From Clostridia bacterium (GTDB lineage Bacteria > Bacillota > Clostridia > Oscillospirales > CAG-272), in contig JAFTKY010000038.1 in the NCBI GenBank assembly GCA_017453005.1, positions 4,086-68,085 of the forward strand: 64,000 bases of DNA. The letters run 5' to 3'. Numbering within the stretch: position 1 is the first letter of the stretch; the number at the start of each line of letters is the position of its first letter. The notes beneath the pieces were generated by a model that was not told the origin of the DNA, did no database searches, and was given only the letters and a program-made list of their open reading frames with translations. The translations under genes were made by a program, and so were the position numbers. Below are positions 1 through 64,000 of this stretch, in pieces.

Positions 1-1
1 C

Positions 2-427
2 GATGCCTATGGCGGAAGTGCTCACACCCAATATTATATTAGAAAAGCCGGACAGTTCATGTATGGAAAATTGGATTTTCTTCATGCTGCCTTTGGAATT
101 GTTCCGGACTTTCTTGATGGATATGAGTCTACGCTTGATTCTCCCGCATTTGACCTTTCGGGGATTGATGGCCGTTTCTTGATGAACACTGTCATTCAAG
201 AAAACTTCTACTTGAAAAACGGAATGATTGCAAATGGAAGTAGAAAAGCCAAACGAATTCACGCAGACACCTTTCTCGAAATGGATATTTTGGTTCCTGA
301 TATTGAGGAACAGAAAAAGATCGGAGATTATTTTTCGCAGTTGGATAAGCAAATCTCTTTTGCTCAGCTTGAAATAAGTAAACTCCAGAATCTAAAAAAA
401 GCTTTGCTTGAAAAAATGTTTGTCTGA
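2..427 (+). CDS. hsdS: Type I restriction-modification specificity subunit HsdS, C-terminal part (5' end lies outside the window)
   Basis: Frame 2 is open from the window edge. The tail (...IEEQKKIGDYFSQLDKQISFAQLEISKLQNLKKALLEKMFV) looks like an HsdS target-recognition domain plus the conserved C-terminal helix. It lies immediately upstream of hsdR. Confidence 0.8.
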   Translation, partial: DAYGGSAHTQYYIRKAGQFMYGKLDFLHAAFGIVPDFLDGYESTLDSPAFDLSGIDGRFLMNTVIQENFYLKNGMIANGSRKAKRIHADTFLEMDILVPDIEEQKKIGDYFSQLDKQISFAQLEISKLQNLKKALLEKMFV

Positions 428-442
428 TACAGGAGGCAAGCT

Positions 443-3400
443 ATGGTATTTGAACAAGAAGCCGCTTTTGAAACGGCACTAATTAACTTACTAACAGAAA
501 AGTACGGTTGGGAGCCGGAAATTCTGCGCTACAAAACGGAAGAAGATCTGATCCAGAACTGGAAACAGATCCTCTTTGAAAACAACCGTGAAGTAGACAG
601 ATTAAACGATGTTCCGCTGACCAACGGCGAGATGCAGCAAATTCTTGACCAGATCACCCGTCTTCGCACACCGTTAAAACTCAATGGTTTTATCAACGGT
701 AAAACTGTTGCCATTAAGCGCGATAATCCTGCGGATGAATTGCACTTTGGCAAGGAAGTCAGTCTGAAAATCTATGACCGACAGGAAATTGCTGCCGGTC
801 AGAGTCGCTATCAGATCGCCCAACAACCGGTATTCAAGGCAAGAAGCTCTATTCTGCCCAACCGCCGTGGTGACTTTATGCTACTGATCAATGGTATGCC
901 GCTGATCCATTGCGAATTGAAGCGCAGCGGCGTGGATGTCAGTCAAGCATGCAATCAGATCGAGAAATATTCTCATGAGGGTGTATTTACCGGTCTCTTT
1001 GCCCTTGTCCAGATTTTTATTGCCATGCAACCGGACGAAGCTGTTTACTTTGCCAACCCCGGTCCAGACGGCAAGTTCAATAAGGACTACTATTTTCATT
1101 GGGCTGACGCCAACAATGAACCACTGAATAATTGGAAAGACATCGCACAGTATTTGCTCTCTATTCCGATGGCGCATCAGCTGATTGGATTCTATACTGT
1201 TGCTGATGATACGGATGGCATTTTGAAGGTCATGCGCAGTTATCAGTACTATGCTGCATCGCGTATCACCAGCCGCGTCGCTATGCGCCGTTGGGCTGAC
1301 AAAGATCAACTTGGTGGATATATATGGCATACAACAGGTTCCGGTAAGACGCTGACCAGCTTTAAGTCTGCGCAGTTGATCGCGGCATCCCGTGACGCTG
1401 ATAAGGTCGTATTTCTGATGGACCGTGTAGAACTTGGTACACAATCTTTGTTAGACTATCGCGGCTTTGCCGATGATTCTGAGTCTGTTCAGACAACCGA
1501 AAATACGGATATTTTGGTGGGCAAGCTGAGAAGCGATGATCCTGCCAACACGCTGATTGTCACATCTATTCAGAAAATGAGCCGTGTCGAGGAAGACAAC
1601 GGCTATAATGCGCGTGACATTGAAATCATCCGAGATAAGCGCGTAGTCTTTATTATTGACGAAGCTCACCGTGATGTGTTTGGTGAAATGCTGCGTACCA
1701 TCAAGGAAACATTCCCCAACGCCATGTTCTTCGGGTTCACCGGAACTCCGATTCACGATGAAAACCAGAAGAATATGAGCACTACTTCCGATGTGTTCGG
1801 CAATGAACTTCATAGATATAGCATTGCTGACGGTATCCGCGATAAGAATGTTTTGGGCTTTGACCCATACATGGTGCCGACATACAAAGATCGCGACCTA
1901 CGAAAGGCGGTTGCTCTTGAAAAGGCCAAGGCAGCAGCAGAAGCCGAGGCATTGGCAGATCCCAAGAAGAAAAAAGTTTATCTGGAGTATATGGATCATA
2001 CCAAAGTGCCGATGGCAGGCGTTCTGCAGGCCGATGGCAGCTATTTGAAAGGCATTGAAGATTACATTCCGACGGCTCAGTATGAGCGTGAGGAACATCA
2101 AAATGCCGTGGTAGACGATATTCTGGATAATTGGGTTACTCTTAGCCATGACAGTAAGTTCCACGCCATTTTTGCTACCAGCAGCATTGTAGAAGCCATC
2201 CAGTATTACAAGCTATTCAAAGAAAAGAGCACCTTGAAAGTTACAGCACTGTTTGATCCCAGCATTGATAACAATGGCGGTGCAACTTTCAAGGAAGACG
2301 CTATCGTTGAAATTGTTGAGGATTACAACGCACGCTATGACATGAAATTCCAGTTGGCTACCTATGCAGCATTTAAGAAGGATATTTCTTACCGTCTGGC
2401 ACACAAGGAGCAGTATAAATCTATCGAACGCACACCCGATCAGCAGATCGATTTGCTGATTGTCGTGGATCAGATGCTGACCGGCTTTGACTCCAAGTGG
2501 ATTAACACACTCTATCTTGACAAGGTTTTGGTTTACGAAAAGCTAATCCAGGCGTTTTCTCGTACAAATCGTCTTTACGGTCCGGAGAAACCGTTCGGTA
2601 CAATTCGGTACTATCGAAAGCCGTATACCATGCAGCGAAATATTGACATTGCGTTTAAGTCTTATTCCGGTGACAAGCCCCTCGGTATGTTTGCGGATAA
2701 GCTGGAATTTAACCTTGGCAAGATGAATGCTATATATGACGACATTGCTGCAATTTTCCACTCCGCAGGAATTGAGAATTTTGAGAAATTGCCTATTGAT
2801 CATGCTGAGCGAGGACAGTTTGCGAAGTTGTTCAAGCAATTCAACAACTATCTTGAAGCCGCTAAGATTCAGGGATTTAATTGGAAGAAGATTTCTTATG
2901 ACATCAGGACGGAAAATGGTTGGGTTAATGTCAAGCTTAATTTGGACGAAACGACCTATCTTATCCTTGCACTTCGCTATAAGGAGCTGTTTTCCGGTGG
3001 TGGTGTAGGCCCCGGTGGCGATGATGTCCCGTATGAAATTGACTCTTATTTGACAGAAATCAATACTGGTGTCATTGATGCCAACTACATGAATTCCCGG
3101 TTCAAGAAGTACATTAAGGCTCTGCAGGATGGAACTGAGACTGCCGCGGTACTGGACGAGCTACATAAATCGTTTGCCACCCTGACACAGGAAGAGCAGA
3201 AGTATGCCAATATATTCTTGCACGACGTGCAGAACGGCGATGTGATTGTAGATGAGGGTAAGACACTGCGCGATTACATCACAGAATACATGACTCGTGC
3301 AAAAAATGACCAGATTCACCGCTTTGCTACTGCTATCGGAGTAAGCGAAGCGATGCTGCGTAGCTTTATGCAGTTAAAAGTCACGGAAGCTAATATCAAT

Positions 3401-3565
3401 GAATTTGGTCGTTTCGACAAGCTGAAAGCGACCGTTGATCGCACAACCGCAAAGGCATTTTTAGAAGCACTCGAAGGAAACGCTATCAAGCCATTCCAGA
3501 TCAATATGAAGCTGGATCAGGTTTTGAGAAGGTTCATTCTTGAGGGTGGATTTGATGTAGAATAA
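443..3565 (+). CDS. hsdR: Type I restriction enzyme R subunit (HsdR), 1040 aa
   Basis: PD-(D/E)xK-like nuclease motif (DFMLLINGMPLIHCELK), helicase Walker A (HTTGSGKTLT), DEAH box (FIIDEAHRD) and typical HsdR size. AGGAGG lies 6 nt upstream of the ATG. Confidence 0.93.
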   Translation: MVFEQEAAFETALINLLTEKYGWEPEILRYKTEEDLIQNWKQILFENNREVDRLNDVPLTNGEMQQILDQITRLRTPLKLNGFINGKTVAIKRDNPADELHFGKEVSLKIYDRQEIAAGQSRYQIAQQPVFKARSSILPNRRGDFMLLINGMPLIHCELKRSGVDVSQACNQIEKYSHEGVFTGLFALVQIFIAMQPDEAVYFANPGPDGKFNKDYYFHWADANNEPLNNWKDIAQYLLSIPMAHQLIGFYTVADDTDGILKVMRSYQYYAASRITSRVAMRRWADKDQLGGYIWHTTGSGKTLTSFKSAQLIAASRDADKVVFLMDRVELGTQSLLDYRGFADDSESVQTTENTDILVGKLRSDDPANTLIVTSIQKMSRVEEDNGYNARDIEIIRDKRVVFIIDEAHRDVFGEMLRTIKETFPNAMFFGFTGTPIHDENQKNMSTTSDVFGNELHRYSIADGIRDKNVLGFDPYMVPTYKDRDLRKAVALEKAKAAAEAEALADPKKKKVYLEYMDHTKVPMAGVLQADGSYLKGIEDYIPTAQYEREEHQNAVVDDILDNWVTLSHDSKFHAIFATSSIVEAIQYYKLFKEKSTLKVTALFDPSIDNNGGATFKEDAIVEIVEDYNARYDMKFQLATYAAFKKDISYRLAHKEQYKSIERTPDQQIDLLIVVDQMLTGFDSKWINTLYLDKVLVYEKLIQAFSRTNRLYGPEKPFGTIRYYRKPYTMQRNIDIAFKSYSGDKPLGMFADKLEFNLGKMNAIYDDIAAIFHSAGIENFEKLPIDHAERGQFAKLFKQFNNYLEAAKIQGFNWKKISYDIRTENGWVNVKLNLDETTYLILALRYKELFSGGGVGPGGDDVPYEIDSYLTEINTGVIDANYMNSRFKKYIKALQDGTETAAVLDELHKSFATLTQEEQKYANIFLHDVQNGDVIVDEGKTLRDYITEYMTRAKNDQIHRFATAIGVSEAMLRSFMQLKVTEANINEFGRFDKLKATVDRTTAKAFLEALEGNAIKPFQINMKLDQVLRRFILEGGFDVE

Positions 3566-3582
3566 AGAAGTGGGGTGAAAAC

Positions 3583-4524
3583 ATGGCAAGTAAAACAAGA
3601 AAAGTCTCATTCTATCGGCTGTCGCTGGAAAAGCAGACTCCTATTCCGGGAACAAATACTGTCCAAGTAAAGCAGCTAAGTGATTCTGAAATCGAAGTAT
3701 ATTTCCAAAGGATATGCGCAGAGAAAATGCAGGCTCTTGCAAATGGGCACAAGGCAATGAATATAACCGTTTCCAGTAGCCGCTATGTTATCGAAGTGAT
3801 TTCCAACGAAGATCATCGTGCATTTATCAAAATTGGTCAGCAGAATCCTTCGAACACAGTGGCGCTCAGAGATCGAACGACATTGGAGACGGAAAGTGTA
3901 CCTATGAAGGAGAGCCAGCTTTTGGAGTTGTACACTTTCTGCCTGATCGATTTTGAAACTGGAATTGTCAGCTATATCGGAATCAATGGTGCTCCAAGAA
4001 TATCGGCAGTAAGAAATCTCTTTGATCAGGGAATTGACCGAGAGGAAAACGTTTCTGCTCATCTTGCGGCAATTATGACAAATGATATATTAGATGTCCT
4101 GGTGAAAAAGCATATCATCAGCAAGCTGTCTGTCACAGTTGCCGTTCCGGAAGATCAGATACTTTCTGATATTGGCTTAGACCGTGAAAGTTTCGATTCC
4201 GTGAGAAACATTAAAACTCGAATGATTACATACAAATTGGTCGGACGGAGAAACAAAAATATCTTTTCTTCAAGCGGCAAGCTCGCTGAAATGATTGCGT
4301 CAATAAAAATGAAATATGGTGACAATCTAAAAGGACTTAGTGCCAATGCAAAGGATTTCAATGAAAAATCTCAACCTTACGATCTGTTACAATATAATTT
4401 TACTAAAACGGTTATCTTGGGTAGAGACGATTCTGGGTTGTTGACGCTGGACGATTTCAAAGAAGCACTTGTACAAACATATACCTTGTACAAGAATGAA
4501 CTTTTGAAATACAGCAGAGTATAA
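3583..4524 (+). CDS. Hypothetical soluble protein (313 aa); first gene of an hsdR-linked two-gene cassette, function unknown
   Basis: ATG 17 nt after the hsdR stop, preceded by GGGGTGA. No hydrophobic segments. I can see no Walker, nuclease or other catalytic signature. Confidence 0.7.
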   Translation: MASKTRKVSFYRLSLEKQTPIPGTNTVQVKQLSDSEIEVYFQRICAEKMQALANGHKAMNITVSSSRYVIEVISNEDHRAFIKIGQQNPSNTVALRDRTTLETESVPMKESQLLELYTFCLIDFETGIVSYIGINGAPRISAVRNLFDQGIDREENVSAHLAAIMTNDILDVLVKKHIISKLSVTVAVPEDQILSDIGLDRESFDSVRNIKTRMITYKLVGRRNKNIFSSSGKLAEMIASIKMKYGDNLKGLSANAKDFNEKSQPYDLLQYNFTKTVILGRDDSGLLTLDDFKEALVQTYTLYKNELLKYSRV

Positions 4525-4530
4525 TAAGTA

Positions 4531-5001
4531 ATGGTGGTGAGAGGAATGACGAAGCTGAAAAATTGGATATGGTTGGGCATCGTATTGCTCTTGTCAATCG
4601 GTGTTTCTATTGTGTTATTCAAAAGTCCTCTTTTCGATATTTCAAAATTTGAAGAATTGGCACCGGATTTCCATTATAACGCAATTTCCTTGTCGGCAAT
4701 TATTGGCGGTTTCCTGTTTACCGGAATAAGTATTCTTATTTCAGTTATAGACAAGGACAGAATCAAGCGCTTGTGGGATTGTAATTATTTGGATAATCTA
4801 TATCGTTCTGCGTTTGTGGGAATGATTGCGAATGTCGCAACAATCATTGTTGCATTCCTGCTGGTTTTTCTGAACATTTGCCCTAAAGCGAATGATCTTC
4901 TTGTTAAAATAGAGATTACAACGCTTATTGTCGGAATCGTATTTTTTGCCTGGTGCATAAAGCATTTGATTTTTGTTATATCCAAATTAAAAGACCAATA
5001 A
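4531..5001 (+). CDS. Small integral membrane protein (156 aa, four predicted TM helices); second gene of the cassette
   Basis: Starts 6 nt after the previous stop. Hydrophobic stretches at about aa 12-30, 51-73, 94-116 and 127-150. The exact start is uncertain (ATG 4531 or ATG 4546). Confidence 0.65.
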   Translation: MVVRGMTKLKNWIWLGIVLLLSIGVSIVLFKSPLFDISKFEELAPDFHYNAISLSAIIGGFLFTGISILISVIDKDRIKRLWDCNYLDNLYRSAFVGMIANVATIIVAFLLVFLNICPKANDLLVKIEITTLIVGIVFFAWCIKHLIFVISKLKDQ

Positions 5002-5020
5002 GTATATCCGCATAGCAAAT

Positions 5021-5057
5021 AAGAGGACTTATGCCCATTTTGAGCTTAAGTCCTCTT
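5021..5057. terminator. Hairpin between convergent genes (end of the hsdR-cassette operon)
   Basis: AAGAGGACTTA-(loop)-TAAGTCCTCTT, an 11-12 bp stem between the + strand cassette and the - strand ORF ending at 5071. Confidence 0.6.
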
Positions 5058-5070
5058 GTTGCATATTTAG

Positions 5071-5334
5071 TTATTCTTCCATAACTTCCAGCATTATCCT
5101 GGCTCCCAGTTTGAAGCCATTCTGGAATATCAGGCAATCTGTGATGGTTTGGTATTCTCGCACGCAATCGGCGTATTTGTCGAACAATTCTTTCTGCTCG
5201 TCTGTCATGGTGAATTTGAGTTTTTCTTCGTTCTTGCAAATCAGCTCCAGTAGCTTCTTGTATTCTTTACAAGAGGATGTGTCATACTCGGTTGGTTCAA
5301 TATTGCCATACCAAAATTCTTCAAGAATTCTCAT
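5071..5334 (-). CDS. Small conserved mobile-element-associated protein (87 aa), partner of TnpV
   Basis: The start overlaps the tnpV-like stop by 4 nt (operon). The MRILEEFWYGNIEP... type sequence is one I recall from Clostridia transposons/ICEs (possibly a DUF6809-like family, from memory only). Confidence 0.55.
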   Translation of the reverse strand: MRILEEFWYGNIEPTEYDTSSCKEYKKLLELICKNEEKLKFTMTDEQKELFDKYADCVREYQTITDCLIFQNGFKLGARIMLEVMEE

Positions 5335-5708
5335 ACCACATCCTCCTCGTAGATCATTTCACGGAGAATGATCTCCTCTGCTCGGTTGCGGATGCTGCTC
5401 ATAGCTCCAACCCATGCCATCTGATCGTGCTGCTTCATGCACTCTGTCGCGCCCTCAGTAGCTTTCATTTGCTCAGAGATAAGTTCAAGGCGGCGCTGTG
5501 CCTGTTCGTTCAGATCAGCCAGATACGTCCACAGTTTGCCGCTAAGGCACAGGTCGTTAAAACGGATGGGATTGTGCTCCTTGATATAATCTCTGTGCAT
5601 ACGCCCCCAACGACCAATAGGTCTGGCTTCCTCCGGTAAGCGAATATCGGGAATATAGTAATCACCACAACGGATATAGTTCAGTTCCTGCATCATATGT
5701 ACCTCCAC
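5331..5708 (-). CDS. tnpV: TnpV-family transposon-associated protein (125 aa)
   Basis: Pattern YYIPDIRLPEE...IGRWG..H..Y.KEH.P....L..SGKLW.YLADLNEQAQ...MKATEG.TE.MK..DQMAWVGAM..IRNRAEEI matches my recollection of TnpV proteins of Tn4451-like elements. Confidence 0.7.
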   Translation of the reverse strand: MEVHMMQELNYIRCGDYYIPDIRLPEEARPIGRWGRMHRDYIKEHNPIRFNDLCLSGKLWTYLADLNEQAQRRLELISEQMKATEGATECMKQHDQMAWVGAMSSIRNRAEEIILREMIYEEDVV

Positions 5709-5726
5709 AAAAGCGTTTTTACGGGT

Positions 5727-5766
5727 AAAAAAAGAAGCGATACCCGGTTATCAAACCAAGTATCGC
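5727..5766 (-). terminator. Rho-independent terminator (minus strand) just upstream of tnpV
   Basis: Minus strand reads GCGATAC-(16 nt)-GTATCGC followed by TTCTTTTTTT. It would insulate the island from read-through out of the protease gene. Confidence 0.6.
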
Positions 5767-5891
5767 TAACTTTTGTTTAGCCAACCCCGTCTGACAGATG
5801 CCGTAAAATAGTTAAATTTTGGTTTAACTGTTTTACGAGCACCCGCCATTGCTCGGAGGCTTTTACGTTAATCTGTGTTCAATTCTGTTGG

Positions 5892-8039
5892 TTATTCTAC
5901 AAGAAGAGCAAATCCAAGCTCGTCAACTGTTACGCCGACGGAGTTTTCCGCGAGCATTCCGTCAAACCATGCGATAAGGTCTGATATACAAAGCTGATAG
6001 GTTTCAAGAAGGTCGGCGTCAATTTCAATCTCGCCCTCGGTGTAATCATAGGTGAGAGCGGTGTCGACCGTATAGGTCGGCGCGTTGATATAGCCCTCAA
6101 TATAGTTATACGTCGTGTAATCCGCGTCGGCATACTCGCAGTAGTAGAGAAGGCTGTTGGAATTCGTAAGCTCAATGCAGGAATACAGCACGTAGCCGTC
6201 CTCAAATTCCCAGATCACGTCAATATACATGACCTCGTATTCCTCGTCATATCCGAGGGAGTACCACGAGCCGTCGTCGTAATACTCATCGTAGGCGAAG
6301 TATCCTTCCTCTGCGGAGGTCTGATTTGTGTTCGCCCAGGCGTAGAGTGTGTCAAGGACACTGCTGCTTTCGCTGCCGCTATTGCCACCGTTGTCATCAC
6401 TTCCCGTGTTGCCGCTATTGCCGCCGTTCCCGTCAAAGCTGCTCTCAAACACAGCAAAGCCGGTATCATTGAGTGTTACGCCTATCCGGTTTTCTTCAAG
6501 CATAAGCTCGAACCAGGAGATAAGGTCGACCACGTATTCCTGATATGCCGCAAGAGTTTCGGCGTCAATATCGCCCTCGCTGTAATCGTAATCAAGCGCG
6601 GTGCTTGCAGTGAACGTTGCCGCGTCGATATATCCCTCAATGGCGTTTATCACATTGTAATCTGCGTCGGTGTATTCAACGTAGTAGTAATGCTCGTAGG
6701 ACGTCTCGTCAAACTCGATGGAGATATAAACGGAGGAGCCGTCCTCGTATTCCCAAAGCACGTCGATATATAACACACCGTAGTCAAAATCGTAGCCGAG
6801 CGAGTACCACGAGCCGTCATCATAGACGTTATCGTAGCAGAAATAGGTCTCCTCGTCAGAGGTGTAGTTGCTTTCTATCCACGCGTAAAGCACATCGAAG
6901 GCGGTGGAATATTCCTCGATAAATTCATCAAGGGGTGTTTCGTCTATGTAGGTGAGATTTTCAATTTCGGACACGGATACGGCAAAATTAAGATTTTGAG
7001 AATCGTCGCCGATAAGCGTCCACGTGTTTACGCCGATAACCTCGCCGTACGTGTTGAAGAGCGGTCCGCCCGAGTTTCCGCTTGATATGGACGCATCGTG
7101 CTGGATATGCATAACGCCGTCAACTTCACGCCCGGCATATGCAATTATGCCGTGTGAGAGGGAGGCGGTCATGCCCTCGGACGAGCCGAGCGCGTAGACG
7201 GTAGAGCCAACTCTCATGGGCTTGTCGCAAAGCGTAGCGAAGGGAAGGTTCTCCCCCTCGATTTTCAATATTGCGAGGTCGATGGTTTTGTCAAAGGCAA
7301 GCACGCCGACAAGCTCGTATTCCTTCTCGTCGATAGTTATAATTGCGGAGTATGCGCCCTCAATTACGTGATAATTTGTGAGCACCTGTCCGTCTGCGCT
7401 GATGATTGAGCCTGTTCCGATTGCATATTCCTCGCCGTTTTTATCGTAGGTCGTTATTTCGCCGACGTAGGAGAGCGCGCTGTCGTATATATCGCCCGCG
7501 AAAAGCTCGGGGAGGGAATATTCCTCGGTGCAGGAGTAGTCGCAGCCCTCTGCGGTGCACGTGTATTTTATAATTCCGTCCTGCTCGCAGGACGCAGCTG
7601 TCTGGACGCTACCCTCGTCAAGCGTGTGACCGAGAGGCTGGAGGGTTATCTGCGGGGAGATAACAACGCCGCAAACGCTGCAATGCGAGCCTGCGGTCTT
7701 ACCGCTTTCGGTACATGTGGGTGCTACTGCGAGGTCTTCCGAAACGGTATGCTCGGTGGGCAGAAGTGCAAGATATTGCTTGTGGCCGCATTCACATTCC
7801 TGATACGTCGAGCCATAGGAGATGCAGGTCGCAGCCTTGTCTACCTTCCAGTCCGAGAAGATATGTGTATGCTCGGCGCTGTCTGCGGGCTTTTCTGTCG
7901 GTGCATCCGTGGGAGCCTCGGTCGGAGCTGTTGTGGGAGCTTCGGTAGGGTCTGACTTATCGTCACACGCCGCAAGCGTGAGGCAAAGCATTATTGCCAG
8001 AACAGAGAAAAATAAAGCAAATAACTTTTTTGCGTTCAT
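5892..8039 (-). CDS. Secreted lipoprotein: trypsin-like (S1/HtrA-type) serine protease with Cys-rich modules and a duplicated acidic C-terminal domain (715 aa)
   Basis: Signal peptide plus lipobox (LTLAAC), PT-rich linker (PTEAPTTAPTEAPTDAPTEKP) and three H..C...G.....C..CG modules. Catalytic contexts are TNYHVIEG, DLAILKI and SGNSGGPLF. Two C-terminal domains of about 170 aa, rich in Tyr/Asp/Glu, are separated by a GN/GS linker. Confidence 0.85.
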   Translation of the reverse strand: MNAKKLFALFFSVLAIMLCLTLAACDDKSDPTEAPTTAPTEAPTDAPTEKPADSAEHTHIFSDWKVDKAATCISYGSTYQECECGHKQYLALLPTEHTVSEDLAVAPTCTESGKTAGSHCSVCGVVISPQITLQPLGHTLDEGSVQTAASCEQDGIIKYTCTAEGCDYSCTEEYSLPELFAGDIYDSALSYVGEITTYDKNGEEYAIGTGSIISADGQVLTNYHVIEGAYSAIITIDEKEYELVGVLAFDKTIDLAILKIEGENLPFATLCDKPMRVGSTVYALGSSEGMTASLSHGIIAYAGREVDGVMHIQHDASISSGNSGGPLFNTYGEVIGVNTWTLIGDDSQNLNFAVSVSEIENLTYIDETPLDEFIEEYSTAFDVLYAWIESNYTSDEETYFCYDNVYDDGSWYSLGYDFDYGVLYIDVLWEYEDGSSVYISIEFDETSYEHYYYVEYTDADYNVINAIEGYIDAATFTASTALDYDYSEGDIDAETLAAYQEYVVDLISWFELMLEENRIGVTLNDTGFAVFESSFDGNGGNSGNTGSDDNGGNSGSESSSVLDTLYAWANTNQTSAEEGYFAYDEYYDDGSWYSLGYDEEYEVMYIDVIWEFEDGYVLYSCIELTNSNSLLYYCEYADADYTTYNYIEGYINAPTYTVDTALTYDYTEGEIEIDADLLETYQLCISDLIAWFDGMLAENSVGVTVDELGFALLVE

Positions 8040-8141
8040 GTTGATCCTCCTAAATTCTTGTGTAGGAATAAACTTTGTTTTGTGCTTTGATTATAGCACA
8101 ATTTTTTTTGCGGTGCAAGAGGATAAGCGAAATTTCGCATC

Positions 8142-8170
8142 AAAAAAGGGGCTGAAATTCAGCCCCTTTT
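8142..8170 (-). terminator. Bidirectional rho-independent terminator after the OB-repeat gene
   Basis: AAAAAA-GGGGCTGAA-A-TTCAGCCCC-TTTT. The same hairpin recurs at 10846-10872. Confidence 0.75.
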
Positions 8171-8183
8171 GAACTTTGAAATA

Positions 8184-10694
8184 TTACTGTGCTTTGTTAA
8201 CTGCAACGATGTAGACGTAGTTGCCGTCAACGGTTGCCATTTCTATCGTGCCGTTGTAGTTCTTTATGTAGCCGCGAACGATTACCGTGTCACCTACGCT
8301 TATAGTGCTGACACCTTCCTCAAGGCTCGCGGTGTAAATGAGCAGACTGCTTGTGCCGTCGCTGATATACACGTTCTTGTAAAAGCTTGTGAATTCGCCG
8401 ATGGACTCAACGGTGCCGGTAACGAAAAACATATCCTGAGATGCCTGGCCGCTTGCAAGGTTTTTGCAAGCTTCGAGTGCCTCGGATGCCGAAACAGGAT
8501 CGTCAAACGTGCCGTAATTGATTACGGGCTCCTCCGTGGGAGGCACAACGGGCTCCTCGGTGGGAGGCACAACGGGGTCTTCTACGGGATCGTCGCAACG
8601 GTGGAACTCGGTTACGAGAATGCTGAGGTACTTGCCGCCTCCGGTGATGTTTGTTACGTAGCCTGTAACGGATATGACAGCTCCGTTAAGCTCGGCAAGG
8701 AGAGCCTTCTGTTCTGCCGTGGGATAGCTGACGCTACCCGTTACGGTTGCGGAGCCTACCGTAAGGTTGTAGTAATTGCCCGACACGGAAAGCGTACCTA
8801 TGACGGTAACGTATTCGGGGGTTATTGCGCTTGCGGTTGCGTATGCGTCCATTTGTGCCGCGTCGAGTGATTTGGGAGCGGGCTGCTCAAGGGTGACGGT
8901 GCTCTTTTTTTCGTACGTTGACGCAGCACCAAACTGCTTTGCACCGCCGTATGAGGACGTATCTCCCGATACGCTGACAACGTCACCGACGTATACGTCG
9001 GGGGTCCAGGTGTTGCCCTTGTAAACGAGGATCATACCCGTGCCGTCGGAGAGAAGGAATGACTGCGCGTTCACGCCAACTACAGTTCCCTCAACCGTAT
9101 AGCTGCCAAGCTCACCTGCGAGCACGTCCGAGATTGACGTTCCGTCAGGGGTGGGGGGATCTATGGGATCTGTGGGATCTGTGGGATCACCGGGGATGTC
9201 GGGTGCTTTGCCAAGGTGCGTCATGAAGATGTTGACGTACTTGTTCCCGCCCGTGAATCCTGTTACGTAGCCCGTAACGGATATTACGGTGCCGTCAAGT
9301 GCCTGAAGCGCCGCCTTTGCGGGCTCATCGGGGTAGGAGACGCTACCCATAAGCGTTGCGCCGTCTACCGCGATGTTGTAATAGTTGCCGGAGACGGTGA
9401 GCGTTCCGGTTATCTTTATGTAATCGTATCTTGCAATTCCGTCGCCGAGAATAGCGTCAAAATCTGCACCCCAAAGCTCGGTGGGGGTGGGAAGTGTCAT
9501 CTCCTCACCGGGGGTTGCCGTGTAGGTCGCGTCAATGTGGAACTGTGTGCCGCCTGCATGAGAGGTGGTCACACCCTCTACGTGGATATTGTCACCGAGC
9601 TTTACGTCAGGTGTCCAGCCGCCGCCTCTGTAGACCATTATGCTTCCAACACCGTCGGAAATGATGAAGGACTGCGAGTTGATAGCCGTGACGACACCGT
9701 CTGTTGCGTATTTTCCAAATTCTGCTGCGAGGATCTCGCTTATGGTCATCTCTGTAGGAGGAGTGACTGCGGGAGGCTCGTTGTCCAGAACCGTTACGGT
9801 TGCGGTCATAACGTTAAGATATTTTCCGCTGCCGGTTACGTTGGTAACGTATCCTATTATCTCAATATACTGACCGTCCATCTGAGTGATAACGTCCTTG
9901 AATTCTGCCATAGGATAGGAAATGCTTCCTACCATGGACGAGCCGTCTATAAGAAGGTTGAAGTAGTTGCCCGATACCTGGAGAATACCCTTTATCTTAA
10001 CGAACAAGGGGGATACGGGATTTGCGGTTGAGTATGCGTTCAGCTGTTCTACGGTAAGCTCAACGGGCTCGGGGTGAGTGTATCCGTTGGGAACGGAGTT
10101 GGTAATCTCGTAGGTTGCCGTTGTTCCAAACTGCTTTGCACCGCCGTAAACCGTCGTGTCACCCGAGACGGTGACACTGTAGCCGACCTTTACGTCGGGG
10201 GTCCAGGTGTTACCCTTGTAAACAAGGATCATGCCCGTGCCGTCGGAAAGAAGGAAGGACTGTGCGTTATAGCCTACTACGTAGCCGTCAACGGTATAGT
10301 TGCCAATCTCGCCTGCGAGAACGTCCGCAACCGTTATCTCCGAGGGAGAAGGAGGAATGGGATTTTCGTCCGTGGGAGCCTCGGTGGGCGCGGATGTGGG
10401 AGCCTCGGTAGGCTCGGCCGTGGGAGCCTCGGTAGGCTCAGCCGTGGGAGCCTCGGTGGGCTCAGCTGTGGGAGCTTCGGTAGGAGCTGCCGTGGGTGCC
10501 TCGGTGGGCTCAGCCGTGGGAGCCTCCGTAGGAGCTGCCGTGGGTGCCTGGGTAGGAACGGGTATCGGGAGGCCTGTGGGCGTGGAGGGGACGTCAAGAG
10601 AGACCTTGATCTCGTCACAACCGACGACCGACAAAACTGCCGTAATAAGAAGCGCTGCTACCAGCAAATAGCTGATAAAAGATGTCTTTTTCAT
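8184..10694 (-). CDS. Secreted lipoprotein with a long (PTEAPTAx)n linker and repeated OB-fold-like beta-barrel domains (836 aa); no catalytic domain recognised
   Basis: Signal peptide plus lipobox (SVVGC). Three units of about 185 aa (e.g. ISDVLAGELGSYTVEGTVVGVNAQSFLLSDGTGMILVYKGNTWTPDVYVGDVVSVSGDT..YGGAKQF) plus a C-terminal OB-like domain (FFVTGTVESI...VYISDGTSSLLIY...VGDTVIVRGYIKNYNGTIEM). These resemble the tRNA_anti/YhcR-type OB folds of extracellular nucleases. Confidence 0.8.
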   Translation of the reverse strand: MKKTSFISYLLVAALLITAVLSVVGCDEIKVSLDVPSTPTGLPIPVPTQAPTAAPTEAPTAEPTEAPTAAPTEAPTAEPTEAPTAEPTEAPTAEPTEAPTSAPTEAPTDENPIPPSPSEITVADVLAGEIGNYTVDGYVVGYNAQSFLLSDGTGMILVYKGNTWTPDVKVGYSVTVSGDTTVYGGAKQFGTTATYEITNSVPNGYTHPEPVELTVEQLNAYSTANPVSPLFVKIKGILQVSGNYFNLLIDGSSMVGSISYPMAEFKDVITQMDGQYIEIIGYVTNVTGSGKYLNVMTATVTVLDNEPPAVTPPTEMTISEILAAEFGKYATDGVVTAINSQSFIISDGVGSIMVYRGGGWTPDVKLGDNIHVEGVTTSHAGGTQFHIDATYTATPGEEMTLPTPTELWGADFDAILGDGIARYDYIKITGTLTVSGNYYNIAVDGATLMGSVSYPDEPAKAALQALDGTVISVTGYVTGFTGGNKYVNIFMTHLGKAPDIPGDPTDPTDPIDPPTPDGTSISDVLAGELGSYTVEGTVVGVNAQSFLLSDGTGMILVYKGNTWTPDVYVGDVVSVSGDTSSYGGAKQFGAASTYEKKSTVTLEQPAPKSLDAAQMDAYATASAITPEYVTVIGTLSVSGNYYNLTVGSATVTGSVSYPTAEQKALLAELNGAVISVTGYVTNITGGGKYLSILVTEFHRCDDPVEDPVVPPTEEPVVPPTEEPVINYGTFDDPVSASEALEACKNLASGQASQDMFFVTGTVESIGEFTSFYKNVYISDGTSSLLIYTASLEEGVSTISVGDTVIVRGYIKNYNGTIEMATVDGNYVYIVAVNKAQ
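10368..10556 (-). repeat. In-frame 24-bp tandem repeat array encoding (PTEAPTAE/PTEAPTAA)n, about 8 units
   Basis: Read directly: GTGGGAGCCTCGGTAGGCTC(G/A)GCC-type units repeated head to tail. Translated aa 47-109 of the 836-aa protein. Confidence 0.85.
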
Positions 10695-10775
10695 TTCTTT
10701 TTCCTTTCTGAAAATAAATATTTGAATGGGTTTCTTTTAAAATTGTATGCAATTTATCTTGTAAATTGCAAGATA

Positions 10776-10804
10776 ATTGTAACACAAAAGTGGAGTGATG
10801 TCAA
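10776..10804 (-). promoter_or_regulatory. Sigma-A type promoter for the OB-repeat lipoprotein gene
   Basis: Minus strand: TTGACA-17 nt-TACAAT, about 75 nt upstream of the ATG at 10694. Confidence 0.6.
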
Positions 10805-10845
10805 GGGAATTAACAAAAATATGTATATATACGCGTGTGCGGTGC

Positions 10846-10872
10846 AAAAAAGGGGCTGAAATTCAGCCCCTG
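10846..10872 (-). terminator. Bidirectional terminator after the small lipoprotein gene (copy of the 8142-8170 hairpin)
   Basis: AAAAAA-GGGGCTGAAATTCAGCCCC. Both copies are preceded by GCGGTGCAA. Confidence 0.7.
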
Positions 10873-10877
10873 AAAAC

Positions 10878-11144
10878 TTATTTACCGTTTCTTGCTCCGT
10901 CCGACATAAAGCCTTTGCCGTCCTTTTCGTCGGCAGTGTACTCGTCCGAGTTTTCGTCGACGGTCTTGCCGTCTTCCTTGTCGGGTATGATCTCGTCAAC
11001 GACGTCGGATACCATCTCGGAGGGTGTTGCTGTCGAGGGCTTTTCCGTCGTGTCCTCGCCGCCAAACATACCGCACGAGGCAAGACAGAGCGCCGTGATA
11101 AGCGCCGTTGCGAGCGTTACACAGGTTTTAATTCTATTTTTCAT
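10878..11144 (-). CDS. Small acidic lipoprotein (88 aa)
   Basis: MKNRIKTCVTLATALITALCLASCG has a signal peptide and lipobox (LASC). GGAGA RBS upstream of the ATG at 11144. The ORF-track start at 11213 lacks an RBS. Confidence 0.65.
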   Translation of the reverse strand: MKNRIKTCVTLATALITALCLASCGMFGGEDTTEKPSTATPSEMVSDVVDEIIPDKEDGKTVDENSDEYTADEKDGKGFMSDGARNGK

Positions 11145-11288
11145 CTCTATCTCCAATAAATCAAAAAACTTACAGGGGAATACCCCACACCTATTTTGCC
11201 CCGATATCGGCAAAATATCCGTATATCCTCACGGCGGGAAAAATATATTTTATCGATTGGAATTCAAAATCATAAAAAGGAGGTTGCC

Positions 11289-12107
11289 GTGAGATACCGC
11301 AAAAGGGTGTTTTTCTTGATTTTTACCGTTTTTTCTCTCGTTCTTTTCCGTATGCCCGTCACCGCACAGACTCAAGCGCGCGCATATCTTGAGGGGTATT
11401 GGGATGATACGGGTATTTTTATACTGAAGGTCATGCTTGAGCCACAGGATATCTCTCTTTGCGGACTTGAGCTTGACGTTACCTATGACACCGATATTCT
11501 GACGCTCTCCTCGTGTGAGCGAGGGGACGCGCTGTCGGATCTGAGCTTTGACTGCTCCCTGAAGAGCGGAAGGGTGCGCCTTCTGTTCTGGGGAGAGGAA
11601 AATTCTATCCGCGGAGGCAGACTTGCAACGGTCTGCTTTATTTTCGCAGGAGCGGACGGTGAATGTGAGTTTTCTCTGTCTGTGCCCACCGATACGTCTG
11701 CAATTTATTTTGAAAATGACAGAATAATTGCGACGGATATTGCTCTTTCGGGCTTGAAGGTTCCTATTCAGAGCGCGTCGCAAGGCGGGCAGGAAGCTCC
11801 CCCTACGGAAAACTCGGGGGAGATTGAGACCTCGTTTCCTACTGAGCCGCCAACCGAAGGCTCGACGGACACATCCGTAGGGACCGGCGTCCCCGACGGT
11901 CTGCCAAATTCTTCGACGGACACATCCGTGGGAACTGATGTCCCCGGCGGCTTGCAAAATCCCCCCGCCGACACACAGCGACTGCGGGCGGGGCTTTGCG
12001 CCGCAAAAAACGTATGTCTTGTCCTCGCCTGCACGGCGAGCGGAGCAGGACTGCTCGCGGCAGTCCCGCTTCTTCTTCCCGATATATTCCGAAAGGGATA
12101 TTTTTAG
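11289..12107 (+). CDS. Cohesin-like domain protein with signal peptide, tandem STDTSVGT.VP.GL repeats and a C-terminal TM anchor (272 aa)
   Basis: AGGAGG lies 5 nt before the GTG at 11289. Core LELDVTYDTDILTLSSCERGDAL...GRVRLLFWGEE...GRLATVCFIFAGADGECEFSLSV fits the cohesin beta-sandwich pattern. Hydrophobic C-terminal segment VCLVLACTASGAGLLAAVPLLL. Confidence 0.6.
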   Translation: MRYRKRVFFLIFTVFSLVLFRMPVTAQTQARAYLEGYWDDTGIFILKVMLEPQDISLCGLELDVTYDTDILTLSSCERGDALSDLSFDCSLKSGRVRLLFWGEENSIRGGRLATVCFIFAGADGECEFSLSVPTDTSAIYFENDRIIATDIALSGLKVPIQSASQGGQEAPPTENSGEIETSFPTEPPTEGSTDTSVGTGVPDGLPNSSTDTSVGTDVPGGLQNPPADTQRLRAGLCAAKNVCLVLACTASGAGLLAAVPLLLPDIFRKGYF

Positions 12108-12234
12108 TGTGCCTTTTTTCTCTTTTGATATGCCTTTTTCGTGTTAAACAAAATTTTCCTTGATTTTGTGTTTAAACGGACGCGTTCAAGTCAAAACTCA
12201 AAGTACAAACTCAAACGCGCAAAGGAAGATAAAA

Positions 12235-12714
12235 ATGATACCGAGCATCAAAAGAGGGGATATATTTTACGCCGACCTCAGCCCCGTTATAGGCTCTGAG
12301 CAGGGAGGACTTCGCCCTGTGCTTATAATTCAAAACGACGTGGGCAACAAGTACAGCCCAACGGTCATTGCCGCCGCAATTACATCAAAAACAGGCAAGG
12401 CAAAGCTGCCCACACATATTGACATATTCGCAGAGGGAACGGGACTTCTCAAGGATTCGGTCGTTTTGCTTGAACAGATAAGAACGCTTGATAAGCGACG
12501 TCTCAAGGAAAAGACGGGACGCCTGTCCCCCGCGAAAATGAACGAGGTGGACACCGCCATCGCAGTCAGTCTGAGCCTTTTGGGCGCAGGAGCGGCAAGC
12601 ACTGCATATACCGAAGCTCAAAAGGAGCTTTTGCCGAGCGCGGCGGCTCTTGCGGGTGAAAACCGCGCCGTGTCGGGCACAAATGCGGGCGCGGGACAAA
12701 ACAGAACAACGTAG
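12235..12714 (+). CDS. mazF: MazF/PemK (EndoA-like) toxin endoribonuclease with an unusual C-terminal extension of about 40 aa (159 aa)
   Basis: [52 protein letters not shown]...LPTHI...[17 protein letters not shown] is a near-canonical MazF/EndoA core. AAGGAAG RBS before the ATG at 12235. No upstream antitoxin ORF. Confidence 0.85.
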
Positions 12715-12915
12715 GAGTGCAGAGTGCAGAGTGCAGAGTTAAGAGTGCAGAGCGCAAAGTTGATTTGTAGGGGAGGGGCTGCAACATTTGGTTGCGGCGG
12801 AGGGGATTTGCTTGCAAATAATGGCTTGCTCCTCCCGTCAGTGCAGAGTGAAGAATTAAGAGTGCAGAGTTAAGAGTGCAGAGTTAAGAGTGCAGAGAGT
12901 GGAGTGCGGAGTGAA
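12715..12915 (+). repeat. Composite intergenic repeat: GTGCAGA-type heptamer array, family-B nested hairpin (12767-12836), second heptamer array
   Basis: Starts immediately after the mazF stop. Units include GTGCAGA, GTTAAGA, GCGCAAA and GTGCGGA. The central 70 bp is nearly identical to 34713-34772. Confidence 0.9.
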
Positions 12916-12984
12916 AATTCACCCGCGCTCTTTTCTTTCGTTGTCTAGGTATGTTTTTACTCGAAATTGGTTGAATAAACCCTC

Positions 12985-13013
12985 TTGATTTTTGTGTGAA
13001 TGTGTGGTACAAT
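12985..13013 (+). promoter_or_regulatory. Promoter of fba (extended -10)
   Basis: TTGATT-17 nt-(TGg)TACAAT, 35 nt upstream of the fba ATG. Confidence 0.55.
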
Positions 13014-13048
13014 ATACAGAGTGATAAATTGAAAGGAATAAATAGATT

Positions 13049-14008
13049 ATGGCACTTGTAACAACCAAAGAAATGTTTAAGAAGGCATACGAGGGCGGCT
13101 ACGCCATCGGCGCGTTCAATATCAACAACATGGAGATAATCCAGGCAATCACCGAGGCGGCACAGATAGAGCAGTCTCCCGTTATCCTTCAGGTATCCGC
13201 AGGCGCGCGCAAGTACGCAAAGCACGAATACCTTATGGCGCTTGCAAACGCGGCGATAAAGGACAGCGGCATCGACCTTGCGCTTCACCTTGACCACGGA
13301 GCAGATTTTGAGATCTGCAAGGCTTGTATAGACGGCGGCTTCACCTCCGTCATGATAGACGGCTCGCACCACTCCTTTGAGGATAATATTGCTCTCACAA
13401 AGCAGGTAGTCGAATACGCACACGCGCACGGCGCGGTGGTTGAGGGTGAGCTCGGAGTTCTCGCGGGCGTTGAGGACGACGTAGCAGCGGAGCATTCCTC
13501 CTACACCCGTCCCGAGGAGGTAGAGGAGTTCGTGTCCCGCACGGGCGTTGACTCTCTCGCTATATCCATCGGTACGTCCCACGGTGCGTATAAGTTCACC
13601 GCAAAGCAGTGTACGAGAAACGAGAACGGAGTTCTTGTTCCCCCTCCGCTTCGCTTTGATATTCTCGAGGAGGTCGGCAAGCGTCTTCCCGAATTCCCCA
13701 TCGTTCTTCACGGTGCGTCCAGCGTAGCGCACGAGTGCGTAGCTGAAATAAACGCGCTCGGCGGTCAGCTCCCCGACGCGGTAGGTATCCCCGAGGAGCA
13801 GCTTCGCCGCGCAGCTAAAATGGCCGTATGCAAGATAAACATTGACTCCGATATCCGTCTTGCAATGACCGCGGGTATCCGCCGCGTGCTTTCCTCAAAG
13901 CCCGAGGCGTTTGACCCCCGTGAGTACCTCAAGGTCGGCAGAGAAGAAGTCAAAAAGATGGTACAGCACAAGATAAGAAACGTACTCGGTTCTTCTAATA
14001 CACTTTAA
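13049..14008 (+). CDS. fba: Class II fructose-1,6-bisphosphate aldolase
   Basis: N-terminus TKEMFKKAYEGGYAIGAFNINNMEIIQAI..AA....SPVILQVS.GARKYA and HLDHG are typical class II Fba motifs. 319 aa. Confidence 0.93.
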   Translation: MALVTTKEMFKKAYEGGYAIGAFNINNMEIIQAITEAAQIEQSPVILQVSAGARKYAKHEYLMALANAAIKDSGIDLALHLDHGADFEICKACIDGGFTSVMIDGSHHSFEDNIALTKQVVEYAHAHGAVVEGELGVLAGVEDDVAAEHSSYTRPEEVEEFVSRTGVDSLAISIGTSHGAYKFTAKQCTRNENGVLVPPPLRFDILEEVGKRLPEFPIVLHGASSVAHECVAEINALGGQLPDAVGIPEEQLRRAAKMAVCKINIDSDIRLAMTAGIRRVLSSKPEAFDPREYLKVGREEVKKMVQHKIRNVLGSSNTL

Positions 14009-14017
14009 GGATGGAAA

Positions 14018-14081
14018 TGTGGGGGACCCCTTTTTCAAAAAGGGGTCCCCCACACCCCCTACCCAAAAACCTTCCAAAAAA
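14018..14081 (-). repeat. Family-C A/T-centred palindrome element (copy 1)
   Basis: TGTGGGGGACCCCTTTTT-C-AAAAAGGGGTCCCCCACA followed by ...CCTTCCAAAAAA. Related copies at 30147-30197 and 63071-63125. Confidence 0.85.
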
Positions 14082-14099
14082 TGATAGAGGCAAATAATT

Positions 14100-14831
14100 A
14101 TGAAATTTAGTCATACGTATACGACAAGATGGCATGATACGGATGCAAACAGAGTATTGCGCCCAAGCAAGCTTTTGATGTATATGCAGGAAACGGCAAA
14201 TCTGCAATGCGCCGAGTTTGGCATACCGCTTGATGATTTGCGCGACGAAAAGGGCGTGGGCTTTATTTTAAGTCAGATATCGCTTAAGTTCTTCAGACCC
14301 GTGCCCGCGTTTGAGAAAATAGAGGTCAGCACGTGGTGCCGCGAGACCAAGGGCTTTTCGTTTTACAGATATTTCGATATAAAAATTGGCGAAGAGACGG
14401 TGGCGCAGGCGTCCAGCGTGTGGGCACTTGTGGATATTAACACGAAAAGTCTCGTTCGCGGAGACGAGAGCTTAGCTCCGCACTTTCCGTTCGATGAGCC
14501 CATCCCCGCCGACACGCTCCCGCCCAGAGCGCGCGTTGGCAGAGCGGAGGTGCTTGACTGCGTCGGAGAGCGAAAGATATACTACTCGGATATTGACTAC
14601 AATATGCACATGAATAACACGAATTACCCCGATATGCTCTGCGATTTTCTCCCCGATATGCAGGGAAGATACGTCTCGGAAATGTCGCTGTCATACTTGA
14701 AGGAAGCACCCCTCGGCGCGGCCCTGAAGATAAACCGCGCGCTTCGCGAGGACGGATATTTCGTATTCAAGACTGAAAACGCGTCCGGCGAGACCTGTCT
14801 TGAGGCGATAGTCAAGCTTGAACGCATTTGA
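14100..14831 (+). CDS. Acyl-[acyl-carrier-protein] thioesterase (243 aa)
   Basis: Pattern Y.TRWHDTD.N....PS.LL.YMQE.A..Q and a double hot-dog size fit FatA/B-like bacterial acyl-ACP thioesterases. Confidence 0.75.
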   Translation: MKFSHTYTTRWHDTDANRVLRPSKLLMYMQETANLQCAEFGIPLDDLRDEKGVGFILSQISLKFFRPVPAFEKIEVSTWCRETKGFSFYRYFDIKIGEETVAQASSVWALVDINTKSLVRGDESLAPHFPFDEPIPADTLPPRARVGRAEVLDCVGERKIYYSDIDYNMHMNNTNYPDMLCDFLPDMQGRYVSEMSLSYLKEAPLGAALKINRALREDGYFVFKTENASGETCLEAIVKLERI

Positions 14832-14835
14832 CGGC

Positions 14836-14870
14836 AAAAGAGGCATCTGCAAACGCAGACGCCTCTTTTA
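14836..14870. terminator. Bidirectional terminator between the thioesterase gene and trkA
   Basis: AAAAGAGGCATCTGC-AAAC-GCAGACGCCTCTTTT. Confidence 0.7.
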
Positions 14871-14873
14871 CTA

Positions 14874-15524
14874 TTACTTTAATTTCCCAAGCTTTTCGGT
14901 GTTTGCAATGACGATAAGCTTTGCGCCTTCATTGAGGGGTGTTTCGGGATTTATCTCAATTCGGACGCTGTTACCCTCGCGTATTGCCACGATGTTGATG
15001 GAATATTTCTTTCTCAGATTAAGCTCCAAAAGGTTCTTGCCTACCCACTCGGGCTTTACGTCAAGCTCTATCATAGAAACTCCGCGCGACAGCTCTATCA
15101 TATCCACAAAGCCCGATGACAAAAGGTTTTTTGCAAGTCGCGTGCCCGACTCGTTTTCAGGAAATACCACCTTGTCCGCTCCAACGCGGGAGAGGATTTT
15201 TTGGTGTGTTTCGTTGGCGCACTTAGCAATTACCGTCTTAACTCCCGCCTCCTTGCAAAGCATGGTTGCAAGCACGCTCGCCTCAAGGTTCTCGGCCATG
15301 GCGATTATGACCGTATCAATACTTGCGATTCCAAGTCGTTCTATAACCTCCGCGTTTGTGACGTCGGCACATTTGCAAAGCGGAATATCGGACATTGCGA
15401 AATGGACTTTTGCTTCGTCAATGTCTACGGCAAGCACGTCCGCGCCGCTTGCCACAAGCTCCTTTGCGACGGCGAGACCGTATCTTCCGAGACCGAATAT
15501 AGCGTAGCTCTGATTCATACTCAT
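14874..15524 (-). CDS. trkA: Trk/Ktr potassium uptake system, NAD-binding regulatory subunit (TrkA-N/TrkA-C), 216 aa
   Basis: Rossmann motif AIFGLGRYGLAVAKEL..SGADVLAVD. Adjacent to the trkH-family gene. Confidence 0.88.
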   Translation of the reverse strand: MSMNQSYAIFGLGRYGLAVAKELVASGADVLAVDIDEAKVHFAMSDIPLCKCADVTNAEVIERLGIASIDTVIIAMAENLEASVLATMLCKEAGVKTVIAKCANETHQKILSRVGADKVVFPENESGTRLAKNLLSSGFVDMIELSRGVSMIELDVKPEWVGKNLLELNLRKKYSINIVAIREGNSVRIEINPETPLNEGAKLIVIANTEKLGKLK

Positions 15525-15538
15525 ATTTTATTCTCCTT

Positions 15539-16906
15539 TTATCCCACGCTTATATCCTCGGTGGGGTTTTTTATTATATTATGACTTTTCTTTTTGACGT
15601 TCAGCGCAAATGCAAGCGAAATAGGGCCGACACGGCCGAGATACATCGTCGCTGTGATAATAAGCTTGCCCGCCGTATTAAGCGCGGGAGTAATACCGCG
15701 GGTAAGACCTACGGTTGCGGTAGCGCTTGCCGTCTCGTACAAAATGTCAAGAGCAGAGGCGTCGGTACACGCCGACAGTGCGAGGGTTGACACCATAAGT
15801 ATTGCAAACGACGAGCAAAGCACGGCGACTGCCTTTTTTAGTGTTTCCGTGGAGATGTTTCTGTTAAACAGCGTGACCTCATCCTTGCCGCGCACTGCGG
15901 ATAGTGCGGAGGCGAAAAGCACGGCTACCGTGACCGTCTTGATACCGCCCGCCGTACCCACGGGCGAGCCTCCGATAAACATGAGAATCACACACAGAAT
16001 TGACGAGGCATTCGTGAGATTTTCCTGCGGCACGGACGCAAAGCCCGCCGTCCTTGTAGTGACGGACTGGAAAATGCTGACCTGTATCTTGTCAAACAGC
16101 GACAGGTTGCCTATGGTGACGGGGTTGTTGTACTCAAACGCGAATATCAGGACGGCACCGCCGAGTATCAGAATAAGCGTCGTCCATATCGCAATTTTGC
16201 TGTGAAGCGTGAGCGAGCGCAGGCATTTAAGCCCTTTTCTTTTGAATTCAGGCATGATCCTTGCAATATCCCACCATACGACGTAGCCTATACCGCCGAC
16301 GATTATAAGCGCGCAGGTCACGGCGTTTATCATGGGGTTTGCAGCATAAGAGCAAAGGCTGTCTGCGGCGAATATATCTATACCTGCGTTGCAGAATGCG
16401 GAAACGGAATTGAATATTGATATCCAGATGCCGCGAGCCCCGAAGTCGGGAACAAATACCGTCATATAAAGCAGAGCGCCGATGCCCTCCACGATAAACG
16501 TGCCGATAATTACCTTTTTGACGAACGAGGCAAGCCCCGAGAGTGTGTTGAGATTGAACGCGTCCTGAACGAGGAGCCTCTCGCCAAGTCCCATCTTTTT
16601 TTGGAGAGCGAGCATAAAGCCCGACATTACCGTAATGATACCAAGACCGCCAATCTGTATAAGAATGAGAATGACTGCCTGACCGAATATGCTCCACGTG
16701 CTGAAGGTGGGCAGAGTGACGAGCCCCGTCACACAGGTGGACGTTGTCGCCGTGAACAGCGCGTCGATATAAGGCACGCTGTGACCGCTTGCGGAGCTTA
16801 TGGGAAGCCATAAAAGCAGGCTTCCGACGAGTATTGCCAGCAAAAAGCTCAGCATTATTATCTGCGCGGTGGACAGAGAATGTTTATACGTTTTTTTCAT
16901 ATCCAA
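15539..16906 (-). CDS. trkH: Trk/Ktr potassium uptake system membrane subunit (TrkH/KtrB family), 455 aa
   Basis: Polytopic membrane protein with repeated TxTGF/GGxGG-like selectivity-filter segments (TTSTCVTGL, QIGGLGI, NAGID, FIGGSPVGTAGGIKT). Confidence 0.88.
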   Translation of the reverse strand: MDMKKTYKHSLSTAQIIMLSFLLAILVGSLLLWLPISSASGHSVPYIDALFTATTSTCVTGLVTLPTFSTWSIFGQAVILILIQIGGLGIITVMSGFMLALQKKMGLGERLLVQDAFNLNTLSGLASFVKKVIIGTFIVEGIGALLYMTVFVPDFGARGIWISIFNSVSAFCNAGIDIFAADSLCSYAANPMINAVTCALIIVGGIGYVVWWDIARIMPEFKRKGLKCLRSLTLHSKIAIWTTLILILGGAVLIFAFEYNNPVTIGNLSLFDKIQVSIFQSVTTRTAGFASVPQENLTNASSILCVILMFIGGSPVGTAGGIKTVTVAVLFASALSAVRGKDEVTLFNRNISTETLKKAVAVLCSSFAILMVSTLALSACTDASALDILYETASATATVGLTRGITPALNTAGKLIITATMYLGRVGPISLAFALNVKKKSHNIIKNPTEDISVG

Positions 16907-16932
16907 GCCTTCAAAAATGAATTTGTGTTTAT

Positions 16933-16991
16933 ATTATAGCATTTTTTGAAATGCGTGTCAATATTATAGCATTTTTTGAAATGCGTGTCAA
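16933..16991 (-). promoter_or_regulatory. Two perfect consensus sigma-A promoters in tandem (30-bp exact duplication) upstream of trkH
   Basis: On the minus strand each unit reads TTGACA-cgcatttcaaaaaatgc(17 nt)-TATAAT. The units 16931-16960 and 16961-16990 are identical. Confidence 0.75.
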
Positions 16992-17050
16992 TATCCCGAC
17001 AAATATGCAAAAGCCCCGGTAAAGACCGAGGCTTTGATTTTTGCTTTTTG

Positions 17051-17776
17051 TCAGCACAGGCTGTACGCGTCCTCGTCGCAGATGACTGTTACGTCGGGGT
17101 GCGAGTAAAGGAGGGATGCGGGACAGCGGGGAGTAGGCTCATCCTTGAGGGTCGCCTTGATAGCCGCCGCCTTGGACTTGCCCGAGGCGAGAATAATAAT
17201 CTTGCGAGCCTTCATAATGCTCTGTATTCCCATCGTGAGCGCACGGGTGGGAACGTCTGCCTCGCTCTCGAAAAATCTCGCGTTTGCCTTTATGGTGCTT
17301 TCGGTGAGATTTTCCATGTGCGTGAAGGGGATAGGATTGTCACTCGGCTCGTTGAAGCCGATGTGACCGTTCTGACCGATACCGAGCACCTGAATGTCCA
17401 TTCCGCCGAGCTCGTCGATTTTGTCCTCGTGCGCCTTGCAGGCTGCCTCGGGGTCTTGCGCAAGCCCGTTGGGAACGTATGTGTTTGCCTTGTCAATATT
17501 GACGTGGTCAAACAGATGGGTGTTCATAAAGTAGCGGTAGCTTTGGTCGTTTTCGGGTGCGAGGGGATAATACTCGTCAAGATTTACCGAGCTTACCTTG
17601 GAAAAGTCGAGCTTTCCTTCGCGGTAAAGCGCAACGAGGTTTGCGTAAAGTCCCTCGGGAGTGCTTCCCGTAGCGAGACCGAGCACGCAGTCGGGCTTAT
17701 TCGATATAACGTCATACATTATATCGGTAGCCACGTTTGACATTTCGTTGTAGTCTTTTACAACAATAACTTTCAT
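17051..17776 (-). CDS. nagB: Glucosamine-6-phosphate deaminase
   Basis: MKVIVVKDY.EMS..A...........KP..VLGLATGSTP.G.Y..L.......LDFS.V...NLDEY is the NagB signature. 241 aa. Confidence 0.92.
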   Translation of the reverse strand: MKVIVVKDYNEMSNVATDIMYDVISNKPDCVLGLATGSTPEGLYANLVALYREGKLDFSKVSSVNLDEYYPLAPENDQSYRYFMNTHLFDHVNIDKANTYVPNGLAQDPEAACKAHEDKIDELGGMDIQVLGIGQNGHIGFNEPSDNPIPFTHMENLTESTIKANARFFESEADVPTRALTMGIQSIMKARKIIILASGKSKAAAIKATLKDEPTPRCPASLLYSHPDVTVICDEDAYSLC

Positions 17777-17793
17777 ATGTACCTCACATATAT

Positions 17794-18945
17794 TTAGATT
17801 ACTCTCACGCGGATAATTCCTTCGGTAGAGTTAAGTTTTGCGAGAATTTCGTCGTTTGCGGTGCCGACTATGTCAAGCATAGTATACGCCGCGTCGCCGC
17901 GGGACTTGTTGGTCATGTTCTCAATGTTGATACCGCACTCGGAGAAGGCTGCGGTAATAGTTGAGAGCATTGCGGGGATGTTCTTGTGGAGAACGCAGAT
18001 ACGGCAGTCGGTGCTTCTGGGCATGGAGACTGCGGGGAAGTTTACGCTGTTCTTGATGTTACCGTTTGTAAGGTAATCGTCAAGCTGGAGAGCCGCCATG
18101 ACTGCGCAGTTGTCCTCGGACTCCTCGGTGGATGCGCCGAGGTGGGGGATAGCTACAACTCCCGGAACGCCGAGCACGTCTTCCGTGGGGAAGTCGGTAA
18201 CGTACGCCGATACCTTGCCGCTTGCAAGCGCCGCCTTGAGGTCGTCAGCGTTTACGAGGTCTGCACGGGAGAAGTTGAGTATCTTGACTCCGTCCTTCAT
18301 AAGCGAGATGGTGTCCTTGTTTATCATGCCCTTGGTCTGGGGCGTGGAGGGAACGTGAAGCGTGATAAAGTCTGCTTCCTTATATATGGTATCGTATGTC
18401 GCACCCTTGCGGACGTGGTGGTTCAGGTTCCATGCGCCCTCAACCGAAAGGTAGGGGTCGCAGCCGACGACGTCCATGCCGAGGTGGACGGCTGTGTTTG
18501 CAACGAGGCCGCCTATCGCACCAAGACCGATTATACCGAGGGTCTTGCCGCGAACCTCAGTGCCTGCGAACTTGCTCTTGCCCTTTTCAACCGTCTTTGC
18601 AACGTCCTCGGTGAGCGTTTTCGCCCACTCAATACCGCCTGCTACGTTACGGGCCGCGAGCATAAGACCGCAGATAACGAGCTCCTTTACGCCGTTTGCG
18701 TTGGCACCGGGAGTGTTGAAAACGACGATGCCCTCGTCTGTGCATCTGTCAAGGGGGATGTTATTTACACCCGCGCCTGCTCTTGCGATAGCGAGCAATT
18801 CGGGGTTGAAGGCGTATTCGTGCATGACTGCAGAGCGGACCATGATGCCCGCGGGGCTTGCTACGTCCTCGCCTACGGCGTATCTGTCGGCGGGAAGTCT
18901 GTCCGTGCCGACCTTTGCGATTTTATTGAGAAGCTTTATATTCAT
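17794..18945 (-). CDS. serA: D-3-phosphoglycerate dehydrogenase with C-terminal ACT domain (383 aa)
   Basis: NAD motif GIIGLGAIGGLVA, 2-hydroxyacid dehydrogenase core and an ACT-like tail. The start is moved to the ATG at 18945 (MNIKLLNK) because the ORF-track extension reads through a family-A repeat. Confidence 0.85.
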   Translation of the reverse strand: MNIKLLNKIAKVGTDRLPADRYAVGEDVASPAGIMVRSAVMHEYAFNPELLAIARAGAGVNNIPLDRCTDEGIVVFNTPGANANGVKELVICGLMLAARNVAGGIEWAKTLTEDVAKTVEKGKSKFAGTEVRGKTLGIIGLGAIGGLVANTAVHLGMDVVGCDPYLSVEGAWNLNHHVRKGATYDTIYKEADFITLHVPSTPQTKGMINKDTISLMKDGVKILNFSRADLVNADDLKAALASGKVSAYVTDFPTEDVLGVPGVVAIPHLGASTEESEDNCAVMAALQLDDYLTNGNIKNSVNFPAVSMPRSTDCRICVLHKNIPAMLSTITAAFSECGINIENMTNKSRGDAAYTMLDIVGTANDEILAKLNSTEGIIRVRVI

Positions 18946-18967
18946 GACTGTTGATCCTTTCTTTGAA

Positions 18968-19045
18968 TAGCCTTCCCCAAGGCAGGGAAAGGGGGACCGC
19001 GATAGCGGTGGATGAGGATGCACTGTTTATTATTGCATCACATCT
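18968..19045 (+). repeat. Family-A double-hairpin element (copy without heptamers) between serC and serA
   Basis: TAGCCTTCCCC-aaggca-GGGAAAGGGGGACCGC-gata-GCGGTGGATGAGGATGCAC... Confidence 0.85.
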
Positions 19046-19049
19046 GCTT

Positions 19050-20147
19050 TCACGCCTTGGGATTTTCCTCTGCGAACTTTTTCATAAATTCAACGAGAGC
19101 AACGACGCCGTCGTAGGGCATAGCGTTGTAAATAGACGCTCTCATACCGCCGACGGAGCGGTGTCCCTTGAGGTTTTTAAGTCCCGCAGCTGCCGCCTCG
19201 GAGGCGAACTTCTTGTCAAGGTCTGCGTCTCCCGTGACGAAGGTTACGTTCATCATGGAGCGGGAGTCTGCCTTTACGGGAGCCTTGTAGTAGTCCTGAG
19301 TATCAAGGTAATCATAAAGAACTGCCGCCTTCTTTTCGTTCATTTCCTTCATTACGTCAAGGCCTCCGATGGAGTTTATCCATTCGTAAACCAGACCTGC
19401 CATGTAAATAGCGTAGCAGGGAGGCGTGTTATACATAGAGCCGTTGTCAGCCATTACCTTCCAGTCAAGCATTGTGGGGATAGTCTCGTCGGCGTAGCCG
19501 AGAAGGTCCTCGCGCACTATCACGAGGGTAAGTCCTGCGGGAGCCATGTTCTTCTGCGCGCCTGCGTAGATGACGCCGAACCTGGATACGTCTATAGGCT
19601 CGGATATGATGCAGGACGACAGGTCGGCAACGAGCGGAACGTCTCCCGTGTCGGGAATATAGGAATATTTCGTGCCGTAAATGGTGTTGTTGAAGCAGAT
19701 GTGAAGATAGGACGCGTCCTGGTCTACCATATCCTTCGTAATTACGGGCACATGGTCAAAATTGTCTTCCTTTGTGGTCGCGATGCACTTTGCGTTAAAG
19801 CCCATCTTCTGCGCTTCCTTGTAAGCCTTGCCCGAGAACTGACCCGATACCGCGTAAAGAGCCTTTTTTGCGGGCTTCAGATTTATAAGGTTTAAGGGAA
19901 TAGCGGAGAACTGTGTGGAGGCGCCGCCCTGAAGGAAAAGAACCTTGTAATTGTCGGGGATGTTCATAAGAGTGCGGAGGTTTGCCTCTGCCGCAGCTAT
20001 GATCTTTTCGTAATCGGGGGAACGGTGGCTCATTTCCATAACGGACATTCCCGACTCACCGTAGCATATAAGCTCGCTCTGTGCGCGCTGGAGCACGGGC
20101 ATGGGAAGCATTGACGGACCTGCTGAAAAATTGTAAACTCTGTTCAT
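19050..20147 (-). CDS. serC: Phosphoserine aminotransferase
   Basis: N-terminus YNFSAGPSMLP..VL..AQ.E and 365 aa; typical SerC. Forms a serC-serA operon. Confidence 0.92.
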   Translation of the reverse strand: MNRVYNFSAGPSMLPMPVLQRAQSELICYGESGMSVMEMSHRSPDYEKIIAAAEANLRTLMNIPDNYKVLFLQGGASTQFSAIPLNLINLKPAKKALYAVSGQFSGKAYKEAQKMGFNAKCIATTKEDNFDHVPVITKDMVDQDASYLHICFNNTIYGTKYSYIPDTGDVPLVADLSSCIISEPIDVSRFGVIYAGAQKNMAPAGLTLVIVREDLLGYADETIPTMLDWKVMADNGSMYNTPPCYAIYMAGLVYEWINSIGGLDVMKEMNEKKAAVLYDYLDTQDYYKAPVKADSRSMMNVTFVTGDADLDKKFASEAAAAGLKNLKGHRSVGGMRASIYNAMPYDGVVALVEFMKKFAEENPKA

Positions 20148-20207
20148 GTGAAAGAACCTCCGTGGGAATTATTCTCCCGCCTGCGCGGGAGGCTTTGATT
20201 ACTTCTC

Positions 20208-20236
20208 ATTATATATCAAAATCCGTCGGCAGTCAA
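20208..20236 (-). promoter_or_regulatory. Promoter of serC-serA
   Basis: Minus strand TTGACT-17 nt-TATAAT. A short leader contains the hairpin CTCCCGC-gcag-GCGGGAG before the GGAGG RBS. Confidence 0.65.
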
Positions 20237-20388
20237 GGAATTTTTTTATGTTTGTATAATTTGACATAAAAAATCATGCCGTGAAATGAATTTTGGTAAC
20301 TTTTTAGCGTTTTAAAGCGATAAATTGCCAGCTTGCCCAACATGAGGAAAAAACAACGCATCAAAGCCATAAAACTTGTGCAAAATCA

Positions 20389-20417
20389 TTGACAAGCATA
20401 GGAAAATTTGATATAAT
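20389..20417 (+). promoter_or_regulatory. Perfect consensus promoter for the 20488 gene
   Basis: TTGACA-17 nt-TATAAT read directly. Confidence 0.7.
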
Positions 20418-20487
20418 TAAATTTAACCGTGGGCATTTTTGCTTTGGTGAAAACAACGAGTGACAAAAATCAAAGGGGAGGATAGCC

Positions 20488-21339
20488 ATGTCAGAAATCA
20501 GAATATGCGCGCCGTCAAGAATTTACGGCTCGTACAACGGCGGCAGATTTTCGGCTCGCGCGATGATAGAATATATGTCAAAAATAGGCTTTGACGGTGT
20601 GGATATCTCTCTGGAGAGCGTCGACGTCCTTGACGACAGCTACAAAAGCGTATATTACAGCGTAAAGACTGCGGCAAGGGCAAGGGGGCTTGAGATCCCA
20701 TCGTGTCACCTTCCGTATTATATGCCGGACCCGTCTGATAAGGTTCTCATGGAGGGCTTTTCAAAGCAGCTCAAAAAGGGAATTGACATCGCCGCACACA
20801 TAGAGATACCGCTCGCGGTCATTCACCCCATCGCTCTGCACGCAAAAAGCGTCACTGCAGAGGAGTGGGCGCGAAGAAATCTTGAATTTCTTGCACCGAT
20901 ATGTCAGCACGCGCGACAGAGAGGCGTGAAGCTTCTTATTGAGAACATGGCGAGTAATTGCGAGGGCGACGGTGACCACCTCTTTGGCAGTAACGCGACT
21001 GAGATTGCCGCGCTTGCGGACGCGCTCGGCGTCGGCTGCTGCTGGGATTTCGGACACGCAAATCTTTCGCACAGAGGCGAGGATGAGGTCAAGCTCCTCG
21101 GAGACAGACTAAGTCTTGTTCACGTGCATGACAATAACGGATATACGGACTCCCACCTGCCGCCCTTTGAGGGAAGCGTAAATTGGGAGTGTGCGATGAA
21201 GTCGCTGAAGGAAATGGGATACAGGGGCTATCTCAACATAGAAATGTCGGCGTGGGCACTGTCCCCCGACGAGTATATACGCGAGCAGTTCGGCAGAAAA
21301 ACGCTCTACCTCGGACAGAGGCTCGCGTCAATGATATAG
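20488..21339 (+). CDS. Sugar phosphate isomerase/epimerase family protein (xylose isomerase-like TIM barrel), 283 aa
   Basis: Pattern ...GFDGV..S........ ...HP.....ENM...... ...D.GH......HVHDN.G..D.HL.P..G..NW fits the AP_endonuc_2/TIM-barrel family. The stop TAG is the first 3 nt of a family-A repeat. Confidence 0.7.
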   Translation: MSEIRICAPSRIYGSYNGGRFSARAMIEYMSKIGFDGVDISLESVDVLDDSYKSVYYSVKTAARARGLEIPSCHLPYYMPDPSDKVLMEGFSKQLKKGIDIAAHIEIPLAVIHPIALHAKSVTAEEWARRNLEFLAPICQHARQRGVKLLIENMASNCEGDGDHLFGSNATEIAALADALGVGCCWDFGHANLSHRGEDEVKLLGDRLSLVHVHDNNGYTDSHLPPFEGSVNWECAMKSLKEMGYRGYLNIEMSAWALSPDEYIREQFGRKTLYLGQRLASMI

Positions 21340-21422
21340 CCTTCCCCTTGGGGGGGAAGGTGGCGCGACCTTGCGGTCGCGACGGATAAGGCGGTTGATG
21401 AGGCTGCCGAACTGCCTTATCT
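21337..21422 (+). repeat. Family-A double-hairpin element (variant stem 2)
   Basis: TAGCCTTCCCC-ttg-GGGGGGAAGGTGGCGCGACC-ttgc-GGTCGCGACGGATAAGG... Confidence 0.85.
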
Positions 21423-21479
21423 TACTTCACACTAAAAAAAAGAATACCTCACGCCGCAAGGCAGAACGGAGAGAATACA

Positions 21480-22931
21480 ATGATTTTATACAATTCGGCA
21501 ACGAGAAAAAGAGAAGAATTCATACCCCGCGAGGCGGGCAAGGTCAGCATGTATACCTGCGGACCCACCGTATATCACTTCGCTCATATAGGAAACCTCC
21601 GAACCTATATTATGGAGGACGTGCTTGAAAAGTACCTTTCCTACACGGGACTTGACGTTACCCGAGTTATGAACATCACCGACGTGGGACACCTGTCCAG
21701 CGACGGAGACGAGGGCGAGGACAAAATGCTCAAGGGTGCAAAGCGCGAGAAAAAGACGGTGCTTGAAATAGCAAAGTTTTATACCGACGCGTTCTTTGCG
21801 GACTGTGCAAAGCTCAACATAAAGACGCCCGCGATAGTCAAGCCCGCGACGGAGTGCATACCCGAATTTATCGCGCTCGTAGAGGGTCTTCTTGAACGCG
21901 GATACGCGTACGAGGCAGGCGGAAACGTGTACTTTGATACGTCAAAGCTTCAGCAGTATTATATCTTCAACGACTTTGAGGAGGACGACCTTGAGGTGGG
22001 CGTCCGCGAGGGCGTTGAGGGCGACGCAAACAAGAGAAACAAGGCGGACTTCGTGCTTTGGTTTACAAAGTCAAAGTTTGATTCGCAGGAGCTCAAGTGG
22101 GAGTCTCCCTGGGGCGTAGGCTATCCCGGCTGGCATATTGAGTGCTCGGGAATAAGCATGAAATATCTTGGCGAATATCTTGATATACACTGCGGCGGAA
22201 TTGACAACCAGTTCCCCCACCATACCAACGAGATAGCGCAGACGGAGTCCTTCGTAGGACACAAGTGGTGCAATCATTGGTTCCACGTATATCACCTCAA
22301 TACAAGCTCAGGCAAGATGTCCAAGTCCACGGGTGAGTTCTTGACGGTCTCGCTTCTTGAGTCCAAGGGCTATAACCCCTTGGCGTACAGATTCTTCTGC
22401 TTGCAGTCGCACTACAGAAAGAACCTTGTATTCACGTATGAAAACCTTGATAATGCAACGGTCTCCTACAATAAGTTCATAGCGAGACTTGCACAGCTTG
22501 ACCCCGCCGACGGAGAGATAGACGAGGCAATGTTTGCAGAGGGCAAAAAGAAATTTACCGACGCGCTTGACAACGACCTCAACACCTCTCTTGCAGTCAC
22601 GGCGCTCTACGACGTGCTCAAGCTCAAGACCAACGGCAAAACCAAGCTTGCGCTCGTTGAGGACTTTGACAGAGTTATGTCCTGCGGATTTATCGCCGCG
22701 GCAGAAAAGGTAAGGGCCGAGAAAAAGGCAGAGGAAGAAAAGAAAAAGGCAGAATGTGCGTATGACGAGAGCGACCCCTTCGTGCAGGAAATTCTTTCTC
22801 TTATCGAGGCGCGAAAGCAGGCAAAGAAGGACAAGAATTTTGCCGAGGCTGACCGCATCCGCCAGTACCTTCTCGATAAGGGCGTAACGCTTATTGACTC
22901 GCGCGAGGGAACGACCTTCAAAATCGACTGA
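21480..22931 (+). CDS. cysS: Cysteine--tRNA ligase
   Basis: HIGH-type motif (FAHIGNLRTY) and KMSKS (GKMSKSTG). 483 aa. Confidence 0.95.
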   Translation: MILYNSATRKREEFIPREAGKVSMYTCGPTVYHFAHIGNLRTYIMEDVLEKYLSYTGLDVTRVMNITDVGHLSSDGDEGEDKMLKGAKREKKTVLEIAKFYTDAFFADCAKLNIKTPAIVKPATECIPEFIALVEGLLERGYAYEAGGNVYFDTSKLQQYYIFNDFEEDDLEVGVREGVEGDANKRNKADFVLWFTKSKFDSQELKWESPWGVGYPGWHIECSGISMKYLGEYLDIHCGGIDNQFPHHTNEIAQTESFVGHKWCNHWFHVYHLNTSSGKMSKSTGEFLTVSLLESKGYNPLAYRFFCLQSHYRKNLVFTYENLDNATVSYNKFIARLAQLDPADGEIDEAMFAEGKKKFTDALDNDLNTSLAVTALYDVLKLKTNGKTKLALVEDFDRVMSCGFIAAAEKVRAEKKAEEEKKKAECAYDESDPFVQEILSLIEARKQAKKDKNFAEADRIRQYLLDKGVTLIDSREGTTFKID

Positions 22932-22944
22932 TCTGGAGACGGGA

Positions 22945-23466
22945 ATGAGTAAAATAAAGGATATTTACGAAAAGCACAAGGTTGTCATAAAATATCTTGT
23001 GTTTGGAGTTATAACGACCGTCGTGTCGTTTTCCGCGTTCTATATCTGCCTTTGGGTGGCGACGGAATTTTTCGGCGCGCTTGAGCACGGTAAGGACAGC
23101 ACCCGATACCTCGTCGCAAATATCGTGGCGAATATTATCAAATGGTGCGCGGGAGTGCTGACGGCGTTCTTTACGAACAAAAAGTGGGTATTCAACGATG
23201 CGGACAATAGTGTTTCCACACCAAAGCAGCTGCTTGTGTTTGCGGAGGGCAGAGTGCTCACGCTCGTTATGGCGCTGATACTTCAGTACCTGTTGGAGCT
23301 TTTGTTTGCGGTGATAATCACAAAGGATATGACGGTATTCGGGCTCGTCTTTACCGCCGAGATAATCGGCACGACAGTCGCGCTTGTTATTTACTCGGTA
23401 ATCGAGATAATCGCAAATTATTATTTCAGTAAGCTCATAGTTTTCAAAAAGAAAAAGGACGAATAA
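22945..23466 (+). CDS. GtrA-family membrane protein (173 aa)
   Basis: KYLVFGVITTVVSF..FY......... plus four TM helices typical of GtrA-like proteins. ATG at 22945 chosen over the upstream ORF-track start that overlaps cysS. Confidence 0.7.
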   Translation: MSKIKDIYEKHKVVIKYLVFGVITTVVSFSAFYICLWVATEFFGALEHGKDSTRYLVANIVANIIKWCAGVLTAFFTNKKWVFNDADNSVSTPKQLLVFAEGRVLTLVMALILQYLLELLFAVIITKDMTVFGLVFTAEIIGTTVALVIYSVIEIIANYYFSKLIVFKKKKDE

Positions 23467-23471
23467 TAAAC

Positions 23472-23514
23472 AATCATGTCGGAGAGGATAATCCCTTTCC
23501 GACATGATTTTTGC
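23472..23514 (+). terminator. Rho-independent terminator after the gtrA-like gene
   Basis: AATCATGTCGGA-(14 nt)-TCCGACATGATT followed by a T-rich run. Confidence 0.75.
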
Positions 23515-23582
23515 TTTTTAAGTGCAAAAGCAAACAAAGAGTGAACAAAGAGTAAATATTCGTTCACAAAAACTTGACAATG

Positions 23583-23611
23583 CGCAGGCAAGATATTAAA
23601 ATAATTATATA
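23583..23611 (+). promoter_or_regulatory. Promoter of yicC-remA-rpoZ...
   Basis: TTGACA-17 nt-TAAAAT. Confidence 0.6.
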
Positions 23612-23637
23612 TGCTTATTTACAGAAAGGCGTAAACT

Positions 23638-24522
23638 ATGCTGAAAAGTATGACATCCTTCGGGAGAAGCAGACAGAGCATCAACGGCAAGGATATATGC
23701 GTTGAGATAAAGTCTGTCAACAACCGATACTTTGACTGTCAGGTAAAGCTTCCGAGAGCTTATTCCCATCTTGAACAAAAGATAAAGCCCTATCTGCAGG
23801 GCAGAGGAATATCGCGAGGAAAGGTCGACGTGTTCGTGACCGTTGATTTTGCAGAGGCGACCGACACCGAAATTACAGTAAACACCGAATATGCCGAGAG
23901 ATATATCGCGGCACTCCAAAAGCTCAAGAGAGATTTTGGGCTTAGCGGCAAAATAACCGTTATGGACGTTGCAAAGGCTCCCGACGTTCTGACCTTCAAA
24001 AAGAAGGATGAAGACGAGCACGATTGGGAGGACCTTAGCGCTGTTCTTTCTGCGGCGGCTGACGCGTTCCTTGGTGCGAGAGTGTCCGAGGGAGAGCGGA
24101 TCAGAGCGGACCTTGAGGGCAAGGCGGCGCACATAAAAGACGTTGTGGAGCAGATAAAGACGCTGTCCGAGAGTGACATAGGCGGCTACAAGGCGAGACT
24201 TGAGGAAAAGCTTCGCGCGGTGCTTGCGGATAACAACGTCACGGTTGACGAGAACAGAATACTCACCGAGTGCGCAATATACGCCGATAAAGCGGCTATT
24301 GACGAGGAGCTTGTGAGACTTGGCTCGCATTTTGAGGCGTTTGACGGTTATCTTAACTCCGACGAGCCCGTCGGACGAAGTCTGGATTTTCTGTTGCAGG
24401 AAATGAACCGCGAGATAAACACCGTCGGCTCAAAATGTGCAAACGCGTCTATTGCAAAGCTTGTGGTCGAGGTCAAGACCGAGCTTGAAAAGATACGCGA
24501 GCAGATACAGAACATAGAGTAA
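23638..24522 (+). CDS. yicC: YicC/YloC-family endoribonuclease (294 aa)
   Basis: MLKSMTSFGR......... ...EIKSVNNRY.D....LP......E and C-terminal LLQEMNREINT.GSK are YicC hallmarks. Confidence 0.9.
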   Translation: MLKSMTSFGRSRQSINGKDICVEIKSVNNRYFDCQVKLPRAYSHLEQKIKPYLQGRGISRGKVDVFVTVDFAEATDTEITVNTEYAERYIAALQKLKRDFGLSGKITVMDVAKAPDVLTFKKKDEDEHDWEDLSAVLSAAADAFLGARVSEGERIRADLEGKAAHIKDVVEQIKTLSESDIGGYKARLEEKLRAVLADNNVTVDENRILTECAIYADKAAIDEELVRLGSHFEAFDGYLNSDEPVGRSLDFLLQEMNREINTVGSKCANASIAKLVVEVKTELEKIREQIQNIE

Positions 24523-24567
24523 GTGCAGAGCAGACAAAGTGCAGAGTGCAGAGTGCAGAGTTAAGAC
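24523..24567 (+). repeat. GTGCAGA-type heptamer array immediately after the yicC stop
   Basis: GTGCAGAGCAGACAAAGTGCAGAGTGCAGAGTGCAGAGTTAAGA read directly. Confidence 0.85.
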
Positions 24568-24587
24568 AATAATCTAAGGAGCAGAAA

Positions 24588-24860
24588 ATGAAATTTATAA
24601 ACATAGGCTACGGCAACATGATCGCCGTTGAGCGAATAATCGCAATAGCAAGTCCCGAGAGCGCACCCATAAAGCGTCTCATTCAGGACTCAAAGGACGC
24701 GGGCCGCGTTATTGACGTCACCTGCGGCAGAAAGACCAGAGCGGTGGTCATCACCGACTCCGACCACGTCATTCTCTCAATGCTTCAGGCGGAGACGATT
24801 GCAAACAGACTTGACTCCGACGATACGCTCGACGAGGCAGACGATACCGACGAAAACTAA
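24588..24860 (+). CDS. remA: RemA/YlzA (DUF370) family regulator (90 aa)
   Basis: [56 protein letters not shown] closely follows the RemA family pattern. Confidence 0.9.
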
Positions 24861-24901
24861 TTTGAAAAATAAATCACAATAATAAACAGAGGAGAAAAAT
24901 C

Positions 24902-25204
24902 ATGCTTTATCCAACAATAAACGAGCTTACAAAGGGACAGTTCAACAGATACGAGCTTTCGCTCGCAACCGCAAAGTGCGCGCGCATAGTAACAGACGAG
25001 TACGTTCAGCAGCGCGAGGATGCGGAGCACGCAACGGCAGGCGGTAAGGACAGCGACCATCCCATCAACACGATGATCGACAAGGACCTTCGCGATGACA
25101 AGGCAGTAAAGACTGCGATCAAGAGGATCCACGAGGGCGACTACGTTATCGTAAGACGCGAGGCAGAGGAGACTGCTCCCGAGACCGCAGAGGACTGCGA
25201 ATAA
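24902..25204 (+). CDS. rpoZ: DNA-directed RNA polymerase subunit omega
   Basis: MLYPTINEL.....NRY.L...TAK.AR N-terminus, 100 aa, and synteny with yicC-remA. Confidence 0.85.
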   Translation: MLYPTINELTKGQFNRYELSLATAKCARIVTDEYVQQREDAEHATAGGKDSDHPINTMIDKDLRDDKAVKTAIKRIHEGDYVIVRREAEETAPETAEDCE

Positions 25205-25237
25205 TTCTTATTTGAAAAATTTCAGAGGAGGTGTAGT

Positions 25238-27724
25238 ATGCAGAAAGAGACAAGCGCAAATTACGAATACGTATCGGTGTATTTGCTTGACAGTCCGTAT
25301 GCAATAGACACCTCCTATGATTATTTCGTGCCTATTGACCTGCGCGGACAGATAAAAAGGGGCAGCTTTATAACAGTCCCCTTCGGAAGGACTAACCGCA
25401 AGCAGATGGGAATAGTCTGGGAGATGCTTTCGTCAAGTGCATATAAAAATCCAAAGTCGGTCAGCGGTGTCTGTGCCGACAGAAATCCTCTGTCCGAGGA
25501 GATGCTTGGGCTTTGTATGTATATGAAAAACCAGCTGCTTTGCACTGTGGGCGACGCCGTCAGATGCGCCGTCCCGGCGGCGGCTCTCGGAAGGCTTGCA
25601 CAGTATTATTCACCCGCCAAGGGTTCGTCCCCGAATGCCTCCGCAGGATTTACGACCGCAGATTTGTTCGTTTACGAGTATATAGTCTCGAAGGGACTTG
25701 TCAGCATGGACACCTTGAAGGGCAAGTTCGGCGCGGCAGCAGCAAACGAATCGGTTGAAAGGCTGTTTTCAAAGGGAATGCTTGAGAGAAGCCTTGAATC
25801 GGGCAAGGTCATGGGGGAGCAGTACGAAAGCTACTACTTCATTGCGGACGAGGAGGTAATCTCAAGAGTAAAGATAACCTCCGAAAAGCAAAAGCTTATT
25901 ATGGAGATACTTGCGTGCGGCAGAGATATGACCGCGAGGGAGATACTTGCGGCAAGCGGCACGAGTGACGCGCCCCTGAAGGCTCTCGTTGAAAAGGGTG
26001 CGGTCATAAAAAAGCAGGAGAGAATTTACAGAGACGGGCAGGTGGGCGAATTGCCGCCTCCCGTAGAGTATAAGCTCAACGCAGAGCAGTCGGCGGCGGT
26101 TGAAAAAATAAGCGCGCATATATGCTCGCGCGAGCCTCGCGCATGTCTGCTTTTTGGCGTTACGGGCAGCGGAAAGACCAGCGTTATAGTCTCGTCTATT
26201 GACGTCGCGATAGCTGAGGGCAGAGGAGTTATCGTCCTCCTCCCCGAGATAGCTCTGACACCGCAGACCTTGAATATCTTCCGCTCAAGATACGGCGAGA
26301 GAGTGGCCCTCGTTCATTCGGGGCTTTCCGCAGGCGAGAGATACGATGCTTACACAAGAATAATTTCGGGTGAGGCGGACATCGTCGTAGGTACGCGCTC
26401 CGCGATATTCTCACCCGTCAAAAACCTCGGACTTATCGTTATTGACGAGGAGCACGAGGCAACCTATAAATCGGAAACCAACCCAAAATACCACGCAAGA
26501 GATATTGCAAGGTGGAGATGCGCGCACTCGGGCGCGGTCATGCTTTTGTCATCGGCAACCCCGAGCGTTGAAAGCTACACCAAGGCAGTCGAGGGAAAAT
26601 ACGACCTTATCAGGCTGACCGAGCGGTACGGCGAGGCAAAGCTGCCCGAAGTCAAAATATACGATATGAGACGCGAGGCGCAGACGGGCAACACGTCTCC
26701 CCTGGGACAGGTATTGCGCGACGAGCTGAAGGCGGTCATCAGCCGCGGCGAGCAGGCGGTGCTGTTTTTGAACAGACGCGGATATAATACCACGGTGAGC
26801 TGTCGCTCCTGCGGTGAGGTCATTCGCTGTCCGCATTGCTCGGTTTCAATGAGCTACCACGCCGAGCACGGAAATCACGAAAAGGGCTTTTTGTTCTGTC
26901 ATTGGTGCGGAACGAAAATGAGACTGCCCGAGACTTGTCCGTCCTGCTCATCCGAGCATCTGGCGCGTATTGGCTTTGGCACACAGAGAATAGAAAGGGA
27001 GCTTTCGCTCATGCTCCCCGAGGCGAGGATACTCCGTATGGACGCGGATTCCACGTCGGGTAAAATTTCCACGCGTGAGCTGATAGAGAAATTCCGACGC
27101 GGCGAGGCGGACGTCCTCCTCGGCACGCAGATGGTGACTAAGGGACACGATTTCCCGAACGTCACGCTCGTGGGAGTGCTGCTTGCGGATATGTCGCTGT
27201 ACCTTGACGATTACCACGCAAACGAGCGCACCTTTTCAATGCTCACGCAGGTCATCGGCAGAGCGGGACGCTCCGAGCGCGACGGCATGGCGATAATACA
27301 GACCAACAATCCTGACAACGACACTATAAAGCTGGCTTGCCGTCAGGACTACGAGGCGTTTTACAATACCGAGATAAGACTTCGCAAGCTGCTCACCTTC
27401 CCGCCCTATTGCGACGTTGCGGTGCTGACTGTAATTTCGGGTGACGAAAAGCAGGCGTTGCTTACGGCAACAAGGCTTGCGGCAGAGATAAAGCGGCTGA
27501 CAAGCTCTGCGGACGGCAGGTATGCCGACGTGCCTCTTGAGGCGTTCGGCCCGTTTGAAGCGCCCGTATATAAGGTCGAGGAAAAGTTCAGAATGAGAAT
27601 GGTAATAAAGTGCCGACTCAACAAGCGCAGCCGCGCTATGTTCTCCGAGCTTTTGCAGACCTTCAGCAAGGAAGGAAAGGACAAGACCATCCTTACCGTT
27701 GACTTTAACCCCACGGGGCTATAA
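25238..27724 (+). CDS. priA: Primosomal protein N' (replication restart helicase PriA), 828 aa
   Basis: Walker A (GVTGSGKT), DEEH box (VIDEEHE) and the Cys-rich zinc-binding insert (CRSCG..IRCPHCS...C.WCG....PE.CPSC). Confidence 0.95.
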   Translation: MQKETSANYEYVSVYLLDSPYAIDTSYDYFVPIDLRGQIKRGSFITVPFGRTNRKQMGIVWEMLSSSAYKNPKSVSGVCADRNPLSEEMLGLCMYMKNQLLCTVGDAVRCAVPAAALGRLAQYYSPAKGSSPNASAGFTTADLFVYEYIVSKGLVSMDTLKGKFGAAAANESVERLFSKGMLERSLESGKVMGEQYESYYFIADEEVISRVKITSEKQKLIMEILACGRDMTAREILAASGTSDAPLKALVEKGAVIKKQERIYRDGQVGELPPPVEYKLNAEQSAAVEKISAHICSREPRACLLFGVTGSGKTSVIVSSIDVAIAEGRGVIVLLPEIALTPQTLNIFRSRYGERVALVHSGLSAGERYDAYTRIISGEADIVVGTRSAIFSPVKNLGLIVIDEEHEATYKSETNPKYHARDIARWRCAHSGAVMLLSSATPSVESYTKAVEGKYDLIRLTERYGEAKLPEVKIYDMRREAQTGNTSPLGQVLRDELKAVISRGEQAVLFLNRRGYNTTVSCRSCGEVIRCPHCSVSMSYHAEHGNHEKGFLFCHWCGTKMRLPETCPSCSSEHLARIGFGTQRIERELSLMLPEARILRMDADSTSGKISTRELIEKFRRGEADVLLGTQMVTKGHDFPNVTLVGVLLADMSLYLDDYHANERTFSMLTQVIGRAGRSERDGMAIIQTNNPDNDTIKLACRQDYEAFYNTEIRLRKLLTFPPYCDVAVLTVISGDEKQALLTATRLAAEIKRLTSSADGRYADVPLEAFGPFEAPVYKVEEKFRMRMVIKCRLNKRSRAMFSELLQTFSKEGKDKTILTVDFNPTGL

Positions 27725-27784
27725 AGTGCAGAGTGCAGAGCGGATAAAGTGCAGAGCGCAGAGTGAAGAGTGCTGAGTGCGGAA
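27725..27784 (+). repeat. Heptamer array immediately after the priA stop
   Basis: GTGCAGAGTGCAGAGCGGATAAAGTGCAGAGCGCAGAGTGAAGAGTGCTGAGTGCGGA. Confidence 0.85.
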
Positions 27785-27822
27785 AATCTGCAAAAAAATC
27801 ACAAGAAAGAAGGTTTATATAA

Positions 27823-28299
27823 ATGGCAAAGCTTAAAATCGTAAAGGTAGGCGACGACACGCTCCGCAAGGTGTGCCGTCCCGTTGATACAATAACCCCC
27901 AGAATACTCACACTGCTTGACGACATGGTACAGACCATGCGCGCGGCAAACGGCGTGGGTCTCGCCGCACCTCAGGTGGGCGTCCTTCGCAGAATTGTCG
28001 TTGTGGAGGTCGAGCCGGGTGAGGTCTACGAGCTTATCAACCCCAAGATCATCGCCTTTTCGGGCGAGCAGGAGGGTGCGGAGGGCTGTCTCTCCGTTCC
28101 CGGACAGTGGGGGCTTGTCAAACGCCCCATGCACGTTACCGTCCGCGCGATGAACAGACACGGACAGATAGTTGACTACACGGGCTCGGAGCTTCTCGCT
28201 CGCTGCTTCTGTCACGAGATAGATCACCTTGACGGCAAGCTCTATATCGACAGAGCCGAGAGAATGCTCACAGAGGACGAGATAGAGGCTGACGACTGA
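27823..28299 (+). CDS. def: Peptide deformylase
   Basis: Motifs GVGLAAPQ, EGCLS and HEIDHLDG. Confidence 0.95.
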   Translation: MAKLKIVKVGDDTLRKVCRPVDTITPRILTLLDDMVQTMRAANGVGLAAPQVGVLRRIVVVEVEPGEVYELINPKIIAFSGEQEGAEGCLSVPGQWGLVKRPMHVTVRAMNRHGQIVDYTGSELLARCFCHEIDHLDGKLYIDRAERMLTEDEIEADD

Positions 28300-28321
28300 T
28301 AAGCCGAGGAGGTTTTGCGTT

Positions 28322-29251
28322 ATGAGAATTTTATTTATGGGAACGCCCGACTTCGCGCTTGCGTCGCTCAAGGCGCTCTGCGAGGCGGGACATGACGTTG
28401 CGGCAGTGGTGACACAGCCCGACAAGCCGCGAGGCAGAGGACATTACCTCACCCCTCCCCCCGTTAAGGTCTATGCGCAGGAGAAAAATATCCCCGTGCT
28501 TCAGCCCCTGACGTTACGCGGCGAGGAATTTGCAAAAACTCTTGAGGACATAGACCCCGAGCTTATCGTAGTTGTTGCTTACGGAAGAATACTTCCTAAA
28601 AATGTGCTGGAATACCCCAAATATAAGTGCGTAAACGTCCACGGCTCGCTTCTCCCCGAATACAGAGGTGCGGCGCCCATGCAGAGAGCAATAATCGACG
28701 GCAAAAGGGTGACGGGTATTACCACAATGCTTATGGCAGAGGGGCTTGACACGGGAGATATGCTTCTCAAGGCAGAGGCAAAAATAGAGGAAAACGATAA
28801 TTTTGAGACTATACACGACAGGCTTGCCGCCCTTGGCGCGTCGCTTTTGCTTGATACGGTAAAGGGACTTGAGTACGGCAGCATAACGCCAATACCGCAG
28901 GGCGAGGGCGCGACGTACGCCGCAAAAATTGAAAAGACCGACTGTCTTATAGATTTTTCAAAGCCTGTGGACGAGGTGCATAATCTTATCCGCGGACTTT
29001 CCCCCATTCCGCTGTCGTTTACTCACACGCCCGACGGGAAATTGCTAAAGATAACCGAGAGCAGAATTTTCTCGCGCAAGGCAACGGGTGAGGCTTGCGG
29101 CAAGGTAATTTCCACCGACGGCGAAATAAGAGTTGCTTGTGCCGACGGCGTTATTTCTCTTCTCGGCGTAGTACCCGAGGGCAAGGGAAGAATGTCTGCC
29201 GCCGACTTTATAAACGGCAGAAAAATATCTGTAGGCGATATTCTTTTCTGA
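28322..29251 (+). CDS. fmt: Methionyl-tRNA formyltransferase
   Basis: MRILFMGTPDFA... , NVHGSLLP.YRGAAP.Q.AI. 309 aa, following def. Confidence 0.95.
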   Translation: MRILFMGTPDFALASLKALCEAGHDVAAVVTQPDKPRGRGHYLTPPPVKVYAQEKNIPVLQPLTLRGEEFAKTLEDIDPELIVVVAYGRILPKNVLEYPKYKCVNVHGSLLPEYRGAAPMQRAIIDGKRVTGITTMLMAEGLDTGDMLLKAEAKIEENDNFETIHDRLAALGASLLLDTVKGLEYGSITPIPQGEGATYAAKIEKTDCLIDFSKPVDEVHNLIRGLSPIPLSFTHTPDGKLLKITESRIFSRKATGEACGKVISTDGEIRVACADGVISLLGVVPEGKGRMSAADFINGRKISVGDILF

Positions 29252-29332
29252 TTTTTTTGGTAAAATACGCATACGATAAAAGTAATTTTGCCGTGACAAA
29301 ATAAGCATATATTATTCAAAAGGAGAATTTCT

Positions 29333-30064
29333 ATGCTTTTCGGACTTTTTATGGGAGACTGGACTATTCTTATCCTTTTGCCCGCCATGATATTTGCAAT
29401 TATCGCGCAGGCAAGGGTGCAGTCCACCTTTAACAAATACAGTAAAACGAGGACATTTTCGGGGCTTGACGGCGCTTCCGTTGCCCGAATGATACTTGAC
29501 AAAAACGGGCTTTACAGCGTGAGAATTGAACGCGTTCACGGACACCTGACCGACCATTACGATCCGAGGGCTAACGTGATAAGGCTGTCGGACTCCACGT
29601 ATTCAAGTGACAGCGCGGCGGCAATAGGTGTTGCCGCTCACGAGGCGGGACACGCCGTTCAGCACGCCGTGGGATATTTTCCCATAAAGCTTCGTATGGC
29701 GATAATCCCCATCACGAGATTTGGCTCGGCTCTCGCTATGCCGCTGTTTCTTATCGGAATGCTTTTGACGGCGTTTTCGTATAACTCGGGAATAGGCGAA
29801 ATATTTATGCTGCTCGGTATACTGTTCTTTTCGTTCAGCACGCTGTTTCAGCTTGTGACTTTGCCGACGGAATTCAACGCCTCGTCAAGAGCGATGGAGG
29901 CTCTGAGGGGCTCGGGCAGACTTGGCTCGCAGGACCTTTCTGCCGCAAGGCAGGTGCTTTCTGCGGCGGCTATGACGTACGTCGCGGCGCTTGCAACCTC
30001 GCTTGCCTATTTGCTGCGATTCATTTTGATATTTATGGGCGCGTCGGGCAGACGGCGCAATTAA
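29333..30064 (+). CDS. Membrane zinc metallopeptidase (YugP-like, Zn_peptidase_2 family), 243 aa
   Basis: HEAGHAVQH zinc motif with N- and C-terminal TM segments. Confidence 0.8.
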   Translation: MLFGLFMGDWTILILLPAMIFAIIAQARVQSTFNKYSKTRTFSGLDGASVARMILDKNGLYSVRIERVHGHLTDHYDPRANVIRLSDSTYSSDSAAAIGVAAHEAGHAVQHAVGYFPIKLRMAIIPITRFGSALAMPLFLIGMLLTAFSYNSGIGEIFMLLGILFFSFSTLFQLVTLPTEFNASSRAMEALRGSGRLGSQDLSAARQVLSAAAMTYVAALATSLAYLLRFILIFMGASGRRRN

Positions 30065-30146
30065 ATGCAATCTTCACGGCTTTTTGTTCTGAAGCAGCTT
30101 GAGCATAAAGCTTTTATCGTTTTTTATTGACATTATATTTGGAGTG

Positions 30147-30197
30147 TTTTTTGGAAAGGGCGTGGGAAAACCTTTTTTTCAAAAAAGGTTTTCCCAC
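30147..30197 (+). repeat. Family-C A/T-centred palindrome element (copy 2)
   Basis: TTTTTTGGAAAGGGC-GTGGGAAAACCTTTTTTT-C-AAAAAAGGTTTTCCCAC. Confidence 0.85.
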
Positions 30198-30228
30198 ATT
30201 CCTATCCCTCCACAGAAAGGAGAAGGCT

Positions 30229-31530
30229 GTGAGTCCGAGAAGGCTTGCGTTTGACGTGCTCAAAAAAATGAGCGCGGGCGGACAGTATTCAAATATTGCC
30301 ATTGACAAGGCGCTTGCGTCGGCAGAGCTGAGCGAGGCTGACCGTGGGCTTTTTACGGTGATAGTCATGGGCGTGCTGGAAAGAAAAATCACGCTGGACT
30401 ACGTCATAGACAGGCTCGCTGCCGACTCAAATAAAATTGAAAACGACGTAAGGATACTTTTGCGCATGGGCTTATATCAGCTCATGTTCCTTGACAGAGT
30501 TCCCGAGTATGCGGCGATAAACGAGACGGTAGGGCTTGCACCGAGACGGGTTAGGGGCTTTGTCAACGCGATGCTCCGCGCGTATTTAAGAAAAAAGGGG
30601 TGCATAGAGTATCCCGATAAGGATAAAAATGCGGCGGAGTATATCTCCGTAAAATACTCCTTTCCCATAGAGCTGACCGAAAGATTTATCTCGATTTTCG
30701 GTGAGGACAGAACCTGCAATATCTTTGATTTTTACAATCAGACGCCGCCCATGACCTTGCGCGTCAACACGCTCAAAACAAGCCGTAAGGATTACGCGGC
30801 GGAGCTTGACAGAGCAGGCATAAAATACGAGCTGACGGAAAATTCACCTAACGGAATAAAGGTGTACGGCGCGTCTTTTTCTCGCTTGCCGAAATCTGAC
30901 GAGGGATATTTTTTTGTTCAGGACGAGGCGTCGCAGATATGCGTTGAGGCACTTGGAGCGAGGTCGGGGAATTTTGTTATCGACTGCTGCTCGTGTCCCG
31001 GCTCAAAATCCTTCGGCGCGGCGATAAGCATGGAAAACACGGGCAAAATTTTGTCCTGCGACCTGCACGAGAGCAAGCTCTCGCTCGTTGAGTCGGGGGC
31101 AAAGAGACTTGGGATTGACATAATCACCACGCGCGCAACCGATGCGCGCAAATATGACGGGACGCTCTGCATGAGCGCGGATGCTTTGCTTTGTGACGCA
31201 CCCTGCTCGGGCTTTGGCGTTATGGCAAAAAAGCCCGAGATAAGATATAAGGACTTAACCGAATCGGACAAGCTTCCGAAAATTCAGTCGGACATTTTGG
31301 AAAACGTGTGTAAGTACGTAAAGGTCGGCGGTGCTTTGGTCTACTCCACGTGTACCGTTTTCCCCGAGGAAAACACTGCGGTTGTAAAGAGCTTTCTTAA
31401 CGCGCACCCCGAATTTGTCGCGGAGGATTTCAACGTGGGCAACCTTTCGTCCGAGTGCGGTATGCTGTCGCTTTTCCCCGATATTCACAAGACCGACGGA
31501 TTTTTCATCGCAAAAATGAGAAGAATATAG
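30229..31530 (+). CDS. rsmB: 16S rRNA (cytosine967-C5)-methyltransferase RsmB (433 aa)
   Basis: NusB-like N-domain plus a SAM-methyltransferase domain with DAPCSG and TCT motifs. GTG at 30229 (after AAGGAGAAGG) is preferred because the upstream ORF extension runs through the family-C repeat. Confidence 0.88.
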   Translation: MSPRRLAFDVLKKMSAGGQYSNIAIDKALASAELSEADRGLFTVIVMGVLERKITLDYVIDRLAADSNKIENDVRILLRMGLYQLMFLDRVPEYAAINETVGLAPRRVRGFVNAMLRAYLRKKGCIEYPDKDKNAAEYISVKYSFPIELTERFISIFGEDRTCNIFDFYNQTPPMTLRVNTLKTSRKDYAAELDRAGIKYELTENSPNGIKVYGASFSRLPKSDEGYFFVQDEASQICVEALGARSGNFVIDCCSCPGSKSFGAAISMENTGKILSCDLHESKLSLVESGAKRLGIDIITTRATDARKYDGTLCMSADALLCDAPCSGFGVMAKKPEIRYKDLTESDKLPKIQSDILENVCKYVKVGGALVYSTCTVFPEENTAVVKSFLNAHPEFVAEDFNVGNLSSECGMLSLFPDIHKTDGFFIAKMRRI

Positions 31531-31660
31531 ATAAAGTGCAGAGAGCAGAGTGCAGAGTTAGCCTTCCCCTGTGGGGAAGGGGGACCGCTTTAGCGGTGGA
31601 TGAGGAGAGCCCCATCTATGATTACAGCATGGTGCTTGCGGAGTGCAGAGTGCGGAATTA
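31531..31660 (+). repeat. Full composite element: heptamers, family-A double hairpin, conserved tail, heptamers
   Basis: ATAAAGTGCAGAGAGCAGAGTGCAGAGT-TAGCCTTCCCCtgtGGGGAAGGGGGACCGCtttaGCGGTGGATGAGGAGAGCCCCATCTATGATTACAGCATGGTGCTTGCGGAGTGCAGAGTGCGGA. Confidence 0.9.
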
Positions 31661-31712
31661 AAAATACGGAGGATTGCTCTCACCGTGAATGTAAAAACTA
31701 AAAGGACATAAC

Positions 31713-32759
31713 ATGAAAAATATATATTCATACACACCGGAGGAGCTTGAGGCTTTAATGATTGAGATTGGCGAGCCGAAATATCGCGCAAGCCAGATTT
31801 TCTCCCAGCTCCACAAGGGAATTTTGCTCTCGGAAATGACTAACGTGGGCAAAAAAACCAAGGAAAAGCTTTGCGGCGTAGTCGATGCCGCGCTCCCAAG
31901 CATAAAAAGGAAATTAGTCTCGCAGATAGATGGGACGGTCAAATATCTTTTTGAGCTTTCGGACAAAAACTGTATTGAGTCCGTAGTCATGAAATACGAG
32001 CACGGATACACCATTTGTGTATCCTCGCAGGTCGGCTGTCGCATGGGATGTAAATTCTGCGCGTCAACTCTCGCGGGCAGGGTCCGTGACCTTGAGGCAG
32101 GCGAGATGATAGGGCAGGTCCTTGCGGCAAACCGTGACCTCGGTATCCGCATTTCAAATATCGTCATGATGGGAATAGGCGAGCCGCTTGACAATTTTGA
32201 CAATTCGGTCAAGTTTTTAAGGCTTGCAAATCACGAAAGCGGCGTCAATATAGGTTATAGACATATATCTCTTTCCACCTGCGGCGTCGTGTCGGGAATA
32301 TACAAGCTCGCCGAGCTTGACCTCCCAATTACACTGTCCATATCTCTCCACGCGCCCGACGACGAGACGCGCTCGGAGATAATGCCCGTCAACCGTCGCT
32401 GGGGCGTCTCGGAGCTGCTTTGCGCGTGCCGTGACTATTACAAAAAAACGGGACGCAGGCTCTCGTTTGAATATACCCTTATTTCGGGCAAGAACGATTC
32501 AAGAGCACTCGCCGAAAAGCTCGCGCAGGTGCTCAATTCCTCCCTCCGCACAAAGACGGAGACCATGCCCATTCACGTAAATCTTATTCCCGTCAACGAG
32601 GTTGGAGAGACGGGATTTAAGCCCGCCGACAAACGCGGAATAAAAGATTTTGCCGCCACCCTTGAGATGCGCGGCATTCGCGCGACAGTTCGCCGCAAGC
32701 TCGGTTCGGACATAAACGCCTCCTGCGGACAGCTCAGGCGAGAGGACGCGGAGGGGTGA
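31713..32759 (+). CDS. rlmN: 23S rRNA (adenine2503-C2)-methyltransferase, radical SAM
   Basis: Radical-SAM cluster CRMGCKFC, YRA.QI..W N-terminal motif. 348 aa. Confidence 0.95.
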   Translation: MKNIYSYTPEELEALMIEIGEPKYRASQIFSQLHKGILLSEMTNVGKKTKEKLCGVVDAALPSIKRKLVSQIDGTVKYLFELSDKNCIESVVMKYEHGYTICVSSQVGCRMGCKFCASTLAGRVRDLEAGEMIGQVLAANRDLGIRISNIVMMGIGEPLDNFDNSVKFLRLANHESGVNIGYRHISLSTCGVVSGIYKLAELDLPITLSISLHAPDDETRSEIMPVNRRWGVSELLCACRDYYKKTGRRLSFEYTLISGKNDSRALAEKLAQVLNSSLRTKTETMPIHVNLIPVNEVGETGFKPADKRGIKDFAATLEMRGIRATVRRKLGSDINASCGQLRREDAEG

Positions 32760-32995
32760 AGACGCAGAGTGCGGAGTGCAGAGTGCAGAGCGCAGAGTGC
32801 AGAGTTAGCCTTCCCCTGTGGGGAAGGTGGCGCCGAAGGCGACGGATGAGGAGAGCCCCATCTATGATTACTGCATGGCGCTTGCGGAGTGCGGAGTGCA
32901 GAGCGCAGAGTGCAAAATAGCCTTCCCAAAGACAGGGGAAGGTGGATTTGCCGAAGGCAAGGACGGATGAGGATGCACCATTTTTGATTATTACG
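32760..32995 (+). repeat. Two tandem composite family-A elements with heptamer arrays, filling the rlmN-PASTA gap
   Basis: Copy a core at 32806-32880 (stem 2 CGCC/GGCG). Copy b core at 32918-32995 (stem 2 TTGCC/GGCAA). Heptamers at 32760-32805 and 32884-32915. Confidence 0.9.
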
Positions 32996-33025
32996 GCACG
33001 ATACATAAAATTTGTGAGGTGTATC

Positions 33026-33766
33026 ATGCAAAAAAACAGACGGGAAAATAAAGGTAAAATTTCAAGAAAGCTCATAATCGCCGCAGTTGTGACGACGGTG
33101 GCGTTTGCAATAACGAGTATTGCGGTATTCTACACGCTTTTTTACCGTAAAATTGACGCGTACGAGTACACGTTTCCCGATTTCGTGGGCTCGTATGAAG
33201 CCGACCTGCCAAGCTCGGACTTTGAAATAAAAAAGAATTACGTTCCGTCGGATATATATCCCGAGGGAGTTATCATTTCGCAGTCGCCCGACGGGCTTTC
33301 GGCAAAAAAGATAAAAAAAGGACAGTCTCCCGTTCTGACGCTCAATATAAGCTCAGGCAAGGAAAGCTTTGTCCTCCCAAATCTTACCGATATGTCTCTG
33401 CGCGAGGCAGAGACAGCTCTCCGACAGCTGCAGACAAAGGTGAAGGTCGTACGTATTTACGGAGACTTTGACGCGGAGAGGGTGAGCGAGACCAAGCCGC
33501 AAGCCGACAAAATAATCCACACGGGCGATACGGTGATTTTGTATGTTGAAACGCCGAAACGAATAGACAGGGTCAAGCTTCCGAGCGTTATAGGTCTTGA
33601 CGTGGACGAAGCGGCGCGCGTGTTCACCGAGGCAGGGCTTGAATTTGAAATCGAGGAAGGCTTTGATTTTGATAAAAATACGGGCGAGGTCATTTTTCAG
33701 TCACCCGTTCCAAACGCGTATATAAACAAAGAAACAAAAGTAACCATAACGGTAAACACAGATTAA
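33026..33766 (+). CDS. Membrane-anchored PASTA-domain protein without a kinase domain (246 aa)
   Basis: Short basic N-terminus, one TM (LIIAAVVTTVAFAITSIAVFYTLFY), then three PASTA-like repeats (e.g. VKLPSVIGLDVDEAARVFTEAGLEFEIEEG....GEVIFQSP). It occupies the prkC position of the ylo cluster. Confidence 0.8.
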   Translation: MQKNRRENKGKISRKLIIAAVVTTVAFAITSIAVFYTLFYRKIDAYEYTFPDFVGSYEADLPSSDFEIKKNYVPSDIYPEGVIISQSPDGLSAKKIKKGQSPVLTLNISSGKESFVLPNLTDMSLREAETALRQLQTKVKVVRIYGDFDAERVSETKPQADKIIHTGDTVILYVETPKRIDRVKLPSVIGLDVDEAARVFTEAGLEFEIEEGFDFDKNTGEVIFQSPVPNAYINKETKVTITVNTD

Positions 33767-33777
33767 GTGAGGTATCC

Positions 33778-34683
33778 ATGGCGGACAACGCAAAAGGAAG
33801 GATAATCAAGGGGGTCGGCGGACTTTACACCGTGCGGCTTTCCGACCGCGATCTGCAATGCAGAGCGCGCGGCTCATTCAGACATTCAAATATAACTCCG
33901 CTCGTGGGGGACTGCGTCACGCTCGGCATTGACGAGCGCGGCGACGCCGTTATAGACAGGATAGATGAGCGTAAAAACTCGCTTATCCGTCCCCCGCTTG
34001 CAAATATTGACTATATTTTCGTCACTATGGCGGCGGCGTCTCCAAAGCCCATGCTTGACATGACGGACAAGCTGTGCGCCATTCTTGAGCACAACTATAT
34101 CACGCCCGTCATAGTGGTGGGCAAGTGCGAGCTTGACAGAGAATATGCAAACGAGATAAAAAGTATTTACGAAAAGGCGGGATACCGCGTCTTTATTCTG
34201 TCCTGCGTGACGGGAGAGGGAATTGACGAAATTCAAGCGTTCGTAGATGGAAATCTCGCGGGTAAAATATCCGCGTTTGCGGGTGCGTCGGGTGTTGGAA
34301 AGTCCACGCTTCTGAACAAGCTCTTTCCGAGCCTTGAGCTTGGAACGGGTGAGGTCAGCCGAAAGGTTGAAAGGGGAAAGCACACCACGCGAACGGTCAC
34401 GCTTTTCGAGGTCTGCGGTGAGGGCGGTTATCTTGCCGACACCCCGGGCTTTTCCATGCTTGACTTTGACCGCTTTGACTTTTTTGACATTGAAAATCTG
34501 CCCAATGTGTTCCCCGAGATACACGAGTGCGTAGGGCTCTGCAAATATACCAAGTGCTCGCACACAAAGGAAGAGGGCTGTGAGGTGCTCAAAAAGGTAA
34601 GACGCGGAGAGATGGCGAAATCGCGTCACGACAGCTATGTAGAACTCTACAACGTGTTAAAAAATAAACCGAAATGGAAATAA
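33778..34683 (+). CDS. rsgA: Ribosome small subunit-dependent GTPase A
   Basis: OB N-domain, circularly permuted GTPase (GASGVGKSTLLN) and C-terminal zinc knuckle (C..C.YT.CSH..E.GC). Confidence 0.93.
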   Translation: MADNAKGRIIKGVGGLYTVRLSDRDLQCRARGSFRHSNITPLVGDCVTLGIDERGDAVIDRIDERKNSLIRPPLANIDYIFVTMAAASPKPMLDMTDKLCAILEHNYITPVIVVGKCELDREYANEIKSIYEKAGYRVFILSCVTGEGIDEIQAFVDGNLAGKISAFAGASGVGKSTLLNKLFPSLELGTGEVSRKVERGKHTTRTVTLFEVCGEGGYLADTPGFSMLDFDRFDFFDIENLPNVFPEIHECVGLCKYTKCSHTKEEGCEVLKKVRRGEMAKSRHDSYVELYNVLKNKPKWK

Positions 34684-34712
34684 TACGGGTACATATGCAG
34701 CCGTAGGGGAGG

Positions 34713-34772
34713 AGCTGCAACATTTGGTTGCAGCGGAGGGGATTTGCTTGCAAATAATGGCTTGCTCCTCCC
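34713..34772 (+). repeat. Family-B nested-hairpin element (copy 2)
   Basis: GTAGGGGAGGAGCTGCAACATTTGGTTGCAGCGGAGGGGATTTGCTTGCAAATAATGGCTTGCTCCTCCC. The outer stem GGGAGGAGC/GCTCCTCCC encloses GCTGCAAC/GTTGCAGC. Confidence 0.85.
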
Positions 34773-34800
34773 GCAAAATAATAAAACAAAGGTATAAAAA

Positions 34801-35427
34801 ATGAAAAGAGCATTCGTATATACGGGCGGAGAGATATTTCCCGAATACATAACCGAGCGCCCCGAGGAGGGTGATATAGTCATCGCGGCGGATTCGGGCT
34901 ATAACTCTGCTAAGGACATGGGCGTTAAGGTAGATTTGCTTGTCGGAGACTTTGACTCGCTCTCGGGGGAGCTTCCAAGCGACGTCCCCGAGATACTTCA
35001 GGTTCCCGCAAAAAAGGACTTGACCGACACACAGCTCGCCGTTGAAAAGGCGGTGGAGATGGGAGCGCAGGATATAATAATTATTGGCTCTACGTCGGGG
35101 CGTCTTGACCACACGCTCTCAACTCTGGCGATACTTGAAAGCCTCTGGGAGAGACACCTGCGCGGAACGCTCGTGAGCGGTCAGAACAGAATAAGCTTTA
35201 TTAAGAACACAAATCATATCGTTCTGCGGAGCGGATACAAGTATTTTTCGCTCATAGCCACGGACGTGGCAAAGGGCGTCAGCATAGAGGAAGCAAAATA
35301 TCCGCTCAAAAACAAGACGCTTGACCGCAAGCTTCAGTTTGCGGTGTCAAACGAGATAGAGGGCAACGCCGCACTCGTGACGGTAAAAAAAGGCGGACTT
35401 TTCATAATAGAATCCCGCGATATTTAA
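34801..35427 (+). CDS. thiN: Thiamine diphosphokinase
   Basis: Pattern ...IAADSG......G...D...GDFDS........ ....KD.TD..LA plus 208 aa and synteny (yloS position). Confidence 0.85.
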   Translation: MKRAFVYTGGEIFPEYITERPEEGDIVIAADSGYNSAKDMGVKVDLLVGDFDSLSGELPSDVPEILQVPAKKDLTDTQLAVEKAVEMGAQDIIIIGSTSGRLDHTLSTLAILESLWERHLRGTLVSGQNRISFIKNTNHIVLRSGYKYFSLIATDVAKGVSIEEAKYPLKNKTLDRKLQFAVSNEIEGNAALVTVKKGGLFIIESRDI

Positions 35428-35485
35428 CAATTACGCGTCCTTTTGCATATTATATGGGTGAAAAGCATTTATGCAGGAGGTAGCT

Positions 35486-35575
35486 ATGAAGATTGTTTTG
35501 GTCCGCGCGCCCAAGGTGGTCTCGCCGATACTTCGGCGGGTATTTAAAATAAGGAAAGAAAAACCAAAAAAGTAA
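35486..35575 (+). CDS. spoVM: SpoVM-like 29-aa sporulation peptide (below the ORF-track size cut-off)
   Basis: AGGAGG lies 5 nt upstream of the ATG. The translation MKIVLVRAPKVVSPILRRVFKIRKEKPKK resembles B. subtilis SpoVM (MKFYTIKLPKFLGGIVRAMLGSFRKD). It sits in the same position, downstream of thiN (yloS). Confidence 0.65.
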   Translation: MKIVLVRAPKVVSPILRRVFKIRKEKPKK

Positions 35576-35594
35576 GACAACGTTTGGAGAGAAA

Positions 35595-37646
35595 ATGAAG
35601 GATAACAGATTTCTTCCCGTGAGCTACGAGGAAATGAGAGAGCGTGGCTGGGATGCGCCCGATTTCGTTTACGTCAGCGGTGACGCGTACGTAGACCATC
35701 CCACTTTCGGTGCGGCAATAATTACGCGAGTGCTTGAGGCAAAGGGCTTTCGTGTAGCCATGCTCTCCCAGCCTGACTACAAGTCCTGCGAGGATTTCAA
35801 GCGGTTTGGAAGACCGAGGCTTGGATTTTTAGTCAGCGCGGGAAATATAGATTCCATGGTGGCGCACTATACCGCCGCCAAGAGAAAAAGAACTAATGAC
35901 TATTACTCCCCCGGCGGAAAGGCGGGTAACCGTCCCGACCGTGCGGTAATAGTATATTCAAACAGAATACGCGAGGCGTACGGAGACGTGCCGATAATAC
36001 TCGGCGGACTTGAAGCGTCGTTGCGCCGCTTTGCCCATTACGATTATTGGGACAACAAGGTGCGCCGCTCGGTGCTTGTCGACAGCCGTGCGGACATTCT
36101 CACCTACGGAATGGGGGAGAATATACTTATACGAATAGCCGAGCTGCTTGACAGAGGAGTGCCCGTCAAGAAGATACGGGACGTGCGCGGCACGGTCTAT
36201 CTCTGCTCGCCCGAGGATAAGGTCAACTTTCCCGTGGCGGCTACGTTCGACTATAATATATTAAAGGAAGACAAGCGCGAATATGCCCGTGCGTTTGGCG
36301 TGCAGTACAAAAATCAGGATTCCATAAACGGACAAGCTATATGCGAGACGTACGACAACAAGATGCTCGTCCAGAATCCTCCCATGCCCCCTCTTGAGCG
36401 AGAGGAGCTTGACTGGGTATACAACCTGCCGTACGCAAGGACGTATCACCCCATGTACGAAAAGGACGGCGGTGTCCCTGCGATAGAAGAGGTCAGATTT
36501 TCCATTACGCACAACCGCGGTTGCTTTGGCGCGTGCAATTTCTGCGCACTGGCGTTCCACCAGGGAAGGACCGTGCGCTCGCGCAGTATAGAGTCCTGCG
36601 TCCGTGAGGCGAAGCTTATCACCGAGATGCCCGATTTCAAGGGCTACATACACGACGTCGGCGGCCCGACGGCAAATTTCCGCTATCCGTCCTGCGACAA
36701 GCAGCTTGAAAGCGGCGTTTGCCCTTCGCGCAAGTGCCTTGCTCCCACGCCGTGTAAGAACTTAAAGGTCGACCACACGGAATATATACAACTAATAGAA
36801 GAGATTGAAAAGCTCCCGAGGGTGAAAAAGGTGTTTATCCGCTCGGGCATAAGATTTGACTACCTTATGTACGATAAGTCCGACGCGTTTTTCCGCAAGC
36901 TCGTGCGTGATAACGTATCGGGACAGCTAAAGGTCGCGCCAGAGCATTGCTCAAGCCCGGTGCTTCGCTGTATGGGCAAGCCTGACTTTAACGTGTACGA
37001 GAATTTCAGACGTAAGTATTTTCAGCTTTGCCGTGAGGCGGGTAAGGAGCAGTACCTCGTTCCTTATCTTATGTCAAGCCACCCGGGCTCGACTATGCAG
37101 GACGCGGTCAATCTCGCAGTTTGTCTCAAACGTGATAACTACGCGCCCGAGCAGGTGCAGGACTATTACCCCACGCCGGGCACGGCGTCGACCGTCATGT
37201 ACTATACGGGGATAAACCCGCTTGACATGAAAAAGGTGTACGTTGCAACGGACTATCACGAAAAGCAGCTCCAGCGCGCGCTTCTTCAGTTCAACCGTCC
37301 GCAGAACGCTCCCATGGTGCGCGAGGCACTTGTGGCGGCGGGCAGGGAGGACCTTATCGGAAACGGCAAGGACTGTCTCGTCCGTCCCGAGGGGCATGGC
37401 CACCCGTCGGGCAAGACCCTTTCGCAGGGCAGCTCCAAAAAGAGAGCGGGGAAAGACAGAGTTATCAACAGCGACAACCGCCGCGGAGCGCAGAAAAGCG
37501 GCAAGGCAAATTCCAAGTCCGGCGGCAAGAACGCGTCCCGTTTGGGCGGCGGAAGGGCAAAAAATACCCCTTCCACAAATTACCAAAGGAATAATTTTGG
37601 GGCATCCGGAGCAAAAAGTCCGGCAAAAAAAGGAAAAAGGTCATAA
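35595..37646 (+). CDS. ygiQ: YgiQ-family radical SAM protein with a basic low-complexity C-terminal tail (683 aa)
   Basis: N-terminus FLP.S.EEM..RGWD..DFV.V.GDAYVDHP.FG.AII.R.LE..G..V and the radical-SAM cluster CFGACNFC are YgiQ/UPF0313 features. The last ~90 aa are rich in Lys/Arg/Gly/Ser. Confidence 0.88.
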   Translation: MKDNRFLPVSYEEMRERGWDAPDFVYVSGDAYVDHPTFGAAIITRVLEAKGFRVAMLSQPDYKSCEDFKRFGRPRLGFLVSAGNIDSMVAHYTAAKRKRTNDYYSPGGKAGNRPDRAVIVYSNRIREAYGDVPIILGGLEASLRRFAHYDYWDNKVRRSVLVDSRADILTYGMGENILIRIAELLDRGVPVKKIRDVRGTVYLCSPEDKVNFPVAATFDYNILKEDKREYARAFGVQYKNQDSINGQAICETYDNKMLVQNPPMPPLEREELDWVYNLPYARTYHPMYEKDGGVPAIEEVRFSITHNRGCFGACNFCALAFHQGRTVRSRSIESCVREAKLITEMPDFKGYIHDVGGPTANFRYPSCDKQLESGVCPSRKCLAPTPCKNLKVDHTEYIQLIEEIEKLPRVKKVFIRSGIRFDYLMYDKSDAFFRKLVRDNVSGQLKVAPEHCSSPVLRCMGKPDFNVYENFRRKYFQLCREAGKEQYLVPYLMSSHPGSTMQDAVNLAVCLKRDNYAPEQVQDYYPTPGTASTVMYYTGINPLDMKKVYVATDYHEKQLQRALLQFNRPQNAPMVREALVAAGREDLIGNGKDCLVRPEGHGHPSGKTLSQGSSKKRAGKDRVINSDNRRGAQKSGKANSKSGGKNASRLGGGRAKNTPSTNYQRNNFGASGAKSPAKKGKRS

Positions 37647-37650
37647 GTGA

Positions 37651-37685
37651 TGGCTCGCCAACGGCTGTTGGCGGGCCATTTTGTA
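37651..37685 (+). terminator. Terminator after ygiQ
   Basis: TGGCTCGCCAAC-ggct-GTTGGCGGGCCA followed by TTTTG. Confidence 0.65.
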
Positions 37686-37769
37686 GGAAAAATAAGGATT
37701 TTTTGTGCATTATTACATAAAAAGGATAAATATTTCGTTAAAATTCGTGTAAAAAAATTTTTTTAATGC

Positions 37770-37798
37770 TTGACAATTTGGAATCTTTGTGCTATACT
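37770..37798 (+). promoter_or_regulatory. Strong promoter of the giant lipoprotein gene
   Basis: TTGACA-17 nt-TATACT preceded by an A/T tract (AAAAAAATTTTTTTAAT, UP-like). About 105-nt leader, GGAGG 6 nt before the ATG at 37910. Confidence 0.65.
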
Positions 37799-37909
37799 TG
37801 TAATCAAGGTAGAATTTCTCAAAGTGGGCTAACTGTCCCTTCTGCGAGAATTCTTGAAAAAAATTACGTTTTTTGAAAGAAAAAAACAAAAAACTATTTG
37901 GAGGTATTT

Positions 37910-40900
37910 ATGAACCGTAATTTCATCAAAATTTCGGTGAGCATCGTTGCTCTTCTTCTTGCTCTTGCTTTCTGCATGACAGGTTGTAAGGTAGACGACG
38001 TTGCTGCGGACATCGGTACTGCAAAGGACGAGATCGCCGCAAACAAGGCAGATGCCGCTAAGGCTCTTGAAGAGGCTACAAAGGCTCTTGAAGAAAAGAT
38101 CGCCGCAAACGAAACAGACTGTGCAGCAGAGATCGCTGCTGTAAACGCGGCTATAGCTGAGGCTCAGAAGGCGTCCGATGCTTCTGACGCAGCTCTTGAG
38201 ACCGCTATTGCAGACGCTAAGGCTGCTCTCAACACTGCTATAAAGGCAGTACAGGCAGATCTTGAGGCTGCAAAGACAGCTCTCAGCGATAAGATCGCCG
38301 CAAACACCGCAGAGCTTAACGAAGAGATCGCTGCACTCGTAGCAGCTCTCGAGAACATTGAGCTCGCATACCAGGCTGCAGACCTTGAGCTTGCAGTTGC
38401 GGTTTCTACATACATTGACGAGTGCTACGCAACTCTCGAAGCAGCAATCGCTGTTGTAGCAGGTGACGTAGATGCTCTTACAGAGTACGTAGAGGACGCT
38501 GTTGAGGCTCTTGAGGCTGACATTGCAGCAGGCAACAAGAATCTTCTTGATTCCATCGCAGCAGTAAACAACGCTATCACTCTTGCACAGGCAAAGGCTG
38601 AGACTGCAGACGCAGCTCTCAAGGAAGCTCTTGAGCAGGCAATTGCTGACGCATCCAAGGCTATCGTTGAGGCTGTTGACGTAATTAAGGAAGATCTCCA
38701 GAGCAAGATCGATACTCTCAACGAGTCCGTTTCTACCATCGACAACACTGTAAGTGTAACCATCGCAGGTCAGATCAAGGACATCAACGATGCTATCGAT
38801 GCTATCAACGCTGATACGACACTTGCTGACGCTATCGATGCAGTAGAGGCTGACATCGAGGCTCTTTACACAACTATCGCTACATACCAGCAGACAACCG
38901 AGGAAGTTGTTAAGGCATGGCACGAGATTTACACGACCTACCAGCTTTGGGAGCAGGTTAACGTAAGCTACGGTGACATGTACGTTCTCGACGCAGAGGG
39001 CAACAAGGTTCCCGTTGACGTTGCTGCAGAGTACGCTTCTGCACAGGTTCGCCTTTACAGAGCACTCAACCTTGAAGAGGTTAACACAGTTAAGGCTGCA
39101 TTCTTCGCAGTAATCAGAAACGTTAAGTCCGATACTCTTGACATGCTCAACGCGATCTACGCTAACCTCGTAGCTGCAGAGGAAGGTCTTGCTGCAGAGG
39201 CTATTGACCTCAAGGCAGTAAGAACAAGCCTTGATGCGGCAGATCTTTCCAACTATGCAGAGGCTAAGCTTATCGTTGACGGTAAGGTTGTTGATCTCCA
39301 CGTAATGAGCAACAATCTCTGGACAGAGTATAATAAGGTCAGAGTTGCTGTTGTTGAGGATTACCTCGAGGCAGGTAACCTTGAAGCTGCAAGAGCAGGT
39401 ATCCTTGATCTCGTAGCAGACGGCGAGGACGCTTCCGAGCTTATCGCTGACTACAACGCAAAGAGAGTTGCTATCGTTGAGACGCTTATCGCTGATCTTG
39501 ATGCAGCACTCGGCGCAGCAGAGTCCCTTGAGGCACTTGAAGAGGCAGCAAAGGGCGCACAGGCAGTTGGTGATGCATACACAGCTCTTGAAAACGATAC
39601 GGATATCGCAGTAGAGATAACTGATCTTGAAAATCTCGAAGCAAAGATGGCAGTTGTAGAGGAGAACTACGTTCTTCACCGCATCAAGTTCGCTAAGGCA
39701 GGCATTGAAGCTGCAGTGGTTGTTGACGACCTTGCAGACGACAAGGCAATCCTTGACGGCATTACCGCTACTACAGCAACTATTGAGGCTAAGCTTGAAG
39801 AGGCATACGCAGCTTACTACTCCAAGTACGTACTTATCCATGCAGCAGACCTTACTGCTGACATGAACGCATATATCGACAACCTCGCAGCAATCTACGC
39901 TGATTACAACGATGCAGACAATGATGCTATCGGTGCTATCAGAGCAGACTACGTTGCATTCGTTGACAACCGTGACCTCGCAGAGGCATTCCGCGTAAAT
40001 GCTGAGAACGACGTTCTCAAGGCTCTTGCAGAGGCAGAGGTTAAGTTCGTTGCAGTTGAGAACCAGCTCCTCGCTCTCGAGGCACTCGTTCCCGCAGGTG
40101 AAGCAGTAGCAGCAATCCTTGGCAACGAAGAGTTCGACGAAATCACAGGTACAAAGTCTGAGTTCACAGTTCTTAAGGACTACAAGACACAGGCAGCAGC
40201 ATGGGTCGTTGAGCTTGACGCTCTCTATGCAGACTTCACAGATAACGAAGCTAACAAGGCAGCTTACGACGAGATCAGAACGATTGTTGACGAGGCTGGT
40301 TACAATACGATCAACACATTGTTCGAGGCAGAGATCGCTGATCTCATGGATGCTGCAGATGCAGTAACCAATGCAATCAGCACTCTCGAAGCAGCAGTTG
40401 CAGACGGCATTAAGCTTACAACTGTTGAGGACGTTGAGGCAGCACAGGCGGCAGTTAACACATGGATCGGTCTCGCAACAGATCCCGACGGTGTTGCATT
40501 CATCCTCGAGTGGAGATCCAACGGTGAGCTCACACACGAAATGCTCATCAAGACAGTAAACGCAAGAGATACTCAGTACAAGGCATACCTCAAGACAGCA
40601 CAGGATGCATGGACAGCTTGCTACACAGCAGAGTACCAGGCACTCACAGTTGACAACATTAAGTATGACGAGACAGCTCTTACCGCTGTAAGAGAGTGGT
40701 TCACAACATACGGTGTTATCACCGCTGCATACGCAGCAGAGCACGGTCTCACAGGCATCGGTACAGATGTTGAAGAGGCAAATCTCGCAGCTCTTGAGGC
40801 TCAGCTCGTAATCGAGATTGCAGAGCGCCAGGCTCTCGTAGCAGACCTCGCTTCTCAGGCAGCAGCTCTCCAGGGCAGAATCGATGCACTTGGTAACGTT

Positions 40901-42703
40901 ACAACCGACTCCAAGGATACAGTAGCAGCTCTCAGAGTAGATTATGACGCATGGGTTAAGGCTTGTGCAGATAACAATGTTGCTCAGAGCGAAGAGAACG
41001 GCACAGTTGTTGACGCAGCAGCTCTCGTAGCAGCTGAGGCTAAGCTTGATCAGATCAGAAATCTTGGTATGGATATCGCAACCGGTATCGCTGACCTCAG
41101 AGTTCCCGAGCTCGGCACAGATCCCGCAACTCCTTACTTCGCAGATGCGGCTGCTCAGGAAGCATACGCAGCAGAGGTTGAAGCAATCGTTGAAAAGCTC
41201 GCTGAGTACGAGGAGCTTAACGACGGTTACAGAGGAAACTTCTCCGAAGATCTTCTTAAGAAGGTTGCTGACTGCCAGCTCTACGCTGATAAGTACACAG
41301 CACTTGTGAAGCTTAACAACGCATACGTAGCAATAGACGCTCAGGCAACTGACGCAACAGTTAAGGCAGAGCTTGCAAACTACCTTAACAATACAAGAGC
41401 AACTGTTGACGCTATTGACAGCGCAACAGCAAATGCAGCTGCAGTTATCGGATTCTACGGTAACCAGGCAGAGGCAGATATGCTTGAAATCGCAAATAAT
41501 GCAGGGGACCCCGGTTCGGGGTCCTCTGGCGTTACTACGGAGGCTCCCACGGCAGCTCCTACAGAGGCCCCCACAGCAGCGCCCACAGAGGAACCTACGG
41601 CAGCTCCTACAGAAGCTCCCACGGCAGCTCCTACAGAGGCTCCCACAGAGGAACCCACAGAGGCTCCGTTAGCTCCTGTAGAAACAACTATTGATTTCTC
41701 TACAACAGATCAGCGTAAGTCTCTGGCGACAGAACAGCAGATATGGGTGAATGGTGATATAACCTTTACACATCTTAAGGCTGAATCAACCACTAATATC
41801 GCTGATTATAGCAATCCCATTCGTTTGTATAAGAGCTCGAGCATTACTATTTCTGCATACGGTACCATTACTAAAATAGTATTTAACGTGGCAGACTCCA
41901 ATTATAATACAATTGAAGCCTCTATAGGAACAGTTTCCGGTGCTACTGTTACAGTCGATGGATTGACAATAACTGTGGAATTTGCTGAGGGAGTCGGATC
42001 CTTTACAATCGACGCACTTACTGCACAGAACCGTTTGAATTCTATCGTAGTAACATACGTACCCGCGTGTGCGCACGCTAACAAAACCACCACTACAGTA
42101 GAGGCGGATTGCACAACCGCAGGTTCTATTACAGTAACCTGTGACGATTGCGGAAACACCGTATCCGAGACAAAGCTTGAAGCACTCGGACACACGGGTG
42201 GTGAAGCAACCTGCGAGGAAAAGGCAGTTTGCACGGTTTGTGGTGAAAGCTATGGTAGCTTGGCTGCTCACAGCTACGTTGCTGGTATTTGCTCCGTTTG
42301 CGGCAAGGAAGAATCCACTGTTACCGTTGTAAATTACGTTCTTAAGGCGACCGCATCCAACGGAACTGCATATTATTGGGACGGTACCGCATCGGGCGGA
42401 ACGGGTGCTATGACCACTGATGCCGCAAGTGCTGCTGTTCTTACTATGGAAACAGTAGACGGTGGTGTTTACGTATATTACACCGATGCTACAGGCGCAA
42501 AGCAGTATATCACTATTGGAACAGCCAATAAGGGATTTGGTGTCAGCACAACAGCAACTGTGCTCAATTATAACTCTGAAAACGGCTATGTATATGCAAA
42601 CGACCGTTACATTGCAAGCTACGGCGTTCAGGATATCCGCACATATAAGGAATCCGCCGTCACCGGCACCAATATGTACTTCGTTATGACAGTTGTTGAA
42701 TAA
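37910..42703 (+). CDS. Giant alanine-rich alpha-helical cell-surface lipoprotein with PT-linker, Cys-rich modules and C-terminal beta-rich domains (1597 aa)
   Basis: Signal peptide plus lipobox (LALAFCMTGC). About 1200 aa of A/E/D/L-rich helical sequence, then a linker (TTEAPTAAPTEAPTAAPTEEPTAAPTEAPTAAPTEAPTEEPTEAP). C...G.....C..CG modules shared with the protease at 5892-8039. Two terminator hairpins follow. The TTG at 37898 in the ORF track overlaps the RBS, so the ATG at 37910 is preferred. Confidence 0.85.
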   Translation: MNRNFIKISVSIVALLLALAFCMTGCKVDDVAADIGTAKDEIAANKADAAKALEEATKALEEKIAANETDCAAEIAAVNAAIAEAQKASDASDAALETAIADAKAALNTAIKAVQADLEAAKTALSDKIAANTAELNEEIAALVAALENIELAYQAADLELAVAVSTYIDECYATLEAAIAVVAGDVDALTEYVEDAVEALEADIAAGNKNLLDSIAAVNNAITLAQAKAETADAALKEALEQAIADASKAIVEAVDVIKEDLQSKIDTLNESVSTIDNTVSVTIAGQIKDINDAIDAINADTTLADAIDAVEADIEALYTTIATYQQTTEEVVKAWHEIYTTYQLWEQVNVSYGDMYVLDAEGNKVPVDVAAEYASAQVRLYRALNLEEVNTVKAAFFAVIRNVKSDTLDMLNAIYANLVAAEEGLAAEAIDLKAVRTSLDAADLSNYAEAKLIVDGKVVDLHVMSNNLWTEYNKVRVAVVEDYLEAGNLEAARAGILDLVADGEDASELIADYNAKRVAIVETLIADLDAALGAAESLEALEEAAKGAQAVGDAYTALENDTDIAVEITDLENLEAKMAVVEENYVLHRIKFAKAGIEAAVVVDDLADDKAILDGITATTATIEAKLEEAYAAYYSKYVLIHAADLTADMNAYIDNLAAIYADYNDADNDAIGAIRADYVAFVDNRDLAEAFRVNAENDVLKALAEAEVKFVAVENQLLALEALVPAGEAVAAILGNEEFDEITGTKSEFTVLKDYKTQAAAWVVELDALYADFTDNEANKAAYDEIRTIVDEAGYNTINTLFEAEIADLMDAADAVTNAISTLEAAVADGIKLTTVEDVEAAQAAVNTWIGLATDPDGVAFILEWRSNGELTHEMLIKTVNARDTQYKAYLKTAQDAWTACYTAEYQALTVDNIKYDETALTAVREWFTTYGVITAAYAAEHGLTGIGTDVEEANLAALEAQLVIEIAERQALVADLASQAAALQGRIDALGNVTTDSKDTVAALRVDYDAWVKACADNNVAQSEENGTVVDAAALVAAEAKLDQIRNLGMDIATGIADLRVPELGTDPATPYFADAAAQEAYAAEVEAIVEKLAEYEELNDGYRGNFSEDLLKKVADCQLYADKYTALVKLNNAYVAIDAQATDATVKAELANYLNNTRATVDAIDSATANAAAVIGFYGNQAEADMLEIANNAGDPGSGSSGVTTEAPTAAPTEAPTAAPTEEPTAAPTEAPTAAPTEAPTEEPTEAPLAPVETTIDFSTTDQRKSLATEQQIWVNGDITFTHLKAESTTNIADYSNPIRLYKSSSITISAYGTITKIVFNVADSNYNTIEASIGTVSGATVTVDGLTITVEFAEGVGSFTIDALTAQNRLNSIVVTYVPACAHANKTTTTVEADCTTAGSITVTCDDCGNTVSETKLEALGHTGGEATCEEKAVCTVCGESYGSLAAHSYVAGICSVCGKEESTVTVVNYVLKATASNGTAYYWDGTASGGTGAMTTDAASAAVLTMETVDGGVYVYYTDATGAKQYITIGTANKGFGVSTTATVLNYNSENGYVYANDRYIASYGVQDIRTYKESAVTGTNMYFVMTVVE

Positions 42704-42737
42704 TTTGATAGCTTAACTATAATAGAAATTATAAAAA

Positions 42738-42766
42738 CCGCACCCCTCGGGGTGCGGTTTTCTTTT
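42738..42766 (+). terminator. Rho-independent terminator of the giant gene
   Basis: CCGCACCC-ctcg-GGGTGCGG followed by TTTTCTTTT. Confidence 0.8.
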
Positions 42767-42778
42767 CACCAAAAGGAA

Positions 42779-42815
42779 GGGGAGCTTTTCTGAAGCTCCC
42801 CATCTTTTTTCTTTT
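42779..42815. terminator. Second, bidirectional hairpin between convergent genes
   Basis: GGGGAGCTT-ttctg-AAGCTCCCC followed by ATCTTTTTTCTTTTT. Confidence 0.7.
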
Positions 42816-42818
42816 TAA

Positions 42819-43295
42819 TTATTCCTCAACGGGTGTGATATCGTCGTCCTCAACAATGCAACCAAGTGTTGCGCCGCAAGCGGGGCACATAAGCTCTTCT
42901 GCGTTTACAGACTCATCAAAGCAGACCGTCTCGCCGCAGGAGGGGCAAACTATCTCATAGTATTCCTCGTCCTCGTAGAGATCGCAGTCCTCGCAATCCT
43001 CGCACTCGTCGCAAAGGTCACAGCACTCGCAGTCGCCGTCGCACTCGTCCCAATCGTCGTCCTCGTCATCAAGGTCGAGAAGAACCTCCTCAACGTCGCC
43101 AAGATCCTCGTCAAGCTCCTCGCAGTAATCTGCAAGCTCAGCGATATCGTACTCAACGTCGTCAATTTCCTCTGCCATTTCCGTGCAAAGCTCAATGAGA
43201 GCCTTGATGAGCTTGGACTCAACGGAATCCTTCTTGTCAAGCTCAAGACCTTCAGCGAGGCCCTTTATATAAGCGCATCTTTCAGTAAGTGTCAT
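42819..43295 (-). CDS. Hyper-acidic zinc-ribbon protein (CD1247 N-terminal-domain-like), 158 aa
   Basis: N-terminal helical domain (MTLTERCAYIKGLAEGLELD...), a D/E/C-rich centre (DECDGDCECCDLCDECEDCEDCD) and a C-terminal CPSCG...CPACG ribbon. The family name is from memory of RefSeq annotation. Confidence 0.65.
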   Translation of the reverse strand: MTLTERCAYIKGLAEGLELDKKDSVESKLIKALIELCTEMAEEIDDVEYDIAELADYCEELDEDLGDVEEVLLDLDDEDDDWDECDGDCECCDLCDECEDCEDCDLYEDEEYYEIVCPSCGETVCFDESVNAEELMCPACGATLGCIVEDDDITPVEE

Positions 43296-43321
43296 TTTCT
43301 TGTACCATCCTTATATTATTT

Positions 43322-43365
43322 TTTAAAAACGGGAAGCCCGCCTCTGTGCCGGTACGGACTTCCCG
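43322..43365 (-). terminator. Terminator about 155 nt downstream of efp, directly upstream of the acidic zinc-ribbon gene
   Basis: Minus strand CGGGAAGTCCG...CGGGCTTCCCG followed by TTTTT. Confidence 0.55.
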
Positions 43366-43519
43366 AAATTTTCTTTTAATTGTCTCTTTTTAAGACCTTT
43401 CAATATTGTCGCAGGCAAGGCGCACCGGAAAGGGCAAAGCGAAGGCTTACAATACGTAAGTCGAGCTGCACTTGAGGAGCAACGCAGCATACGGCAAAAT
43501 TCAAAGGTCGCGTTCTCTA

Positions 43520-44077
43520 TTAAGCTCTGGAGAGATACTGACCGTCACGTGTATCAATCTTGAGAACGTCACCAACGTTGATGAAGAGCGGAACCTTGAT
43601 AACCGCGCCTGTCTCAAGAGTTGCGGGCTTGAGTGTGTTTGTTGCCGTGTTGCCTGCAAAGCCGGGGTCTGTCTCTGTAACCTCAAGCTCAACGAACGTG
43701 GGAGGCTCAACTCCGAATACGTTGCCCTTGTAGGAAATGATCTTGCACATCATCTCTTCCTTTACGAACTTGAAAGCGTCGCCGAGCTTGTCTCTGTTAA
43801 GAGGAAGCATATCGAACGTCTCCATGTCCATGAAGTAGTAAAGGTCACCGTCAGTGTAGGAGTACTGCATGTCCTTTCTCTCGATATATGCGTTTTCATA
43901 CTTGTCTGTGGGGCTGAACGTCTTTTCAACTACTGCGCCCGTGATTACGTTCTTAAGCTTTGTACGAACGAAAGCTGCTCCCTTACCGGGCTTAACGTGC
44001 TGGAATTCGATAACCTGGAATACGTTACCGTCCATTTCAAATGTAATGCCATTCTTAAAATCGCCGGCTACTACCAT
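43520..44077 (-). CDS. efp: Elongation factor P
   Basis: GDFKNG..FE.DG....[23 protein letters not shown] is the canonical EF-P N-terminus. 185 aa. Confidence 0.96.
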
Positions 44078-44212
44078 TGTTTTATACCTCCAAAATTAGA
44101 TACTTGTGATTTTGTCACGCCGTGCTGTTGCACAGCGACCAATATATTTACATTTCATTATATCATGTCTGAAAAAAATTGTCAATAGGACAGATACAGA
44201 ATTTATAAATTT

Positions 44213-44773
44213 TTATTGCTGTGAATGGACTTTTCGCGTGTCTATGACCTCGCCGTCAAGGCTCACGATGGAAAAGCTTCCGTCCTCGTAGAGCGCGTAT
44301 GAGCGCGCGTTTCCCCCTTTTGGCAGACTTACCGAGCCGGGATTGAGACAAAGAATACCGTCTTTTTCGGTAAATCCGAGCAGATGGGTGTGTCCGTAAA
44401 GAAAGACCGTGCCGCAGGGCAGGGGCGGGAGATTTTCGGGGTTATGCTTGTGCCCGTGGGACAGGTACATTGATATTTTGCACGCGTTATCGTATATCCA
44501 TGCGCACTCGTTCATAACGGGAAAGCACAGCACCATCTGGTCTACCTCCGCCTCGCAATTTCCTTTGATGCAAAAAAGCTTTTCGGGAATCCGGTTGAGC
44601 ATTTCTATAACCTTTTTTGGTGCGTAATTTTCGGGGAGGTCATTGCGCGGACCGTGATATAGAATATCCCCAAGTATGACTATTTTATCCACGCCGTTCG
44701 CCTCTGCCGCGTCGAGCATTTTTTTGCAGCAGACCGCGTCGCCGTGTATATCGGATGCTATCAGTAGTTTCAT
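44213..44773 (-). CDS. YfcE-type metallophosphoesterase (MJ0936 family), 186 aa
   Basis: MKLLIASDIHGD...., ILGDILYHGPRN, GNCD-like GNCEAEVD and GHTH motifs. Start moved to the ATG at 44773 (AAGGAG RBS) because the ORF-track extension reads into a family-A repeat. Confidence 0.8.
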   Translation of the reverse strand: MKLLIASDIHGDAVCCKKMLDAAEANGVDKIVILGDILYHGPRNDLPENYAPKKVIEMLNRIPEKLFCIKGNCEAEVDQMVLCFPVMNECAWIYDNACKISMYLSHGHKHNPENLPPLPCGTVFLYGHTHLLGFTEKDGILCLNPGSVSLPKGGNARSYALYEDGSFSIVSLDGEVIDTRKVHSQQ

Positions 44774-44788
44774 AAATATCTCCTTATA

Positions 44789-44976
44789 TAGCCTTCCCCT
44801 TGAGGGGAAGGCTAACTCTGCACTCTGCACTCTTCAAGCGCCATGCAGTAATCATGTATGGGGCTCTCCTCATCCACCGCTAAAGCGGTCCCCCTTCCCC
44901 ACAGGGGAAGGCTAACTCTGCACTCCTAACTCTGCACTCTGCACTTTATCCGCTCTGCACTTTATCCGCTCTGCAC
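44789..44976 (-). repeat. Composite family-A element with heptamer arrays, in minus orientation (follows the proA stop)
   Basis: The reverse complement reads: proA stop, (GTGCAGAGCGGATAAA)x2, heptamers, TAGCCTTCCCCtgtGGGGAAGGGGGACCGCtttaGCGGTGGATGAGGAGAGCCCCATACATGATTACTGCATGGCGCTTGAAGAGTGCAGAGTGCAGAGT, then TAGCCTTCCCCtcaaGGGGAAGGCTA. Confidence 0.9.
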
Positions 44977-46233
44977 TTATCTCGTCTGTCCGTTGCCGGT
45001 TATGAGATATTTCTGCGTCGTGAGGGCAATAAGACCCATAGGGCCGCGAGCGTGAAGCTTTTGTGTGGAGATGCCTATCTCTGCGCCAAAGCCAAACTCA
45101 CCGCCGTCGGTAAATCTCGTCGATGCGTTGACGTAAACTGCCGCCGCGTCTATCTGCTTGCGGAAAATATCGGCGTTTTTCTGAGAGTTCGTAATTATCG
45201 CCTCGCTGTGTCCCGTATTGTATTTGTTTATGTGAGTTATCGCTTCGCAAAGACCGTCAACTACCTTGACAGCGAGTATAAAATCGTCGTATTCCGTGGC
45301 GAAATCCTCCTCGGTGACAGCTTGTGCTGTGGGCAAAATTTCGCGCGTGCGCTCGCAACCGCGAATCTCGAGCGTGTACTTGTCAGATACGGCTTTTGCG
45401 AATTTGGGCAGAAATTCTGCCGCTACGGAGGAATGTACGAGCATTGTCTCTATCGCATTACAAACTGCGGGGCGGGAGCACTTTGCGTTTATCGCCACAC
45501 GCACCGCCATATCAAGGTCTGCCGTCTCGTCAACGTAAAGGTGGCAGTTGCCCGCACCCGTCTCAATGACGGGAACCTTCGCCCCCTCAACCACGGCGCG
45601 GATAAGACGTGCACTGCCTCGGGGAATAAGCACGTCGACAAGTCCGCGCATGGACATGAGCGCGTTTGCGGATTCGTGACCGACGCCCGGCTCAATAAAG
45701 CCAAGCACGTCGGGACAGACGCCGCAGGATTTGATCGCGTCCTTCATTACACGGATAAGCTCAAGGTTTGTATAAAGCGCCTCGCGTCCGCCGCGAAGCA
45801 CGACGGCATTTCCGGTTTTGAGGCACAAAGCCGCCGCATCTACCGTGACGTTGGGGCGCGCCTCGTAAATTATGGCAACGACGCCGAGCGGAACTCTCTC
45901 GCAGCATATTTCAAGACCGCCCTCGGTGGTGAACACCTCGCCCGAGCCGACGGGGTCGGGAAGGGATATGAGAGAGGACAGCGAGCTGCAAATGCCCAGA
46001 ATTCTCTGCTCGTTCAAAAGCAGTCTGTCAAGCATGGGCGCAGGAACGCCGTTGCTCTCGGCAAGAGACAGATCCTTTTTGTTTGCCTCGATGATGCTCT
46101 GGGTATTGCTTGAGAGAGACTTTGCAATTTCGGAGAGTATTTTGTTTTTCTCCCTTGCGTTCAGACACGCAAGGCTGACGGACGCCGCCTTTGCGTCCGC
46201 ACATATCTTTTGAACGGTCTCGTACGTTGTCAT
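44977..46233 (-). CDS. proA: Gamma-glutamyl phosphate reductase
   Basis: Aldehyde dehydrogenase-type ProA pattern (ILSEIA..L......I..AN..D......G......DRL.L...R, CNA.ETLLVH). GGAGG RBS before the ATG at 46233. No proB is adjacent. Confidence 0.9.
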   Translation of the reverse strand: MTTYETVQKICADAKAASVSLACLNAREKNKILSEIAKSLSSNTQSIIEANKKDLSLAESNGVPAPMLDRLLLNEQRILGICSSLSSLISLPDPVGSGEVFTTEGGLEICCERVPLGVVAIIYEARPNVTVDAAALCLKTGNAVVLRGGREALYTNLELIRVMKDAIKSCGVCPDVLGFIEPGVGHESANALMSMRGLVDVLIPRGSARLIRAVVEGAKVPVIETGAGNCHLYVDETADLDMAVRVAINAKCSRPAVCNAIETMLVHSSVAAEFLPKFAKAVSDKYTLEIRGCERTREILPTAQAVTEEDFATEYDDFILAVKVVDGLCEAITHINKYNTGHSEAIITNSQKNADIFRKQIDAAAVYVNASTRFTDGGEFGFGAEIGISTQKLHARGPMGLIALTTQKYLITGNGQTR

Positions 46234-46447
46234 ATTTCCGCCTCCAAAACTTTTTATGCCCCTATTATAGCACAAAAGAGCAGACATTTCAACAAGCTAA
46301 AGCAAATTTGTTTGGCGTATGAAAAAATTCTATATAAAGTTTTCAAAAAGTTTATATATAACACCCTTGTAAATTTCTGTTGGAAATGGTAGAATAAATA
46401 CAGAGGGGGGTATCCCTCAATTTTTTTCGGAGACGGCAGGCGGTATT

Positions 46448-47869
46448 ATGGTATTTTCAAGTATGTTTTTCATCCTCGTTTTTCTCGTTTTGTGCTACGG
46501 CGTATATCTGCTTGCCAAGACGATGAAGCAAAAAAACACGGTGCTTCTTGTAAGCTCGCTTATCTTTTACGCATGGGGCGGACCTGCCCTGTGCCTTTTA
46601 CTCTGCCTTGATACCTTTATCTGCTACATCGGCGCAAGGATAATTGACACCTGCCGCGACAGAAAGAGCCGTCTTGCATATACGTGGGTGACCGTGCTGA
46701 CCTGCCTTGCGATCCTTGTGCTTTTCAAATACACGGGCTTTTTTGCGGACAATTTCATAAGCCTTTTCGGGCTGGATCTGACCGCGCCCTCGATAGTTTT
46801 GCCCATAGGAATATCCTTTTACACGTTTCAGCTTATTTCCTACGTCATTGACGTATACAGAGCCGAGGTCAAAGCACAGAAAAAGTATTGGATGCTTCTG
46901 CTTTACGCGTCGCTTTTCCATCAGTGCATAGCAGGACCTATCGTGCGTTACGCGGACGTTGAGCGTGAGCTGGAGGGAAGAGACGCCACGCTCCCCGACG
47001 TCAGCCGCGGATTTACACGCTTCTCGGTGGGACTTGCGAAAAAAGCGGTGCTTGCAAACGGCTGTGCCGCAATAGCCGACACGCTTCTTGCGGGAGATAC
47101 GCTCGGCACGCAGTCCTCGTTTGGTATAATTCTCGGTGTTTTTGCATACGCGCTTCAGCTTTATCTTGATTTCTCGGCGTACTCCGACATGGCGATTGGC
47201 ATGGGACTTATGGTGGGCTTCCATTACAAGGAAAACTTCAATTACCCTTACGTGGCGCACTCGGTGACGGACTTCTGGCGACGCTGGCATATGTCGCTCT
47301 CGTCATTCTTCAGAGACTACGTCTACATACCTCTCGGAGGCAACAGAGTGTCCGTCCCAAAACATATTCTTAACCTCTTTATCGTCTGGGCACTGACGGG
47401 ATTTTGGCACGGCGCTTCGTGGAATTTCCTGCTTTGGGGAATATTCTATTTCGTATTCCTCGCACTTGAAAAGTTCGTGCTCAGATTTAAAAAGCAGCCC
47501 ACAGCCCTCACAAGAATACCGAGAACGCTTTACACGCTCACGGTTGTGTTCTTTGGCACGATGCTGTTTAGGTTTACGCGCCTTTCGGACTTTGGCAGAG
47601 CGTTTGTCGGTATTTTCGGTGGCAACGGGAACACGTTTATGAACATGCAGGCGCAGAGCCAATTCGTCGGAAATATATTCTTCCTTATAGTCTGCGTTCT
47701 GGCGTGCACGCCTATTGTTCCCGCAATATCGCGACTGCTCGAAAAAAATCCTCTTACCAAAAAGGTGGGGCTTGTCATATCGGCGGCAGCACCCGTGATA
47801 CTTATAGTCCTGTCGCTTCTCGCGCTTGCGGGTGACAGCTACAACCCCTTTATCTATTTCCAATTTTAA
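46448..47869 (+). CDS. MBOAT-family membrane O-acyltransferase (AlgI/DltB-like), 473 aa
   Basis: Polytopic; conserved FW.RWHMSLS.FFRDY.YIPLGGNR and the following FLLWG segment with the catalytic-type His (GFWHGASW). Confidence 0.88.
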   Translation: MVFSSMFFILVFLVLCYGVYLLAKTMKQKNTVLLVSSLIFYAWGGPALCLLLCLDTFICYIGARIIDTCRDRKSRLAYTWVTVLTCLAILVLFKYTGFFADNFISLFGLDLTAPSIVLPIGISFYTFQLISYVIDVYRAEVKAQKKYWMLLLYASLFHQCIAGPIVRYADVERELEGRDATLPDVSRGFTRFSVGLAKKAVLANGCAAIADTLLAGDTLGTQSSFGIILGVFAYALQLYLDFSAYSDMAIGMGLMVGFHYKENFNYPYVAHSVTDFWRRWHMSLSSFFRDYVYIPLGGNRVSVPKHILNLFIVWALTGFWHGASWNFLLWGIFYFVFLALEKFVLRFKKQPTALTRIPRTLYTLTVVFFGTMLFRFTRLSDFGRAFVGIFGGNGNTFMNMQAQSQFVGNIFFLIVCVLACTPIVPAISRLLEKNPLTKKVGLVISAAAPVILIVLSLLALAGDSYNPFIYFQF

Positions 47870-47872
47870 AGC

Positions 47873-49144
47873 ATGAAAGATATGAAAAATATATTTAACA
47901 AGGAAAACACGCGTGGGTTTGAGAATAAAACTCACCTGATAAAAATAATATCCTCGACGGCGGTGCTGTGTATTTTCGCGGTGGTTGGGCTGCTGTTCTT
48001 CTTCCGTCCCGACTATTCAGAGAACGAAAAGAGAAATCTCACCGAGTTCCCGAAATTTACGTTTGAAGCCTTTTTCTCGGGCGAGTATTTTTCACAGATA
48101 AGCCTGTGGTATTCGGACACGTATCCTCTGCGCGAGCCCATGATAGACGCCAATTCGTCTATTCAGTCCATATACGGCAACCGCGAGGACCAGCTTATAA
48201 TCCCCTCGGGCGGCGGTGACGCGACGGTTGAAAACGGCGGCGCGGTAGAGCAGTTTGGCGGCATCTGGATACAGAATGACACGAAGACCGCATACGAGAT
48301 ATTTTATAACAGAAAGTCGGTCAACGACAGATATATCGCCGCAATAAACGGCGCGGCGGACAAGCTCGGCGGAGCGCACGTATATAACATGGTCGTGCCG
48401 CTGCACTATACCTATAAGCTCACAAGCGAGCAGATAAGTCAGGTGGGCGCGTCGGACTGTGTGGACGTTGTAGACTATATATACTCGGGGCTTGACGATA
48501 GCGTCACGGCGGTGGATGCCCACAGTCAGCTCATGGCTCACAGAGACGAATACATCTACTACCGCACCGACCACCACTGGACGGCGAGAGGCGCGTATTA
48601 CGCGTACGTTGCGTTCTGTCAGGCGAAGGGAATTACCCCCACGCCCCTTGAGGAATACGAAAGGGTGGAGTTTGAGGGCTTCCTCGGCACGTTTTACGCG
48701 CAGTCGAACCAAAACAAGACGCTCAAGGACAACCCCGACTACGTTGAAGCCTTCGTTCCCAAGGGAACCAATCTGCTCTCGGCAGTTACACAGAGCGGTG
48801 ACGAGACCGAATACGCCGTAGTTTACAAGGGCGCGGGCAAATACAGCGCGGCGAATAAGTATCTTTGCTTTATCGGCGGCGACAATCCCGTCTCCGAGAT
48901 ACATAACGAAAAAATAAATAACGGCTCGTCCATAGTCGTGATAAAGGAGTCCTACGGAAACGCGTTCGTGCCTTTCCTCGTGGATTCGTACGAGTACGTT
49001 TATATAATCGACTATCGCTATTTTGACGGTAGCCTCGTTGATTTCGTGTCCGAAAATAAAATTGACGACGTTCTTTTTCTCAATTACATCTCTACCACCT
49101 CAACCGAAAGTAAAATAGGTCAGATAGAGGGAATTATAGAATAA
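47873..49144 (+). CDS. DHHW-family protein (AlgX/AlgJ-like SGNH-type partner of MBOAT), 423 aa
   Basis: N-terminal TM anchor and the name-giving motif YYRTDHHWTARGAYYAY. The start is 3 nt after the MBOAT stop. Confidence 0.8.
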   Translation: MKDMKNIFNKENTRGFENKTHLIKIISSTAVLCIFAVVGLLFFFRPDYSENEKRNLTEFPKFTFEAFFSGEYFSQISLWYSDTYPLREPMIDANSSIQSIYGNREDQLIIPSGGGDATVENGGAVEQFGGIWIQNDTKTAYEIFYNRKSVNDRYIAAINGAADKLGGAHVYNMVVPLHYTYKLTSEQISQVGASDCVDVVDYIYSGLDDSVTAVDAHSQLMAHRDEYIYYRTDHHWTARGAYYAYVAFCQAKGITPTPLEEYERVEFEGFLGTFYAQSNQNKTLKDNPDYVEAFVPKGTNLLSAVTQSGDETEYAVVYKGAGKYSAANKYLCFIGGDNPVSEIHNEKINNGSSIVVIKESYGNAFVPFLVDSYEYVYIIDYRYFDGSLVDFVSENKIDDVLFLNYISTTSTESKIGQIEGIIE

Positions 49145-49149
49145 AATTT

Positions 49150-49189
49150 GGCAGTAAGATAGTCTGCATGGCTATCTTACTGCCGATTT
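49150..49189. terminator. Bidirectional terminator between the DHHW gene and queT
   Basis: GGCAGTAAGATAG-(9 nt)-CTATCTTACTGCC followed by GATTTTT. Confidence 0.8.
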
Positions 49190-49747
49190 TTATTTGAGAT
49201 ATTTTTGATTTTTCTCTACTGCCGCGTACAGCAGCATGCCGAGTATTCCCGCGGATATGACCTCACCGAGGAAAACGGTCAATGCGTAGTAGGGAATGAG
49301 AGAGAGCGTCTGCTCGGAGGGCGCGGTGTAGCAGATATACACCACGAGGGGAACTACGACCGTGTTTGCAAGTACCGTCGGTATAGGCACGAGGCATTTA
49401 AAGAAAAAGCTTTTGATGTTTTTCTTTCTGATGACTGCGCCGATAAGATACGCGCCGACGGCTCCCGCGAGCGTTGCTACGGGACCGAGGGCAATGTCGA
49501 GCGCCGCCGCACCCGTGAGGACGTTTGCTAAAAGACAGCCCACGTAAAGCCCACCGACCGCCTCGGGAAAGAAGACGGGCAGGATACATAATGCCTCGGA
49601 AAAGCGCACCTGAATGGCGTTCTTGCCAAGTCCGAAGAGCATGGCAAGATAGGTGAGTGCGACGTACAGAGCCGCGATTATTCCCGCGCGGCAGAGACAG
49701 AGCACTCTTTTTTTGCTGTTGTTTTTCATGTTTTTTACACGCGTCAT
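49190..49747 (-). CDS. queT: QueT-family queuosine-precursor transporter (ECF S-component type), 185 aa
   Basis: Pattern ...IAALYVALTY......G..AIQVRFSEAL.ILP.F.P.A..GL..GC.LAN...G....DI..G..ATL.. plus an upstream preQ1 riboswitch. Start ATG 49747 or ATG 49729 is uncertain. Confidence 0.8.
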   Translation of the reverse strand: MTRVKNMKNNSKKRVLCLCRAGIIAALYVALTYLAMLFGLGKNAIQVRFSEALCILPVFFPEAVGGLYVGCLLANVLTGAAALDIALGPVATLAGAVGAYLIGAVIRKKNIKSFFFKCLVPIPTVLANTVVVPLVVYICYTAPSEQTLSLIPYYALTVFLGEVISAGILGMLLYAAVEKNQKYLK

Positions 49748-49785
49748 TCAAAAGTGACGCGCCCGACCTGCGCGACGGCAGGTCA

Positions 49786-49830
49786 GACTCCTTAGTTTTG
49801 TTTTACGTGAGGATGGTCACGAACTCACGT
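49786..49830 (-). promoter_or_regulatory. preQ1-I riboswitch aptamer upstream of queT
   Basis: Minus strand CGUGAG-UUCGUGACCAUC-CUCACG-UAAAACAAAACUAAGGAG: a 6-bp P1, a 12-nt loop starting UUC, and an A-rich tail ending CUAAGG. Compare B. subtilis AGAGGUUCUAGCUACACCCUCUAUAAAAAACUAA. A TATAAT -10 lies at 49836-49841. Confidence 0.75.
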
Positions 49831-49958
49831 TTTTTATTATATCGTAAGCGTACAAAAAAGCCTGTAACGCCTGCGGTATTAACTTATATTGCGGGCAAAT
49901 TAGCCTTCTCCGGTGGTGATTGTCTCACTTCGTTCAGTCCGAATTTGCAGGTAATTCC

Positions 49959-50026
49959 TAGCCTTCCCCTGTGGGGAAGGGGGACCGCTTTAGCGGTGGA
50001 TGAGGAGAGCCCCCTCTATGATGACC
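49959..50026 (+). repeat. Family-A double-hairpin element abutting the DUF559 stop (left arm of an inverted pair)
   Basis: TAGCCTTCCCCtgtGGGGAAGGGGGACCGCtttaGCGGTGGATGAGGAGAGCCCCCTCTATGATGACC. Confidence 0.9.
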
Positions 50027-50398
50027 TCACGTGTTGATATCACTCGGCTCTATCCTCAAATGCTTTAGTATATCCTCACAGACTGTATTAAATCTGCAAT
50101 TTATATCCTTGTTTGTGTACCTCAAAACTGTTATTCCTAAAAGTGTCAAGTCCCTGTCTCGTTCTATATCCGCTTGTCTGTGTTCGGGCTCTCCGTGTTG
50201 TGATCCGTCTATTTCTATAACAACCTGTCTGCCGGAAATGTAAAAGTCAACTATATAGTTACCTATATTCTTTTGTCTGTTTACCGTCAGTGGAAGCTTT
50301 TTCAGAAAATCATACCAAAGATGTTTTTCCTCGGGGGTCATTCCTTTTCGCAACAGTTGAGCGTTATGGACAAGGGATTTGTTGTAGTTGTATTTCAT
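50027..50398 (-). CDS. DUF559 / Vsr-like endonuclease-domain protein (123 aa)
   Basis: LRK.MT.EEK.LW..L......RQ..IG.YIVDFY......VIE.DG.QH......D..RD..L...G..VLR fits the DUF559 (restriction-endonuclease-like fold) pattern. Neither the ATG at 50398 nor the GTG at 50452 has a clear SD. Confidence 0.75.
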   Translation of the reverse strand: MKYNYNKSLVHNAQLLRKGMTPEEKHLWYDFLKKLPLTVNRQKNIGNYIVDFYISGRQVVIEIDGSQHGEPEHRQADIERDRDLTLLGITVLRYTNKDINCRFNTVCEDILKHLRIEPSDINT

Positions 50399-50432
50399 GG
50401 TTTTGTAATCAGTATATTTTTTGTAATCGGAT

Positions 50433-50520
50433 GTGGGGCTCTCCTCATCCACCGCAAGCGGTCCCCCTTCCCCGCAGGGGAAGGCTAACTCTGCACTCTA
50501 CATTCTTAACTCTGCACTGC
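50433..50520 (-). repeat. Family-A element plus heptamers in minus orientation (right arm of the inverted pair; also the 3' flank of folC)
   Basis: The reverse complement reads ...GCAGTGCAGAGTTAAGAATGTAGAGTGCAGAGT-TAGCCTTCCCCtgcGGGGAAGGGGGACCGCttGCGGTGGATGAGGAGAGCCCCAC. The folC stop TAA (50506-50508) lies inside the heptamer array. Confidence 0.9.
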
Positions 50521-52341
50521 ATCATATACCTCGCAGTACATATAAAGCGAGCCGAGACATATTACGGGCATGTTTTTCTCAAGTGCTGTGCGTCTTGCAA
50601 GATTTATGGCATCAGATACACTCTCGCAGGCGTGAGCCTCTACTCCAAGGCTCTCAAACACCGCCGCAAATTCACCTGCGGGCAGGGCTCTCGGATTGTC
50701 GGGCGTGACGGTGAATGCCATGCCGCCCACCTCGCTCATTCTTTGCGCCATGTAGGAATAATCCTTGTCCGCCATAACGCCTGTGACGAGAATTACCTTT
50801 TGCTCGGGGAAATAAAGCTTTACGCTTTCCACTGCCGCGTCAATTCCCTCGGGGTTGTGACCGCCGTCGGAGATTATTGTGGGGCTGTCGCACAGCCTCT
50901 CAAATCTTGCGTGCCAGACGACAGAGGACAAGCCATTATATATTGCTTCATTTGAAATGTCAAGTCCAAGACCCCGAAGAATGTCAACAGCCGTCAAGAC
51001 GTTGCAGGCGTTGTGCGGCTGGTATGAGCCGAGCAGGGGAATCTTTACGTTTTTATATGCTCCAAAGTCAAATTCCGAGCCGTCAAGACTTGTGCTTTTG
51101 AGCAGAAAAGAGCTTCTGTCTACCTCAAAATATTGAGATGCACACTCGTCTGCCTTTTCTTTTATGACCTTTGCCGCCTCCGCGTTGTCCGAACAGAACA
51201 GCACGGGTTGGGTTTTCTTTATTATCCCTGCCTTTTCACGTGCGATGTCGGGTATTGTGTTGCCGAGAAAAGCCGTGTGGTCAAAGGAAATGCCCGTAAT
51301 GACCGACAAAAGCGGGTCTTTTATGACGTTGGTAGAGTCAAGTCTGCCGCCCATACCGCATTCAAGCACGACGATATCACAGCCCTCGCGTGCAAAATAC
51401 TCAAATGCTATCGCGGTTATAAGCTCAAACTCGGTGGGGGCGTCCTCCATAGAGTCCGCAAGGGGCTTGACGTATTCCGTAATTTTTGCAAGGTCATCGT
51501 CGGGAATATCAACGCCGTTTATCTTCATGCGCTCGTTAAACCGAAGAACGAAGGGGGACGTATAAAGCCCGACCTTGTAGCCCGCGTGCTGCAAAATATT
51601 CGCCGTCATGGAGCAGAACGAGCCCTTGCCGTTAGTTCCCGCAACGTGAATGAACTTGAGCTTGTTTTGTGGGTTGCCCATCTTCTCAAGCAACTCCACC
51701 GTGCGCTCAAGTCCGGGGCGGGAGCCCTTCCAGCACACCGAATGAATGTATTCAAGCGCGCCCTCGTACGTCATTTTTTTGCGGTCGTCGCGCGTAGCCC
51801 TTTTCGGTATCATATTATCGATTTCCTTTACAAAAGCTGAATTTTTCATAAGAAGATAAATTATAACGCACTCAGCCGCGCCGACGAGAATATACGTCAG
51901 AAGTCTCCACAGTCCCGTCTCAATAAGCGGCAGCCCGTAAAACAGCCATAGCCCGACGGTCTTGATTATTACCGAGCCGAAAATGTGAGCGAGGGACACC
52001 GATAAAACAATGCTGAAACCGCTTTTCCTTTTAAACAAAAGGGAAACAAGACCTGATACAAGACCTATTACTCCCGCGCCGACGGTAATTATCGGGTTTA
52101 TTGCGTAGCCTACCATTATGCTTCCAAGCAGGTCTGCAACAACGCCCACAGCCGCTCCGACGATGGGCCCGAAGAATATACCCGACATGATTACGGGCAG
52201 ATTTTCAAAGCTTATGCGTATAGCGGGCGTGACGTTAAAGGCAAGATATTTGCCAAGAACGATGCTCATAGCCGCGAGAATAGACGCGCACGCCATGACC
52301 TTAAGACTGCCGAAAAGAAGCTTGCTTTTTGTTTTTTTCAT
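50506..52341 (-). CDS. folC: Fusion protein: folate-family ECF transporter S component (FolT, N-terminal ~175 aa) plus folylpolyglutamate synthase/dihydrofolate synthase (FolC), 611 aa
   Basis: N-terminal TM domain (IRISFENLPVIMSGIFFGPIVGAAVGVVADLLGS...). It continues in-frame, with no stop and no internal RBS, into MTYEGALEYIHS...HVAGTNGKGS (Mur-ligase P-loop). GGAGG RBS before the ATG at 52341. The ORF-track start at 52524 reads through the riboswitch. Confidence 0.8.
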   Translation of the reverse strand: MKKTKSKLLFGSLKVMACASILAAMSIVLGKYLAFNVTPAIRISFENLPVIMSGIFFGPIVGAAVGVVADLLGSIMVGYAINPIITVGAGVIGLVSGLVSLLFKRKSGFSIVLSVSLAHIFGSVIIKTVGLWLFYGLPLIETGLWRLLTYILVGAAECVIIYLLMKNSAFVKEIDNMIPKRATRDDRKKMTYEGALEYIHSVCWKGSRPGLERTVELLEKMGNPQNKLKFIHVAGTNGKGSFCSMTANILQHAGYKVGLYTSPFVLRFNERMKINGVDIPDDDLAKITEYVKPLADSMEDAPTEFELITAIAFEYFAREGCDIVVLECGMGGRLDSTNVIKDPLLSVITGISFDHTAFLGNTIPDIAREKAGIIKKTQPVLFCSDNAEAAKVIKEKADECASQYFEVDRSSFLLKSTSLDGSEFDFGAYKNVKIPLLGSYQPHNACNVLTAVDILRGLGLDISNEAIYNGLSSVVWHARFERLCDSPTIISDGGHNPEGIDAAVESVKLYFPEQKVILVTGVMADKDYSYMAQRMSEVGGMAFTVTPDNPRALPAGEFAAVFESLGVEAHACESVSDAINLARRTALEKNMPVICLGSLYMYCEVYDAVQS

Positions 52342-52403
52342 AAAAAATACCTCCTCTCGCCATAGGCAGAAAGAAGGTAAAATATGCCTTTTTTGAGCCG
52401 TAT

Positions 52404-52504
52404 GAAGCGGGATGCAAGACCGAGACCGCATTGGAAATTTCCAAAATTCGTCCGCAGGACAACTCCCCGTCCCTGCGGCACTACCGCCTCGAGCTTTACT
52501 CTTC
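52404..52504 (-). promoter_or_regulatory. THF (tetrahydrofolate) class I riboswitch
   Basis: Minus strand GAAGAGUAAAGCUCGAGGCGGUAGUGCCGCAGGGACGGGGAGUUGUCCUGCGGACGAAUUUUGGAAAUUUCCAAUGCGGUCUCGGUCUUGCAUCCCGCUUC. It shares the GAGAGUA...GGGA.G...ACGAA...GCGG...UUGCAUCCGCU(C)C framework and helices of the Eubacterium siraeum folT THF aptamer as I recall it. Confidence 0.82.
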
Positions 52505-52530
52505 AAATTTCGTGGTTTTTCCACAAGACC

Positions 52531-52558
52531 ATTATATCATTATTTTTCCAAATGTCAA
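52531..52558 (-). promoter_or_regulatory. Promoter of the THF riboswitch-folT/folC unit
   Basis: Minus strand TTGACA-16 nt-TATAAT. Confidence 0.65.
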
Positions 52559-52564
52559 TAGAAT

Positions 52565-53347
52565 TTAATCATTTGCGGGGCGAATTGTTACCTCGCCGCT
52601 GAAAATTCTTATAGGCAGGCTCTCGCCGTCGCAAAGCAACAGCAGTGCGCCGTCATTATCAACGCCCGTGACATTGCCAAAAACCGTCTGTCCCTCCGAG
52701 ACGGCACTCACGCGCGTGCCCATGAGCATAAAATGCTCTCTGTAATAGTCCATATAGGACTTGTCCTCGGGCGAGGCGATAATTTTTTCAAGACGGTTGA
52801 CAATTTCTGCGACAAGCTGCTCCGGGCGGGACTTTAATTTGACGCTGCCCGCGATATCCTTTATCTCGCTTGGAAATCTGCATCTGCCGATATTTATTCC
52901 TACGCCTATAATGACCGCACTCTCACCCTCCGTCACACCCGACACCGCCTCGGTGAGTATTCCGCAGACCTTTTTGCCGCTTTGGTAGACGTCGTTCACC
53001 CATTTTATCTCAAAGTCACCCTCACAGCACTCGTAAAGCGACTGCGCTACTGCCACCGCTGCCGCGGTTGTTACAGAGACCGTGTTGCAAGGCGAGGAGC
53101 TTGTTTTGTATGCAAACGACATATAAATTCCGTGGCCGTCACTGTAAAAGCTTCGTCCCATTCGTCCTCTTCCGCCCGTTTGCTTTTCTGCCAGCACCAA
53201 AAGGGGGGCGGAGACGCCAAGGCTAAGCAGACGGCGAGCCTCGGTGTTTGTTGAAGCTATTGTTTTATTGGAGGATATATTTATATCCGTCATCTTCTCA
53301 AGCTTTTTTATATTAAGTCTCACACGCTCACCTCCCGTATACGTCAA
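52565..53347 (-). CDS. birA: Biotin--[acetyl-CoA-carboxylase] ligase (no obvious N-terminal HTH), about 260 aa
   Basis: Signature QT.GRGRMGRSF and KWVNDV. The exact start is uncertain (ATG 53347 or ATG 53293). Confidence 0.85.
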   Translation of the reverse strand: MTYTGGERVRLNIKKLEKMTDINISSNKTIASTNTEARRLLSLGVSAPLLVLAEKQTGGRGRMGRSFYSDGHGIYMSFAYKTSSSPCNTVSVTTAAAVAVAQSLYECCEGDFEIKWVNDVYQSGKKVCGILTEAVSGVTEGESAVIIGVGINIGRCRFPSEIKDIAGSVKLKSRPEQLVAEIVNRLEKIIASPEDKSYMDYYREHFMLMGTRVSAVSEGQTVFGNVTGVDNDGALLLLCDGESLPIRIFSGEVTIRPAND

Positions 53348-53477
53348 TTATATCACCGCGCGCAAAATATGTCAATCCAAAACGGGGTGCGGGTGAAAGT
53401 TTTGCGTATTCTCTTGACTTTTTTTACGTGATATAGTATGATTATAGCAGATAAATTTTAATTTGGACGGTTGTGAA

Positions 53478-54680
53478 ATGTTAAAAAACAAAAGGATATT
53501 AAAATCGGTCTGTGCGGCTCTGTGCCTTATAATTGTTGCGGCGGCAGTAGTCGGCTGCGCAGAGAAAAAGACCAAGGACGGCAGATTTGACTATTTCAAT
53601 TCAAAAATGAGCAAATTCGTGCTGATATCTCCCGACGATTATATGGGCATGGTCGCAAAGCTCCCCGCCGCCTATCTCGTCACGGACGAGACGGTTCAGT
53701 CGTATATAGACGACCAGCTTTTCAACAATAAAATTGAGCTTAACGGCGGCGAGAGCCAGGTCGATCAGCCTATAAGATACGGCGACACGGCGTATATTTT
53801 CTACGAGGGATTTATGGACGGAGTGGCGTTCTCGGGCGGCTCAAACATGACAAACGCCCCGAGCAATCCGTACGCGCTCTCAATAGGCTCGGGCAGCTTT
53901 ATCGACGGCTTTGAGGAGCAGCTTATAGGCGTTGTGCCGAACCGGACCAGCCAGGAGAACAGGGTGAAGGTTGAGGTCACCTTCCCCGAGGTATATCCGC
54001 AGAGCCCCGACCTTGCGGGCAAGAAGGCAGAATTTTACGTATGGGTCGTGCGCGCAGTTCAGTACGAGATACCCGAGCTCAACGACAAGACGATAAAGGA
54101 AATACTCAAATACCAGCCCGCCGACAAGAATGCGACGGGACTTGAGGCAGAGTACAGAGCGTACGTCAAGAAAAACCTTGAGGCAGTAAATCTTCCCGCC
54201 ATCCAAAGCGCGGCGATAGAAGACCTTCTTGACCAGCTTATGGACAAGGTGACCTTCAAAAAGATACCCGAGAGCGAGCTTGAATATTATCACGATACCT
54301 ATATGACGCAGTACCGCGAGAGCATGGAAAAATACTCGCAGATAGGCTACGAGTTTGATGACTTTGACGATTTCATGTGTCAGTACCTCGGACTGCCTGA
54401 CGGCTCTGATTGGGAAACGCAGGTCAAGGACGGTTATACCGACGTTATCAAAAAGCACATGATATGCCACGCCATCGCACAGATAGAGCAGATAGAGCTG
54501 ACAGACGAGGAGTATGAGGCCGAGATACAGTATTATATTGACCAGGCAAGCTACAACGGACAGACGCTCACGCGCGCGGACGTGGTTGAAACGCTTGGCG
54601 AATACACCATTCGCGACAACGCGATGTATTCAAAAATCTGCTCGATGCTTTACGATAACTCAACTATAATCTATGAATGA
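53478..54680 (+). CDS. Lipoprotein peptidyl-prolyl isomerase (FKBP domain plus trigger-factor-like C-terminal domain), 400 aa
   Basis: Signal peptide plus lipobox (AVVGC). FKBP-like core (GDTAYIFYEGFMDGVAFSGGS...GSGSFIDGFEEQLIGV...V.VTFPE.Y) and a helical C-terminal domain. Confidence 0.7.
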   Translation: MLKNKRILKSVCAALCLIIVAAAVVGCAEKKTKDGRFDYFNSKMSKFVLISPDDYMGMVAKLPAAYLVTDETVQSYIDDQLFNNKIELNGGESQVDQPIRYGDTAYIFYEGFMDGVAFSGGSNMTNAPSNPYALSIGSGSFIDGFEEQLIGVVPNRTSQENRVKVEVTFPEVYPQSPDLAGKKAEFYVWVVRAVQYEIPELNDKTIKEILKYQPADKNATGLEAEYRAYVKKNLEAVNLPAIQSAAIEDLLDQLMDKVTFKKIPESELEYYHDTYMTQYRESMEKYSQIGYEFDDFDDFMCQYLGLPDGSDWETQVKDGYTDVIKKHMICHAIAQIEQIELTDEEYEAEIQYYIDQASYNGQTLTRADVVETLGEYTIRDNAMYSKICSMLYDNSTIIYE

Positions 54681-54732
54681 TAAAAAGGAGTTGCAAAGGC
54701 TCCTTCTCATAAGGAAGTTTACCTAACGCACG

Positions 54733-54780
54733 GTAGGGGCGAACTGTGTTCGCCCGCGGGAGACCGCAGGTCTCCCCTAC
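54733..54780. repeat. Nested double-hairpin element (family E)
   Basis: GTAGGGG-CGAACtgtgTTCGCCC-GCG-GGAGACCgcagGTCTCC-CCTAC: the outer stem GTAGGGG/CCCCTAC encloses two tetraloop hairpins. Confidence 0.75.
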
Positions 54781-54810
54781 GAGCAAGCAAAATTTGATAT
54801 CCAGAAAGCA

Positions 54811-54853
54811 AATAATACCCCCAACAGATTTTTGGCCTGTCGGGGGTATTATT
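54811..54853. terminator. Bidirectional terminator between the PPIase gene and glnN
   Basis: AATAATACCCCC-(19 nt)-GGGGGTATTATT, a 12-bp stem. Confidence 0.7.
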
Positions 54854-54911
54854 TGGTTTGTGGTATATCATTTTAACTCGCGTTTATTCCACTTGCTTAA
54901 AATTTCTAAAG

Positions 54912-57011
54912 CTATTGCTTATAAGTCATCTCGCCGTATGACGGCAAGGGCCACAGGTCCGCGGGGGTTATCTGCTCCGCGGCGTCTACAAGAAGACGCA
55001 GACGCGCCATTTCGGGACGCACGAAATCTCTGTAATACTCGGCGCTGCCCTTTGAGCTTGTCTTGCTCTTTGCCGCTACCGTGAGGTCCTTGAGCCTTTG
55101 CGAGCTTTCATGAACACTCTCGCAAAGCTCGGAGAGGTTTTTGATAAGTCCCTTTTCAAGTCTGCATACGTCCTCGCCGCACACCTCACGCTTGCGCTTT
55201 GCGGTGGTTGCAAGCTCGCAGAGGTATCTCTCGATGGCGGGGATTATTTTTTTGTTGACTATATCCGTCATAGTGCGCGCCTCAATACTTATGGTCTTGC
55301 AGTAGGTCTCAAACAGCACTGCATGACGGGCGCGAAGCTCTGCTTCGTTCATAACTCCGAATTTGCCGAACAGCTCAATATTCTTTTGCGCAAGCAGGGC
55401 GGGGTATGCGTCAACGCTGGTTTTGAGATTTGACAGCCCGCGCCTTTCTGCTTCGGCTATCCACTCCTCGGAGTAGCCGTTGCCGTTGAATATTATTCTG
55501 CGGTGGGAGGTCAGGGTGTCCTTGATAAGCCTTTTTGCGGCGGACTGAATATCCTGTGCGCCCTCAAGTGCGTCCGCAATATCCGAGAGCGCGCTTGCAA
55601 CGGCGGTGTTGAGCACGATGTTGGGCATTGCAATATTCTGCGCCGCGCCGAGCATACGGAACTCAAATTTGTTGCCCGTAAACGCAAAGGGGGAGGTTCT
55701 GTTGCGGTCGGTGGAATCGTATCTGAAGGTGGGAACGCTGGGGACGCCGATATTTGCCTTGAGCCTTGCCTTCTCGGTGTAGTCCGTGTTGCCAATTATA
55801 GCCTCAACTATAGCCTCAAGCTCGTCTCCGAGAAATATGGAGACTATCGCGGGAGGAGCCTCGTTAGCTCCGAGACGGTGGTCGTTTCCGGGGGTAGCGA
55901 CGGAGAATCGGAGAAGGTCCTGATACTCGTCAACTGCGCGGATAATTGCGGCTAAAAACAGCAAAAATCTCGTATTTGACGCGGGGTTTTTGCCCGGGCT
56001 CAGGAGGTTTTCGCCCGTATCGGTAGAGAGCGACCAGTTGTTGTGCTTACCCGAGCCGCTGATGCCCGCGTAGGGCTTTTCGTGGAGCAGCGCGACCATG
56101 CCGTGACGCTCCGCAACTCGCTTCATTGTGTCCATGATGAGCATATTGTGGTCAAGCGCCACGCTCGTGGGGGAATATATGGGTGCTAATTCGTGCTGCG
56201 ATGGAGCGACCTCGTTGTGCTTGGTCTTAGCGCTTATACCGAGCCTCCAGAGCTCCGCGTCAAGGTCGGACATATACGCCGAGACCTTGGTTTTAAGCGG
56301 GCCGTAGTAGTGGTCCTCAAGCTCCTCGCCCTTTGGTGCGGGCGCACCGAAAAGCGTTCTGCCCGTGTAGATAAGGTCCTCGCGCTTGTCGTAGAAATCC
56401 TTGTTTATGAGAAAATATTCCTGCTCCGCACCGACGGAGGTGATAACTCTTGACGCGCCTGTTTCTCCAATAGCATTCAGCACGCGTAAAGCCTGCTCGC
56501 TTATCGCGTCCATAGAGCGGAGAAGGGGAGTTTTTGCGTCAAGCGACTCGCCGCCGTATGAGAAAAAGACGGTGGGGATATATAATGTCTTGTCCTTAAT
56601 AAAGGCATAGGACGAGGGGTCCCACGCGGTATATCCGCGCGCGTTACACGTCTCGCGCAATCCACCCGAGGGAAAGCTTGACGCGTCGGATTCGCCCTTG
56701 ATAAGCTCCTTGCCCGAAAACGCCATTATTACCTTGTCTCTGCCGACGGGACATATAAAGGCGTCGTGCTTTTCGGCGGTCACGTTCGTCAGCGGTTGAA
56801 ACCAATGCGTGTAGTGCGTTGCACCAAGCTCGCAAGCCCAGTCCTTCATAGCATCCGCGACCTCGTTTGCGATAGAGACGTCAATGGTCTTACCCGTCTG
56901 AATAGTTTTTGTGAGCGAGCTGTAGACCTCCTCGGGAAGGCGAGCCTTCATAACCGAGTCGTTGAATACCATACAGCCGTAAATTTCAGGGACGTTTATC
57001 ATGGGCGACAA
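54912..57011 (-). CDS. glnN: Type III glutamine synthetase (GlnN-like), 699 aa
   Basis: About 700 aa. N-terminus VFND.VM...LP..VY..L...I..G..ID...A..VA.AMK.WA...GATHYTHWFQPLT is characteristic of GSIII. Confidence 0.9.
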   Translation of the reverse strand: MSPMINVPEIYGCMVFNDSVMKARLPEEVYSSLTKTIQTGKTIDVSIANEVADAMKDWACELGATHYTHWFQPLTNVTAEKHDAFICPVGRDKVIMAFSGKELIKGESDASSFPSGGLRETCNARGYTAWDPSSYAFIKDKTLYIPTVFFSYGGESLDAKTPLLRSMDAISEQALRVLNAIGETGASRVITSVGAEQEYFLINKDFYDKREDLIYTGRTLFGAPAPKGEELEDHYYGPLKTKVSAYMSDLDAELWRLGISAKTKHNEVAPSQHELAPIYSPTSVALDHNMLIMDTMKRVAERHGMVALLHEKPYAGISGSGKHNNWSLSTDTGENLLSPGKNPASNTRFLLFLAAIIRAVDEYQDLLRFSVATPGNDHRLGANEAPPAIVSIFLGDELEAIVEAIIGNTDYTEKARLKANIGVPSVPTFRYDSTDRNRTSPFAFTGNKFEFRMLGAAQNIAMPNIVLNTAVASALSDIADALEGAQDIQSAAKRLIKDTLTSHRRIIFNGNGYSEEWIAEAERRGLSNLKTSVDAYPALLAQKNIELFGKFGVMNEAELRARHAVLFETYCKTISIEARTMTDIVNKKIIPAIERYLCELATTAKRKREVCGEDVCRLEKGLIKNLSELCESVHESSQRLKDLTVAAKSKTSSKGSAEYYRDFVRPEMARLRLLVDAAEQITPADLWPLPSYGEMTYKQ

Positions 57012-57047
57012 TTCCTTTCATTTGATATAAAATGAAATAATAAAAAA

Positions 57048-57076
57048 ATTATAACCCTTTCTCCCTTATTTGTCAA
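57048..57076 (-). promoter_or_regulatory. Perfect consensus promoter of glnN
   Basis: Minus strand TTGACA-17 nt-TATAAT, directly downstream of the spoIIE stop. Confidence 0.65.
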
Positions 57077-57091
57077 TATTTTTGGCGCAAT

Positions 57092-59818
57092 TTATGTTGA
57101 AATTAAGACCACGGATACCGAAATATCGTCCTTGTGTCTGCCCTCGGGCGTATTCTCAACGGCAAGACTGAGAATTTTGTTTTTGACGTCGCTCGTAAAC
57201 CTCTCAAGCTCCTCGGGAGAGTCTTGTCCCTGCGGCAGATTTATGCCCGAAAGATAATCAACGAGCCACGGACAGTCGTCGCTGTCGGGACAGCAGCCGT
57301 CACTGACCATTACTACCATATCGTTCGGTCTTGTGTCAAAGCGCGTGAGCTTTGCGTCCGCTTGCTTTATAATGCCGACGGGCATGGTGCGTGAGTTGAC
57401 CTTATATACGGTCTTGTCGCGGCAGATGAAGGTCGGAGCCGCGCCGCTTTTGATAAACGCCGCCGCGCCGTTCATGAGGTCAAGCTCAAAAAGGTCAAGG
57501 GTGGCAGAGCATTCCCGACCGAGCCCGATGTTCTCCGAACGCAAAAAGTTGTTGAGCATTCGCACGGTTATATCGGCGCGGTTGCCCGCCATCAGCATTT
57601 TTTCAACGAACATTGACGAGACCTCGCTTGCAAGCGCGGCTTCGCTTCCGCTGCCCATGCCGTCGCTGATAAGAGAATAAAAATAGGAATTTCCGTTGAC
57701 GAACACCCTCGTACAATCCCCGCAGGCAGAGACCTCCTCACCCGACTCGTCGCGGAAAAAGGTGACGCCGTCCGAGGCTAAAATGTCTGCGTACAGCCCC
57801 TCCTCCGTCTCTGCGGCAAGCCTGCCGTGAGAGCATATCGCATGAAGTCTGGGCTTTGAATAAAACATCATTACGGTCTCGTCGGCGGACATCTCAAATA
57901 TCGGGCCCATAAGCTCCACGCCGACTATACCGCTTATTTTTTTGCACAGCTCGCTCCCCGAGAATGAGGCTGTGGACTGTGACGCGCCGCCCTTTATAAG
58001 CACTCGGCGGTTGCGCTTGCCGCAGACTACGACGCCCTTTATTTTATAATCCGCCGCCGTGAGCAGCTCAAACACCCGCTCTCCGGCCTCAAGGTCACAT
58101 TCGTATTCCTCGCCCTCGCCCTCAAGCGCGTCGCGTAAAATTGCGCCTATATCGTCGAAGCTTGAGGCAAACGCGCCTATTTTTTGATTATGTATAAGGC
58201 TCTCGGTAGCCGTCTCGCAGCCGATATTCGCCTCCTTGATTATCCTTTGCGCACGAGGGCAGGAGGACAAAAAGCTCTCGGGTAGATCCCTTGCCTCCAC
58301 CGTGCCGCGCGTGTGCAGACATGAAGTCATTTTGCCAATCACGTCAAGCGTGTCCGTGTAACCCACGCCCCAGCAAATGTCTCTGTTACGACAGCCCTCG
58401 CAGTTATGCTCAAACGTCTCCTCTGAGATTTTTTTGAGCCCGAGAATGTCGGGACGGCGAAATCTGTCAACGAGGTCGTTGAAGGTTCGGGACAGGGAGG
58501 AGAATGCCTCGGAGAGTGCGCCGAGCTTGTCCGTCATGCCCTCGTTTTTCTCGCGTTCGGATACTGCCTCGGCAAAATATACCCCTGCCGACTGTCTTGC
58601 GTGTCTCTCAAACATTTTGCCTATCTCGTCCTCGCTCTCCTTCGCTCTTTCGGGGAAGATCGCGACGTAGTATTTGTCAGCGATAAAGAACAGAGGAACG
58701 GCAACGAGCATGGGTGTCAGTGTGCCGACCAGCCCTGCCGTACCGCCGAAATAATAGCACCACAGAACTACGCAAAGACAGAGTGTACCGAGTGCGATGC
58801 TCTTTTTGAGCGGTGAGATAAGTCCGTATATCAGCGCGCACAAAACGAGAAGAGGCGCGTAGAGGGGGCTGTATATAAGTCCGAAAATAAGCCCCGACAC
58901 AATACCGGACGCCACTCCGCGCACGCTCGTTATAAAGAGGGTGAAGAGCATGACTATCATGGGCGTTACGGGAATGCCGAGCAGCGTTGAGCCGCCTCCC
59001 GACCATACGGCAAAAGAGAGGACAAGCAGCCATGACAGAGTGTGCCTCCAGCCGCGGAATTTAACGGCTTCGCCGACCGCACCCGAAAACAGAGCGACTA
59101 TCACGGGCGTCAGAACTATAAGACACAACGCGCCCAGCATATTGTAAAACGCGTACTCGCTTTCAATGAGCGAGAAAAGCCCGCAAACGAAGCCGCCAAT
59201 ACCCGCAAAAAGTGCCTTTGCGGGCAGAGACTCGTTGTATCTGCTTTGTCTTTTTGTGTTCTTTTCGTTGCCTTCCGCGTCCGTACAGATGCAGAACAGC
59301 CTCTCCGAAAAGGTCTTGATGGGCATAAGGACCTTGTCACGAAAACTCTTTTTTTGATTTTGAGCGGCATCCAGAAGGGGAATTTCCTCATCGTCGAAAA
59401 CCCCCTCTAAATTGATGGTCGTAGCCTTTATTTCGTCGCGCCGTTTATCGTGAAAGTCGGGAACGAACGAGATAATAATTCTGAAAATAAGTATAGCAAG
59501 CCCACCCCAAAGCAGAGGAAGCCCCACCCTGCCGCCAATCACCGCAAGAAGTATTCCAACAAAGACGGGGATAAGATTTTGCTCCGTAGCGCACAAAAGA
59601 GCAAGCGCGAAGGGCTGTGAGCCGAAAAAGAATGTACCCGCCGAGAGTATCCACGAGAGCATCATGCTCCCCGCACCCGAGACAAGTCCCTGAAGTCTTG
59701 CTCTCGCCTCATCCTGCGACGGCGATATTTTTGATAGCAGCTTTTCTATGTATGCCTGTCCTTTTTTTCTTTGATTTTTTTCTGCACCTTGCTTGTCCTT
59801 GGATTTTTTGTCCTGCAT
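57092..59818 (-). CDS. spoIIE: Stage II sporulation protein E (polytopic membrane domain plus PP2C phosphatase), 908 aa
   Basis: About ten N-terminal TM helices, a central regulatory region and a C-terminal PP2C-like domain (LISDGMGSGSEAA..., VMVSDG). GGAG RBS before the ATG at 59818. The ORF-track start at 60100 adds an implausible 94 aa. Confidence 0.88.
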   Translation of the reverse strand: MQDKKSKDKQGAEKNQRKKGQAYIEKLLSKISPSQDEARARLQGLVSGAGSMMLSWILSAGTFFFGSQPFALALLCATEQNLIPVFVGILLAVIGGRVGLPLLWGGLAILIFRIIISFVPDFHDKRRDEIKATTINLEGVFDDEEIPLLDAAQNQKKSFRDKVLMPIKTFSERLFCICTDAEGNEKNTKRQSRYNESLPAKALFAGIGGFVCGLFSLIESEYAFYNMLGALCLIVLTPVIVALFSGAVGEAVKFRGWRHTLSWLLVLSFAVWSGGGSTLLGIPVTPMIVMLFTLFITSVRGVASGIVSGLIFGLIYSPLYAPLLVLCALIYGLISPLKKSIALGTLCLCVVLWCYYFGGTAGLVGTLTPMLVAVPLFFIADKYYVAIFPERAKESEDEIGKMFERHARQSAGVYFAEAVSEREKNEGMTDKLGALSEAFSSLSRTFNDLVDRFRRPDILGLKKISEETFEHNCEGCRNRDICWGVGYTDTLDVIGKMTSCLHTRGTVEARDLPESFLSSCPRAQRIIKEANIGCETATESLIHNQKIGAFASSFDDIGAILRDALEGEGEEYECDLEAGERVFELLTAADYKIKGVVVCGKRNRRVLIKGGASQSTASFSGSELCKKISGIVGVELMGPIFEMSADETVMMFYSKPRLHAICSHGRLAAETEEGLYADILASDGVTFFRDESGEEVSACGDCTRVFVNGNSYFYSLISDGMGSGSEAALASEVSSMFVEKMLMAGNRADITVRMLNNFLRSENIGLGRECSATLDLFELDLMNGAAAFIKSGAAPTFICRDKTVYKVNSRTMPVGIIKQADAKLTRFDTRPNDMVVMVSDGCCPDSDDCPWLVDYLSGINLPQGQDSPEELERFTSDVKNKILSLAVENTPEGRHKDDISVSVVLIST

Positions 59819-59939
59819 TTTAACTCCGTTCTGCCCTGTGGCAAATGTAAATTTGAATTTTTGCAAAAAGTCTGCAAAAATACATGGTTTTGAGGTGATT
59901 TTGGCGTGATATTCTGTGCTCGCCAAAATCAACATATAC

Positions 59940-60047
59940 ATTATAAAGGATTTGGGAGGAGAAGTATGTCGGAGTATGTTTGAGGTTTCTTGGGTTGTTT
60001 TGTCGCAGAGGGGAGAAGTGAGATGCGATATGCCGCAGACTGTCAAA
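59940..60047 (-). promoter_or_regulatory. Candidate Spo0A-dependent spoIIE promoter: TATAAT with a 21-nt spacer to CCGACA, plus two further 0A-box-like motifs
   Basis: Minus strand TCCGACA-21 nt-TATAAT (59940-59973). Plus strand TGTCGGA (59967), TGTCGCA (60001) and TGTCAAA (60041) each match the TGTCGAA 0A box at 6/7. B. subtilis spoIIE is known for 0A boxes and an over-long spacer. Confidence 0.35.
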
Positions 60048-60185
60048 GTCGGTGTCTGAAAACGGGGGATTTGGTCGCAGTGTGGGGATTTCTGTCTCAC
60101 GAAAAAATAAAAAAAGTCAAAAAATATCTTTACATTTTGAGCCCACCGTGTTACAATTAGGTATCAAAAGGAAGGGAGGCGCAAT

Positions 60186-60647
60186 ATGACGGTCTGCTTT
60201 ACGGGACACAGAAGGCTCGAGCCCGAAAATATATCCGAGGTCGCACGGTGCCTCTCGGACAGAATAGAAGACCTTTGCCGGGGCGGCGAGGTAGATTTTC
60301 GCGCGGGTGGGGCATTGGGCTTTGACACGCTTGCGGCACTCTGCGTCTTGTCTGCAAAGGAAATTTATCCAAACGCCAGACTGCATCTTATCCTTCCGTG
60401 CAAAAATCAGACGCGCGGGTGGAGGGACACGGACATCGAAAAATATCAATACGTGCTTTCTGCCGCGGACACGGTGACGTACGTCTCCGAGACATACACC
60501 CCGTACTGTATGCATGTGCGCAACCGCGCACTGGTTGACGGCGCAGACTTGTGCATTTCCTATTGTAATCAAGCCACGGGCGGCACGGCGTACACGGTAT
60601 CGTACGCGCAATCCAAGGGCGTTGAGGTTGAAAATATCTATATATAA
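60186..60647 (+). CDS. DUF1273 / SLOG-superfamily protein (153 aa)
   Basis: N-terminal CFTGHR, then GGALGFD, ILPC and GGTAYTV motifs recalled from DUF1273 (YpsA-like Rossmannoid) proteins. Confidence 0.65.
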   Translation: MTVCFTGHRRLEPENISEVARCLSDRIEDLCRGGEVDFRAGGALGFDTLAALCVLSAKEIYPNARLHLILPCKNQTRGWRDTDIEKYQYVLSAADTVTYVSETYTPYCMHVRNRALVDGADLCISYCNQATGGTAYTVSYAQSKGVEVENIYI

Positions 60648-60698
60648 AAACAAGGCCTTTACGAATTAGCGGTGTTAATTCATAAAAGCCTTGTTTTA

Positions 60699-61316
60699 TT
60701 ATCCAAACAGATTTTGTATTACCTCAAGTATCTTAAATCGCACCTTGTATTTGGGCGTATCGGTCTCGGTTATGACCTTGTATTGCTCGCCCGTCAGTCC
60801 CACCGAGATAAACGCGTCCTCGTTATCGTCGGAATTGTCGGTAGCCGATGACAGACACAGCGGCGGAAACAGACAGCACCACCAGTTTTGTCCCTCACCG
60901 TCACCGATTATCACGCGCAGAGAGGTGTAGTCTCCCTCGGGGAAGGTGCAGCTTTCGTATTCCTTCGTGGGGTAATGCTCCTCGCCGAGCAATACGTCAA
61001 CCGAATAAGAATATCCCTCCCGCGCGATGACTTGTTCCGCGCGCGCCTTTATCTCGGGGGTCAGCTCAGTAAGCCTTTGCTCTGCCTCATCACGGCTTTT
61101 ACATTCCTTGAGTATGGGAGAGGTGAGCGACAATATCTCGTCGCGCACAAGCAGCTTGAGGCTCTGGTCCTCCTCGCTGTCCGAGTTTGCAAGCACGTGC
61201 AGACGCACCACGGAGCTGTATATCTCCTCCTCGCCGTGAACGGGCAGAAAATTGACTACGAACATGACCGCGATGCAAATAATGCACAAAATAAGTAATC
61301 TTTTTGCGAATTTCAT
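60699..61316 (-). CDS. spoIIR: Stage II sporulation protein R (205 aa)
   Basis: Signal anchor plus VVRLHVLANSDSEEDQ.LKL.VRD.IL and NWWCCLFPPLC, which are SpoIIR signatures. GGAGG RBS before the ATG at 61316. Confidence 0.9.
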   Translation of the reverse strand: MKFAKRLLILCIICIAVMFVVNFLPVHGEEEIYSSVVRLHVLANSDSEEDQSLKLLVRDEILSLTSPILKECKSRDEAEQRLTELTPEIKARAEQVIAREGYSYSVDVLLGEEHYPTKEYESCTFPEGDYTSLRVIIGDGEGQNWWCCLFPPLCLSSATDNSDDNEDAFISVGLTGEQYKVITETDTPKYKVRFKILEVIQNLFG

Positions 61317-61344
61317 TTTTACCTCCAAATTTTTAGTACCAATG

Positions 61345-61374
61345 GAGTATTGCCGCAAACAGAGGGACTTATGC
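61345..61374 (-). promoter_or_regulatory. Sigma-F-type promoter upstream of spoIIR
   Basis: Minus strand GCATA-15 nt-GGCAATACTC, against my recollection of the sigma-F consensus GYATA-15-GGnnAnAHTR (one mismatch at the last position). Confidence 0.5.
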
Positions 61375-61380
61375 AAAAAA

Positions 61381-61420
61381 AGAGAATTTAGCAAAAGAAT
61401 TCGCTAAATTCTCTTTTTAG
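61381..61420. terminator. Bidirectional terminator upstream of the spoIIR promoter
   Basis: AAAAAGAGAATTTAGC-(10 nt)-GCTAAATTCTCTTTTT, a 12-bp stem. Confidence 0.7.
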
Positions 61421-61424
61421 TTAT

Positions 61425-61632
61425 ATTCCGACTTCGTCGGAGTGATATTGTCGCTTATGCGACAGTGATATGAAAGCCTATGGCTTTCGTGATATTTTAT
61501 TCGCCTCTAAACTCGCGTAGCGAATATCACTCGTCATAAGACGAATAACACTGCAAAGCAATAGAACTCGCCGTAGGCGAATAAAACTGGCGTGATACTC
61601 CGTTAAGAGTATCACGCCTTTGGACGTTGGCT
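61425..61632. repeat. Array of 7-8 short hairpins separated by GTGATAT/ATATCAC-type spacers (family D)
   Basis: CCGACttcGTCGG, aGTGATATtGTCGCttatGCGACaGTGATATGAAAGCCtatGGCTTTCGTGATAT, ATTCGC...GCGAATATCAC, TCGTCataaGACGA, CTCGCCgtaGGCGA(a), GGCGTGATACTCcgttaaGAGTATCACGCC. Confidence 0.7.
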
Positions 61633-61650
61633 TTTTGTGATGTGCGAGCC

Positions 61651-62985
61651 TTACTGATGCTCGGGATTTTTTACTCTTCGCGTGTGACCGTGGGGCTTGG
61701 GGGTAATATCTCCCGCCTTCGTCAGTGCCCACTTTGTCAGCACGGGGCCGACTATCTCATATACAAGCACGCTGAACAGAATGACGAAACGGACGGTGCT
61801 GGCAATAGTCGTGCCTCCCAGCATTTCGTCGCCAGCGACCGTGCTGACCATACCCAAAGCAACACCCGCCTGAGGCAGAAGGGTGACACCGAGGTAGTCA
61901 ACTATATGCTTGTCACAGCCCGTAAGCTGTGAGGAATATCTTGCGCCGAAATATTTTCCCGCCGAACGGAAAAGTATGTAGACAACGCCGATAAGAATAC
62001 ACCACGGGTTGAGGAAAACGCTCAAGTCAAGCTCCGCACCGCTGACAACGAAGAACAAGATGAGCAGCGGCTTGGTCCAGCCGTCCGCCCTCGACATCAT
62101 CTCGTCCGAGCATTCGCAGACGTTACAGAATATCGTGCCACACATCATACAAGTCAGAAGCGACGAAAATCCGATATGCACGCCGCCGATGTGAATGTTT
62201 TTGAGCGCGGTAATCGCCACCGTGATAAAGACGAACGCGATAACGAGAGAGAGACGGTTGCTGTTTGAATGGAAGAGCTTCTCAAGCTCGGAGAGAATAA
62301 GACCGAGCAACGCACCGATAAGAAGGGATGCGACTATTTCAATGAGTGGTTCAACGACTATTGAAGTCACGTTGGGCGTGCCGCCGCCAATCGCCTTGGC
62401 TATTCCCATGAGAATTGCGAATATCATAAGTCCCACCGCGTCGTCAAGCGCGACGATTGGGAGAAGCATATCCGTGAGCGGGCCCTTTGACTTGTACTGA
62501 CGTACGACCATCAAGGTTGCCGCGGGAGCGGTTGCCGACGCTATTGCGCCGAGTATCAACGCCGCAGGCAAGGGAAGAATATCGTTGCCCGTTATGGCGA
62601 GGAGTACGTAGTGAAGTCCTATAAGCGCGCCGCAGACGACTGCCGAGGCAACAACCGCCTGAACACAGCCAACGATGGCGACCTTTTTGCCCGTTTTTTT
62701 GAGGTCGGACATTTTGAACTCGCTGCCTATTGAGAACGCGATAAAACCGAGCGCTATCTCGGAGAGGATTCCGAGTGCCTCAACGTCTGCAAAGTCCTTG
62801 GAGGCAAAGCCGAGGTGATAGCCGCCGGGGAGTGTTACCTGTCCGAGACAAAAGCAACCGATAATTACGCCCGCCACAAGGTATCCCGTTACGGCAGGCA
62901 GCTTGAGCAATTTACATATTCTTGACATGAGCAGTCCGACCATTACGCAGACTGAAATTGAAAGTAAAATTTGTGTGGTATCCAT
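61651..62985 (-). CDS. Cation:proton antiporter (CPA2/Kef-type Na+/H+ exchanger family), 444 aa
   Basis: 12-13 TM helices, N-terminal LP.VTGYL.AG...G motif. AGAAGG RBS before the ATG at 62985. Confidence 0.8.
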   Translation of the reverse strand: MDTTQILLSISVCVMVGLLMSRICKLLKLPAVTGYLVAGVIIGCFCLGQVTLPGGYHLGFASKDFADVEALGILSEIALGFIAFSIGSEFKMSDLKKTGKKVAIVGCVQAVVASAVVCGALIGLHYVLLAITGNDILPLPAALILGAIASATAPAATLMVVRQYKSKGPLTDMLLPIVALDDAVGLMIFAILMGIAKAIGGGTPNVTSIVVEPLIEIVASLLIGALLGLILSELEKLFHSNSNRLSLVIAFVFITVAITALKNIHIGGVHIGFSSLLTCMMCGTIFCNVCECSDEMMSRADGWTKPLLILFFVVSGAELDLSVFLNPWCILIGVVYILFRSAGKYFGARYSSQLTGCDKHIVDYLGVTLLPQAGVALGMVSTVAGDEMLGGTTIASTVRFVILFSVLVYEIVGPVLTKWALTKAGDITPKPHGHTRRVKNPEHQ

Positions 62986-63070
62986 ATTAAGCCTTCTTTC
63001 ACTGTGTGGGACGTTTCCCACGCCCAATTTTGATTACAAAATTGATTATCAAAAAATCTTTTGCGAAAAG

Positions 63071-63125
63071 TTTTTTGGAAGGGGTGCGGGGAAAGCCTTT
63101 TTTTCAAAAAAAGGTTTCCCCGCAT
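63071..63125 (+). repeat. Family-C A/T-centred palindrome element (copy 3)
   Basis: TTTTTTGGAAGGGG-TGCGGGGAAAGCCTTTTTTT-C-AAAAAAAGGTTTCCCCGCA. Confidence 0.85.
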
Positions 63126-63142
63126 CAATCCCAATCAACCAT

Positions 63143-63520
63143 TCAATCAATCTCCGCTATCGCTTCGACCTCGACGAGGACGCCCTTCGGGAGGGTTTTG
63201 ACTGCAACGCAGGAGCGCGCGGGCTTTGACGTAAAGTAGGTTGCGTAGACCTCGTTGAAGGCAGAGAAGTCTGCCATGTCGTAGAGGAAGCAGGTGGTTT
63301 TGACTACGCGGGTTATATCCGAGCCCGAGGCTTCAAGGACAGCCTTGAGGTTTTTGCAGACCTGCTCGGTCTGCTCCTGTATAGTCTGCGCCTCGATATT
63401 GCCGCTCTCGGGGTTTATCGGGATCTGTCCAGACGTAAAGACAAGACCGCAGGAGCGGACAGCCTGACTGTAAGGGCCTATCGCGTCGGGTGCGTTTTTA
63501 GTATATACTCTTTCTGACAT
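63143..63520 (-). CDS. ridA: RidA-family reactive enamine/imine deaminase
   Basis: T..AP.AIGPYSQA........FTSGQIP..P..G and C-terminal PARS.V.V..LPKG.LVE.EAIA. 125 aa. Confidence 0.92.
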   Translation of the reverse strand: MSERVYTKNAPDAIGPYSQAVRSCGLVFTSGQIPINPESGNIEAQTIQEQTEQVCKNLKAVLEASGSDITRVVKTTCFLYDMADFSAFNEVYATYFTSKPARSCVAVKTLPKGVLVEVEAIAEID

Positions 63521-63521
63521 A

Positions 63522-64000
63522 TCAGTTACCTCTTTCGTTGTGTAGATGCAGACCCGCGTCTGTGAGGGCCTTGTTGATTTGAGCTATATGCTCGTAGTTA
63601 CGCGTCTCAAGAATGAGACGGAGGAAGCAGCCGTTTATATCCTCGGTCTCGCTTCCGCGCTCGTGGCTGACGGAAATGACGTTTCCACCGTTTACGGCGA
63701 TTATCTCGGCAACCTTCTGAAGCTGTCCGGGCTTATCCATAAGCTCAATACAAAGCTCACACGAGCGCCCCGTTTTATAAAGACCGCGCTTGATAACGCG
63801 CGAGAGGATAGTAACGTCAATGTTACCGCCCGAAACGACGCAGACTACGTTTTTGCCCTTTACGGGGATCTTGTTGAACATAACAGCCGCCACGGACACC
63901 GCACCCGCGCCCTCGGCTATCATCTTGTGCTGCTCAATGAGAGCGAGAATTGCGGAGCATATCTCGTCCTCGGTGACAGTCACGATGCCGTCAACGTACT
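63522..64000 (-). CDS. ilvA: Threonine ammonia-lyase (threonine dehydratase), C-terminal part with ACT domain (5' end outside the window)
   Basis: The frame stays open to the window edge (..YVDGIVTVTEDEI..IAEGAGA...AA......K....V.V.SGGNID). ACT-like tail. ridA is immediately downstream. Confidence 0.85.
   Translation of the reverse strand, partial: YVDGIVTVTEDEICSAILALIEQHKMIAEGAGAVSVAAVMFNKIPVKGKNVVCVVSGGNIDVTILSRVIKRGLYKTGRSCELCIELMDKPGQLQKVAEIIAVNGGNVISVSHERGSETEDINGCFLRLILETRNYEHIAQINKALTDAGLHLHNERGN

Follow-up and report, generated by a model that had tools for sequence, protein, structure and literature searches.

Two adjacent genes of a Clostridia genome probably encode a RexAB-type two-component abortive-infection module, in a variant form with a distinct membrane partner; we put the probability of this reading at roughly 0.7. 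The genes, which encode a soluble protein (protein A) and a small membrane protein with four transmembrane (TM) helices (protein B), lie directly behind hsdR of a type I restriction-modification (R-M) system, near the left end of the window, by which we mean the whole 64,000-nucleotide stretch of DNA that was analysed. Rex is the oldest known abortive-infection system, and the direct basis for assigning the pair to it consists of the homology between A and RexA, the topology of B, the strict co-inheritance of A and B, and the mobile and defence contexts in which they are found. DNA sensing, an interaction between A and B, membrane damage and any phage phenotype are what we infer. The features of the locus are as follows.

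59-427, forward strand: 3' part of hsdS, encoding the specificity subunit (Pfam Methylase_S, E 1.7e-5); the start of the window cuts this gene
443-3565, forward strand: hsdR, encoding the type I restriction subunit, with an EcoR124_C-type C-terminal domain (Pfam, PADLOC)
3583-4524, forward strand: protein A, RexA-like soluble protein of 313 aa and predicted DNA-binding sensor (Foldseek, hhalign)
4546-5001, forward strand: protein B, four-TM membrane protein and predicted RexB-like effector of 151 aa (156 aa if read from 4531), with four hydrophobic helices and always directly downstream of A
5015-5062, no strand assigned: strong hairpin, flanked by the convergent genes B and DUF6809 (fold computation, sequence reading)
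5071-5334, reverse strand: DUF6809 gene (Pfam, E 6e-26)
5331-5708, reverse strand: TnpV gene (Pfam, E 9e-43)

The HsdR protein carries the Pfam domains HSDR_N, ResIII, SWI2_SNF2, a T1R_D3-like domain and EcoR124_C, and it is matched by the PADLOC model REase_I at E 2e-144; complete hsdM-hsdS-hsdR operons are present at two related loci (L005 and L012). ORF A begins 17 nt after the hsdR stop codon, with GGGGTG upstream of its ATG, and its product is devoid of any hydrophobic segment (Kyte-Doolittle 19-residue mean, maximum 1.33). Because of this short gap, and because the pair is without a convincing promoter of its own, A and B in the window are predicted to be co-transcribed with hsdR and are thus probably expressed together with the type I R-M genes. 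In its longest reading, ORF B covers 4531-5001, encodes 156 aa and starts 6 nt past A. To judge from the sequence, the true start is most likely the ATG at 4546, which shortens the protein to 151 aa and leaves 21 nt between A and B, because a GAGAGGA ribosome-binding site precedes this ATG, because many database homologues measure 151-152 aa, and because three related loci have an in-frame stop within the five-codon extension. The layout described in a first-pass annotation of this DNA, a 313-aa soluble ORF and a four-TM ORF behind hsdR with spacings of 17 and 6 nt, is therefore borne out, apart from the revised start of B.

The strong hairpin with which the same annotation had closed the two-gene block is equally well defined. 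Its stems (5020-5030 and 5046-5056) belong to a fold of 5015-5062 with a dG of -24.7 kcal/mol (z = -5.8), a stability matched by none of 200 shuffles, and the structure is a probable bidirectional terminator. Simple sigma-70 and terminator scans returned counts no better than those of shuffles, and the latter scan overlooked this hairpin because its loop is long. The block had also been described as AT-richer than its surroundings and followed by a TnpV-type gene, and indeed its GC content is 0.37-0.40 across 3501-5000 compared with 0.50-0.56 to the right, with TnpV recognised by Pfam as listed above. We assign DUF6809 and TnpV to the same mobile element as A and B, with a right end near 5860; homology of the element to contigs of other taxa, at 95-98% nucleotide identity, ends at approximately 5850-5864.

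Direct searches of Pfam, NCBIfam and PADLOC gave no match for A or B, in line with the earlier observation that A lacks any recognisable signature. PHROGs returned only weak matches (E 0.037-0.11, the best being 0.037), and the PDB sequences a best E of 1.9, both of which were treated as noise. The curated RexA and RexB models (Pfam PF15969/PF15968 and PADLOC, including PDLC02339) left the window proteins unmatched at E <= 1; as a positive control, the lambda proteins were recognised by PF15969/PF15968, with lambda RexA matching PF15969 at E 1e-97. The Pfam model of RdgC matched neither the window proteins nor the distant relatives searched, and A is not placed in the RdgC sequence family. Among cultured phages, tblastn with A produced one distant match, Acetoanaerobium phage ANDSL2_ph1, and a scan of IMG/VR for relatives of A gave no confirmed locus. 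A distant B (L042_B), employed as a query against a large database, retrieved ten proteins, none of them named. Within the distant set, DUF6731 was matched by two members (best E 5.9e-6) and PADLOC PDC-M10A by one (E 0.0013), and sporadic single-member Pfam matches (Geminin, Peroxidase_2, CHASE9 and others) were treated as noise.

The relationship of A to RexA is most readily seen in its predicted fold. The AlphaFold2 model of A (pLDDT 76, pTM 0.69) is of moderate confidence overall, with pLDDT values below 60 around residues 91-110 and 191-210. Foldseek comparison of this model with the PDB returned chains B and A of lambda RexA (8TWQ) as the best matches (probability 1.00; E 2.8e-8 and 9.6e-7, respectively), followed in third place by RdgC (2OWL; E 0.011), a known structural relative of RexA (PMC11077077). 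The global TM-scores against 8TWQ are modest, at 0.42/0.46, which we attribute to the inter-domain hinge, the superposition being of whole chains only. RexA itself is a dimer that binds DNA non-specifically, and its split fold resembles that of RdgC and has two domains: the globular domain is interrupted by a dimerisation domain of four strands and four helices. The model of A displays a beta-rich, globular N-terminal part, into which four strands and four helices are inserted (approximately residues 157-257), after which the chain returns to the first domain and terminates in a long C-terminal helix; this order of secondary structure elements agrees with the published RexA topology.

Profile comparisons point in the same direction. 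The A superfamily aligned with lambda RexA alone at E 2.7e-5 (hhalign), and the superfamily profile aligned with a four-sequence RexA profile with a probability of 93.1% (E 3.3e-7) over 210 colinear columns, compared with 0.3% for a reversed-RexA control. Furthermore, a plain HMM of A2 matched lambda RexA at 4.6e-7, and two superfamily members (P0360 and P0340) match both the window-A profile (8e-18 and 9e-22, respectively) and, directly, the PADLOC RexA model (7.6e-8 and 1.7e-5). Sequence identity between A and lambda RexA is approximately 16%. The RexA motif R219-A-K221-D222, which is needed for DNA binding and T4rII exclusion, aligns with N255-A-K257-D258 of A: position 257, corresponding to K221, is K or R in 42 of the 52 superfamily members, and position 255, corresponding to R219, is N in A and K or R in 26 of 52. 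RexA P110 aligns with P138 of A, which is near-invariant. The combination of fold model and sequence profiles indicates remote homology between A and lambda RexA. Confident homology to a named family is what the first-pass annotation had itself set against its proposal of a new module, and that claim is therefore weakened; the pair does not appear to be an undescribed kind of system, as its gene order, protein sizes and four-TM partner match those of RexA-RexB. The accompanying idea of a sensor acting with a membrane effector is strengthened.

Protein B has the architecture of RexB, but it is not claimed here as a RexB homologue. Its hydrophobic segments span approximately residues 12-30, 55-73, 96-114 and 132-150, and its AlphaFold model consists of four long helices; RexB, by comparison, is a protein of 144 aa with helices at 8-26, 48-66, 84-102 and 116-134. 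An hhalign comparison of B with RexB gave a probability of 0.1%, no better than shuffled controls, an HMM of the B family scored at most 2.7 bits against four RexB sequences, and the B model found no significant fold match in BFVD (Foldseek; best E 0.03). Because these sequence and fold searches were negative, the equivalence of B and RexB is drawn from size, topology and position only. B is conserved to the same degree as A: in a 27-sequence alignment of B (A4), H43, T59, D69 and E123, charged or polar residues located in or beside the helices, are invariant, and a basic amphipathic loop following TM2 (DKDRIKRLW) is conserved.

The first-pass annotation had proposed co-occurrence of the two genes and defence-type neighbourhoods as checks, and both are seen well beyond the window. 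Wherever a locus has room for both genes, B lies directly behind A (29/29 loci, and 77/77 loci from metagenomes), and six distant relatives of A (approximately 20-25% identity) also carry a downstream partner of the B family (HMM E 2.6e-12 to 4e-26). The gene order is that of lambda rex, where the soluble gene comes first and the gap is 15 nt. The pair recurs in prophages, integrative elements and toxin or defence neighbourhoods: copies are situated between the replication and terminase modules of prophages (L009 and L047), in integrase elements (L001), in a lysogeny module that has the integrase and a CI-like repressor as neighbours (L045), and next to the integrase in a temperate phage of Clostridia that has been cultured (L038), the last two being distant relatives that both adjoin an integrase and a CI-like repressor. 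Elsewhere, the pair adjoins genes for Schlafen/AlbA_2, HipA, a Zeta toxin or a further HsdR. The window copy lies behind hsdR and does not occupy a CI-adjacent prophage immunity location. The family comprises 290 representatives at 50% clustering, mainly from gut Clostridia, with some members in Bacilli and in a cultured Clostridia phage; it is unnamed, is without a Pfam, NCBIfam or PADLOC model, and is often attached to R-M operons. That A and B form a co-conserved, mobile module of a soluble and a membrane protein, of the anti-phage type, is supported.

By analogy with lambda and its relatives, A would sense a phage-specific DNA or protein-DNA intermediate. It would then engage B, a small inner-membrane protein whose four TM helices leave both termini on the predicted cytoplasmic side, and for which the DKDRIKRLW loop is proposed as the docking site of A. 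Activated B may compromise the membrane, by depolarisation or permeabilisation, and the infected cell would thereby be arrested and phage multiplication aborted. The window copy would act as a second line of defence together with the type I R-M system, on a mobile element. Adams et al. reported that DNA binding by RexA is not the primary determinant of exclusion, and the sensing step is therefore uncertain even in lambda.

The position of the pair behind hsdR raises the question as to whether its trigger is the restriction enzyme itself. On the model of PrrC, A-B would be coupled to the type I enzyme and fire when an anti-restriction protein blocks restriction, or else sense DNA intermediates made by HsdR. 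The gap between hsdR and A is a mere 17 nt and the upstream promoter score no better than chance; loci at approximately 77% nucleotide identity share exactly the hsdS-hsdR-A-B block, up to the stop codon of B, and HsdR adjoins the pair in 54 of the 60 loci of the clade at 75% identity or more. A second clade (A 55% and HsdR 47% identical) is organised as hsdMSR-A-B with a 2-nt gap, and one further locus (L025) has yet another HsdR nearby. The EcoR124_C domain of HsdR is named after the type IC enzyme EcoR124I, and PrrC is a documented type IC guardian (PMC12707154). Most lineages of the family, however, have no R-M neighbour, being found in prophages, in integrase elements or as stand-alone copies; HsdR is adjacent in 0/12 loci below 75% identity, and one locus (L015) lost its R-M genes and retains A-B. 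The linkage may merely reflect the clustering of defence genes on mobile elements, and most of the loci counted are redundant copies from a single gut lineage. We consider such a coupling rather unlikely, and it is unlikely too that A-B, co-translated from the hsdR transcript, serves the type I enzyme as a dedicated guardian, which would watch HsdR or its DNA products and collapse the membrane once restriction is disabled or evaded by a phage.

The roles of the two proteins could also be exchanged, as in mycobacteriophage Butters (gp30/gp31), with A as a toxic effector that B sequesters until infection. Rosendahl et al. describe the cytosolic RexA-like protein of Butters as the effector and its membrane protein as dispensable for defence, and B is without similarity to the channel-forming RexB. 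We judge this exchange quite improbable: where A is present, B is never lost (77/77 and 29/29 loci), its conservation equals that of A, its invariant H43, T59, D69 and E123 in alignment A4 fit an active membrane effector, and of the four other Rex-like systems that have been characterised, three have the membrane protein as effector. A role outside defence appears more doubtful still. Here A would be an RdgC/RexA-like modulator of recombination, or of element maintenance or a lysogeny switch, and B a membrane anchor or unrelated cargo; RexA acts independently of RexB at the bistable switch of lambda, which it can bias, its fold is also that of RdgC, a regulator of recombination, and several copies of the pair adjoin integrases or CI/Xre-type repressors. 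Yet A and B are strictly paired throughout the superfamily, which speaks for a joint function; the copies of the window and its clade belong to an R-M operon and adjoin neither a repressor nor an integrase; and in many prophages the pair lies between the modules for replication and for packaging, at a distance from the switch. Finally, the likeness to Kiwa (KwaA/KwaB) suggested by the first-pass annotation, which would make the pair a Kiwa variant with inverted gene order, has scarcely any credibility. It is a superficial one of layout only, a four-TM protein beside a soluble protein of approximately 300 aa, and no homology accompanies it: neither A, B nor 51 distant relatives gave a PADLOC KwaA/KwaB or Pfam DUF4868 match, the best fold match is RexA and not KwaB, and the gene order is opposite to that of Kiwa and the same as that of Rex.

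The RexAB-type reading may be set against the systems described to date. Like A-B, lambda RexA-RexB (PF15969/PF15968; 8TWQ) is encoded by adjacent, co-directional genes with a short gap, the soluble protein first and then a four-TM protein of approximately 145-150 aa; with A it has in common the fold, a remote profile similarity and the A-K-D DNA-binding motif, and with some relatives of A-B a location in prophage lysogeny regions. It differs in belonging to an enterobacterial phage rather than a Clostridia host, and in following cI rather than hsdR. RexABpp of P. putida (PP_5643/PP_5644; Rosendahl et al. 2026) is a precedent, in that it was assigned by the criteria applied here to A-B, an HHpred match to RexA and a four-TM partner without RexB homology; experiments then established that it protects against phage and injures membranes, as a DNA-binding protein with a growth-arresting membrane effector (PMC12894663). 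By its published description it resembles A-B in yielding no BLAST clues, in its remote RexA match and in a four-TM partner that lacks RexB homology, while it stems from a different phylum and from a prophage immunity region. The actinobacteriophage pairs of Sbash (gp30/31), CarolAnn (gp44/43) and Butters (gp30/31) are prophage-borne, combine a RexA-like DNA-binding dimer with a membrane protein, and exclude heterotypic phages; their soluble proteins are larger than A (337-372 aa), their hosts are actinobacterial, none is reported in an R-M operon, and in Butters the effector roles are reversed relative to the Rex logic. The PrrC anticodon nuclease of the type IC EcoprrI locus is, like A-B, encoded within a type I R-M operon; it acts in abortive infection and is expressed with that operon (PMC12707154). 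PrrC is a single ATPase-nuclease unrelated to A or B, and the likeness is one of genomic position.

A 2026 paper counts no more than five described Rex-like systems, all of them prophage-borne and from Proteobacteria or Actinobacteria. In the literature searched, coverage of which was incomplete, no account turned up of a Rex-type system from Clostridia or joined to an R-M operon, an absence of evidence only. The present pair adds a sizeable, unnamed Rex-type family, in which a RexA homologue is combined with a different, conserved four-TM family, and which would escape current defence-annotation tools. Its recurrent head-to-tail fusion to type I R-M genes, in at least two lineages, is a new context for Rex-type systems. 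If the pair did guard the restriction enzyme, it would be a membrane-effector counterpart of PrrC and would offer a testable candidate trigger for Rex-type sensors, the activation of RexA having been a puzzle for 70 years. If A-B is merely another accessory abortive-infection system, its practical value lies in a better annotation of the defence islands of the gut microbiome.

Inspection of the left end of the window confirmed that hsdR is followed by genes for a soluble protein (A) and a four-transmembrane (TM) protein (B), as the first-pass annotation had claimed. The genes concerned are:

59-427: 3' part of hsdS, preceding hsdR
443-3565: hsdR, with all type I R-subunit domains, including EcoR124_C
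3583-4524: ORF A, 313 aa, beginning 17 nt past the hsdR stop
4531-5001: ORF B, 156 aa, or, more likely, from 4546 (151 aa)

A Shine-Dalgarno-like GGGGTG lies ahead of ORF A, and the A-B gap is 6 nt if B starts at 4531. The start at 4546 is more likely because its ATG is preceded by a GAGAGGA ribosome-binding site, many database homologues of B are 151-152 aa long, and a stop codon falls within the 5-codon extension in three related loci. Hydrophobic segments number four in B and none in A. The strong hairpin noted past B lies between B and a convergent DUF6809 gene (dG -24.7 kcal/mol, z -5.8), while the description of an AT-richer block with TnpV-type genes was equally accurate: GC is 0.37-0.40 across A-B versus 0.50-0.56 rightward, and TnpV and DUF6809 genes are present. 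Likewise, A had been said to carry no recognisable signature; indeed, A and B had no matches in Pfam, NCBIfam or PADLOC, and matches at noise level only in PHROGs and PDB sequences. No promoter better than chance was found upstream of A in the window, and A-B is therefore probably expressed from the hsdR transcript, which would make it a second defence layer behind restriction.

An AlphaFold2 model of A, produced from 39 homologues (pLDDT 76, pTM 0.69), had as its best PDB matches both chains of phage lambda RexA (8TWQ; probability 1.00, E 2.8e-8 and 9.6e-7), followed by E. coli RdgC (E 0.011), a structural relative of RexA (Adams et al., PMC11077077). From the N-terminus to residue ~257, the model comprises a beta-rich globular part and then an insertion (about 157-257) built from four strands and four helices, after which come two further strands and a long C-terminal helix. 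This predicted order of elements matches the published topology of RexA, in which a split globular domain flanks a four-stranded, four-helix dimerisation domain (Adams et al.). The global TM-scores between the model and RexA are only 0.42-0.46, as would be expected if the two domains were hinged differently.

Profile comparisons agree independently with this structural pointer. The A-superfamily profile matched lambda RexA alone at E 2.7e-5 and a four-sequence RexA profile with 93.1% probability (E 3.3e-7, hhalign), the alignment being colinear across 210 columns (A 76-311 versus RexA 51-270) and the reversed-RexA control reaching 0.3%. A plain HMM of distant A members matches lambda RexA at 4.6e-7. 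In addition, the PADLOC RexA model directly matches two superfamily members, P0360 (7.6e-8) and P0340 (1.7e-5), which the profile of the window A matches at 8e-18 and 9e-22, respectively; a clear B-family protein lies downstream of P0340. In the hhalign alignment, RexA R219-A-K221-D222 stands opposite A N255-A-K257-D258, and RexA P110 opposite the near-invariant P138 of A. The RexA R219A/K221A double mutation abolishes both DNA binding and T4rII exclusion (Adams et al.), and in 42 of the 52 superfamily members position 257 is occupied by K or R. We consider it very probable that A is a RexA homologue. Among the distant superfamily members aligned, two match Pfam DUF6731 (best E 5.9e-6), while the PADLOC candidate model PDC-M10A matches one (E 0.0013); the RexA-like superfamily may extend to these families as additional branches.

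B resembles RexB in size and topology (TM helices at 12-30, 55-73, 96-114 and 132-150, versus 8-26, 48-66, 84-102 and 116-134 in RexB) and in its position downstream of a RexA-like gene after a short gap, which is 15 nt in lambda. Its AlphaFold model (pLDDT 83) consists of four long helices, and the loop joining TM2 and TM3 carries a short amphipathic helix; the K/R distribution suggests, by the positive-inside rule, that this loop and both termini are cytoplasmic. Invariant features among 27 aligned B sequences include H43, a GFxFT motif in TM2, D69, G92, E123 and G130. B has no detectable relation to RexB: hhalign gave a probability of 0.1%, equal to or below that of shuffled and reversed controls, and HMM scores did not exceed 2.7 bits. 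A Foldseek search of BFVD with the B model gave no significant match (best E 0.03). The same pattern is seen in the experimentally validated RexABpp pair of a Pseudomonas putida prophage, where the soluble protein matched RexA by HHpred and the four-TM partner matched nothing (Rosendahl et al., PMC12894663).

The A sequences form a compact, nameless family: a word-indexed search returned 158 matches in Clostridia, all of ~310 aa and annotated as hypothetical, and an exhaustive profile search returned 290 representatives at 50% clustering, full-length (~300-330 aa) plus shorter fragments. In the co-occurrence check proposed earlier, B was present wherever the sequence allowed it to be seen. A B homologue lies directly downstream of A, on the same strand, in 29/29 of the first fetched loci, down to 41% identity in A and 47% in B, and in an independent sample of 80 metagenome loci B was found in 77/77 with room for it (73 full-length, 4 partial, 0 absent), counts in which one gut lineage is represented by many near-identical contigs and which are observations, not independent evolutionary events. 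The four partial copies comprise two contig-end cuts, one internal deletion and one probable low-coverage frameshift. Six distant A relatives (~20-25% identity), one of them from the cultured temperate Acetoanaerobium phage ANDSL2_ph1, are all followed by a B-family protein (HMM E 2.6e-12 to 4e-26), with four TM helices predicted by a simple scan in five and three in the sixth (L045). A and B are one inherited unit.

Individual copies of B are incomplete or appear disrupted. At L003:7897-9258, an integrase-element copy, B is cut after about residue 78, and an inserted element with genes for a tyrosine integrase, an HTH_3 repressor and Bro-N comes next; integration of a prophage may have inactivated this putative membrane-effector gene. 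The B of L051 (1712-1925) lacks about residues 47-106, beside intact A and hsdR, and is thus a probable pseudogene, whereas the frameshift in the B of L092 is probably an assembly error, since its contig has only 1.8x coverage.

Elsewhere, A-B lies between the replication and terminase modules of prophages (L009, L027, L047), between lysis genes and an integrase with a CI-like repressor (L045), beside a temperate-phage integrase (L038), or, carried as cargo by a small integrase element, beside Fic (L001). Other neighbours are Schlafen/AlbA_2, HipA, Zeta toxin, RHS, smpB or another HsdR; no housekeeping operon context was seen among the copies examined. Fusion of the module to type I R-M operons is frequent. 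In the clade of the window copy (A at least 75% identical), hsdM-hsdS-hsdR-A-B is conserved as a block, HsdR being immediately upstream in 54/60 of the clade's metagenome loci; loci ~77% identical in nucleotides share hsdS to the last B codons with the window and diverge beyond. From position 1 to about 5850-5864, where GC rises, the window is 95-98% identical to contigs of MAGs from different taxa: Clostridiales (UMGS1206), Clostridia of roe-deer origin, and Acetatifactor. The genes hsdMSR, A-B, DUF6809 and TnpV therefore travel on a single mobile element with its right end near 5860, and recent horizontal transfer is indicated. A second lineage (A 55%, HsdR 47% identical) also has hsdMSR-A-B, here with a 2-nt gap and carried on an element with a relaxase; in a crude neighbour-joining tree, lineages without R-M separate it from the first. 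At L015:7837-9464, hsdR is reduced to its last ~150 nt ahead of A-B, the upstream genes being unrelated and devoid of Pfam matches; here A-B persisted although its R-M operon was lost or replaced. In this operon family hsdM encodes 925 aa (L005:67-3608; L012:18-3641), which seems long for an HsdM, and lies behind a conserved ORF of 235-274 aa that has no Pfam match; extra domains or an additional operon member may be present.

The earlier proposal of a defence pair stands, but not as an undescribed kind, since A is a RexA relative, and A-B is not a categorically new mechanism. The comparison with Kiwa did not hold, RexA being the top fold match and no PADLOC or Pfam match to Kiwa families being found for A, B or 51 distant relatives. 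By sensor fold and remote homology, A-B belongs with RexAB and would work like it, and we put the probability that it functions as a Rex-type exclusion system at about 0.7. It differs from RexAB in that the curated RexA/RexB models do not recognise it directly, B has no RexB homology and the window pair lies outside any prophage immunity region; for these reasons, we classify it as a Clostridia-centred variant of Rex-type systems, RexA-like with a B-family partner, which Pfam, NCBIfam and PADLOC 2.0 miss. Judging from lambda Rex and its counterparts in P. putida, Sbash and CarolAnn (PMC11077077, PMC12894663), A would probably be a DNA-binding dimer that detects an infection-specific nucleoprotein cue and, once triggered, activates B, which would impair the membrane and so bring the infected cell to arrest; we infer a candidate A contact site in the conserved, putatively cytoplasmic DKDRIKRLW loop of B. 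The recurrent fusion to R-M is also compatible with A-B guarding the R-M enzyme as PrrC guards EcoprrI (PMC12707154), although no such role is needed to account for the many lineages without R-M. Five Rex-like systems have been described so far, according to a 2026 paper (PMC12894663). The Rex-type variant described here adds a sizeable unannotated branch to this classic, poorly understood system, and its R-M-linked setting provides a new, testable context; we found no published account of a Rex-type system from Clostridia or from an R-M operon within an incomplete coverage of the literature, and an earlier one is possible.

Beyond the mobile element, the window encodes two large predicted secreted proteins of 715 aa (5892-8039, minus strand) and 836 aa (8184-10694, minus strand), both with N-termini resembling signal peptides and with long (A/E)PTEAPT linker repeats rich in Pro and Thr; the 836-aa protein also has repeated internal modules. 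At 37829-42703, a 1601-aa plus-strand ORF is almost wholly overlapped by a 971-aa minus-strand ORF, one of which is presumably spurious. Finally, a tetrahydrofolate (THF) riboswitch (52403-52505, minus strand; Rfam RF01831, 69.5 bits versus a gathering score of 36) lies upstream of a 672-aa minus-strand ORF.

Follow-up and report, generated by a model that had tools for sequence, protein, structure and literature searches.

The window, by which we mean the whole 64,000-nucleotide stretch analysed here (contig JAFTKY010000038.1 of a Clostridia bacterium), carries a composite repeat whose occurrence far above chance is confirmed: TAGCCTTCCC is present 10 times (0.03 expected) and GAGTGCAGAG, with at most one mismatch, 48 times (3.1 expected). 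The initial annotation had described one modular element made of heptamers and a double hairpin. Its recurrence holds, with 8 full copies of the hairpin part (hereafter arms) and period-7 arrays reported by Tandem Repeats Finder at all the loci it had listed. It missed that the composite is two separate repeat classes, and that a DUF559 gene, the specific partner gene of the family, is bracketed by two arms.

A covariance model placed the full arms (E-values 2.5e-15 to 1e-4) at plus-strand starts 18968, 21337, 31559, 32806, 32918 and 49959, and on the minus strand at 44867-44914 and 50442-50487. Eleven GTGCAGA heptamer arrays and one copy reduced to hairpin 1 are also present. Two further model matches were discarded: the one at 42734 is a pair of terminators, and the one at 20154 is weak (E 0.64) and was left out of the count. 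Another core, family B, was searched for in all loci and found in the window only. An Rfam scan of the window at gathering scores passed the THF riboswitch alone and gave no family for the arms; a permissive scan of 31400-33100 yielded nothing better than E 2.8. The features are as follows:

12715..12761 (+): GTGCAGA-type heptamer array, at +1 after the stop of a PemK/MazF-like gene (12160-12714)
12762..12839 (+): family-B core, first of two copies, with purine blocks, a pyrimidine complement and two inner hairpins
12840..12915 (+): heptamer array, GTGCAGA alternating with GTTAAGA units
18968..19020 (+): degenerate arm (E 1.4e-4), antisense to both minus-strand neighbour genes
21337..21420 (+): arm (21337-21391) with an extension stem GGATAAGGC/GCCTTATC
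24523..24567 (+): heptamers without an arm, at +1 after the yicC stop
27725..27784 (+): heptamers without an arm, at +1 after the priA stop
31531..31558 (+): ATAAA leader and heptamers, 3' of the rsmB stop
31559..31606 (+): exemplar arm, with hairpin 1 CCTTCCCC/GGGGAAGG, hairpin 2 ACCGC/GCGGT, then GGATGAGG; DNA fold z -4.3
31607..31660 (+): lineage-specific tail (AGAGCCCCATCTATGATTAC...) and a short distal heptamer array
32760..32995 (+): composite between rlmN and the PASTA gene, with heptamers 32760-32805, arm 32806-32852, tail, heptamers 32883-32917, arm 32918-32972 and a tail remnant
34700..34775 (+): family-B core, second copy, inserted in the rsgA/thiN spacer
44789..44812 (no strand assigned): hairpin-1-only perfect palindrome TAGCCTTCCCC-TTGA-GGGGAAGGCTA
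44813..44976 (-): composite with heptamers 44915-44976, which begin at +1 after the stop of an aldehyde-dehydrogenase (proA-like) gene, arm 44867-44914, tail and heptamers 44813-44836
49959..50026 (+): right arm of the DUF559 cassette (49959-50006) and tail, ending at the DUF559 stop codon
50027..50398 (-): DUF559 gene, 123 aa, Vsr-like PD-(D/E)xK endonuclease
50399..50487 (-): left arm of the DUF559 cassette (50442-50487) and tail, forming the 5' leader of the DUF559 gene
50488..50520 (-): heptamer array containing the stop (50506-50508) of an ECF-S/FolC fusion gene

Arms are ~50 nt long and consist of a pyrimidine strand (CCTTCCCC), its purine partner (GGGGAAGG), a hairpin 2 of free sequence and a second purine block (GGATGAGG). 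Loop 1 has 3-7 nt; loop 2 is replaced by the 12-30-nt hairpin, with a stem of 2-10 bp. The hairpins are stable (fold z -4 to -6). The initial annotation had proposed that compensatory changes preserve the pairing of hairpin 2, and larger samples bear this out. Across 115 distinct segments we counted 607 Watson-Crick pairs, 17 G.T and 1 A.C. Among 139 distinct arms, taken from loci chosen by protein only, 97.6% of hairpin 2 cells are paired (81.9% in shuffles) and double-sided changes number 318 (96.5 in shuffles); slid controls reach 44-63% pairing. G.T pairs are far commoner than A.C (17:1 and 14:4 in two sets), hence the fold is strand-specific.

The initial annotation also missed that the conserved GGATGAGG block, judged from its sequence, is suited to serve hairpin 1 as a third strand, the arrangement of BoxC/PIT repeats: it could lie antiparallel on the purine strand of the hairpin. 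Scored for eight possible purine-motif triads, the 136 distinct arms include 16 with all 8 valid, 78 with 7 and 41 with 6. The outer pair of hairpin 1 covaries with the first base of the third block, C-G going with G about 85 times and G-C with T 51 times, with 2 exceptions, and GGATGTGG is found only together with GGAGAAG. This triple covariation comes from essentially two haplotypes, A and B, and may therefore reflect subfamily history rather than triads. We rejected reading the hairpins as intrinsic terminators: as the initial annotation had noted, no T-run lies 3' of either hairpin in any copy within the window. An A-run is often found 5' of HP1 in other genomes, where a terminator is conceivable only on the opposite strand.

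The second class, the heptamer arrays, is a genome-specific 7-nt simple repeat of a known kind. The arrays are tandem, intergenic, dominated by one unit per genome and polymorphic in copy number, as STRR-like repeats are, and the unit differs from genome to genome. Their length ranges over 2-12 units among relatives, and strain X15 has 23 additional nucleotides after the rsmB stop. The array on the yicC side has another copy number in relatives L203, L204 and L207 and is absent in L205. Such arrays would grow and shrink through replication slippage. At the strain level, array-length variants alone, and no empty sites, were seen in public read-set contigs, because these contigs break at repeats. 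Period-7 arrays are about five times denser near arms than in DNA overall, which is roughly the chance expectation for two intergenic features, and we therefore rejected them as a functional part of the arms.

Docking at stop codons, another claim of the initial annotation, is real. Checked base by base, arrays begin at position +1 behind the stop codons of yicC, priA, rlmN, the MazF-like gene and the proA-like gene; the stop of the folC-fusion gene falls inside a GTTAAGA unit, and TAG within TAGCC serves the 20488 gene as its stop codon. After rsmB the claim was wrong by a few bases, the array starting only after TAG and ATAAA. The TAG at 21337-21339, within an arm, is the stop of an AP_endonuc_2 gene that is shorter than its relatives by the last two codons. 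We compared the spacers with those of five syntenic relatives (RlmN identity 84-95%):

rsmB/rlmN: 9-25 nt in relatives, 182 nt in the window
yicC/remA: 13 nt in L205, 65 nt in the window
priA/def: 13 nt in L205, 98 nt in the window
rsgA/thiN: 1-15 nt in relatives, 117 nt in the window
AP-endonuclease/cysS: 4-12 nt in three of the four covering relatives and 103 nt in L207, 140 nt in the window

Native C-termini and stop codons are preserved despite the insertions, and the priA junction of L203 holds an inverted arm. The ancestral spacers, of 1-29 nt, correspond to the ribosome-binding site of the next gene, which makes stop-codon targeting, as the initial annotation had it, superfluous. Copies stand directly after stops because they landed in these short operon spacers, and only the post-stop position is tolerated because any other would destroy coding sequence or the next ribosome-binding site. 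Its suggestion of a REP/MITE-like mobile unit pointed in the right direction, given the empty sites in syntenic relatives and the inverted doublets and clusters of arms.

The arm family is very large: it is common in gut Clostridia and occurs in other phyla and on viral contigs, 120 of which carry 282 arms. Doublets are normally heterotypic (A+B) and inverted, and alternating clusters of arms occur (locus L135). Gaps in 99 inward-facing pairs are bimodal, measuring either ~43-49 nt or ~350-450 nt with a DUF559 gene inside. Terminal repeats AAAGSC...GSCTTT are present; no consistent target-site duplication was found at the ends of ~90 doublets, and two array junctions alone show a possible TAA(A)G duplication. 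In metagenome data, read depth is 500-9400 over the arm core, versus 5-10 over the genes on either side. Arms are so abundant that assemblies of gut and rumen metagenomes break at them.

The only DUF559 gene of the window sits between two inverted arms. Its product matches PF04480 (E 3.4e-25, 88.5 bits versus a cut-off of 20.6) and the structures 3hrl (1.7e-22) and 3r3p, the catalytic domain of I-Bth0305I (1.4e-5); D51, E62, D64, Q67 and H68 are invariant across 11 homologues. PADLOC and PHROGs searches gave weak, partial matches only. DUF559, a very large family to which no role has been assigned as far as we know, is not known to be a transposase. We found that arms are specific flanks of these Vsr/I-Bth0305I-like endonuclease genes, and that the GGATGAGGTG block of the arm contains the ribosome-binding site of the DUF559 gene. 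Where loci were selected on the protein alone (80 of them), arms number 5.6-6.8 per kb at distances up to 100 nt from DUF559 and 0-0.3 per kb farther than 400 nt away, an enrichment of ~20-50-fold within 100 nt. Conversely, the 844 crudely called ORFs of 120 arm-anchored loci have DUF559 as their largest cross-genome family and the sole recurrent one (at least 3 loci) with every member at most 100 nt from an arm; no second mobiliser or RAYT recurs among them. This tight association spans hundreds of uncultured Clostridia. DUF559 is also seen in other gene/arm layouts, and no DUF559 gene was found on the 120 viral contigs. Within a cassette the two arms usually have unlike hairpin 2 sequences and belong to different types, and this discordance led us to reject specific recognition of the hairpin 2 sequence.

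The annotation hazard raised initially is genuine: gene calling gives DUF559 homologues a length of 152-165 aa, since the open frame continues through the arm. False extensions from arms take the form of SPSPxGEG-type tails. A family model of the arms would improve annotation.

A similar arrangement exists in E. coli, where a BoxC copy adjoins the DUF559 gene ycjD and a perfect 17-bp AATGAGGTGA hairpin covers its ribosome-binding site. The median number of other BoxC places per genome is 17 in 37 ycjD+ and 3 in 23 ycjD- E. coli genomes, a contrast that follows phylogroups and whose statistics ignore kinship. The arm covariance model scores the E. coli BoxC copy weakly (8.8 bits, E 0.055), and common descent is thus unproven. 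A literature search retrieved neither the arm sequence strings nor any link of DUF559 or ycjD with BoxC. At one site ycjD has taken the place of eefRABCD at least twice (PMC12817139).

The best reading of these data, towards which the balance of probability leans slightly, is that both classes are selfish DNA-level repeats and that the arms form a REPIN-like system partnered with DUF559. The endonuclease may copy the arms. An arm would fold on one DNA strand while single-stranded, for instance during replication or repair; the DUF559 nuclease would recognise or nick the folded arm and in this way drive the copying of arms and doublets in a REPIN-RAYT-like or homing-like manner. Solo arms such as those of the window would then be non-autonomous remnants. 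Several observations weigh against this reading: no target-site duplication is evident, the arms of a cassette are usually discordant, DUF559 has other layouts, viral contigs carry arms and no DUF559 gene, the triple covariation may be subfamily history, TMECO gave no triplex in duplex DNA or in vivo (PMC4666352), the model match to BoxC is weak, and the E. coli contrast follows phylogroups.

DUF559 could instead be a free-standing homing endonuclease that targets doublet centres, the arms being spread by something else or by recombination alone. We consider this unlikely, although it has several observations on its side: the profile match to the I-Bth0305I catalytic domain, the two doublet sizes, which differ by exactly the gene (~45-nt versus ~380-nt spacers), the many arms without a gene, viral ones included, and the replacements of eefRABCD. 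Homing of this kind leaves the E. coli BoxC contrast and several other gene/arm layouts unaccounted for, and the 844 neighbouring ORFs offer no second mobiliser.

The window by itself might suggest an RNA-level element of host operons, in which post-stop hairpins shield the upstream mRNA from 3' exonucleases, stall ribosomes at termination or provide a protein-binding site, and heptamers serve as RNA-protein sites. The initial annotation had stated that orientation follows the upstream gene, and in the window this is so for 6 of 8 arms and 7 of 7 array loci, a bias that comes largely from one co-directional gene cluster. Across the family the rule fails: among 131 arms of other genomes (120 loci, crude ORF calls) orientation relative to flanking genes is random, 38 being the same as both neighbours, 37 opposite to both, 32 in convergent and 24 in divergent spacers. 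Pairing is nevertheless selected on one strand. The random orientation makes a 3'-UTR stabiliser or RNase barrier, the role proposed initially, unlikely as the selected function, and the even spread over convergent and divergent spacers and the presence on viral contigs also weigh against an RNA-level role. PIT/BoxC repeats showed neither promoter nor terminator activity, and purine-motif triads are not formed in RNA (PMC4666352). Hairpin stability is compatible with such a role, as are the 11 of 44 heptamer arrays in other genomes that abut a stop codon and the arm sequence in one metatranscriptome assembly, which is uninformative about transcript ends. E. coli REP elements near stop codons reportedly affect mRNA stability and translation. 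On this evidence an RNA-level element appears improbable.

Least plausible of all is that arms are cis-regulatory structures of the DUF559 mRNA, with GGATGAGGTG/CACCTCATCC pairing hiding the ribosome-binding site, HP1 and a T-run acting as terminator and dispersed copies being decayed cassette relics: the ribosome-binding site does lie inside the arm in many cassettes, that of E. coli ycjD is covered by the 17-bp hairpin, and HP1 followed by a T-run lies 3' of the gene in some loci, but arms far outnumber DUF559 genes (8 against 1 in the window, 282 against none on viral contigs), and the tight ~45-nt doublet peak, unlike random decay, and the alternating clusters also oppose it.

Decades after their description, BoxC/PIT/TMECO repeats and intergenic heptamer arrays have, to our knowledge, been assigned neither a mechanism nor a partner gene. 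A tentative extension, which we hold to be rather doubtful, makes DUF559 endonucleases the partner so far missing for BoxC/PIT/TMECO-type triplex-forming repeats in all bacteria. If true, this would add a second REPIN-RAYT-like system, one in which a Vsr-like PD-(D/E)xK nuclease recognises folded single-stranded DNA (a hairpin plus a third strand); the origin of E. coli BoxC, puzzling since the 1990s, would be explained, as would the function of a large DUF family. The hypothesis joins BoxC/PIT/TMECO repeats, heptamer arrays and DUF559, and it is testable in E. coli with ycjD.

Among known systems, cyanobacterial STRR, the GGGAATC repeats of Xanthomonas (PMC4692102) and the TAACTGA repeats of Beggiatoa (PMC4679880) resemble the window arrays in being tandem 7-nt repeats with a dominant unit per genome, many intergenic sites and length variation between relatives. 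The window arrays differ from these families in their unit, GTGCAGA, in standing at +1 after stops inside operons and in being fused to arms; TAACTGA repeats, by contrast, lie mostly just upstream of start codons (PMC4679880).

BoxC/PIT/TMECO intrastrand-triplex repeats, described in E. coli and other Proteobacteria (Holder et al. 2015, PMC4666352), have the same block order as the arms: a pyrimidine block, a loop, a complementary purine block and a second purine block able to form antiparallel G.G-C, A.A-T and T.A-T triads. The third blocks are alike (GGGTGAGGG in E. coli, GGATGAGG in arms). TMECO copies are intergenic, show no strand bias, and fall into types A and B whose inverted pairs are always A+B (PMC4666352); arms share these traits and, like them, are multicopy. 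Both repeats are tied to local instability, and a transposase is known for neither. Holder et al. found TMECO triplex neither in duplex DNA nor in vivo, and a DUF559/ycjD link is absent from their paper (PMC4666352). The loops differ, with 3-6 nt in loop 1 and 3 nt in loop 2 of TMECO and a covarying 12-30-nt hairpin as loop 2 of the arm; the ITxF search of that study allowed loops of 1-6 nt and would miss the arms. Arms also depart from the BoxC consensus CCCTCNCCC-N3-6-GGGNGAGGG-N3-GGGNGAGGG, their blocks being CCTTCCCC, GGGGAAGG and GGATGAGG, and their hosts are mainly Clostridia.

DUF559 shares its fold and an ExDGxQH-type motif with Vsr and the EDxHD homing endonuclease I-Bth0305I, and falls into one PD-(D/E)xK clade with Vsr and 3r3p. 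Unlike them, it is a stand-alone 120-aa protein, lies outside any intron or intein and has no adjacent cytosine methylase here. REP/BIME and REPIN-RAYT elements, like arms, are short extragenic hairpin repeats that form alternating clusters, with no consistent target-site duplication seen. The likeness to REPIN-RAYT extends to an inverted doublet with a short spacer as the replicating-looking unit, a partner gene flanked by inverted repeats and fewer repeats in genomes without the partner gene (E. coli ycjD). Arms are distinguished by the lack of a GTAG-type REP head and by their purine/pyrimidine mirror design, and their partner is a PD-(D/E)xK Vsr-like nuclease, whereas that of REPINs is a Y1 HUH transposase.

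The repeats noted in the window are real. TAGCCTTCCC occurs 10 times in its 64 kb against 0.03 expected, and GAGTGCAGAG, with at most one mismatch, 48 times against 3.1 expected. Tandem Repeats Finder placed period-7 arrays at every locus listed in the initial annotation. A covariance model trained on ten unrelated copies of the arm (a double-hairpin module of ~50 nt: hairpin 1, hairpin 2, then a second purine, or third, block) recovered eight full arms and one hairpin-1-only palindrome in the window, which bears out the modular repeat described there. Rfam scans assigned the arms to no family. One weak match of the arm model was rejected as a false positive:
42734-42810, a back-to-back pair of terminator-like hairpins with T-runs, 3' of a 1601-aa ORF
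Very large ORFs (715 aa, 836 aa and 1601 aa) contain tandem repeats that keep the reading frame with a 24-nt period, at 7897-8589, 10370-10561 and 41535-41667; they probably encode repetitive surface proteins.

A base-by-base check agreed that heptamers begin at +1 after the stop of the MazF-like gene, yicC, priA, rlmN and the aldehyde-dehydrogenase gene. Behind rsmB the array does follow the stop, but not on the very next nucleotide, since ATAAA separates TAG from the heptamers. The ECF-S/FolC fusion gene stops inside a GTTAAGA unit, and the AP_endonuc_2 gene is terminated by the arm's own TAG. We compared orthologous intergenic regions, as had been proposed, in five syntenic relatives (84-95% identity, reached via RlmN homologues), and found spacers there to be short beside those of the window.

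Spacer lengths at orthologous junctions (L205 and L207 are loci of relatives)
rsmB/rlmN: relatives 9-25 nt; window 182 nt
yicC/remA: L205 13 nt; window 65 nt
priA/def: L205 13 nt; window 98 nt
rlmN/PASTA: L205 29 nt; window 260 nt
rsgA/thiN: relatives 1-15 nt; window 117 nt
AP-endonuclease/cysS: 4-12 nt in three of four covering relatives, L207 103 nt; window 140 nt

The empty spacers amount to little more than the ribosome-binding site of the next gene. Compared with relatives, yicC, priA, rsmB, rlmN and rsgA keep their native C-termini and stops; the AP-endonuclease gene alone is shortened, having lost two codons and borrowed the arm's TAG. The window repeats are therefore insertions into tiny spacers at operon junctions, tolerable only right after the stop, and the targeting of stop-proximal sequence suggested earlier becomes needless. 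A preference for TAA(A)G-like insertion sites is possible, judging from two junctions.

The same region holds other features. The 672-aa ORF (50506-52524), in which an ECF transporter S component is joined to a FolC-type Mur ligase, has a THF riboswitch (RF01831, 69.5 bits; 52403-52505, minus strand) directly upstream. A Zn_peptidase_2 gene (29333-30064) sits between fmt and rsmB; it is also present in L207 and absent from L203-L205. Between thiN and the radical-SAM (DUF3362) gene, the spacer contains a small ORF of ~30 aa (MKIVLVRAP...SPILR..FKI.KEK.KK; ~35653-35745), conserved in all three relatives checked (L203-L205).

The composite is two repeat classes, not one. GTGCAGA arrays, of 2-12 units, are orthologous in three relatives; the priA/def array of one contains an inverted arm, and the array of the exemplar (arm 31559-31606, after the rsmB stop) has 23 additional bases in a sister strain. 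In every one of these genomes period-7 arrays are the predominant short tandem repeats, and their unit is genome-specific (e.g. CCTAGTC, AATGATG, TAGATGG). Their density near arms is about the chance level for two intergenic features, and 11 of 44 arrays in unrelated genomes abut a stop codon by crude ORF calls. That heptameric repeats are over-represented in bacteria has been described (PMC4692102), as has the case of TAACTGA repeats (PMC4679880).

Many genome-specific units at loci L001-L207 (other genomes) include one of the stop triplets TAG, TAA and TGA, and with a 7-nt period three such units suffice to place a stop in every frame. The main window unit, GTGCAGA, has none; only the variants GTTAAGA and GGATAAA carry one. 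The window also has a perfect intergenic 30-nt tandem duplication (16931-16994, two copies of ATATTATAGCATTTTTTGAAATGCGTGTCA).

The compensatory changes reported for hairpin 2 recur across 115 distinct segments (607 Watson-Crick, 17 G.T and 1 A.C pairs), with loops mainly GNA or GNNA. For 139 distinct arms whose loci had been selected on protein alone, 97.6% of cells are paired versus 81.9% in shuffles, and double-sided changes number 318 versus 96.5, counts that lean toward structure because the alignment is model-fitted; slid controls give 44-63% pairing. Two pairs of hairpin 1 also covary. G.T pairs exceed A.C pairs here and, by 14:4, in a second count, which shows that one particular strand folds. 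DNA-fold z-scores of window arms range from -4 to -6. Hairpin pairing is selected on one strand, independent of gene direction.

Scanning one genome per species for the arm pattern returned at least 120 loci, mostly from Clostridia and Selenomonadaceae among the matches listed, with further matches on long contigs of Planctomycetes, Chloroflexia and Oxalobacter; at least 120 viral contigs also carry arms. This first set was ascertained by the exact hairpin-1 pattern, and related arm sequences and loci are not mutually independent. Contrary to the orientation rule of the initial annotation, arms are randomly oriented to flanking ORFs (same as both 38, opposite 37, convergent 32, divergent 24; ORF calls outside the window are crude), so a 3'-UTR function in the host is at most secondary. 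Adjacent arms mostly form inward-facing pairs (99), with gap peaks at 43-49 nt and 350-450 nt, and outward-facing neighbours 2-31 nt apart produce alternating clusters (e.g. locus L135). Doublets are heterotypic, joining an A arm (GCC...GGT ... GGATGAGG) to a B arm (GGC...GCT GTC..GAC TGATGAGG), and no target-site duplication was seen at them. The arms form REPIN/BIME-like doublets.

Public read sets from gut and rumen give an assembler depth of 500-9400 across the arm core (31559-31607), versus 5-10 across the genes on either side, and contigs break at the core. The arm ranks among the commonest short sequences of these communities.

The 350-450-nt gap class of inward-facing pairs holds a DUF559 gene, here as follows:
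50487-50442 and 49959-50006, inverted arms bracketing the gene
50398..50027, DUF559 gene, 123 aa (Pfam E 3.4e-25)
The usual layout elsewhere is arm, GGATGAGGTG as ribosome-binding site, ATG ... stop, CACCTCATC, arm; several other layouts occur, and the two arms of one cassette are usually unlike. We also selected 80 loci purely on the similarity of their DUF559 protein; arms there number 5.6-6.8 per kb in the first 100 nt from the gene, 2.6-3.1 per kb at 100-200 nt and 0-0.3 per kb past 400 nt. We clustered all 844 ORFs of 120 arm-anchored loci, from at least 120 matching loci. Among the matches listed, DUF559 is the largest cross-genome family and the only recurrent one (at least 3 loci) always within 100 nt of an arm, and no recurrent transposase was found. 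Arms are specific flanks of DUF559 genes. Viral loci yielded no DUF559 despite 282 arms there. Solved structures that match the DUF559 profile include 3hrl (1.7e-22) and, at 1.4e-5, 3r3p, the catalytic domain from homing endonuclease I-Bth0305I; DUF559 and Vsr fall in one PD-(D/E)xK clade (PMC3424549). We suggest that arms function in the form of folded single-stranded DNA, which may include a third strand, and that DUF559 might recognise or nick them, driving their spread.

The family-B repeat is a separate core with two near-identical window copies (12762-12839 and 34700-34775), absent from all other loci searched. Its blocks are GGGGAGGAGC, GGAGGGG and GCTCCTCCC, with two small hairpins between; GGAGGGG antiparallel to GGGGAGG matches at 7/7 positions, and the repeat may be another triplex-type module.

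The arm shares its design with BoxC/PIT/TMECO, a purine-motif intrastrand-triplex repeat that is intergenic and lacks strand bias (PMC4666352): GGATGAGG laid antiparallel on GGGGAAGG gives 7/8 valid triads, and hairpin 2 clamps the ends of the counterpart of loop 2. The arm has neither the short loop 2 nor the consensus sequence that define TMECO, so we call it a variant, not a member. Hairpin 1's outer pair changes in step with the base that opens the third block (C-G with G ~85, G-C with T 51, exceptions 2), and GGATGTGG is found only alongside GGAGAAG; this joint change is only suggestive of a third strand, because it largely reflects two haplotypes. BoxC/PIT/TMECO likewise has types A and B, its inverted pairs being always A+B, and no associated mobile element was found for it; its single-stranded DNA forms the triplex in vitro, and RNA reportedly does not (PMC4666352).

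E. coli has a DUF559 gene, ycjD, whose ribosome-binding site AATGAGGTGA is covered by a perfect 17-bp hairpin:
4258-4302 of the E. coli K-12 locus (L208), 17-bp inverted repeat TCACCTCATTCTGACAA/TTGTCAGAATGAGGTGA, just upstream of ycjD
This hairpin would sequester the site. The coding sequence ends in ACCCTCTCCCTGA, and ~165 nt downstream lies a repeat, CCCTCGCCCC-TCT-GGGGAGAGGG-TTA-GGGTGAGGGG, with a median of 19 copies per genome; it is BoxC, alias PIT or TMECO. Our literature search found no paper linking DUF559 or ycjD to BoxC. The gene lies between fabI and sapF, exactly at the eefRABCD site of other phylogroups, and the replacement is inferred to have occurred at least twice (PMC12817139). 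Across 60 evenly spaced complete E. coli genomes, BoxC number differs with ycjD (Mann-Whitney p = 4e-10, uncorrected for phylogeny): the 23 genomes without the gene have 1-15 BoxC places (median 3; UTI89 and Nissle 2, O157 12), versus 11-25 other BoxC places (median 17) in the 37 that carry it.
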